DNA of 32,000 nucleotides from Erysipelotrichaceae bacterium OH741_COT-311. GTDB lineage: Bacteria > Bacillota_I > Bacilli_A > Erysipelotrichales > Erysipelotrichaceae. The stretch covers positions 1 through 32,000 of the forward strand of contig RQZE01000008.1 of NCBI GenBank assembly GCA_003858585.1. The letters run 5' to 3'. A model generated the notes under the pieces. It saw only the letters and a list, made by a program, of their open reading frames with translations. It searched no databases and had not been told where the DNA came from. Positions 1 to 32,000 of the stretch are shown here, piece by piece. Within the stretch, counting starts at the first letter, position 1, and the number at the start of each line of letters is the position of its first letter. Both the position numbers and the translations under genes were made by a program.

Positions 1-227
1 TTTTAATTTGTACTTATTTAGTTTTCAAAGATCAAGTGCACCTCGTTTAGTGCCTGTTTATAATATCAAAGTTTCTACTCCAAGTCAATACTATTTTTAA
101 CTTATTTTCGCAAATAAAAAATATCGCTTATTTCTCGGTTTTTTCTTTTCTATTATTTCAGCACTTTAAGAGAGTGTAGTATTATTATAGCACTTATTTT
201 TACTTTGTGTCCAATAACTCTCTATAT

Positions 228-260
228 AAATGAAAAGAAGTTATAATTCTTTACAACTTC
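228..260 (-). terminator. Probable rho-independent terminator downstream of tatD
   Basis: Inverted repeat GAAGTTATAA/TTACAACTTC (237-260, one mismatch). On the minus strand it is followed by a T-run (complement of AAAA at 233-236), about 20 nt after the tatD stop. Confidence 0.5.
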
Positions 261-280
261 GTTTTACATATATTGGTTTC

Positions 281-1057
281 TTATTCTTCTTTTTGAAATA
301 ACGTTTGATAATTTTTTTGACACGCTTCTATCAATACGTCTACATCAATTCCTTTTAATTGTGCAATTGCTTCATACGTATAACGCACATACATCGGCTC
401 ATTGCGTTTTCCTCGAAACGGTGTTGGCGCAAGAAAAGGGCTATCCGTTTCAACAAAAAGACGATCCAACGGCACATTACTCGCTACACGCTTTGGTTCT
501 ACCGCATTTTTAAAAGTTACCGGACCCCCCAACGAAATATAAAATCCCAGTTTTATAAAGCGTTGTGCCATTTCCCAAGAAGAGCTATAGCAATGCATAA
601 TACCTTTACGATTTACCGGATGCTTCTCCAGTATCATAAACGTTTCTTCAATGGCATCTCTTGTGTGAATCAAGACCGGTTTGTTGTATTTGTTTGCCAG
701 TTCAATTTGTTTTAGAAATGCTTTGCGTTGTTCTTCTTTATTATCTTTGTGCCAATGGTAATCCAATCCAATCTCACCTACCGCACATACTTCTTCTTGT
801 TTGATGATTTCTTCTAATTCTAAATAGTCTTCTTCTTTAAAATCTGCAATGTCACTTGGATGAATCCCACAAGCTACATCAAAATATTCCGGATGTTCTT
901 TTTTTAATGCAATGGCTTGATAAGCTTCTTTAAATGTGATGCAGATAATCAAAATTTTACTCACACCGTGTTCTTTAGCACGTTCAATCACTTCTTGCAA
1001 ATTGAAGTCTTCAAACAAGATGTGGGCATGTGTATCAATATAACCTGTATAGTCCAT
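281..1057 (-). CDS. tatD: TatD-family metal-dependent hydrolase/DNase
   Basis: 258-aa ORF with the N-terminal 'IDTHAHI' HxH metal motif, plus internal 'GEIGLDYHW' and 'VETDSPFLAP' motifs typical of TatD/YabD TIM-barrel hydrolases. It starts 1 nt after the mnmE stop, which suggests an operon. Confidence 0.88.
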   Translation of the reverse strand: MDYTGYIDTHAHILFEDFNLQEVIERAKEHGVSKILIICITFKEAYQAIALKKEHPEYFDVACGIHPSDIADFKEEDYLELEEIIKQEEVCAVGEIGLDYHWHKDNKEEQRKAFLKQIELANKYNKPVLIHTRDAIEETFMILEKHPVNRKGIMHCYSSSWEMAQRFIKLGFYISLGGPVTFKNAVEPKRVASNVPLDRLFVETDSPFLAPTPFRGKRNEPMYVRYTYEAIAQLKGIDVDVLIEACQKNYQTLFQKEE

Positions 1058-1058
1058 G

Positions 1059-2384
1059 TTATTTCCCTAAACAGAAGTTACTAAATAATGCATCTAGTAA
1101 GTCTTCTTTGCTTGCCTTTCCTGTTACTTCTTTGATTGCTTGATATGCACTTTGTAGATGAATGGTTACCAAATCCAACTCTACTTGTTGATTTAATGCC
1201 TCAATAGCATCTTCCATCTCTTGATAGGCTTGCATTAAACATGCGATTTGGCGATCATTGTTGAGTGATGGTTGATCAATAATTTCTTGATGATTTTGAT
1301 AACGTCGATTAATTTCATCCACAAGATTTCTAATGTCATGATTTTTAGCACTAATGGTAAGTTGCTTGTCCTGTTTACTAATGTCATGTTTATTATAAAC
1401 AACAATGCGTTGATGATTTTGGGTTAGATCTAATAATCGCTGATCATTTTCATCCAATTCTTTTGAACCATCTATCACAACAATCACCAATTCGGCTTCA
1501 TCAAGGGCACTCAAACTTTTTTCAATACCTATTTTCTCTACAATATCACTGGTTTGATGGATTCCTGCGGTATCAATAAGATGTAGCGTGATATTTTCTA
1601 AATGGATTACACCTTCCACTAAGTCTCTGGTTGTCCCTGCAATATCCGTCACAATGGCTTTGTCTTCTTCAATAAGCGCATTTAAAAGACTGCTTTTTCC
1701 TACGTTGGGTTGTCCAACGATGACCGTCTTAACTCCTTGTTTTAAAATCTTGGTATTTTTGGCACGTTGTAAGATCACTTGTAATTCACTTAACCATTGT
1801 TTTGCCATCGGCAATATTTTTTCATTGGTTAAAATTTCAATATCTTCATATTCAGGATAATCAATATTTACTTCAATGTTGGCAATAATATTTAACAACT
1901 CCAGCTCCAATGGTTGCATAAGTTTTGTAACACTTCCTTTTAAGCCTTTAATTGCAAGTTGGTGGTTAAATTTATTGTCCGCTTGAATTAAATCATGAAT
2001 GGCTTCGGCTTGAGCTAAGTCAATTCGTCCATTTAAGTATGCTCGTTTTGTAAATTCTCCCGGTAATGCCAGACGTGCTCCATGTGCAAGACACAAAGAC
2101 AACACTTCTCTTGTAATGTATTTTCCACCATGGGTATTGATTTCTACAATGTCTTCTTTGGTAAAGGTTTTAGGCGCTTTAAAAACGGACACTAAAACTT
2201 CATCGATGATGTTTCCTTCGTGGATAATATTCCCATAAGTAATGGTATGGCTTGCAACTTTGGTTAAATCACGTGAAAAAATACGATTTACAATCTCAAT
2301 GGCATCTTCACCACTTAATCGTATAATCGCAATTGCTCCTTCTTGTAAAGCTGTCGAAATCGCTACAATTGTATCATTTAACAT
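1059..2384 (-). CDS. mnmE: tRNA modification GTPase MnmE (TrmE)
   Basis: 441-aa ORF with G-domain motifs 'GQPNVGKSSLLNAL' (G1), 'DTAG' (G3) and 'NKHD' (G4), and the signature C-terminal 'CLGK' tetrapeptide. Confidence 0.95.
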   Translation of the reverse strand: MLNDTIVAISTALQEGAIAIIRLSGEDAIEIVNRIFSRDLTKVASHTITYGNIIHEGNIIDEVLVSVFKAPKTFTKEDIVEINTHGGKYITREVLSLCLAHGARLALPGEFTKRAYLNGRIDLAQAEAIHDLIQADNKFNHQLAIKGLKGSVTKLMQPLELELLNIIANIEVNIDYPEYEDIEILTNEKILPMAKQWLSELQVILQRAKNTKILKQGVKTVIVGQPNVGKSSLLNALIEEDKAIVTDIAGTTRDLVEGVIHLENITLHLIDTAGIHQTSDIVEKIGIEKSLSALDEAELVIVVIDGSKELDENDQRLLDLTQNHQRIVVYNKHDISKQDKQLTISAKNHDIRNLVDEINRRYQNHQEIIDQPSLNNDRQIACLMQAYQEMEDAIEALNQQVELDLVTIHLQSAYQAIKEVTGKASKEDLLDALFSNFCLGK

Positions 2385-2540
2385 GTCATCACCATTTACA
2401 CTTTTCTATTTTTTTACAATATATTCTTATCATAACATGAAAGAGCCTGATGATTGTAATAATAACCGCAAAACGGATGTATGCAGATTGATAAAAGAAA
2501 ATTCGTATGTTCATTTACTTGAAAATATCTTATAATAAAA

Positions 2541-2706
2541 TGGAAGATATGGAAGTGGAAAATTTCAGAAATGGAAGACGCGCCATACGCCGAAGGGCAT
2601 CACAACTCTTGTGTTGTGAATAGTGCTGGGCTACGAGGGATCCGGGTTAGCGTTTCCGGCGATTATCTTCGTAAGACATAACTTGTTTATGTCTTTCTTG
2701 TTTTTA
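2541..2706 (+). promoter_or_regulatory. Structured 5' leader (riboswitch-like, class not recognised) ending in an intrinsic terminator
   Basis: TATAAT at 2531-2536. A locally GC-rich block (2574-2670) sits in an otherwise AT-rich intergenic region. Closing helix GAAGA..CGCC (2574-2584) pairs with GGCG..TCTTC (2658-2670). Internal hairpin TCACAAC/GTTGTGA at 2600-2619. Terminator hairpin AAGACATAA/TTATGTCTT (2673-2695) plus T-run, directly followed by the RBS GAGGTG and the ATG at 2723. Confidence 0.45.
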
Positions 2707-2722
2707 TGAGCGAGGTGTTACT

Positions 2723-2980
2723 ATGAATACTTCAAAAGTAAATTCTTATGTGTCTATGTTTATGATTGTAGCGTTTGTAGCTCTTTGGATTTGGAGTTTC
2801 TTCGCTCATAATTCATTGCTGAATTTATTCTTTTATGTACTGTTTTCGCTTAGTAGCTTTATCAATCTTTTAGTTACTTATTTCCAAAAGAAACCTTTCA
2901 TTTATTATATATACTGGGGTGTAATATTTATACATTTTACATATAAAAGCATCGGTGTGCTAACATCGATGTTACATTAA
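2723..2980 (+). CDS. Small hypothetical membrane protein (about 3 TM segments)
   Basis: 85-aa ORF with GAGGTG 7 nt upstream of the ATG and three long hydrophobic stretches. No family recognised. Confidence 0.55.
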   Translation: MNTSKVNSYVSMFMIVAFVALWIWSFFAHNSLLNLFFYVLFSLSSFINLLVTYFQKKPFIYYIYWGVIFIHFTYKSIGVLTSMLH

Positions 2981-3438
2981 ACTTATTAAATGGTATTTCT
3001 TCGTTTATATATTGCGATGAACAAAAAGTATTAAATAACAGTAATTGTAGTTTGTTCAAATAACGCATGAAATGTCCTCTTTCCGTGCGTTTTTCATAGG
3101 GATAAAAAGAAAAAGATATGGATTAGATCAATGTTTATCCTTGTCTTAATGTTTCTCAGTATTATCTTAAGTTCTATGTATGTTTAACCCTATATTTTAT
3201 TTAGCCACAGAAATGTGGCTTTTATATTTTTCATCATGCTGCATTAAATTTTATATTATTGTTGTATGTCTTGCTGTGGTTATGTACTTTCTATCTCATA
3301 TTGTAGCATGTTATATTTTAATTCATAGAATTATCGTGGCTTTAAAACTATGGTATAATGCGTTTGTAAGCAAGATTTTAAACTATGAAACAACCCTTTT
3401 TATAAGACGAAATATGCATAGCAGAAAGGATTGGTAAA

Positions 3439-3780
3439 ATGGTTATGAAAAAGAATAATAAAATTATGGTTTTGTTCTTCGGGGTTCTTACAATGATTTT
3501 AAGTGCTGTGTTTATTCAGCATGAACACTTTAAATTGGCAGTTGTCTTTACAACGTGTTTATTAATGACGTTTGTCTTTGAAGGTAAGTTTAGTTTTATT
3601 TATTCGCTGTTTTATGTTTTGTTTTTGTTGTTGATATTGAAGACAGCCAGTGATCATGCAGGAAGTCTGTATACGTTTATTCCAATCACGTTTGTTTCAT
3701 TTTATAAAAGTATGAAAAGAGCGAATGAGGAAGAAGTGGAGGATTTGCAGGAAGATGGGTCTTCTATAGATGATAAATAA
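3439..3780 (+). CDS. Hypothetical membrane protein with acidic C-terminal tail
   Basis: 113-aa ORF with an AAAGGA RBS-like element upstream, a TGGTATAAT extended -10 at about 3350-3358, hydrophobic segments, the tail 'EEEVEDLQEDGSSIDD', and a strong terminator downstream. Confidence 0.55.
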   Translation: MVMKKNNKIMVLFFGVLTMILSAVFIQHEHFKLAVVFTTCLLMTFVFEGKFSFIYSLFYVLFLLLILKTASDHAGSLYTFIPITFVSFYKSMKRANEEEVEDLQEDGSSIDDK

Positions 3781-3834
3781 GCTGTTGATTAGTAGTTTTG
3801 ATTCATAGTGTATTTATTTTGAATTGTACTATAA

Positions 3835-3892
3835 AAAATAGGACATGTTCACATTTCGGTATTGGTATGTGAGATGTCCTATTTTATTTTGA
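3835..3892 (+). terminator. Rho-independent terminator
   Basis: Long hairpin AATAGGACAT (3837-3846) / ATGTCCTATT (3874-3883) with inner CACAT/ATGTG pairing, followed by TTTATTTT. Confidence 0.65.
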
Positions 3893-4080
3893 TGTTTACT
3901 CGATTTGATTGTGTGTTATAATAAATCACCTTAGGTAAGAAGGTTTTCTTATGTTAAATTGCACATTCAAACTAAAAAAACAAATATATAAAATAAAGCA
4001 CACACTGTCTATAATAAAAAATATATTGAATATTTTTATGTTTTTCAAATTGCTTTTTAATTATTTAAAAAATCTTAGTC

Positions 4081-7000
4081 TTACAAATATCACAAACAAA
4101 ATTAATCCTTAAGAACAAATAAACCACAATAATAAACCAAAATAACTAGCATAATTATACAATGCTTCTAACTATAAATACAAATATTACAAATTTAATT
4201 AATCCTTAAGAACGTCCATTGTACAGAACAATTGACTTATTGTGTACAAATATTACAAATTTAATTAATCCTTAAGAACCTGTTAAAGAAATCATTAATG
4301 CAAATATGGTACAAATATTACAAATTTAATTAATCCTTAAGAACAGATGAAATCAGCAAGATAGAACAATCTAGTACAAATATTACAAATTTAATTAATC
4401 CTTAAGAACTGCTTTTTGAGTAGGCATATTGCGTGATACGTACAAATATTACAAATTTAATTAATCCTTAAGAACGATTAAATTCAACAAGACCAAAAGA
4501 CACGGTACAAATATTACAAATTTAATTAATCCTTAAGAACCTAATTCGTTGTAAGTGTGAATGATTGGGGTACAAATATTACAAATTTAATTAATCCTTA
4601 AGAACCTAATCATACTCATTAAGAACATCTTCTTGTACAAATATTACAAATTTAATTAATCCTTAAGAACCTTTATATCATACTAACTACATTATTTAGT
4701 GTACAAATATTACAAATTTAATTAATCCTTAAGAACAGGATTTGATACTTCCACAGTATATCGAGGTACAAATATTACAAATTTAATTAATCCTTAAGAA
4801 CTCTATGTGCAATATAGCACACTGATTACAAGTACAAATATTACAAATTTAATTAATCCTTAAGAACGAGATTTATCAATAATAATCCAGGAAAGTACAA
4901 ATATTACAAATTTAATTAATCCTTAAGAACTCACTAAAGTAGCAGTATTAGAAATTGAGTACAAATATTACAAATTTAATTAATCCTTAAGAACTCACAG
5001 CGAACGAGACAATAGGAAGTTGAGTACAAATATTACAAATTTAATTAATCCTTAAGAACGTGTGAGTAAGATTATAGATCCTGAAGGAAGTACAAATATT
5101 ACAAATTTAATTAATCCTTAAGAACACTAACTTAGTATCTACTTCCTTAATTGTTGTACAAATATTACAAATTTAATTAATCCTTAAGAACAAAAGAAAC
5201 AAAAGCGAACATAGAAATTAAGTACAAATATTACAAATTTAATTAATCCTTAAGAACAATGGATACACAGGTTAGTATAGGTAAGGAGTACAAATATTAC
5301 AAATTTAATTAATCCTTAAGAACTTCTTTGCTGTGTAAGTAACGTAATCAAAGGTACAAATATTACAAATTTAATTAATCCTTAAGAACTCAGGATTCTG
5401 CATTTCAGGAACCAACACAGTACAAATATTACAAATTTAATTAATCCTTAAGAACGTTCCCAAAAAGTTAAATTGTAAAAATATGTACAAATATTACAAA
5501 TTTAATTAATCCTTAAGAACTTGTTGACACTATTAGCTCAGGATTAGCTAGTACAAATATTACAAATTTAATTAATCCTTAAGAACTAAAGATAAAAATG
5601 CTTTTTTAATTTCTTTGTACAAATATTACAAATTTAATTAATCCTTAAGAACTCGGAATCGGAATCATGGCAACGTTTATCGTACAAATATTACAAATTT
5701 AATTAATCCTTAAGAACGGCATGTTGAATATAAAGAAACGAATAAAGTACAAATATTACAAATTTAATTAATCCTTAAGAACTGGTTGCAATCGGTATGG
5801 ACATTGGCGGAAGTACAAATATTACAAATTTAATTAATCCTTAAGAACTTCAAAGATTTAAATCGTTTTGATGATGGAGTACAAATATTACAAATTTAAT
5901 TAATCCTTAAGAACGATACCAAGTCAATCCATGTTCATAGATTGGTACAAATATTACAAATTTAATTAATCCTTAAGAACGAATTATCTACAAATTTTTG
6001 TAATTTAAAAGTACAAATATTACAAATTTAATTAATCCTTAAGAACTCTGAACACGAAACGAACTCGTTTAAAGTTGTACAAATATTACAAATTTAATTA
6101 ATCCTTAAGAACTCTCTTCATTTGATGGCTTGCTGTTAATCAGTACAAATATTACAAATTTAATTAATCCTTAAGAACTAACCAGATTACCATTTGAATC
6201 AAAGTACAGTACAAATATTACAAATTTAATTAATCCTTAAGAACAAGATGGAACATATGCTTTCACAGACGATTGTACAAATATTACAAATTTAATTAAT
6301 CCTTAAGAACTCAAAGAAGATATTAATGAAACAGGAAATGGTACAAATATTACAAATTTAATTAATCCTTAAGAACAGCCCATGTCCAGAAACAACCCGC
6401 ACTTTGGTACAAATATTACAAATTTAATTAATCCTTAAGAACACGTTGCAATATCGATTTAACATATGCCATGTACAAATATTACAAATTTAATTAATCC
6501 TTAAGAACCCACTATCTACAGCAAACTGATAAATGGTTGTACAAATATTACAAATTTAATTAATCCTTAAGAACACTTTCTATTTTCAAATTTGTTAATA
6601 AAATGTACAAATATTACAAATTTAATTAATCCTTAAGAACTCTAATTAAAATGTATTTCATTTTCAATAGTACAAATATTACAAATTTAATTAATCCTTA
6701 AGAACTATTTAACGTGTAAATCTGCAAATTCTATTGTACAAATATTACAAATTTAATTAATCCTTAAGAACCGCTGAATCCGAATTCACTCATATCGAAG
6801 TGTACAAATATTACAAATTTAATTAATCCTTAAGAACTATTTAACGTCATACATGTTTTTTTTATCGTACAAATATTACAAATTTAATTAATCCTTAAGA
6901 ACACAATTATATGTTATCTTTTCAATTTTCTGTACAAATATTACAAATTTAATTAATCCTTAAGAACTATACTCAAAAAAACATGTTAATTTTTAAGTAC

Positions 7001-8085
7001 AAATATTACAAATTTAATTAATCCTTAAGAACCGATATTTATATTTACGAGCATGCATTGACGTACAAATATTACAAATTTAATTAATCCTTAAGAACGC
7101 AATAACGGTCTAATCTTTTCAAACGCACGTACAAATATTACAAATTTAATTAATCCTTAAGAACATGTCAGTTTCCGGAACATTTAATAATTTGGTACAA
7201 ATATTACAAATTTAATTAATCCTTAAGAACGAGAATTAAGAACATGCTAAAACTTACTAAGTACAAATATTACAAATTTAATTAATCCTTAAGAACCGTT
7301 TTCTTTTGTAAAGCATTGTAGCTTGCGTACAAATATTACAAATTTAATTAATCCTTAAGAACACAACTTTTTGATTTTCGCCGAATATGCTAGTACAAAT
7401 ATTACAAATTTAATTAATCCTTAAGAACTACCAGCAAGCCCGTAATAACCTTTGATTGTACAAATATTACAAATTTAATTAATCCTTAAGAACGTCGGTG
7501 ATAGGTTTTAACAACTCAGCATGTACAAATATTACAAATTTAATTAATCCTTAAGAACTCGGATTAGGTATTATGGCTGCATTGATTGGTACAAATATTA
7601 CAAATTTAATTAATCCTTAAGAACAAAGGTCATTAAATCCTTTACTGATGTCATGTACAAATATTACAAATTTAATTAATCCTTAAGAACTTAAATTTTC
7701 AAGTGCTTCTTTTCCGCTAAGTACAAATATTACAAATTTAATTAATCCTTAAGAACGCCTTTTAAGTATTTTTCTATGTTTCTTTCGTACAAATATTACA
7801 AATTTAATTAATCCTTAAGAACTACCAGGTACCCAATCTGGTACATCAACTGGTACAAATATTACAAATTTAATTAATCCTTAAGAACTAAGTATTTAGT
7901 CATAGCTATTGTTTTACCGTACAAATATTACAAATTTAATTAATCCTTAAGAACACTAGATAATCCCCCTACTCCAATAAACTGTACAAATATTACAAAT
8001 TTAATTAATCCTTAAGAACCTGCTGAATTACTAAAGCCAGTTACAGACGGTACAAATATTACAAATTTAATTAATCCTTAAGAAC
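4081..8085 (-). CRISPR. Type II-A CRISPR array: 60 repeats of 36 bp, 59 spacers, plus one degenerate terminal repeat
   Basis: I counted 60 copies of GTACAAATATTACAAATTTAATTAATCCTTAAGAAC (plus-strand reading). The first is at 4178 with G1->A and the last at 8050-8085. The functional sense is the minus strand: GTTCTTAAGGATTAATTAAATTTGTAATATTTGTAC. Spacers are unique, 27-31 bp, mostly 29-30. A degenerate copy with 5 mismatches lies at 4081-4116. Orientation is inferred from the adjacent cas operon, the leader promoter next to repeat 60, the decayed repeat at the far end, and tracrRNA complementarity. Confidence 0.98.
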
Positions 8086-8131
8086 CAGTGCCATTATTAT
8101 AGCACATAAAACCCTTATTTTAAGCTATATT
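8086..8131 (-). promoter_or_regulatory. CRISPR leader with putative pre-crRNA promoter
   Basis: Only 46 bp separate the csn2 stop from the first repeat. Read in minus sense, it has TTAAAA (8118-8123), a 16-nt spacer and TGCTATAAT (8096-8104), so the predicted start is a few nt before the first repeat. Confidence 0.55.
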
Positions 8132-9001
8132 TTAATGTTTTATGTTATTGAAATTACAAAAAAAACTTATATTTTCTTCTTTAAACATATTAAAAATTGC
8201 AATATTTTTTTCTTTTTGTAACTCAATATTTTTCATAGTGAAAGAATTCATTGTATAACAATACTGTGCGGCAAAATAATCAGGAACATCCAAACGTTCT
8301 ACAATCGTAGAATTTTTTATTACTGAAAATTGTATATTTTTCCAATCTACTATGGTTTGATAATCAATTGCATCGTTATCAAGATAAACCATAACATTAT
8401 CCGGCAAATCCCAAATCCAATGTATTACTTTTTGATCTATTGGAAAATCTAAATATAAAATATATTGTTCTCCTTTACTAAAACTTAACAATAAGTTATA
8501 GTACATCATCATTTTCTCATTTAATGTAAATGTTTCTGTATTTATCTTTATCATTTCTAGAATACTGCTTACTTTAAAATCATGGAATTCAATCTCTACG
8601 TGTTTTTCGATACCTTTTGACAACACATTTTTAAGTTTATTCACACCCAAATCTGTTAATAATTCATACATATTCTCTCTGATGTCATTGATACTTAAAA
8701 ACAATTTTGGATTCTGCTCAATAAAATCAATTAATGTATTACTGAATAAAGTTTTTGATTTAAACTCAAAGTTACTTTCTAAACTAGATCCACTTTCATA
8801 TAAAAAAACATACTCTTTTTTGCTTAACAAGTTATAATCATCATCTTTAATTTGACACGAAACAGTTTTATTCTTACTAAAATAATTTCCTAAACAACTT
8901 AATACAAGATTTCGTTCTTCATTATTTACAAGGATGTTCACCTTATGTCTATCAGGAATTTTAAATACTTTATCTTCATATTCAATCAACATTTTTACCA
9001 C
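8132..9001 (-). CDS. csn2: Csn2-like type II-A adaptation protein (assigned by position)
   Basis: 289-aa ORF immediately downstream of cas2 (20-nt overlap) and directly upstream of the leader/array, which is the canonical csn2 slot in cas9-cas1-cas2-csn2 loci. I recognise no sequence motif, so this is a context-based call. Confidence 0.6.
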   Translation of the reverse strand: MVKMLIEYEDKVFKIPDRHKVNILVNNEERNLVLSCLGNYFSKNKTVSCQIKDDDYNLLSKKEYVFLYESGSSLESNFEFKSKTLFSNTLIDFIEQNPKLFLSINDIRENMYELLTDLGVNKLKNVLSKGIEKHVEIEFHDFKVSSILEMIKINTETFTLNEKMMMYYNLLLSFSKGEQYILYLDFPIDQKVIHWIWDLPDNVMVYLDNDAIDYQTIVDWKNIQFSVIKNSTIVERLDVPDYFAAQYCYTMNSFTMKNIELQKEKNIAIFNMFKEENISFFCNFNNIKH

Positions 9002-9326
9002 CTCCGATGATTAACATTCGATTTATATTTGTAATTTTTTCCTGTAATCGATGTGTTTCATTTAAAATTTCAATATTTTGATATTGGTTTTCTGTTACAA
9101 CCATAAAACGTATATCACCTTTGCTTGGATAATTCTTTTTTAGACGTTTACTTACAGTAACAGCAGCATCTGCATTAATACATAATTTTGTATATACCGA
9201 ATACTGCATACGCATATAGCCATCTTTTTTTAAAAATTTAATAAAGTCACGATATCTCTTTAAATCTGTATTAGTTTCCGTGGGTAAATCAAAAAATAGA
9301 AGTAATCTCATAAATCTAACATTCAT
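8982..9326 (-). CDS. cas2: CRISPR-associated endoribonuclease Cas2
   Basis: 'MNVRFMRLLLFFDLPTETNTDLKRYRDFIKFLKKDGYMRMQYSVYTKL' matches the type II Cas2 N-terminus (..RYMRxxxxFDxP..). I prefer the start at 9326 (114 aa) over the ORF-track start at 9344. It overlaps the cas1 end by 11 nt. Confidence 0.9.
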   Translation of the reverse strand: MNVRFMRLLLFFDLPTETNTDLKRYRDFIKFLKKDGYMRMQYSVYTKLCINADAAVTVSKRLKKNYPSKGDIRFMVVTENQYQNIEILNETHRLQEKITNINRMLIIGGGKNVD

Positions 9327-10212
9327 CTTTCTTGATTCCCACACTTAAATCTAGTGATAAGATATCTTCTGTTTTATCATTTAAAAAACCAATATAGGAA
9401 TCTATAATATCTTCAATTCCATCATTTAATCTTATCCATTTATTATTTATTTTTACTTTACAATTTAAGATGTCAATTAATTCATGTTTTTGTTGAATCG
9501 TAAACTTATTTATTACATTTTCATAAACCCAAATATCTATAATACAGCGAAACGTTTCAATGAAATCATATGTTAAATTAAAGGGATTACTTTCACCGAT
9601 GTGATGTATCCCAAGTTGTGAAAGTAAGCCTCTTGATGCAATACATTTTGTGATATAGCTAGCTATGATTTTATAACCATAATTTAAAGCATAGTTAATT
9701 TCGCCTTCATCATCTCGCTTAAAATCACTACCAAACAATAAGCTAAAATATAATTTCGCACTAGCTGCTTCTCGATTAGTTTGATCATCATTATATACAC
9801 TTTCTTGATACTGTTTCAGCGTATAAATTTGATCTGTGATATCTAGCAATAATAAGGCATCTATTTCTGTTTGTATTTTATCTTCCACAATTTTCTTCCA
9901 TAATTTTTTCTTTCTGGTAATCTTCCAATTTATTTGTTTATTAAGTTGTTTAAAAGATAAAGAATGATTATTAAATGGATTAAATACTCCGATAGGATCA
10001 TTTTTATCATTACAAATTAATACATTTACATTATGTTCTATCAATTTAGATAGAATAGGTATGGTTAATATCATCTTTTCATGACTAAAAATAACTGTAT
10101 CAATATCACTAATTGGAACATTAATATATTCGCCATCTACATGCACACGCATTGAATTATAGTTTAATGAAATCTTACACTCTTCGTTAATAATTATTGT
10201 TTTCCAACCCAT
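9316..10212 (-). CDS. cas1: CRISPR-associated integrase Cas1 (type II)
   Basis: 'MGWKTIIINEE...' is the typical type II Cas1 N-terminus, giving 298 aa from the ATG at 10212. The longer ORF-track form begins at a GTG inside the tracrRNA terminator and lacks an RBS. Confidence 0.92.
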   Translation of the reverse strand: MGWKTIIINEECKISLNYNSMRVHVDGEYINVPISDIDTVIFSHEKMILTIPILSKLIEHNVNVLICNDKNDPIGVFNPFNNHSLSFKQLNKQINWKITRKKKLWKKIVEDKIQTEIDALLLLDITDQIYTLKQYQESVYNDDQTNREAASAKLYFSLLFGSDFKRDDEGEINYALNYGYKIIASYITKCIASRGLLSQLGIHHIGESNPFNLTYDFIETFRCIIDIWVYENVINKFTIQQKHELIDILNCKVKINNKWIRLNDGIEDIIDSYIGFLNDKTEDILSLDLSVGIKKDEC

Positions 10213-10307
10213 AAAACAAAAAATAAGGTGACCACCATTAGCCACCTTTGATAAGTTTCAAATTTAATTTTATCCTTCCAGATTAATTAAATTTGTAATA
10301 TTTGTAC
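10213..10307 (-). ncRNA. tracrRNA
   Basis: The minus-sense transcript starts with GTACAAATATTACAAATTTAATTAATC (10281-10307), a perfect 27-nt complement of crRNA repeat positions 10-36. Next come the partially pairing TGGAAGGA, then an AAGG...CTTATCAA nexus-like segment that parallels the type II-A AAGG...GTTATCAA pattern. It ends with the hairpin AAGGTG..CACCTT and ATTTTTTGTTTT, just before the cas1 ATG. Confidence 0.8.
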
Positions 10308-10311
10308 ATTT

Positions 10312-10339
10312 ATTATAGCATAGATACTTACAATGTCCA
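10312..10339 (-). promoter_or_regulatory. tracrRNA promoter inside the 3' end of cas9
   Basis: Minus sense: TGGACA (10334-10339), a 16-nt spacer and TGCTATAAT (10312-10320). The -10 element ends 4 nt before the anti-repeat, so the predicted start is at or within the first bases of the anti-repeat. Confidence 0.6.
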
Positions 10340-13300
10340 GTAGAATTTCTCTTTTCTTATCTTTGAAAATTTATTTAAATGCTGATTTGGACCATGTATT
10401 TCTAACTTACCATGTTTATTCTTTTTAAATCGGAAGCCTAGAGGACTATATTTTAATTTTATGTATTCAGCATTTCCTCTTAATAAATTTTTAATTCCTG
10501 GTCTTTTTCTATTTTCATTTAGATTAAAATCTGAATTTATTTTTTGAATTCTAAACGATAAATAAGCAACAATCATTGAAAACTCTGATAATGTCTTCTT
10601 CTTTACTCTAGCATCGATATATTTATCTACATGTAGAAAGGCATCTACATCTCCATAGTTTTTTAAAAATTGCTTTGCATCTTCAATCAATGTTTTTAAT
10701 TCTAAATTTTCAAATCGATTTTCTTTTACTTTTAAATTATATTTATCAATAATGTCATTCTTGAATTTGTCTCTAATACCATATAATTGATAATGACTGA
10801 AAATGTCAAAATCTTTTAATTCAATTGTTTTTCCTTTCAAAGATCCTGTTAAGAATAATTGTATTTGTTGTGTATCTGTATCATAAATCAAATCGTTATT
10901 ATATGCTCTAAATCTAAAATAATATTCTTTTAATTGATTGTTTTTATCAATCAGTTCAGGAAATCTATAATATTCTTTAATCAATTTTATATAAGCATCC
11001 TTATTAATATTACCTTTTGAATCAACAATAAACTTTGGTATTTGAATTCCTACTGTTTTTCGATTACCTTTACCATCATTTACTTTATAAAAATCCACCG
11101 CAACACAATTTATACCTGAAAAATTTCTTTCTTCATTATTAATTTTCATTAAACTTAAAACACTTGTATCATCTTCTTTTTTTGGTGAATAAAGCGTTGC
11201 GTTAAACAATTCCCCTTTATAGTTTTTATTGACCTTTATTGCATAAAGTGGAACGGTAGATTTTATTTTATACACCAATGATTCATAATCAATATAATTT
11301 TCATTAAAAGTTTTTTGGTATAAATATTGTATCAAGTAATCATTTTTACTGTTTCTTCCATAGCTTTTATGTTTTGATGCATCATTTAGATTTTTCAAGA
11401 AGTTTTGGTAGTACTCATTTCTTCTGAAACTATATGCTGGAAAATGATAATCCAATACTTTATCTGTAATTGCTGCAACAGAAGCATCATAGGCATGATG
11501 TTGTACCCCATAATCACGATGTTTTTCAAAACCAAGTGCTTGACGATAAATCGCAATAATCCAAGCTTTTAAAGCTATAATCTTTGTATTCATGTTATTA
11601 ACCTTATGATAAGCCTGTAAAATTGCCATAATTTCTCGAATAATGTAGCGAGTATCCACAAGATTACGATTAATGAAATCCATAGCTTCTTCAGTATTTT
11701 CTAACATTAATTGCTTTAACTTCTTATCTGAAATTAATTTCAATTCATGTAGTTCTTTACATCTTTCAACAAAGTCACTTGCAATGACTGTTTTACCATG
11801 TACATCCACAAGTTCTCCACTATTAATGTACTCTAATGGTACTCGGTTACTTTTTTTAGCATTATAAATTCTTTTTGTCAGCATCAAATTATCGAATGAG
11901 TTATCTCCAAATCCTCTTGGTAAAATATGATCCACTTCATAATCTTGTAGGTTTGCTAAAGAGATTTTTTCACCGGTTAATAAATCACATGCATTTTGCC
12001 TTAAATACAATTCGATGGCTTGCTGATTTTTTTGTAAATAATTCTTAATTTCTTCCCACGTTTCAAGTTGGCTTTTATTAAAAACTTTACTGTTATTTTC
12101 TTCATATTGTTTTATTAAACTTTCATATAAAATTTTTAATTCTTCTTCTTTTTTCTTCGGTTTCGATTTTTTTACAGTATTATCACTAAAATCTCTAGCT
12201 GTTTCAATAACAATACGGTCAACTTCTCCATAAGTCTTTAATATTTCCCCATACAATTTGAAAAATTCATTGACTGTACGAATGACTGCGCGCGACATTG
12301 GAATAAGTGCTTTTGTCTCTCCTTTTGGAAGTAAAAGATTAATATCTAAAGCGTTATGTTTTTCTAATCTTGCAATATATTTATTAGACTCTAAATTTAA
12401 TAAATTTCCTTTTTCATCACAAGCTTCATTAATCAATGTCATCTGTTCATTGGTAATATCTTTACGATTATTGTTAAATAAAGCCTCTAGCATTGTCTCG
12501 TGATCTTTATTAATTTTAATTTCATTGATTAATTTTAAAGAATAATTTAAAAACCCCGTTGTATTTAGCTTAGATAACGCTTTGGCATAATCTTCGCTAA
12601 GATTTTTATATTGTTTAAAATTATCAAACTTACTTTTTTCATCATCATAAATACTTAAATCCAAAATAATTTTTTCGATTTCTTTAACCTTATTTTCATC
12701 TTTAAAAATCATTTCTATCGTATCTATTTCAAGCTCTTTAACAACCTTCTTTATTTTAAAATACATTGTATAACGACTGTTGAATTCTTTTTCTGCGCCA
12801 CTTTTTGTTTTAAATGATTTTAATTGTAAACAATCTACAATATCTTTGAATTTCACTTTTTCTTTCTTTAAGAATAATTCATTGAATACTTTTACTTTAT
12901 CTTCATAAGTTAGATAATATTGGTTCCCATGTTTATCTTCTGCTTGTAAAATATTTAATTCATTAACGATATTAAATGTTTCTCCGATAAAGGATCCTTT
13001 TGGTAAAGCATACTCATCCGGAAAATACGTACATCTTGAAATCATACGTTCTTTCCATTTTTTAATAGTCTCTAACTCATTTACACAGCCATGCTTTAAT
13101 GCATATTCATAACTATATTTAATATTTCCGTTTTTAACTAGCCATGCATTTTTAGCTCTTTCACTTAAGGGCCCAACAAAATATGGAATTTTTGCTTTGA
13201 TGATTGAAATACAAACATCAATAAATTCATCTGTGATTTCTGGATAGTGATTTTGTTGTTGCTTCAAAATAGATCTTGCTTCTTTAGTGTATAATCCGTT

Positions 13301-14281
13301 TGGATAAACATTATGCAAATTTTTTACCACACGTAAACGATTCCCTTTTGCAACACTCATCTTATCTTTTATTTTTTTTGTTTCAGTTTTATAAAGAGCT
13401 TCATCGTTTTTTTCTAAAGAATAAATTTCTTTTACTCTTTCTAGTTCTTGAACATGCAGTTCACATAGATATTGATGATTTGATAATGTTTTTGATGTTT
13501 TTAAAATAAAATATAAATTCATTAACTTTTTAATAAATTCAATCGTTATTTCTTCCTTTTTAACAAGATCATCCATTTTAATGTTATATTCATCCCCATA
13601 CCAACTGGATAAATCGGCTTTGTAAGATGATAATAGTTTGATTATTTCCATTAATAATTTTTGCTCATCTTCTACTTCACAGAATATATTTTCTTTAAAG
13701 GTATTTTTAATATCTTTTAATGATAAATGTCCTTTGTAAAGTTTTGTTAATACTTCTTTCTCAAAGACCACTAAATTATCAATATGACAAACACTATTAA
13801 TTACCTCATAAAACTCTTGAATAAATCTTTTAACATCTAAACTTTTACTATTTTCAAAATCAATTGTTTCATTCAAAAAATTTCCACGTGCTTGTAAAAT
13901 ATTGTATAAACATAAAAACAATTCTCTTTTTGATATTTTTTCATGTAACCCTTTTTTTCTTAAATGATAAACCGTTTCTTCTTCAGGTCGTTTAAACCAT
14001 TCATTATTTGTAGTGAAGCTTAAAAATCCTTCTTTGCATACTTCATTTTCATTTAAAACATGAAAATCATGAAAAGCTTCTTTTAACTGTTCTTTTCTCC
14101 ATTTTTTTCGTCTTAATGTTCTACGAGCATTGCGATATCCTCTTGCTACTTTTGCTTGTTTGGCTTCATCGAAAACGGATACTCCCATATCAACTACATT
14201 GTTGTTTTCTAGGTCTAATAATGACCAACCGATTGATGTAATACCTAAATCGATGCCTAATGTATAATTATTTTGATTCAT
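10328..14281 (-). CDS. cas9: Cas9 (type II-A), 1317 aa
   Basis: RuvC-I 'LGIDLGITSIGWSL'. Arg-rich bridge helix 'ARGYRNARRTLRRKKWRKEQL'. RuvC-II 'IVIETARD'. HNH 'YEVDHILPRGFGDNSFDNLMLTKRIYNAKKSNRVP'. RuvC-III 'HHAYDA'. AAAGGAGG RBS upstream. Confidence 0.98.
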   Translation of the reverse strand: MNQNNYTLGIDLGITSIGWSLLDLENNNVVDMGVSVFDEAKQAKVARGYRNARRTLRRKKWRKEQLKEAFHDFHVLNENEVCKEGFLSFTTNNEWFKRPEEETVYHLRKKGLHEKISKRELFLCLYNILQARGNFLNETIDFENSKSLDVKRFIQEFYEVINSVCHIDNLVVFEKEVLTKLYKGHLSLKDIKNTFKENIFCEVEDEQKLLMEIIKLLSSYKADLSSWYGDEYNIKMDDLVKKEEITIEFIKKLMNLYFILKTSKTLSNHQYLCELHVQELERVKEIYSLEKNDEALYKTETKKIKDKMSVAKGNRLRVVKNLHNVYPNGLYTKEARSILKQQQNHYPEITDEFIDVCISIIKAKIPYFVGPLSERAKNAWLVKNGNIKYSYEYALKHGCVNELETIKKWKERMISRCTYFPDEYALPKGSFIGETFNIVNELNILQAEDKHGNQYYLTYEDKVKVFNELFLKKEKVKFKDIVDCLQLKSFKTKSGAEKEFNSRYTMYFKIKKVVKELEIDTIEMIFKDENKVKEIEKIILDLSIYDDEKSKFDNFKQYKNLSEDYAKALSKLNTTGFLNYSLKLINEIKINKDHETMLEALFNNNRKDITNEQMTLINEACDEKGNLLNLESNKYIARLEKHNALDINLLLPKGETKALIPMSRAVIRTVNEFFKLYGEILKTYGEVDRIVIETARDFSDNTVKKSKPKKKEEELKILYESLIKQYEENNSKVFNKSQLETWEEIKNYLQKNQQAIELYLRQNACDLLTGEKISLANLQDYEVDHILPRGFGDNSFDNLMLTKRIYNAKKSNRVPLEYINSGELVDVHGKTVIASDFVERCKELHELKLISDKKLKQLMLENTEEAMDFINRNLVDTRYIIREIMAILQAYHKVNNMNTKIIALKAWIIAIYRQALGFEKHRDYGVQHHAYDASVAAITDKVLDYHFPAYSFRRNEYYQNFLKNLNDASKHKSYGRNSKNDYLIQYLYQKTFNENYIDYESLVYKIKSTVPLYAIKVNKNYKGELFNATLYSPKKEDDTSVLSLMKINNEERNFSGINCVAVDFYKVNDGKGNRKTVGIQIPKFIVDSKGNINKDAYIKLIKEYYRFPELIDKNNQLKEYYFRFRAYNNDLIYDTDTQQIQLFLTGSLKGKTIELKDFDIFSHYQLYGIRDKFKNDIIDKYNLKVKENRFENLELKTLIEDAKQFLKNYGDVDAFLHVDKYIDARVKKKTLSEFSMIVAYLSFRIQKINSDFNLNENRKRPGIKNLLRGNAEYIKLKYSPLGFRFKKNKHGKLEIHGPNQHLNKFSKIRKEKFYWTL

Positions 14282-14567
14282 ATAAATCCTCCTTTTCTTT
14301 CCTTAAATAAACCACAATATTTTATTTGTTAGTTTCTATATCTCATTTTACAACTTTACTGATTGTTTTAAAGATTTTTTAAAAAATATATTAAAATATA
14401 CAATAAATATACCTATAATTGTCGTATATTTTCCCTTACAATAGCAACACTACACTTTATTTGCAAATTAGATAGTTTAGTAAGATACAAAACACATCTA
14501 ATCAAGTTAAATAGTTAAAGCGTGCTGTGTTCTTTCCTTTTCCTCCTATTTTCCTTATAATACCCCT

Positions 14568-15005
14568 ATGATTACCTTAATTGTTGCGATAAACCACACA
14601 AACTCTATAGGATTAAACAACAAGCTACCTTGGCATAATCCTGATGAGTTACAATACTTTAAACAGATTACCATGGGTAAGACCCTTTACGTTGGTCATA
14701 ACACCTATAAGCATCTACCACCTTTACCAGGACGTAAGATTAAAGTCATTGGACATAACAAAGATGTCCAAGACTTTCATACGTTTTTACTGAATCATCA
14801 AGATTCCAAAGAAGACATCTATATCATTGGTGGGGCTAGTATCTTTAACCAAGCGTTGCCTTACGCCTCATATCTCTATCTCAGTATTGTTAACGATGAC
14901 ACCTTAGGAGATTGCTTTTTCAAGTTTAATCCTTCGCTATACACCCATACTCTTTTACAAAAACAGCCCACCTTCACAAGCTATCTGCTAACAAAAAAAG
15001 AATAA
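14568..15005 (+). CDS. folA: Dihydrofolate reductase (short, divergent)
   Basis: 145 aa. 'MITLIVAIN..SIGLNNKLPWHNPDELQYFKQIT' and 'LPGRKIKVI' match the DHFR N-terminal motifs, and 'IYIIGGASIF' matches the GG motif. The usual MGRKT is replaced by VGHNT. Confidence 0.8.
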   Translation: MITLIVAINHTNSIGLNNKLPWHNPDELQYFKQITMGKTLYVGHNTYKHLPPLPGRKIKVIGHNKDVQDFHTFLLNHQDSKEDIYIIGGASIFNQALPYASYLYLSIVNDDTLGDCFFKFNPSLYTHTLLQKQPTFTSYLLTKKE

Positions 15006-15013
15006 AGTTTCCT

Positions 15014-15874
15014 TTATTCTTCAATCATCCCTAACAATTCTAAAATACGATTTAAATCGGCAACATCTTGATATTTAATCACAATCTGTTTTGGTTCAAC
15101 ACTGACATTGGTAGATAAACGACTTTGCATATAATCTTGAACATATCGAAGCTTTGGATCTTGTTTCTTTTCCAATTTGATATGTTTTTTTGGTTTTTCT
15201 TTGCTCACCAATAGTTCTACATCACGTACAGAAATCCCTTGTTCAATGACTTTCATGGCTATATCATAAGCACGTCCCTCATCTTCCAAAGGTAACAATG
15301 CACGGGCATGACCCATCGATAACTTATCTTCTTGTATCAACTGTTGGATCGACTTTGGCAGCTTCAATAAACGTAAAATATTTGTAATGTGTGCACGTGA
15401 CTTCCCTACTTTACTCGCCAGTTTTTCTTGCGTATAACCATAACGTTCTATCAAACGCTGATACGCCATTGCCTCTTCAATCACACTTAAGTTTTCACGT
15501 TGAATGTTTTCAAGCAATGAGAGTTCCATCATTTGCTCTTCCGTAAACTCCATAACAATCGCTTTAATTGTCTTTAAACCGGCAAGTTTACTGGCACGCA
15601 AACGTCGCTCTCCCGCTAAAAGTTCATATCCTTGTACACTTTTACGTACTAAGATTGGCTGAAACATTCCATGCTCCTTGATAGAGGCGGCAAGTTCATG
15701 AATCTTTTCGTCATTAAATACCTTACGAGGTTGATAAGGATTTGGACGAATCTTGCTGAGCTCAATTTCTTCTACTCCGTTGGTTGCGATCTTTCCTTGT
15801 TGGATATTTTCAATGACTGTATCAATGTCATTTCCAAAAATTGCTTCCAGTCCTTTTCCTAAACGATTAGCCAT
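15014..15874 (-). CDS. parB: Chromosome partitioning protein ParB/Spo0J
   Basis: 'MANRLGKGLEAIF' N-terminus, ParB box 'LLAGERRLRAS' and HTH 'AHITNILRLLKLP'. The start at 15874 is preferred over 15892. It overlaps the parA end. Confidence 0.92.
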   Translation of the reverse strand: MANRLGKGLEAIFGNDIDTVIENIQQGKIATNGVEEIELSKIRPNPYQPRKVFNDEKIHELAASIKEHGMFQPILVRKSVQGYELLAGERRLRASKLAGLKTIKAIVMEFTEEQMMELSLLENIQRENLSVIEEAMAYQRLIERYGYTQEKLASKVGKSRAHITNILRLLKLPKSIQQLIQEDKLSMGHARALLPLEDEGRAYDIAMKVIEQGISVRDVELLVSKEKPKKHIKLEKKQDPKLRYVQDYMQSRLSTNVSVEPKQIVIKYQDVADLNRILELLGMIEE

Positions 15875-16652
15875 GTAAGCCCTCCTTTGCATTTGCTTGT
15901 AATACTTCTTGTGCTAAAGCTACATAAGCCTTGGAACCTTCCGAATGAAACGCATATTCAAATATCGTTTTCCCTTGTGATGGTGCCTCTGACAATTTTA
16001 CATTACGAGGAATGTAACTACGATAGACACGCTCTTTAAAATACTTACGCACTTCTTGTTGAACTTCAAACGACAACTTTGTACGTGTATCAAACATCGT
16101 CAGTAAAACCCCTTCAATCATTAAAGAAGGATTAAATAAACGTTGTACTAAACTAATAGTAGATAATAATTGGGTTAAACCCTCCAAAGCATAGTACTCA
16201 CATTGTACCGGAATAATAATCGAATCGGCAGCAGTAAGAGCGTTGGTATTTAATAAACCTAAGGAAGGCGGACAATCAATAATAATATAATCATAGTCCT
16301 CTTTCACTTCATCTAATTTATTCTTTAATAATTTTTCTCGACCCACTTTATAGTTCGCCATTTCCAAATCAGCCCCGGCTAAATTAATCGTTGCCGGTAT
16401 TACACTTAATGGAGGCGTCGTTAAATTTACAACCACATCCGCAACACTAGCTCCACTTAACAATAAATCATACACACTTTGATGTAATGTTTCACGACGT
16501 ACACCTACCCCTTGTGTCGCATTGCTTTGAGGATCAAAATCCACCAACAATACTTTCTTACCTGCATAACTTAAACCCGATGCCAAATTTATACTCGTGG
16601 TAGTCTTCCCCACGCCACCTTTTTGATTCGCTACCGCTATAATTTTTCCCAT
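15867..16652 (-). CDS. parA: Chromosome partitioning ATPase ParA/Soj
   Basis: Deviant Walker A 'NQKGGVGKTTT', 'IIIDCPPSLG', 261 aa, immediately upstream of parB. Confidence 0.95.
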   Translation of the reverse strand: MGKIIAVANQKGGVGKTTTSINLASGLSYAGKKVLLVDFDPQSNATQGVGVRRETLHQSVYDLLLSGASVADVVVNLTTPPLSVIPATINLAGADLEMANYKVGREKLLKNKLDEVKEDYDYIIIDCPPSLGLLNTNALTAADSIIIPVQCEYYALEGLTQLLSTISLVQRLFNPSLMIEGVLLTMFDTRTKLSFEVQQEVRKYFKERVYRSYIPRNVKLSEAPSQGKTIFEYAFHSEGSKAYVALAQEVLQANAKEGLHG

Positions 16653-16663
16653 GATGCTTTCCT

Positions 16664-17428
16664 CTACTTCTTAAATTTCACTACAATACTTACTTCTTCA
16701 TCCGTTTCTTCAACTTCACTTGTTGCTGCAATTCCAATCTTATTACACATAGTAACTGCTTGTTGAATGGTATTGATACCAATACGGATATTCTTTGAAA
16801 ACCCTTTTACACTACGTTTTGGTGTAGTTTTCTTTTCTTTAGCACTTTCAATATAATGCTCTGTTTGTTTGACATTCAGCCCTTTTGCAACAATGGTTTC
16901 ATACATTTGTTGTACTTCCTCTTTCGAAGCATTTAACAAAGCACGACCATGACGCTCTGTAATTTGACGTGTTGAAATGGCCTCTTGAATATTGTCCGGC
17001 AACTGTAACAAACGCAACTTATTGGCAATAGTTGATTGCGCTTTGCCCATCTTTTTTGCCAACTCTTCCTGTTTCATACCTGTTTCATGAATTAATTTAT
17101 CATATGCTTTCGCTTGCTCAATCGCCGTTAAATCTTCACGCTGAATATTTTCTACTAACGCCATCTGTGCACTTTCAAGATCACTTGAGTCCATCACAAA
17201 GCATAAAATTTCTTGAAATCCCGCTAAAAGACAAGCACGAAAACGACGCTCTCCTGCAATAATTTCATAGTGTTGCCCTTTTTCACGAACTGTAATGGGC
17301 TGTATTAATCCATTTTCTTTAATCGATAAAGCAAGCTCTTGTAATGCCTCATCCTTAAACTCTAAACGTGGTTGATGCATATTCGCTTTAATTTGATTCA
17401 CATCAATATAAATCGCTTTTTGACTCAT
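16664..17428 (-). CDS. noc: ParB-family nucleoid occlusion protein (Noc-like)
   Basis: 'IIAGERRFRA' ParB box and HTH 'STIANKLRLLQLP'. It sits between rsmG and parA, as in the Bacillus gidB-noc-soj-spo0J arrangement. Confidence 0.75.
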   Translation of the reverse strand: MSQKAIYIDVNQIKANMHQPRLEFKDEALQELALSIKENGLIQPITVREKGQHYEIIAGERRFRACLLAGFQEILCFVMDSSDLESAQMALVENIQREDLTAIEQAKAYDKLIHETGMKQEELAKKMGKAQSTIANKLRLLQLPDNIQEAISTRQITERHGRALLNASKEEVQQMYETIVAKGLNVKQTEHYIESAKEKKTTPKRSVKGFSKNIRIGINTIQQAVTMCNKIGIAATSEVEETDEEVSIVVKFKK

Positions 17429-17440
17429 ATATCCCCCTTG

Positions 17441-18136
17441 TCATAGTGGCATCTTTTTTATTTTGGCATAGTTACGTGGATATTGTTTCGGTGTATCCTT
17501 CCCTTTACGATACACTAAATTTACACGCTTATGCTCATCCATCATAAAGACATCTTCCATTTCTTTTTTACACCCTAATGTCGTAATTGCCTTGCTTGCA
17601 TCTTGATCTTCCTGTAAACCTTTATCACCCTTCATCGCAATAAAGTAACCCCCTACTTTAACCAAAGGGATGCACAATTCACTTAAAACATTTAAATTCG
17701 CAACTGCCCTTGCCGTTACAATATCAAACACTTGTCGATGATTACTTACATACTCTTCCGCACGTGCATTGACAATTTCAACATCCTGTAGCTTTAACGC
17801 TTCCACTAAAGTTGTTAAAAAGAAACAACGCTTTTTTAACGGCTCAATGATGGTTACCTTTAAAGTGGGATTTGCAATCTTTAATGGAATGCTTGGGAAT
17901 CCGGCACCAGAGCCAACATCAGCCAAATGACCATGAACCTTATATACTCGATTAATCAACAAACTATCATAAAAATGCTTTAACACCACTTCTTCAAATG
18001 CAGTGATCGCAGTTAAATTCATTTTTTGATTGTATTCCACTAACAATTGGTAATAGTTAAAAAACTGATCAAGTTGATGTTGATCCAGTTCTATGCCCAT
18101 ATCTAGTGCTTTTTCTTGTAGTTGATTTAGATTCAT
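17441..18136 (-). CDS. rsmG: 16S rRNA (guanine527-N7)-methyltransferase RsmG (GidB)
   Basis: 'NLTAI....VVLKHFYDSL' and the SAM motif 'DVGSGAGFPSIPLKI', 231 aa. Confidence 0.93.
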   Translation of the reverse strand: MNLNQLQEKALDMGIELDQHQLDQFFNYYQLLVEYNQKMNLTAITAFEEVVLKHFYDSLLINRVYKVHGHLADVGSGAGFPSIPLKIANPTLKVTIIEPLKKRCFFLTTLVEALKLQDVEIVNARAEEYVSNHRQVFDIVTARAVANLNVLSELCIPLVKVGGYFIAMKGDKGLQEDQDASKAITTLGCKKEMEDVFMMDEHKRVNLVYRKGKDTPKQYPRNYAKIKKMPL

Positions 18137-18242
18137 GATTTTTCCTCCTAATCATTATACCAAATTAATGGGGAATAATACGGGAAATTTTAATAATTAA
18201 AGGAAACAAGAACTAGTTATATTATCATTAACTTTCACAAAT

Positions 18243-18270
18243 TAAAAAAGGATATTTTTTCAAATATCCC
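18243..18270 (-). terminator. Rho-independent terminator after the lipoprotein gene
   Basis: Hairpin GGATATTT (18250-18257) / AAATATCC (18262-18269). On the minus strand it is followed by TTTTTT (complement of 18244-18249). Confidence 0.7.
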
Positions 18271-18275
18271 AATGC

Positions 18276-19337
18276 TTATTTCACATAAACGGGTTTAAAA
18301 TCATATCCCTCAATAATAAAATTATACTCATACTCATTCTTGGTGAAGTGCATCGTTAACCTATCATTTAACTTTACGGTTTCATCTACATTGATGTTTG
18401 TATCTACACCATACATTCCGGCAATATCCCTACCTAATTCCTTCATGGTTTCAAGCTTAATGGATTCTTCATTATACACAGTTACCACGAGTAATGCTTC
18501 ATCGATAAAGACAATCATACTCATGTCCGAGTCATCGCTATAGGCTATCACATTAAGACGAATCGACTGCCTTCCTTCTTGTGTTTCATCGAAATAATAT
18601 ACATGCGTCTCAAACTCATAAAGGAACTCTTCTCTTGGAACTTTGCTATACGTTTCCATGAAATCGATAATCTTATTCACCTCTAATTGTGTAATCGGAT
18701 CGATAGAAGGTGGATTCATCCAAGCATGAAATACATCTTGATAATAAAAATCTTGGAAGGTTTCATTCAACACAAGATCTCTTTTTGATGTTTTACCGAT
18801 ATGAAGTTGCCATATAATAGGATATTTATGGATACGGTACGTATCAGAAATCTGTTCTTTCTGTAAGTAAAGATCCAGATAAGTTGGTACATATTCTTCC
18901 TTTACAAATAACGTTAAAATGTACTGATATACCGCTTTAAAGTTATACCCTTGATCTAACGGTATGGAAATTTGTAGCGATGGTTCTTCATCATAAATAT
19001 TTTTCACAGCATAAACCGTTATCGGCTTTAATTCATATTTAACACCCTCTTCAGGATAAAAGGTCATGATTAACATTGAACTTGCATAAAATTCTTCATC
19101 TTTATTTAAACGCTCTACCACATAGCCTTCATCACTACGTTTTTGTTCCCTAGTATAATAAGGTTCTTCCAAATAAACCTTACCCATCTCTTCAATGGTT
19201 TGATATTTTAAAATGCCATTAGATGTTTCCGGATAAGGACTTTTCCATTCATAAGGAAGTGGCTTTAAGTTAGCCGTTGGTTTTCCACAAGCAACCAGCA
19301 ATAGTAAAGTTAGTGCTGCAAGAATACTCTTTTTCAT
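18276..19337 (-). CDS. Hypothetical lipoprotein
   Basis: 353 aa. Signal peptide 'MKKSILAALTLLLLVAC' with lipobox L-V-A-C. No further family recognised. Confidence 0.75.
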   Translation of the reverse strand: MKKSILAALTLLLLVACGKPTANLKPLPYEWKSPYPETSNGILKYQTIEEMGKVYLEEPYYTREQKRSDEGYVVERLNKDEEFYASSMLIMTFYPEEGVKYELKPITVYAVKNIYDEEPSLQISIPLDQGYNFKAVYQYILTLFVKEEYVPTYLDLYLQKEQISDTYRIHKYPIIWQLHIGKTSKRDLVLNETFQDFYYQDVFHAWMNPPSIDPITQLEVNKIIDFMETYSKVPREEFLYEFETHVYYFDETQEGRQSIRLNVIAYSDDSDMSMIVFIDEALLVVTVYNEESIKLETMKELGRDIAGMYGVDTNINVDETVKLNDRLTMHFTKNEYEYNFIIEGYDFKPVYVK

Positions 19338-19426
19338 AGCTCTTTTAACTTCCCTTCTTTACTTTTATTGTAGTGGTTTTTTATCAATCTTTCAATGAAG
19401 CAAAATGAAAAGTTGCCTAGGGCAAC

Positions 19427-20026
19427 TTACTTTTTAATTCCTATAATAAATTCACTATGTGGTAGCGTTTCAATCCAATCGCAGATAGCTTGCCACTCCG
19501 GCAAACGATGATGTCGACGTTGATGATAAATCGTTTTTAACTGGCGATAATTCGTTGTCATTTTCGCTGTAATACGAAATCCACATGGATTGGAATATAA
19601 GATTTCTAAATACTTTTGTTTTAAACTTGGATCATTTGCACTTTTGGCATGCAGTTCATTGTATTCTGCCACTTTTTCTTTCATAATCGCAATCATGCGA
19701 GGATCCACATATGGCATATAACTTTTATCCAAATCAAAACGTGTAATGCGATGCATGGTTGATTGCGAAGAGATAAAATCTAGGAAGTGATAGCGTTGTG
19801 CTTCCACCCATGCTTTATTACTTAAGGTTAAGTCAAAGGTAATTAAAATACCATTTAAGAAATTATCATGTCCTTCCCCTTGTCTTGATGTCGCTAATGC
19901 AATGGTTGTTTTGGTAATGTCATCGTTTAAACTTTCTAAATCCGTTGCCATTGGATACTTCGCTCCCTTTACCGCTTCGTTTAATCCATAGACATTCACA
20001 TGGCTAATCACTTCATTGTAATGCAT
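19427..20026 (-). CDS. ThyX (Thy1)-fold protein with non-canonical active-site motif
   Basis: 'GHDNFLNGILITFDLTLSNKAWVEAQRYH' parallels ThyX 'GHETPFEH..FTF.......ARQWFRHR'. 'NYRQLKTIYHQRRHHRLPEW' parallels 'N.RSL..F..LR....AQWEI'. The signature RHR is RYH and the S-x-R-Y part is altered. 199 aa. The start overlaps the mnmG stop by 14 nt. A hairpin terminator lies at its stop (19410-19428). Confidence 0.5.
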   Translation of the reverse strand: MHYNEVISHVNVYGLNEAVKGAKYPMATDLESLNDDITKTTIALATSRQGEGHDNFLNGILITFDLTLSNKAWVEAQRYHFLDFISSQSTMHRITRFDLDKSYMPYVDPRMIAIMKEKVAEYNELHAKSANDPSLKQKYLEILYSNPCGFRITAKMTTNYRQLKTIYHQRRHHRLPEWQAICDWIETLPHSEFIIGIKK

Positions 20027-21884
20027 GTTGTTTCTCCCTTCTTTTCATTTCTAAATAAATTGCAAGTACTTGAATATCACTTGGATTTACTCCTGAGATA
20101 CGACTTGCTTGGCCAATGGTCATTGGACGACATTGTTTTAATTTACTACGAGCTTCCAGTGATAAATTCGCTACTTCATCATAATTAATATGCTCCGGCA
20201 AACGCAATTTTTCCATATTATGCATCTTCGAAGCTTCTTTTTTCGCTTTTTCAATATAACCCTGATACTTTACATCAATTTCAATTAAGTGTGCTACTTC
20301 TTTTTCAATCATAAAATCTAAGTAAGGTAAAATCCCTTCAATGGTTACATGAGGACGAGCAATTAGTTTTAATGCACTCATTCCTTCACTTAACGCTTCA
20401 AAACCAATCGTCTTTAAATATGCATTGACTTCTGATTTACTATTAAAACGCACTTCATTTAGCTTTTGCTTATATTCTTCCACTTTACGATATTTCTCAA
20501 GATATTCTTCATAACGCTTTTTCGAAACCAACTTAGCTTGATAGCCATAGTCCATTAAACGCTTATCTGCATTATCATGTCGTAACAGTAAACGAAACTC
20601 TGCACGACTGGTAAGTAAGCGATAAGGTTCTAACGTTCCCTTTGTACATAAATCATCAATTAATACACCAATATATGCCTCATCTCTTCGTAAGATCAAT
20701 GGTTCTTTACCCATCAACTTGTTAATCGCATTGATTCCTGCCATAATCCCTTGTCCGGCAGCTTCTTCATACCCACTTGTTCCATTGATTTGTCCTGCTG
20801 TAAATAAGTTTTCAATTAATTTACTTTCTAAAGTTGGCTTCATCTGTAAAGGGTTAATCGCATCGTATTCAATCGCATAGGCATATTTTTCAATCACCGC
20901 ATGTTCCAGTCCAGGTAGTGTTTTAATCATCTCTTCTTGGACTTCCTTTGGCAAAGAGGTTGAAAAGCCTTGTACATAGGTAGTATCTAAGGATAAGCTT
21001 TCCGGCTCTAAGAAAATTTGATGACGCTCTTTATCATGAAAACGCACTAATTTATCCTCAATGCTTGGGCAATAACGAGGACCAACGCCTTTTACAACAC
21101 CAGAGTACATACTCGAACGATGTAAATTGGCATTGATAAGTTTGTGGGTCTTACTATTGGTATAGGTTAAGTAACAAGGGACTTGTTGATCAAGAGGCAA
21201 CGCTGTTCCACGTTGAGAAAACGTAATGTCTTCATCTGTACCCGGTTCATATTGTGTTTTAGAAAAATCAATGGATTCTGTCTTTACACGTGGCGGAGTT
21301 CCTGTTTTCAAACGGAATAGCTCAAAGCCTAGTGCTTTTAAACAAGCACTTAAATCATTGGTTGTTGGTTCACTATCCGGTCCACTTTCCGTAACTTCAT
21401 CGGAAATCATACATAAAGAAGCCATATATGTTCCTGTTGTTAAAATAACAATCTTACTTTCCAGTATTCCTTTTTCTTTAAGGATAACGCCTTTGGCAAC
21501 TTTATCACTTACCACTAAACCTGTGCATATATCCTCAATCACATCTAAATGTTCTTGAGCTAAACATAATTCTTGCATCAACTTACTATAGGCAAGTTTA
21601 TCCGATTGCACACGCAAAGACTGTACTCCTGGACCTTTGGCTTTGTTTAACATCTTAAACTGTAATGCTGTTTTATCTGCCACATAAGGCATAACGCCCC
21701 CTAAGGCATCAATTTCTTTTACGACAATCCCCTTGGCTGGACCTCCAATAGAAGGATTGCATGGCATTTTGCCAATATTGTTTATACTTAATGTAATTAA
21801 AGCTGTTTTATATTGTGCTTTACTACAAGCCATCGCTGCTTCAATGCCGGCATGACCTCCTCCGACTACAATGACATCATACAT
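20013..21884 (-). CDS. mnmG: tRNA uridine 5-carboxymethylaminomethyl modification enzyme MnmG (GidA)
   Basis: 623 aa. FAD motif 'YDVIVVGGGHAGIEAA', 'GPRYCPSIEDK', 'LFTAGQINGTSGYEEAAGQG'. Confidence 0.97.
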   Translation of the reverse strand: MYDVIVVGGGHAGIEAAMACSKAQYKTALITLSINNIGKMPCNPSIGGPAKGIVVKEIDALGGVMPYVADKTALQFKMLNKAKGPGVQSLRVQSDKLAYSKLMQELCLAQEHLDVIEDICTGLVVSDKVAKGVILKEKGILESKIVILTTGTYMASLCMISDEVTESGPDSEPTTNDLSACLKALGFELFRLKTGTPPRVKTESIDFSKTQYEPGTDEDITFSQRGTALPLDQQVPCYLTYTNSKTHKLINANLHRSSMYSGVVKGVGPRYCPSIEDKLVRFHDKERHQIFLEPESLSLDTTYVQGFSTSLPKEVQEEMIKTLPGLEHAVIEKYAYAIEYDAINPLQMKPTLESKLIENLFTAGQINGTSGYEEAAGQGIMAGINAINKLMGKEPLILRRDEAYIGVLIDDLCTKGTLEPYRLLTSRAEFRLLLRHDNADKRLMDYGYQAKLVSKKRYEEYLEKYRKVEEYKQKLNEVRFNSKSEVNAYLKTIGFEALSEGMSALKLIARPHVTIEGILPYLDFMIEKEVAHLIEIDVKYQGYIEKAKKEASKMHNMEKLRLPEHINYDEVANLSLEARSKLKQCRPMTIGQASRISGVNPSDIQVLAIYLEMKRREKQHALQ

Positions 21885-21949
21885 CTACATCACCTACAAT
21901 CTATCCTGTATTATACCATTTCTTTGCCTATTCCATATAATTTTGCACC

Positions 21950-21976
21950 AATGAAAAAGGAAATGTTCATTTCCTT
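21950..21976 (-). terminator. Rho-independent terminator separating the accessory island from mnmG
   Basis: Perfect hairpin AAGGAAAT (21957-21964) / ATTTCCTT (21969-21976), followed on the minus strand by TTTTC. A TGGTATAAT extended -10 for mnmG follows (complement of 21910-21918). Confidence 0.65.
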
Positions 21977-22090
21977 GTGGGAAATATCCATATTTTTAGA
22001 TAACATTCTCCCTATACGCTAAGTAGATGATTCACTTTCAAAACATAAATTTATAGATGATAGCACTGTTTGAGGTTTATAATTCTTTTC

Positions 22091-22745
22091 TTAAACTTTA
22101 ATTTTATCTTTAAAAAGGCTAATATTCTTTACATACTCTTGCATATTTTCAATTTCTTTTGTTACATGACCAATTAACTTCCCTAAATCAATTGATTTTT
22201 TAGAAGTGATAACAGGTTGTCCTGTTTCTTATTCAAATGTTTTTTGCAACCTTTGCAACATAACCTCCTCTTTGAGCTACTTTTTTATTTGCTTCAAAGG
22301 TTGGACAATTTGATGTTCTAGTGATATCTTTTGTAGCTGTTTCAGCAAGCATATTTTAGACAATATCTATTGTTGTCATATTATCTCTTAGATTTTCTTT
22401 TTTAAGTCCCTTAAAATCTTTATATTGTCTTGTTATCATTTCTGACCAAGCTTTAGTTATTTCATCGGTTAAAATAGCATATTCTCTGCTTTGTTTTATC
22501 CCCCTAATTTTGCCAAGCATCGGTTAATTCTTTCCTCACTTGAATAGCTTGAAATCTTTAGTTAATTCATTCTCTGAAATATCCTTTCTTTATATATGTT
22601 TCTAAAGCTCTATCAATATTAAATTCAGAATCTATGATTTCATCGATTCATCCTTTTCCAATCTCTGCTAACCACATTTTAAATGGTTCTGCTTTAGGCG
22701 ATGAAACTGACTAAATAATACGAAAGATTCCCTGCATATCCCGAG
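22091..22745 (-). pseudogene. Decayed paralogue of the BRO-N/DinD-like gene (lacks the N-terminal BRO-N part)
   Basis: The nucleotide sequence is alignable by eye to 25840-26430. For example, CCAATTAACTT(C/T)CCTAAATCAAT and CCACAT(T/C)TTAAATGGTTCTGC(T/C)TT(A/T)GG(C/T)GATG are shared. Translated in the homologous frame it contains several in-frame stops (..DMQGIFRII*, ..TTIDIV*NMLAE.., ..VAKNI*) and at least one frameshift. Confidence 0.8.
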
Positions 22746-23044
22746 GTGCTGTCAAGCTCATTAAGGATTTTGACTGCTGTCTTATTGGATCTTCCTAAAA
22801 TCTTCATAATCTCTTCCACAGTGAAGATGATATATACTCTGTTTTCTTCATCAATCCACTTATTCCTGAAAGACAGATTTATTCGCTCCAATAGGCAAGA
22901 ATATAAAATCTTTGCATCCGATGATAAGTTCTTAAACTTTTCATCAGTTACTATAATTTTCGGTAGCATATAGTAGCTGAAACGGTCTCCGTCCCGGTTA
23001 TAAAAATAATCAAATTCCACTTCTATCGCCTCCTCTCTTTTCAA
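22694..23044 (-). pseudogene. Truncated replication initiator (RepA_N-type N-terminal domain only), fused to the decayed BRO/DinD fragment
   Basis: 'FSYYMLPKIIVTDEKFKNLSSDAKILYSCLLERINLSFRNKWIDEENRVYIIFTVEEIMKILGRSNKTAVKILNELD' matches the RepA_N winged-helix domain of Firmicutes plasmids and ICEs. Only about 100 aa remain. The last roughly 17 codons read out of frame into the BRO/DinD-like remnant. The likely true start is the GTG at 23020, after GAGGAGG. Confidence 0.65.
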
Positions 23045-23049
23045 TTTTT

Positions 23050-23089
23050 GGCATAATAAAAGACGATAGATGTTTTACTTTCTATCGTC
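23050..23089 (-). terminator. Rho-independent terminator of the GC-richer operon
   Basis: Hairpin GACGATAGA (23062-23070) / TCTATCGTC (23081-23089), followed on the minus strand by TTTTATTAT. It lies about 55 nt downstream of the ATPase gene stop. Confidence 0.65.
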
Positions 23090-23142
23090 CTGTATCTTCA
23101 ATATTTAGTTTTATTCAGCTCGACAAACTGAATTTTTTGATA

Positions 23143-23637
23143 TCAAAGCGTCAGTATTTCACTCACGATTTCACAAACGTTCTTATTGACTGTATCCACT
23201 TTTATGGTGTCAAGTATTTGATACATGTTGATTCTTGCAACACTTCTGTCGATTACATCGTTACTGCGGATCCCCCTGGCGATGTCAGCAGAGAGTCTTT
23301 TACGCAAATTGGTTTCATCGATCATAAGCGAAATCTTTATGACTCTCGCATCTCCTGTGTCCAGACTATTGATTATTTCGTCAATAATGGATTGTTCATG
23401 CATTACCCAGCAGAAAATGATATTTTTATAGGCCGTACAGTGGAGAAAACTATTCAGCAAGAAGCAGATGTTGCGCATGACCATGGCTTTTGTTTCTTCT
23501 GTTACCTGAAACGGATCGGCATCCCAACACCAATCGCCGTCAAGAAAAACACTGTTCGGCAACTCCTTTTTCAGCTGCTGACTTACCGTCGATTTACCGA
23601 CGCCCATTGTACCGCCGATCAGATATATTGTTTTCAT
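23143..23637 (-). CDS. P-loop NTPase / small kinase-like protein (AAA family annotation type)
   Basis: 164 aa with Walker A 'GGTMGVGKST' at the extreme N-terminus. Its size and layout resemble small nucleotide or antibiotic kinases. The substrate is unknown. Confidence 0.7.
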   Translation of the reverse strand: MKTIYLIGGTMGVGKSTVSQQLKKELPNSVFLDGDWCWDADPFQVTEETKAMVMRNICFLLNSFLHCTAYKNIIFCWVMHEQSIIDEIINSLDTGDARVIKISLMIDETNLRKRLSADIARGIRSNDVIDRSVARINMYQILDTIKVDTVNKNVCEIVSEILTL

Positions 23638-23689
23638 ATCTGTTCCTCACAAATCCCGATTTGGAGACATCCCAACAAATGGGAATTTC

Positions 23690-24088
23690 TCACTTTCTGT
23701 TTCTTATAATCTCTGCCTGCATAGCATCGCACCATTTATCCCATTTTTCTTTATAGTCCTCTTCGGAAACAATACGCATCAGCAGATCCTCTGGTGATAA
23801 AACAGACTGCTCCTGGCAGGCGTTTACGCATGCCCGATACATATCCCAATCCAACTCGTCCTTATCCCACACTAACGGAACGTGATCCAGCCCGGCTTTA
23901 ATTGCGGCCACAGCTCTGGTATGTCCGTCCGTCATAACAAGTTTGCCATCCAGTTGCTTTACAGGGATCGGCTCAAAGTTAGAGAAATCGGATGGATTGA
24001 TCCATCTTTCAATATCCTCAAGCTTCTTTGCGGATATATAAAACTGAGAAGGCTGTAATTCTTTCAGTTTCGTATCGGATAAATTCAC
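23690..24088 (-). CDS. ParB/sulfiredoxin-fold (ParB-like nuclease domain) protein
   Basis: 132 aa. 'LQPSQFYIS' followed by 'VMTDGHTRAVAAIKAG' resembles the DGHHR core of the ParB/Srx fold. Confidence 0.55.
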   Translation of the reverse strand: MNLSDTKLKELQPSQFYISAKKLEDIERWINPSDFSNFEPIPVKQLDGKLVMTDGHTRAVAAIKAGLDHVPLVWDKDELDWDMYRACVNACQEQSVLSPEDLLMRIVSEEDYKEKWDKWCDAMQAEIIRNRK

Positions 24089-24119
24089 AAGTTATTCACC
24101 TCTACAAATTGGAAGTTGT

Positions 24120-24563
24120 CTATTTGCTTAATACGCAGTTGTATCGGACAACAGAACCATCAGGATAATCAACTACGATCCTTTCTTCGGTAAAGCCACA
24201 CTTACGGTAGAATCCGATTGAATCGTCGTCTGTCTGTGCATCGATCCTTTCCAAACCCTCAGATTTCATCACATATTGGATCATGCGTCTTCCGGTTCCT
24301 TGACGACGCTTTCTTTCGGACACAGCAATTCCGATGATTTCAGCAACAGAATCTGAGATTCTCAGCACCATCATGCCTGTTTTCTTGCCTTGGCTCTCGC
24401 ACACATATACTCTTACCGATGGATCGCTTATTAAATCTTCTATTTGTTTTTTGAAATTCTCATACCTTGGTTGATACATACAGGAAGCATATAGCAAGAA
24501 TGCCTCTTCTGAAAGAAGCCAGTCTTCATCAACGCATGATATAACATTCATAACTGCCCTCAC
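24120..24563 (-). CDS. GNAT family N-acetyltransferase
   Basis: 147 aa. Acetyl-CoA motif A 'VSERKRRQGTGRRMIQYVM' (Q/R-x-x-G-x-G/A) and 'FYRKCGF'. Confidence 0.85.
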   Translation of the reverse strand: MRAVMNVISCVDEDWLLSEEAFLLYASCMYQPRYENFKKQIEDLISDPSVRVYVCESQGKKTGMMVLRISDSVAEIIGIAVSERKRRQGTGRRMIQYVMKSEGLERIDAQTDDDSIGFYRKCGFTEERIVVDYPDGSVVRYNCVLSK

Positions 24564-24579
24564 AAACCAGAGTTTGTCT

Positions 24580-25047
24580 TTATCTATGCTTTTCTAAGCG
24601 TATAAGACCTTCTTCATCTGGTACACTAATTCCGTTTTTATATGTGTATCCCATTTTTATATAAAAGGGAGTTGCAGTGATCGAGGCAGGTATTTCAATT
24701 CTGTTCGCACGAAGGAAATATTCGTCTTTTTCCAAAGTATCTATGATCTTTCTTCCGATTCCTTGCCCGTGATACTCTGGTAAAACGAAGATAGTGAATA
24801 AACTACTTTCGTCAACTTTACCCCAGTACGGTCCTATTGCACCGCAGCCCACAATTCTATCCTCATCGCATACTACATAAAAATGAGTCCATTTTGCGCG
24901 CTCCAAGATGTCTTTCGGTTGTAATTTTTGAACATCATTTTCGATATATTCCCTCGAATAATCTTTGGTGTTGACTTCTCTGAGCGTCCTAACAATCAAA
25001 GCTGATACATTTCCTGCATCTTCAGGCTCGATTCTTCTGATAATCAT
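24580..25047 (-). CDS. GNAT family N-acetyltransferase
   Basis: 155 aa. 'VLPEYHGQGIGRKIIDTLE' motif A and 'PFYIKMGY'. Confidence 0.85.
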   Translation of the reverse strand: MIIRRIEPEDAGNVSALIVRTLREVNTKDYSREYIENDVQKLQPKDILERAKWTHFYVVCDEDRIVGCGAIGPYWGKVDESSLFTIFVLPEYHGQGIGRKIIDTLEKDEYFLRANRIEIPASITATPFYIKMGYTYKNGISVPDEEGLIRLEKHR

Positions 25048-25077
25048 TGCATCACATCCTCATAAATCTCGATTTAT

Positions 25078-25359
25078 CTACACCTCTTTAATCTTCTCAT
25101 TTATCAATTCAATAAACGCTATCACAGTCGCTCCTATCATCGGAAGCCCATAGGGACTAAATAGGAAACCGATAACCAAGCCCGATATACCTATTCCAAT
25201 TTCTCCTTGAATGAAAGAAGCTAAAGCCCCAAATATACAGAACACCATAACGATATACAGTAATGCTGTTCCAATACCAAGTAAGAATGTCAAGAAAGCA
25301 GTCAGAATTGATAAAACAAGACTAATCGGAAATAAGATAATTTTTAATATCCATCGCAT
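25078..25359 (-). CDS. Small hypothetical membrane protein (3 TM)
   Basis: 93 aa, almost entirely hydrophobic or glycine-rich TM segments. AAGAGG RBS. It is the first gene of the five-gene minus-strand operon. Confidence 0.6.
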   Translation of the reverse strand: MRWILKIILFPISLVLSILTAFLTFLLGIGTALLYIVMVFCIFGALASFIQGEIGIGISGLVIGFLFSPYGLPMIGATVIAFIELINEKIKEV

Positions 25360-25621
25360 ACACTACCTCTTTTCTCTTCGGCTTATGTGCTGCTTACAAC
25401 CATTATTTTAATGGATAATAGCTCTAAGCAACATATAAACTACCAGTTTCTTCAGTTTTTAACTTTGGTAGAAGCTTCAAAACCCTTGATTTTATTAGAC
25501 TTTTTACCACTAACATAATTATGACATAAAACCCATATGTTAAATCATGTAGTAAAATCAAGGGTTGAAAACACTAAATTTCCATCTATTCAGGAGGGAT
25601 ACTTACCATACAAACCGAAAA

Positions 25622-25783
25622 TTATTTGCGGTTATTCAATATCCCAATAATCAATACTGCTATTGATATACCATAAAGTATTCCTAAAATTAAATAACTA
25701 ACATGTGATATTTTATTTAAAATAATTGCCAAAGCCAAAAATAGCATTCCTACAGGTACTTGTTTATTTTTATTTAATTTCAT
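25622..25783 (-). CDS. Possible 53-aa membrane peptide (not in the ORF track)
   Basis: ATG at 25783 and TAA at 25622-25624, translating to MKLNKNKQVPVGMLFLALAIILNKISHVSYLILGILYGISIAVLIIGILNNRK with two hydrophobic helices. GGGAGAAAAGAA lies upstream. Confidence 0.35.
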   Translation of the reverse strand: MKLNKNKQVPVGMLFLALAIILNKISHVSYLILGILYGISIAVLIIGILNNRK

Positions 25784-25816
25784 AAATTCTTTTCTCCCAA
25801 CTTATAATTTATAACT

Positions 25817-26668
25817 CTATTCATCGTTTTCAGTCTCTTTAACTACATCGCCAATTAACTTTCCTAAATCAATAGCTTTTTTTGATGTAATTACTGGTTT
25901 TCCAGTTTTGTCTTCTATTTCTTTTCTAGCATTACCAGCAATACTTCCACCTTCTTTAGCCACTTTTTTATTTTCTTCAAATCCCTGAGGGTTAGTTGCA
26001 TTTGCAAGTTCTGTTGTTGTAGCTTCTGCAAGCATATTTAAAACCAATTCCAGTGTCGACATATTATCTCTTAAATTTTGTTTCTTTAAACCTTTATGCT
26101 CTTTGTATTGTCTAGTTGTCATACCAGACCATGCCTTAGTTATTTCATTAGTTAAGATTGCATATTCTTTTCCTTCTTGAACTCCATGATCTTGCCAAGT
26201 ATCTGTAAGTTCTTTTCTCACCTGAATAGCTTGTAGTCTTTGGTTTATCCATTCTCTGGTATATCCTTTTTTAAGATAAGTTTCTAAAGCTCTATCTATT
26301 GTAAGTTCTGGATCTATTATTTCATCTATTCTTTCTTTCCCAACTTCTGCAAGCCACATCTTAAATGGTTCTGCCTTTGGTGATGGTACAGATTGAATGA
26401 TACGGAATATACCTTGCATATCGGAAACGTCTGTTTCTCTCATTTTTCCATCAGGAGCCTTTAATTTCAACTGTCGACAAAATGTCGACAGTTCACTTTT
26501 TTCTTCTTCTGACATTCTCTTCTTAACACGATACCAATAGTCCCTCGGATTTTTACTCTCTGTTAATACTCCAACAATATCTACTACCGAAAAATACCAT
26601 TCTTCTTTTTCACTATCCCAAACAGAACGTATCTGACTTCCTTCAAATAATTTAATTTCGTTATCCAA
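25817..26668 (-). CDS. BRO-N domain protein with DinD-like (DNA-damage-inducible protein D) C-terminal region
   Basis: 283 aa with a TTG start after AAAGGAG. The N-terminus 'FEGSQIRSVWDSEKEEWYFSVVDIVGVL' matches BRO-N. The C-terminus 'YKEHKGLKKQNLRDNMSTLELVLNMLAE' parallels E. coli DinD 'HQRKGLKKNQKILDHMGSTELAANLFR'. Confidence 0.85.
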   Translation of the reverse strand: MDNEIKLFEGSQIRSVWDSEKEEWYFSVVDIVGVLTESKNPRDYWYRVKKRMSEEEKSELSTFCRQLKLKAPDGKMRETDVSDMQGIFRIIQSVPSPKAEPFKMWLAEVGKERIDEIIDPELTIDRALETYLKKGYTREWINQRLQAIQVRKELTDTWQDHGVQEGKEYAILTNEITKAWSGMTTRQYKEHKGLKKQNLRDNMSTLELVLNMLAEATTTELANATNPQGFEENKKVAKEGGSIAGNARKEIEDKTGKPVITSKKAIDLGKLIGDVVKETENDE

Positions 26669-26889
26669 ACTTATTTCTCCTTTCTAAGTTCTATGTGCTG
26701 TTTACAACCCTAAAGTATAAGCATTAATTGATACTTTGGTAGACAATCGTAAATGATTCATTTTCTAAGTTTATTTGCCTGGTCATTCTTATGATACATA
26801 CATCATTTGTAAAATCTTACAAAATCTCAATACAAACCAAATGTTATTATTTATTTTTATAGTGATAATGTAAATACATTATTACTTTT

Positions 26890-26914
26890 TTAAAAACCCC
26901 TCGAATTCGAGGAG
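26890..26914 (-). terminator. Rho-independent terminator of the CARF-nuclease operon
   Basis: Palindrome CCTCGAATTCGAGG (26899-26912), followed on the minus strand by TTTTT (complement of 26892-26896). It lies about 65 nt after the 297-aa ORF stop. Confidence 0.7.
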
Positions 26915-26980
26915 TTTAAAATCTGGATTAATGAACTTCTACCTAACTTCTAAATATTCTATATATTAAAGTCTTTTCCC

Positions 26981-27874
26981 TTATCGTATGTGTTCAATAA
27001 TCTTTAACAACTCGCTGTTTTCCGGTAATAACACATACTCCATCAACACACTATATGGACAATACTGTTTCATATAATATTGAAACAACTGTAAATAACC
27101 TAACACCAATTGCACATTACGATCATGAAGATCTTTTATCGTATGTGCCAAAACAAATGTAATCTTCCCTTCTTGATAACGATATAAAAGATAAGGGTTG
27201 CCTTTCATCGCAATGAAGTCCGGATGATCCAGTTGATATTGTTTGATCACTTTCTTTAAACCTGAAGGATTTTCTTCTAGATAAGTAAGAGCCTTTATTT
27301 CTTTAAAACTATTTAAAATCGCCACACGAACTTCTTCATGCTCAATGACATCATGACTTACTTCATGTTCCAAAGAAGACCATAAATCAATGCCGTTTTC
27401 TTTTGCCTTCTGTAAGATTTTAAACGTAATTTGACTATCCTGACGATCTAGATATACAAAGCTTTCCAGTTTATTGGAAATCTCTAATCCCAATTCACTT
27501 GGATAAATCGGACTTTGAAAAAATACTACATGCGTTAAATACAAACTATTTAATTTCTTTGGTAAACGCTCTTGTTTTAGAATCTTGGTAATTCCCTCTT
27601 GAAAACGTTCTAAGCTACGATAACCATTTTGACTTCCATAGACATCCCACATCTTCTTGATTGACATATTACCCTGTTTTACAAGTCGTCCATAACCTAA
27701 AATCCCTTTTTCTTTTTTACTATCACACTTCGTTAAGAAGAATAATAAATCCCCTTCTTTAAAATCTTTAAATTGTTTACTGCTTTCCAAACGCCAAAAA
27801 TTCATCGTTGTGCTACCATTTAAACGATGAAATTCTAATATAGTACGATCTGTGATATACGCAATGGATGCCAT
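26981..27874 (-). CDS. Uncharacterised 297-aa partner of the CARF nuclease (possible PUA/EVE-like N-terminal barrel, possible PD-ExK-like C-terminus)
   Basis: The start ATG is 1 nt after the stop of the upstream gene, so the two are tightly coupled. The N-terminus 'NFWRLESSKQFKDFKEGDLLFF...KGILGYGRL' resembles small beta-barrel reader domains. The C-terminus 'HPDFIAMKGNPYLLYRYQEGKITFVL' could be a PD..ExK motif. Both domain ideas are tentative. Confidence 0.6.
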   Translation of the reverse strand: MASIAYITDRTILEFHRLNGSTTMNFWRLESSKQFKDFKEGDLLFFLTKCDSKKEKGILGYGRLVKQGNMSIKKMWDVYGSQNGYRSLERFQEGITKILKQERLPKKLNSLYLTHVVFFQSPIYPSELGLEISNKLESFVYLDRQDSQITFKILQKAKENGIDLWSSLEHEVSHDVIEHEEVRVAILNSFKEIKALTYLEENPSGLKKVIKQYQLDHPDFIAMKGNPYLLYRYQEGKITFVLAHTIKDLHDRNVQLVLGYLQLFQYYMKQYCPYSVLMEYVLLPENSELLKIIEHIR

Positions 27875-27875
27875 C

Positions 27876-29060
27876 TTACATTACCTTTTTATACTCATAT
27901 GTATTATTACATATTTCTTGCACTTTCTTAACTAATAAATCATTTTTTAAATCATAAGAATCAATAATATAAATACCTAATTCCTTAGCCTTATTATAAA
28001 TAATTGGATTGCTTTTAGAAACATGGGCACCTGTAACAATAATACACTTGGAATAACTATTACCAAAAATAATCGAATGCAACTTTATTTCATTTAATGC
28101 TTCCGCATCTACCTTATTCATCTTACAAGAGATAAAGATGGGATACATATCCTTACAAGCCAAGACATCAATTTCACAACGCGCATCATTTCCGGCATTA
28201 ATTCTACCATCATAATCAATGATGGCGCTTACCATACAATCATCTAAAAATCCACTTTGTTTTAACTTGATGTAGGTATAGTTTTCAAGCCACGCTCCGG
28301 CATCTTTAAATAAGTGTTTGATGATTTTATTCTTAAAGGACATCATACTCTTTTGCTTATCAAAATAGAGTAAATCTAAATTTTCCAACTGATGGAAGAC
28401 TTTATTATCAATCATCCATACTTGATTCTTAGGAATATATAACTTGGTATCTGCAATATTATTTTTTTCAATACTCATCAATTTAATAAAATCACTCATC
28501 ACGTTGGTAAAATAGCGAAAATCATACTGAATGATTTCAAAGACACGAAGAACATCATTGACTAATTCATGATTATTTAAATCAATTTGATAGTGTTGAG
28601 TATTACTAATCTTAGAACCACTTAAAAAGATGAGATCTGCAATACTTAACTTAGGATACTTAAAGATGGCTTTAATATCCTTACTACCACTTACATTCAT
28701 CATATCTTTATGATCATGGTCAATAAAGAAAGTACGGTACCCCTTTTTATTACAAGCCGTTGACATGTTGATTAAATCAATGCCATAGCCTCCTGTTAAA
28801 TTAACATAGACATCTTGATGGATGGTTTCTAAAATGGGATATAAATTTTCTAAGCGTGAATTTACAATGTGATGAATTCTTACTTTACAGTTTCTATTCT
28901 TTTCAATGATTTGTTTGAGACTATCGATTTTAGCAGATGGTTTTTGATTGACACAAATAAAATGGACTTCTTGAAAATCCAAAGCCAAGGCTGCCGTAAC
29001 ATTTTTTAAATAGTCGTTATCATAGATTTCAATTAAGGTTTTCATACTAGCATTATACAC
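27876..29060 (-). CDS. Card1/Can2-like CARF-domain + PD-(D/E)xK (DUF1887-type) nuclease
   Basis: The N-terminal Rossmann-like half ends in 'VYVNLTGGYGIDLINM', a CARF-type TGG loop. The C-terminal half has 'GAWLENYTYIKLKQSG', 'ARCEIDVLACK' and 'PIFISCKMNK', matching the G-x-W-[FL]-E / E-x-D / x-C-K core of Card1-like endonuclease domains. The true start may be the ATG at 29045 (MKTLIEIY...), because a TATAAT lies 6 nt upstream of it and neither start has an RBS. Confidence 0.75.
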   Translation of the reverse strand: MYNASMKTLIEIYDNDYLKNVTAALALDFQEVHFICVNQKPSAKIDSLKQIIEKNRNCKVRIHHIVNSRLENLYPILETIHQDVYVNLTGGYGIDLINMSTACNKKGYRTFFIDHDHKDMMNVSGSKDIKAIFKYPKLSIADLIFLSGSKISNTQHYQIDLNNHELVNDVLRVFEIIQYDFRYFTNVMSDFIKLMSIEKNNIADTKLYIPKNQVWMIDNKVFHQLENLDLLYFDKQKSMMSFKNKIIKHLFKDAGAWLENYTYIKLKQSGFLDDCMVSAIIDYDGRINAGNDARCEIDVLACKDMYPIFISCKMNKVDAEALNEIKLHSIIFGNSYSKCIIVTGAHVSKSNPIIYNKAKELGIYIIDSYDLKNDLLVKKVQEICNNTYEYKKVM

Positions 29061-29138
29061 TAAATAAAGACGTTATTTCACCCTTAAAAAGAAAGTCATT
29101 GTAACGTATAATAAGAATACCCTAGAAAGGAGAACCAG

Positions 29139-30632
29139 ATGTACGTAGCGATTGATTTAAAATCCTTTTATGCCTCCGTAGAATGTCAAAAAAGAGGATT
29201 AAACCCCTTAACTACCCACTTAGTTGTCGCTGATGAAAGTCGCAGTGAAAAAACGATTTGTCTTGCAGTATCTCCTTCTTTAAAATCTTTAGGGATAAAA
29301 GGAAGACCACGTTTATTTGAAGTATTAGCGAAAATCAAAGAAGAAAATCGTAAACGTTTCAAAGAAAATCGTTATCGAGCATTCACAAAAAAATCCTATG
29401 ACAGTAAAGTGTTGGAATGCGATCCAAGCAGTCAAATAGACCTTGTTATTGCAACACCCCATATGCAACAATACATTGATGTAAGTAATGAAATATATAA
29501 CGTGTATTTAAACTTTGTATCCAGTCAGGATATTCATATTTATTCGATTGATGAAGTGTTTATCGATGTAAGTAGTTATCTTTCTATTTATAATTTATCC
29601 GCTTATGAATTAACCCTACGCATGATTGAAGAAGTATTAAGAAAAACAGGCATTACCGCAACAGCAGGCATTGGAACAAATTTATATCTTGCCAAAGTGG
29701 CAATGGATATTATGGCAAAAAAGATGAAACCAAATGAAAATGGTGTGCGCATTGCCTTTTTAGATGAACAACGTTACCGCAAAGAGCTATGGCATCATAA
29801 ACCCATTACAGATTTTTGGCGTGTTGGTCATGGATATCAAAAACGCTTAGCGGAGCTTGGTTTATATACCATGTATGATGTTGCCAAGTGTTCTTTAGGA
29901 AAAAGTAGTGACTATCACAATGAAGATTTACTCTATAAAACCTTTGGAATCAATGCAGAATTATTGATTGATCATGCTTGGGGTTATGAATCCTGTACTA
30001 TGCAGGATATAAAAGACTATAAACCTCAACATCGTAGTCTTGGCTCAGGTCAAGTCCTACATGAAGTCTATAACTTTGAAGATGCTTTATTGGTTGTCAA
30101 GGAAATGGTAGATCAATTAGCGCTGGATCTAACGGAAAAACAATTAGTAACCAATCAACTGGTATTAACTGTTGGATATGATACTTGTAATGTGGATAAG
30201 TATTTCCAAGGAAATACTACGATAGATCCTTATGGACGTAAGCTCCCTAAAAACGCCCATGGAAGTATCAAGCTGCCTTATTATACTTATTGTTCTTCCC
30301 TTATGACTTCCTCCATTGAAACCCTGTTTCATCAAATTGTAAAGTCTGACTTATGGATCAAACGGTTAAATATTTCATTGATGAATGTCATAACAAAACA
30401 GGAAGCCAATCAGAAAATAGAAGTTGCACAAGTAAGTATCTTTGATACAGCACAATTCTTAGATCAACAAAAAAACCTAGATAAAGATAGAAAGCGTGAA
30501 GAACAATTACAGGCTTCTTTACTTAAGATTAAAAAGAAATATGGAAAAAATGCTATCTTAAAAGCAAGAAGTTTTACCGAAAAGGCAACTGCTAAACAAC
30601 GTAATCAACAAATTGGGGGACATAAAGCATGA
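29139..30632 (+). CDS. Y-family (UmuC/UvrX/ImpB-type) translesion DNA polymerase
   Basis: 497 aa. 'VAIDLKSFYASVEC' (motif I), 'YSIDEVFIDV' (motif III catalytic DE), 'GIGTNLYLAKVA'. AAAGGAG RBS and TATAAT at 29107-29112. Confidence 0.92.
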   Translation: MYVAIDLKSFYASVECQKRGLNPLTTHLVVADESRSEKTICLAVSPSLKSLGIKGRPRLFEVLAKIKEENRKRFKENRYRAFTKKSYDSKVLECDPSSQIDLVIATPHMQQYIDVSNEIYNVYLNFVSSQDIHIYSIDEVFIDVSSYLSIYNLSAYELTLRMIEEVLRKTGITATAGIGTNLYLAKVAMDIMAKKMKPNENGVRIAFLDEQRYRKELWHHKPITDFWRVGHGYQKRLAELGLYTMYDVAKCSLGKSSDYHNEDLLYKTFGINAELLIDHAWGYESCTMQDIKDYKPQHRSLGSGQVLHEVYNFEDALLVVKEMVDQLALDLTEKQLVTNQLVLTVGYDTCNVDKYFQGNTTIDPYGRKLPKNAHGSIKLPYYTYCSSLMTSSIETLFHQIVKSDLWIKRLNISLMNVITKQEANQKIEVAQVSIFDTAQFLDQQKNLDKDRKREEQLQASLLKIKKKYGKNAILKARSFTEKATAKQRNQQIGGHKA

Positions 30633-31045
30633 GTCAAGATGAACTTTCTTATACACAAACCTATGTAAAGTCGAAACGTCATCCATGGATGTCTAATTTT
30701 GATCGTGCTGCTCAATTTGCCCCGTTTGCCGCTTTAACCGGACACAAGGAAACCTTAGATGAAACTGCTCGTTATGTTTCTAAAAAACGATCGTTAAGTC
30801 AAGATGCTTTCGATTTATTAAATCAAAAAATTCAACTGCTCATACAGCATAAAGAGGAAAACCCTTTGATTACCGTTACCTATTTTTTAAAAGACTCTTT
30901 AAAAGAAGGTGGATGTTATGTCACGCTTTCTTCAACAATGCGTAACATAGATCATCAAGGTTACTTACATCTGGAAGATGATACAAAGATTTTACTTGAT
31001 GATATTTTGGAAATAGACTCTTCCTTATTTCAGGACTATTTCTAA
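30629..31045 (+). CDS. YolD-like protein (UmuD-equivalent accessory of Firmicutes Y-polymerases)
   Basis: 138 aa with a 4-nt ATGA overlap with the polymerase gene. 'RHPWMSNFDRAAQFAPFAALTGH' resembles the YolD-family core. The gene order matches the uvrX-yolD / yqjW-yqzH type. Confidence 0.65.
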   Translation: MSQDELSYTQTYVKSKRHPWMSNFDRAAQFAPFAALTGHKETLDETARYVSKKRSLSQDAFDLLNQKIQLLIQHKEENPLITVTYFLKDSLKEGGCYVTLSSTMRNIDHQGYLHLEDDTKILLDDILEIDSSLFQDYF

Positions 31046-31413
31046 ACAAAATCTACGTTTATTATCCTAATACATTGTCTATATGATAGAATAAGATAAA
31101 AGAATTTCATATTTTATTCAAGCTACAAGGAGTAATCAAACCATAAAGACCTTAAAAAAGATTATTACCAAAAAATTTATTAATCACTTAGCATTTGCCT
31201 CAAATTTTGCTGTATTTATTTCAAGTTTTTTCTTTCAAAATTATATATATGTAGTGATATTATATTTGATTTTCTTATTGGTTACTATCATATGTAAACT
31301 AATTATAAAAGATACAAAAGATATTGTATTTGATTTGTTTTTGATGCTGTTTGTGATACTGCTTATAGTATTAAGACAAATGAACATGATTTAATAAACA
31401 AAAAGGATATTCA

Positions 31414-32000
31414 CTAGTAAGTAGATGAAGATCCTTTTTTAAATTGCATTTTAATAATTGCCATCTTAAAGATGTCATCTCCAATTTTGGCTAAAAAGCG
31501 ATGCAGAAATCCAATGGAAGGCACTTTCATATCATAGTAACCTAACATATAACCTTTGCTAGATACTTCAGTAGTTGAAAACCACTGTATCTCTTTTAGA
31601 TTTTCAACGTAGAAATAACCTCCGACATCTTTAATACCCATGTTCTTAAGTGTTTTTGACAACATCAATTTTAATCCTTTTTTACCAACCGTATCAAACA
31701 CCAAGACTCCACCGGGAAACTTTAAAGACATCTTATGAAGTAAAGTTTTTACTTCTTCCTTTTGAAAATAATGAAAAACGCCAGCTGCAAAAAAGAATAC
31801 GCCTTGACTTCCATCAATCTCATCCATCCAACGTTCATCTTTTAAATCCATCGCAATGTTTCTTTCATTCTCACTTAGTGGTATTAGACAATTACGGACT
31901 TCAATAATCTTTGGAAAATCAATATTTACAATACGACATTGTCCATTATCACATGTCTTACCTGTTTGATCTAAACCACATCCTAGATTCACAATGGTAG
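31414..32000 (-). CDS. Class I SAM-dependent methyltransferase (LCM/TcmP-like), N-terminus probably beyond the window
   Basis: 'VNLGCGLD' SAM motif I appears at the very start of the visible ORF, followed by 'VFFFAAGVFHYF' (post-I/II). The ORF runs to the window edge. Confidence 0.7.
   Translation of the reverse strand, partial: TIVNLGCGLDQTGKTCDNGQCRIVNIDFPKIIEVRNCLIPLSENERNIAMDLKDERWMDEIDGSQGVFFFAAGVFHYFQKEEVKTLLHKMSLKFPGGVLVFDTVGKKGLKLMLSKTLKNMGIKDVGGYFYVENLKEIQWFSTTEVSSKGYMLGYYDMKVPSIGFLHRFLAKIGDDIFKMAIIKMQFKKGSSSTY

Follow-up and report, generated by a model that had tools for sequence, protein, structure and literature searches.

Can2 and Card1 are ancillary nucleases of type III CRISPR systems that are activated by cA4, and they share with VC1899 of Vibrio cholerae a family in which a CARF domain is joined to a PD-(D/E)xK domain. 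To our knowledge, neither a ligand nor a role has been established for orphan CARF proteins such as VC1899. VC1899 itself, the founding member of DUF1887, has already been described as an orphan CARF nuclease: it is insensitive to cA4, carries an aspartate (D9) at the position of Can2 Ser19 and shows a weak, residual activity in vitro (PMC7969007). This precedent had been missed by an earlier reading of the present locus, made from its letters and open reading frames and called here the sequence-only reading. In modification-dependent restriction enzymes, which are relevant to the second gene of the locus, the reader domain is placed at the N-terminus (PMC6765204). A census of EVE domains reported no link between PUA and CARF domains.

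The two genes lie on the minus strand of a 32-kb window, by which we mean the whole stretch of DNA that was analysed. Both open reading frames, 27876..29060 and 26981..27874, are present as claimed in the sequence-only reading, and they are as tightly coupled as it proposed, with 1 nt between the stop of the CARF gene and the ATG of its 297-aa partner. The mechanical open reading frame of the CARF gene begins with a GTG at 29060 and encodes 394 aa. Since homologues begin with MKTLIE and a length of 389 aa is recorded for the database cluster P0121, the true start is almost certainly the ATG at 29045, giving a predicted gene of 389 aa at 27876..29045. With the start moved, the divergent intergenic region between the CARF gene and a Y-family polymerase operon (29046..29138) becomes 93 bp long instead of the 78 bp first given. 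Its description as a divergent promoter region held, since the promoter scan returned a promoter-like site on each strand, one at 29081..29052 on the minus strand (GTGAAA-18-TATAAT), which stops 6 nt short of the ATG at 29045, a possibly leaderless start, and one on the plus strand at 29084..29112. Control by the SOS response through the promoter region common with the polymerase was considered and rejected, as neither a Cheo/LexA box (up to 2 mismatches) nor an inverted repeat or palindrome was found within 29046..29138. At the other end, the two-gene unit appears to be closed by an intrinsic-terminator-like hairpin on the minus strand at 26890..26917, with a 10-bp stem, an AAUU loop and a U-run (AAACUCCUCG-AAUU-CGAGGGGUUU followed by UU; dG -15 kcal/mol, z = -3.15). 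Folding therefore speaks for a terminator belonging to the pair, as had been claimed, although the consensus and pattern scan made no call there.

Judged by its sequence matches, the upstream gene encodes a full-length member of the DUF1887/CARF4 family, to which Can2, Card1 and VC1899 belong. The PADLOC family CARF4--CARF_PDDEXK matched residues 6-382, that is, the full length of the protein (6e-32), Pfam Card1_endonuc (PF09002) reached 28.2 bits, above its cut-off of 26.4 bits, and a profile search retrieved Can2 (7bdv, 2.8e-20), VC1899 (1xmx, 8e-18), the DUF1887-family chain 8bao (1e-16) and Card1 (6wxw, 9e-8), all of which bears out the proposed combination of a CARF-like half with a Card1-type PD-(D/E)xK core. 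Searching the PDB with single proteins was uninformative, and the profile search alone gave useful matches. The presence of an N-terminal, Rossmann-like CARF domain is supported by the PADLOC match, which starts at residue 6, and by profile alignments that start at residue 17 of Can2 and residue 7 of VC1899; the Pfam model CARF_Card1 (PF23400) was not detected in the window protein. A member of the clade bears the NCBI name "DUF1887 family protein".

The motifs quoted in the sequence-only reading (VNLTGGYG, GAWLENYTY, EIDVL and ISCK) were all found in the translation, and the nuclease motifs proper are GAWLE, EID and SCK. A Card1-type C-terminal domain is indicated by the PF09002 score above its cut-off together with the conserved GxW[LF]E helix and E-x-D motif. 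Across 18 CARF homologues of 21-43% identity, six residues never vary (G250, E254, E291, D293, S306 and K308); at such divergence, the invariance of the last five points to selection on the active site. The canonical (D/E)-x-K triad is absent, as the lineage carries S-[CI]-K (S306, K308) where Can2, VC1899, 8bao and the relative P0281 carry E-C-K. Because the lysine is retained, we regard S-x-K as a variant motif rather than a lost one, and the protein is probably a dimeric, CARF-gated PD-(D/E)xK nuclease that has retained catalysis with S-x-K.

The ligand pocket has diverged from that of Can2. The positions of the Can2 cA4 contacts S19, T42, K99 and Y118 are occupied by D, V, G and F in the window protein, according to an alignment in which loop positions are uncertain at ~25% identity, and an acidic residue (D or E) stands at the Can2 S19 position in 11/11 clade CARFs, where P0281 has a threonine. 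From the lost contacts, and from the conserved acidic residue that the clade has in common with VC1899, we infer that the pocket no longer offers the Ser/Thr/Lys contacts used by Can2 for cA4 and that cA4 made by Cas10 is not what drives the nuclease. The T-G-G loop of the window protein is nevertheless still canonical, and in most of the clade a K/R is found one residue off the Can2 K99 position, so the CARF domain may still bind a ligand.

The CRISPR context points in the same direction. The window contains Cas9, Cas1 and Cas2 and an array of ~59 units with a 66-bp period, at 4179-8086. The sequence-only reading called this system type II-A, a subtype that is putative, since no Csn2 match was obtained with the fourth gene beside cas (8132-9001). 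The remark that neither a type III CRISPR system nor a cyclase is in view was upheld: no cas10, Csm/Cmr or cyclase gene occurs among the annotated ORFs of the 32-kb window, and the PADLOC families reported from 114 ORFs at 8 loci (+/-10 kb) of related genomes include no Cas10, Csm/Cmr or CD-NTase, whereas CARF4 was recovered by the same scan in 8/8. Nor was cas10 or Csm/Cmr seen at the loci L083, L084 and L090. All three of the more distant S-x-K relatives (P0127, P0128 and P0130) lie in non-CRISPR contexts, and the canonical relative P0281 (TGGTK, E-C-K) sits in a cas1-cas2-Cas_VVA1548-Cas_NE0113 locus. Within the loci examined, the CARF lineage shows no genomic association with type III CRISPR.

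The downstream gene (26981..27874) encodes a protein in which the sequence-only reading had seen a PUA/EVE-like reader barrel, and the AF2 model (pLDDT 86) and Foldseek agree with this for an ASCH/PUA-like N-domain spanning residues ~1-165. Foldseek matched this domain to ZmASCH (5y6b, E = 5e-6, TM 0.70 relative to the target), to af2351 (7e-6) and to the N-domain of SmMcrB (1.4e-3). Pfam, NCBIfam, PADLOC and PHROG families gave no match to the partner at E <= 1, so no curated ASCH, EVE or PUA model recognizes it. Conserved residues of the partner are H16, R17, D42, E137, Y141 and D143. Its variable alpha/beta C-domain (residues ~170-297, ~130 aa) is confidently modelled as alpha-alpha-beta-beta-alpha-beta-alpha and, in an alignment of 27 sequences, has no invariant residues and one near-invariant Gly; no fold match was found below E = 0.06 in the PDB or 0.016 in BFVD. 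A possible "PD...x15...EGK" nuclease motif had been suggested for the partner. The string is present, yet it is not conserved in homologues, and a PD-(D/E)xK nuclease in the C-domain was rejected, given the unconserved residues in the 27 sequences, the lack of a structural match in PDB and BFVD and a modelled topology other than the alpha-beta-beta-beta-alpha-beta core of such nucleases. In a profile search, remote homologues of the N-domain were fused to HNH (9/10) or to McrB-like AAA_5 (1/10); the partner itself carries no nuclease or NTPase module of the kind expected of a modification-dependent (type IV) restriction enzyme, and only these remote relatives do.

The partner gene occupies a fixed, origin-proximal site, in the order dnaX-ybaB-recR-fhs-X-mnmG, and is present in 185 species, nearly all of them labelled Erysipelotrichaceae. 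The CARF gene precedes it in 8 of 80 sampled genomes (8/77 assessable), and 69 of the 77 have the partner without CARF. The gene upstream is instead fhs-sized at ~43 loci and recR-sized at 14, with representatives confirmed by Pfam. As single-sequence tblastn may miss divergent CARF copies, the upstream gene was also identified by its size and by Pfam as a check on these counts. In the opposite direction the association is complete: wherever downstream sequence exists, CARF is followed by the partner (12/12), with gaps of -13 to +19 nt and a single wider one of 81 nt (L084), and the pairwise identities of the two proteins (24-62% for CARF, 36-68% for the partner) correlate with r = 0.93, indicating parallel divergence. 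Co-occurrence, which the sequence-only reading had offered as a check, therefore holds from CARF to partner and fails from partner to CARF. Since most of the family keeps the 297-aa protein at the same site without CARF, it is not a dedicated CARF accessory and has a CARF-independent role.

The pair was also considered as a mobile module. When 50,697 phage and 72,556 plasmid records were searched by tblastn with both proteins, the one match was a weak one to CARF, on an 809-kb replicon, and with no match in phages or mobile plasmids this idea was dropped; the distribution is not sporadic, the position being fixed within dnaX-ybaB-recR-fhs...mnmG. In its self-contained form, the proposed two-gene defence or abortive-infection module is not supported, given a partner widespread without CARF, the housekeeping position and the absence of both proteins from phage and mobile-plasmid records. 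What the pair resembles is an old chromosomal operon rather than a self-contained mobile defence system. A first NJ tree suggested that the CARF-linked partners form one clean clade, which was lost after four more pairs and bootstrapping were added: the 12 CARF-linked partners alone were recovered in 4/100 replicates and a 13-member clade including the CARF-less L032 in 11/100, and subclade B alone was robust (100/100). As strict monophyly is unsupported by the bootstrap, we describe a single gain as most parsimonious, and L032 may have lost its CARF gene.

In this species the surroundings of the pair are altered on both sides. Across the family, the partner is anchored on its downstream side by the conserved mnmG (minus strand, 20013..21884), which in relatives lies 0-0.4 kb away. 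Here a species-specific insertion (minus strand, 22694..26668), outside the unit, separates the two and carries a RepA_N fragment, a P-loop protein (AAA_18), two GNATs, DUF5699 and a Bro-N protein identified as PADLOC PDC-S13. Upstream, the divergent genes for a Y-family DNA polymerase (497 aa) and a YolD-like protein (138 aa), at 29139..31045 on the plus strand, replace the fhs/recR genes that precede CARF in relatives. Defence-candidate genes flank the pair in this species (PDC-S13), with a PtuB-like gene in L001.

The explanation that we favour, and hold to be reasonably probable as a whole, is that the CARF gene belongs to a small, non-CRISPR, VC1899-like orphan nuclease lineage that is co-inherited with a reader-like protein after one chromosomal entry, and that works with non-cA4 gating or low constitutive activity. 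Most parsimoniously, this CARF sublineage would have entered the chromosome once, in a group of uncultured Erysipelotrichaceae, between fhs/recR and an already existing ASCH/PUA-like reader gene, giving the origin-proximal order dnaX-ybaB-recR-fhs-[CARF]-partner-mnmG. From then on, the CARF gene would have been co-inherited and presumably co-transcribed with the reader gene, and the nuclease may be gated by a different nucleotide-like ligand or be constitutively active at a low level. The partner adjoins the tRNA-modification gene mnmG, and an RNA-related role for it would therefore fit. That the coupling has stayed tight through such deep divergence could be a sign of functional cooperation, beyond the history of the insertion.

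Such cooperation is the core of the first competing explanation, in which the pair is a two-gene surveillance module: the PUA-like protein would recognize nucleic acid that is foreign or modified, or else a modified mononucleotide, and recruit or license the nuclease, as a split, modification-dependent restriction or Abi system working without type III. It is in keeping with the invariable adjacency, mostly through gaps typical of translational coupling, despite the extent of divergence in both proteins, with remote homologues of the partner N-domain that have the HNH- or McrB-like-fused architecture of modification-dependent restriction (PMC6765204), and with a C-domain devoid of catalytic residues, which makes a nuclease supplied in trans plausible. 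A PUA-domain defence sensor of a modified mononucleotide has, moreover, been reported (bioRxiv 10.64898/2026.01.15.699771). Yet ~90% of the sampled species hold the partner at the same locus without CARF, no defence signature was found in it among PADLOC, PHROG and Pfam families, inheritance is vertical within a housekeeping operon, neither sporadic nor island-borne, and phages and mobile plasmids lack both proteins; we therefore consider this module unlikely. A bolder form is somewhat less likely again: an orphan CARF nuclease domesticated into the dnaX-ybaB-recR operon of a lineage of gut Erysipelotrichaceae would form, with a PUA-like reader of modified bases or nucleotides, a CRISPR-independent nucleic-acid surveillance pair in which the reader or a metabolite signals to the acidic CARF pocket.

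Alternatively, the protein could be a conventional cOA effector that receives its signal from a distant type III locus, another cyclase or a phage, its adjacency to the partner being incidental. The cA4 activation of Can2 and Card1 in the same family, the retained T-G-G loop and the purifying selection visible in the clade CARF domain, for example in its conserved YYDxxENxIKDY block, would all suit such an effector, and the search for signal genes covered loci (the 32-kb window and +/-10 kb) rather than whole genomes. We nonetheless find it improbable, in view of the replacement of Can2 S19, T42 and K99 by D, V and G, with the acidic residue of cA4-insensitive VC1899 found clade-wide, the absence of cas10/Csm/Cmr from the window and from +/-10 kb in 8 genomes, and the non-CRISPR setting of 3/3 distant S-x-K relatives; lasting fixation in a replication/repair operon would also be unlike the turnover of CRISPR accessory genes. 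Most doubtful of all is the idea of a relic, catalytically dead or in decay through S-x-K, and left with a structural or regulatory role or heading for loss. The solved relatives all have E-C-K, VC1899 is only weakly active in vitro, the L084 copy is C-terminally truncated (350 aa) and is the one with the wide gap, and L032 is a possible case of loss. On the other hand, 11/12 lineage members have intact CARF ORFs, the five active-site residues stay invariant, and in PD-(D/E)xK enzymes the E of E-x-K may be S, Q, N or T if another acidic residue compensates, as in S-x-K of the Cfr10I type.

The orphan lineage that we favour offers a comparative handle on orphan CARFs, as it combines a fixed address, a constant neighbour with a reader fold, a conserved S-x-K and a conserved change in the pocket. 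If its CARF domain binds a ligand other than cOA, or if nuclease and PUA-like protein work together, CARF signalling would extend past type III CRISPR; were the surveillance pair real, it would represent a CARF pathway with a non-cOA ligand and without Cas10. If neither is the case, the locus is a cautionary one, showing that tight, conserved coupling beside a defence-family protein can come about when a gene inserts into a housekeeping operon, and need not signify a dedicated defence module.

Among described systems, the partner shares its ASCH/PUA-like barrel with PUA-superfamily (EVE/ASCH/SRA)-HNH and PUA-McrB enzymes (VcaM4I, TspA15I and the McrB N-domain of Staphylothermus marinus, 6n0s). 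It differs from them in having no HNH, PD-(D/E)xK or NTPase domain, in its variable C-domain and, unlike these scattered restriction enzymes, in being vertically inherited at a housekeeping locus across a bacterial family. The best structural match of its N-domain is the ribonuclease ZmASCH (5y6b/5guq), and ASCH proteins of the YqfB type are N4-acetylcytidine amidohydrolases; compared with ASCH proteins, the partner lacks a Pfam ASCH match and has an extra 130-aa C-domain. With Can2 (SthCan2 7bdv; DUF1887-family chain 8bao) and Card1 (6wxw), the CARF protein shares the fold family, the GxW[LF]E and E-x-D motifs and a length of ~370-400 aa. It departs from these type III nucleases in its S-x-K, in the unconserved cA4 contacts and in a setting with no type III locus in view, a contrast underlined by P0281 in its CRISPR locus. 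The closest likeness is to VC1899, which has the same two-domain architecture (query 5-365 aligned to chain 7-372), keeps the E-x-D nuclease residues and is likewise acidic at the Can2 Ser19 position (D9 in the window protein). Sequence identity to VC1899 is low and its E-C-K stands against S-x-K here, and the present lineage is further set apart by being fixed in the dnaX-recR-fhs...mnmG string, always before the ASCH-like gene.

In the window, two coupled minus-strand ORFs are present as the sequence-only reading had described, the CARF gene at 27876..29060 (394 aa as called, from a GTG) and its 297-aa partner at 26981..27874, with a gap of 1 nt between the CARF stop codon and the partner ATG; all the motifs quoted in that reading were found in the CARF translation. 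Since the homologues and the database cluster P0121 begin with the residues MKTLIE, we have placed the CARF start at the ATG at 29045, giving 389 aa, and the divergent intergenic region formerly taken as 78 bp therefore measures 93 bp. Promoter-like hexamers occur on both of its strands, and no LexA box was found in this region between CARF and the Y-family polymerase gene. The best minus-strand -10, TATAAT at 29057-29052, ends 6 nt upstream of the ATG and no good Shine-Dalgarno at normal spacing was seen at 29045-29057 (-), so to judge from the sequence the CARF mRNA could be leaderless. As for the terminator proposed after the pair, RNA folding gave a minus-strand hairpin 3′ of the partner with a 10-bp stem and a U-run after it (dG -15 kcal/mol, z = -3.15), which was not picked up by a consensus terminator scanner. 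The two genes would be co-transcribed.

The assignment of the first gene to the CARF proteins with a Card1-type PD-(D/E)xK core was borne out by a full-length match to the PADLOC CARF4--CARF_PDDEXK models (best 6e-32), by a match to Pfam Card1_endonuc above gathering score and by a structure search with a profile built from 18 homologues, which retrieved Can2 (7bdv, 2.8e-20), VC1899 (1xmx, 8e-18), a DUF1887 protein (8bao, 1e-16) and Card1 (6wxw, 9e-8). By architecture and profile, the 389-aa protein is thus a DUF1887/CARF4 member. G250, E254, E291, D293, S306 and K308 are invariant in the alignment of the 18 homologues, and because this holds at 21–43% identity to the window protein, the active site is under selection. 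The last nuclease motif of the lineage is S-x-K, while the three solved proteins with printed alignments (Can2 7bdv, VC1899 1xmx and 8bao) have E-C-K. Can2 contacts cA4 through S19, T42, K99 and Y118 (PMC7969007), positions at which the window protein, aligned at about 25% identity, has D, V, G and F. The S19 position is D or E in 11 of 11 clade members and is occupied by Asp9 in VC1899; T-G-G is retained in the window protein, and in most clade members a K/R lies one position off K99. Alignments at this level of identity suggest that the pocket has been remodelled relative to Can2.

No curated sequence model matches the partner. It has 192 database homologues, the named ones all from Erysipelotrichaceae genera, and about 105 full-length clusters in an exhaustive profile search. 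Its N-terminal ~165 residues are strongly conserved and its C-terminal ~130 variable (mean identity 58% and 27%, respectively, among CARF-linked partners). In the AlphaFold model (pLDDT 86) the N-domain is ASCH/PUA-like, matching ZmASCH (5e-6), af2351 (7e-6) and the N-domain of Staphylothermus marinus McrB (1.4e-3). More distant profile matches have only this domain in common; in 9 of 10 tested remote relatives it is fused to HNH endonucleases and in the other to an AAA_5 module like that of McrB. Modification-dependent restriction enzymes are built in this way (PMC6765204; PMC7641849). These matches and relatives show that the PUA/EVE-like reader barrel had been rightly recognized. The second proposal for this protein, a PD...EGK nuclease, is left unsupported, since these residues are not conserved and the C-domain, modelled alone (pLDDT 87), found no match in the PDB better than E = 0.06 and a best match of E = 0.016 in a viral structure set; we have accordingly rejected the C-domain as a PD-(D/E)xK nuclease.

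Relatives of the partner were detected in 185 species when one genome per species was scanned, and the 80 loci kept and fetched nearly all carry the label Erysipelotrichaceae or a genus name from within it. The position of the gene is fixed across them: upstream lies a gene of 538–565 aa in about 43 loci (formate-tetrahydrofolate ligase, fhs, where tested) or of 195–199 aa in 14 (RecR where tested), and downstream usually mnmG. A CARF gene accompanies the partner in only 8 of the 80 loci, always directly upstream of it, in the order dnaX-ybaB-recR-(fhs)-CARF-partner-(small ORF)-mnmG, its start often overlapping the preceding stop codon. Three metagenomic contigs (L083, L084 and L090) added further pairs on the same backbone, and a fourth (L085) carries the same upstream string but stops after CARF. 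In all 12 lineage cases with downstream sequence CARF adjoins the partner, and the two diverge in parallel (r = 0.93, 55 pairs; CARF sequences average 35% pairwise identity and partner sequences 45%). The linkage is one-directional, CARF being always with the partner and the partner usually without CARF. Neither protein was found in phage records, and plasmid records yielded one weak CARF match, on an 809-kb replicon. When PADLOC was run on all 114 ORFs around eight genomic CARF loci, CARF4 was recovered eight times and the 25 families reported included no Cas10, Csm/Cmr or CD-NTase; only one further family recurred, a dCTPase model (6 of 114 ORFs) that probably represents the dCMP_cyt_deam_1 deaminase gene of the block, as in L084 and L090.

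In a first NJ tree the eight CARF-linked partners formed one clade. After the partners of the window, L083, L084 and L090 were added and the tree bootstrapped, all 12 CARF-linked partners fell in a 13-member clade; subclade B (8 members) reached 100/100 and the window, its conspecific locus L001 and L083 grouped at 61/100, with weak deep nodes (11/100 for the 13-member clade). One clean CARF-linked clade was abandoned, its bootstrap being only 4/100. The most parsimonious history, although not proven, is one gain of CARF followed by co-inheritance and perhaps one loss. The thirteenth member, L032, has fhs-partner-mnmG with no CARF or CARF remnant; nested among CARF-linked partners, it has a 94-nt fhs-partner spacer with a hairpin (L032:1846-1939). 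In L084 (10001-11053) the CARF copy is C-terminally truncated (350 aa), 81 nt from the partner. Both may be stages of CARF decay or loss.

Beyond mnmG, L083 reads mnmG-...-rsmG-noc-parA-parB-mnmE-tatD exactly as the window, which differs by a Cas9 locus and array that separate mnmE from parB, a 4-kb mobile-element remnant between mnmG and partner, and a Y-family polymerase/YolD pair in place of fhs/recR. The very long array (4179-8086; 66-bp period, ~59 units) adjoins cas9, cas1 and cas2; the II-A label is unverified because neither Pfam nor PADLOC gave a Csn2 match for the fourth cas-adjacent gene (8132-9001, 289 aa). A dihydrofolate reductase gene (14568-15005, +) lies on the opposite strand between cas9 and parB, at one edge of this insertion. 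Directly downstream of mnmG, two ORFs of 353 and 199 aa (18276-20026, -) have no Pfam or PADLOC match; the ORFs of 311 and 197 aa found there in L083 mark them as conserved but uncharacterized genes of the origin-proximal block. Within the decayed insertion (22694-25359, -) are a RepA_N fragment of 116 aa, a P-loop AAA_18 protein that matches VakA weakly, two GNAT acetyltransferases and DUF5699. At 29139-31045 (+) the polymerase gene (IMS/IMS_C) and a gene with a weak YolD match (E = 0.003) overlap, and the two stand where fhs/recR precede CARF in relatives; prophages and ICEs typically carry such a pair. Just 3′ of the terminator, a Bro-N protein (25817-26668, -) matches near-full-length PDC-S13, a candidate single-gene defence family in PADLOC (E = 3.4e-140), and phrog_15286 (1e-127); its L001 copy is only 85% identical, versus 96–98% for other window genes compared. 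Beyond it, ORFs of 133, 269, 147 and 262 aa in L001 versus 93, 155, 147 and 132 aa in the window suggest, by size alone, apparently different gene content and a variable hotspot. Just past the window's right end, L001:267-1361 encodes a 364-aa protein whose best match to the PADLOC models PDC-M01B and PtuB-like (HNH) has E = 5.6e-13; with Bro-N, defence-candidate genes thus lie on both sides of the pair in this species. Among the eight CARF-linked loci, one has AbiEi/AbiEii in its flanks (E = 5e-68 and 2e-88), and PDC-S22 was matched once (3e-57), possibly at another locus.

We consider it fairly probable that CARF is an orphan nuclease whose gene was inserted into a housekeeping operon. The self-contained two-gene module proposed earlier is not supported by the distribution, the partner being usually without CARF at a fixed housekeeping site. 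That reader and nuclease nonetheless form a functional module is unlikely: the kept coupling of both genes and the restriction-enzyme relatives of the reader speak for cooperation, but the independent conservation of the partner in ~90% of species suggests that it has its own role. An effector of a distant cOA source is quite improbable. Given the invariant catalytic residues, a dead relic would be the least probable of all. The orphan nuclease would, by analogy with Can2, be a dimeric metal-dependent enzyme; to judge from its pocket residues it probably no longer reads Cas10-made cA4 and would be either gated by another ligand or weakly constitutive like VC1899.

Compared with type III ancillary effectors, the window protein departs in both testable features, genomic association and cA4-contact residues. 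P0281, a canonical relative (TGGTK loop, E-C-K), provides the positive contrast, adjoining cas1, cas2 and two CRISPR-associated genes, whereas the more distant S-x-K relatives P0127, P0128 and P0130 likewise lie outside CRISPR loci. For the partner, the likeness is to modification-dependent restriction enzymes, through the HNH or McrB-like fusions of its remote N-domain relatives. The closest known case to the CARF protein is VC1899, described as an orphan without type III CRISPR association that is not activated by cA4 (PMC7969007). Both carry an acidic residue at the Can2 S19 position (Asp9; D/E), yet VC1899, as Can2 and 8bao, keeps E-C-K. New here are the invariant replacement of E by S in the catalytic triad, the fixation of the CARF gene within a replication/repair-proximal operon and the ASCH-like neighbour always present beside it.
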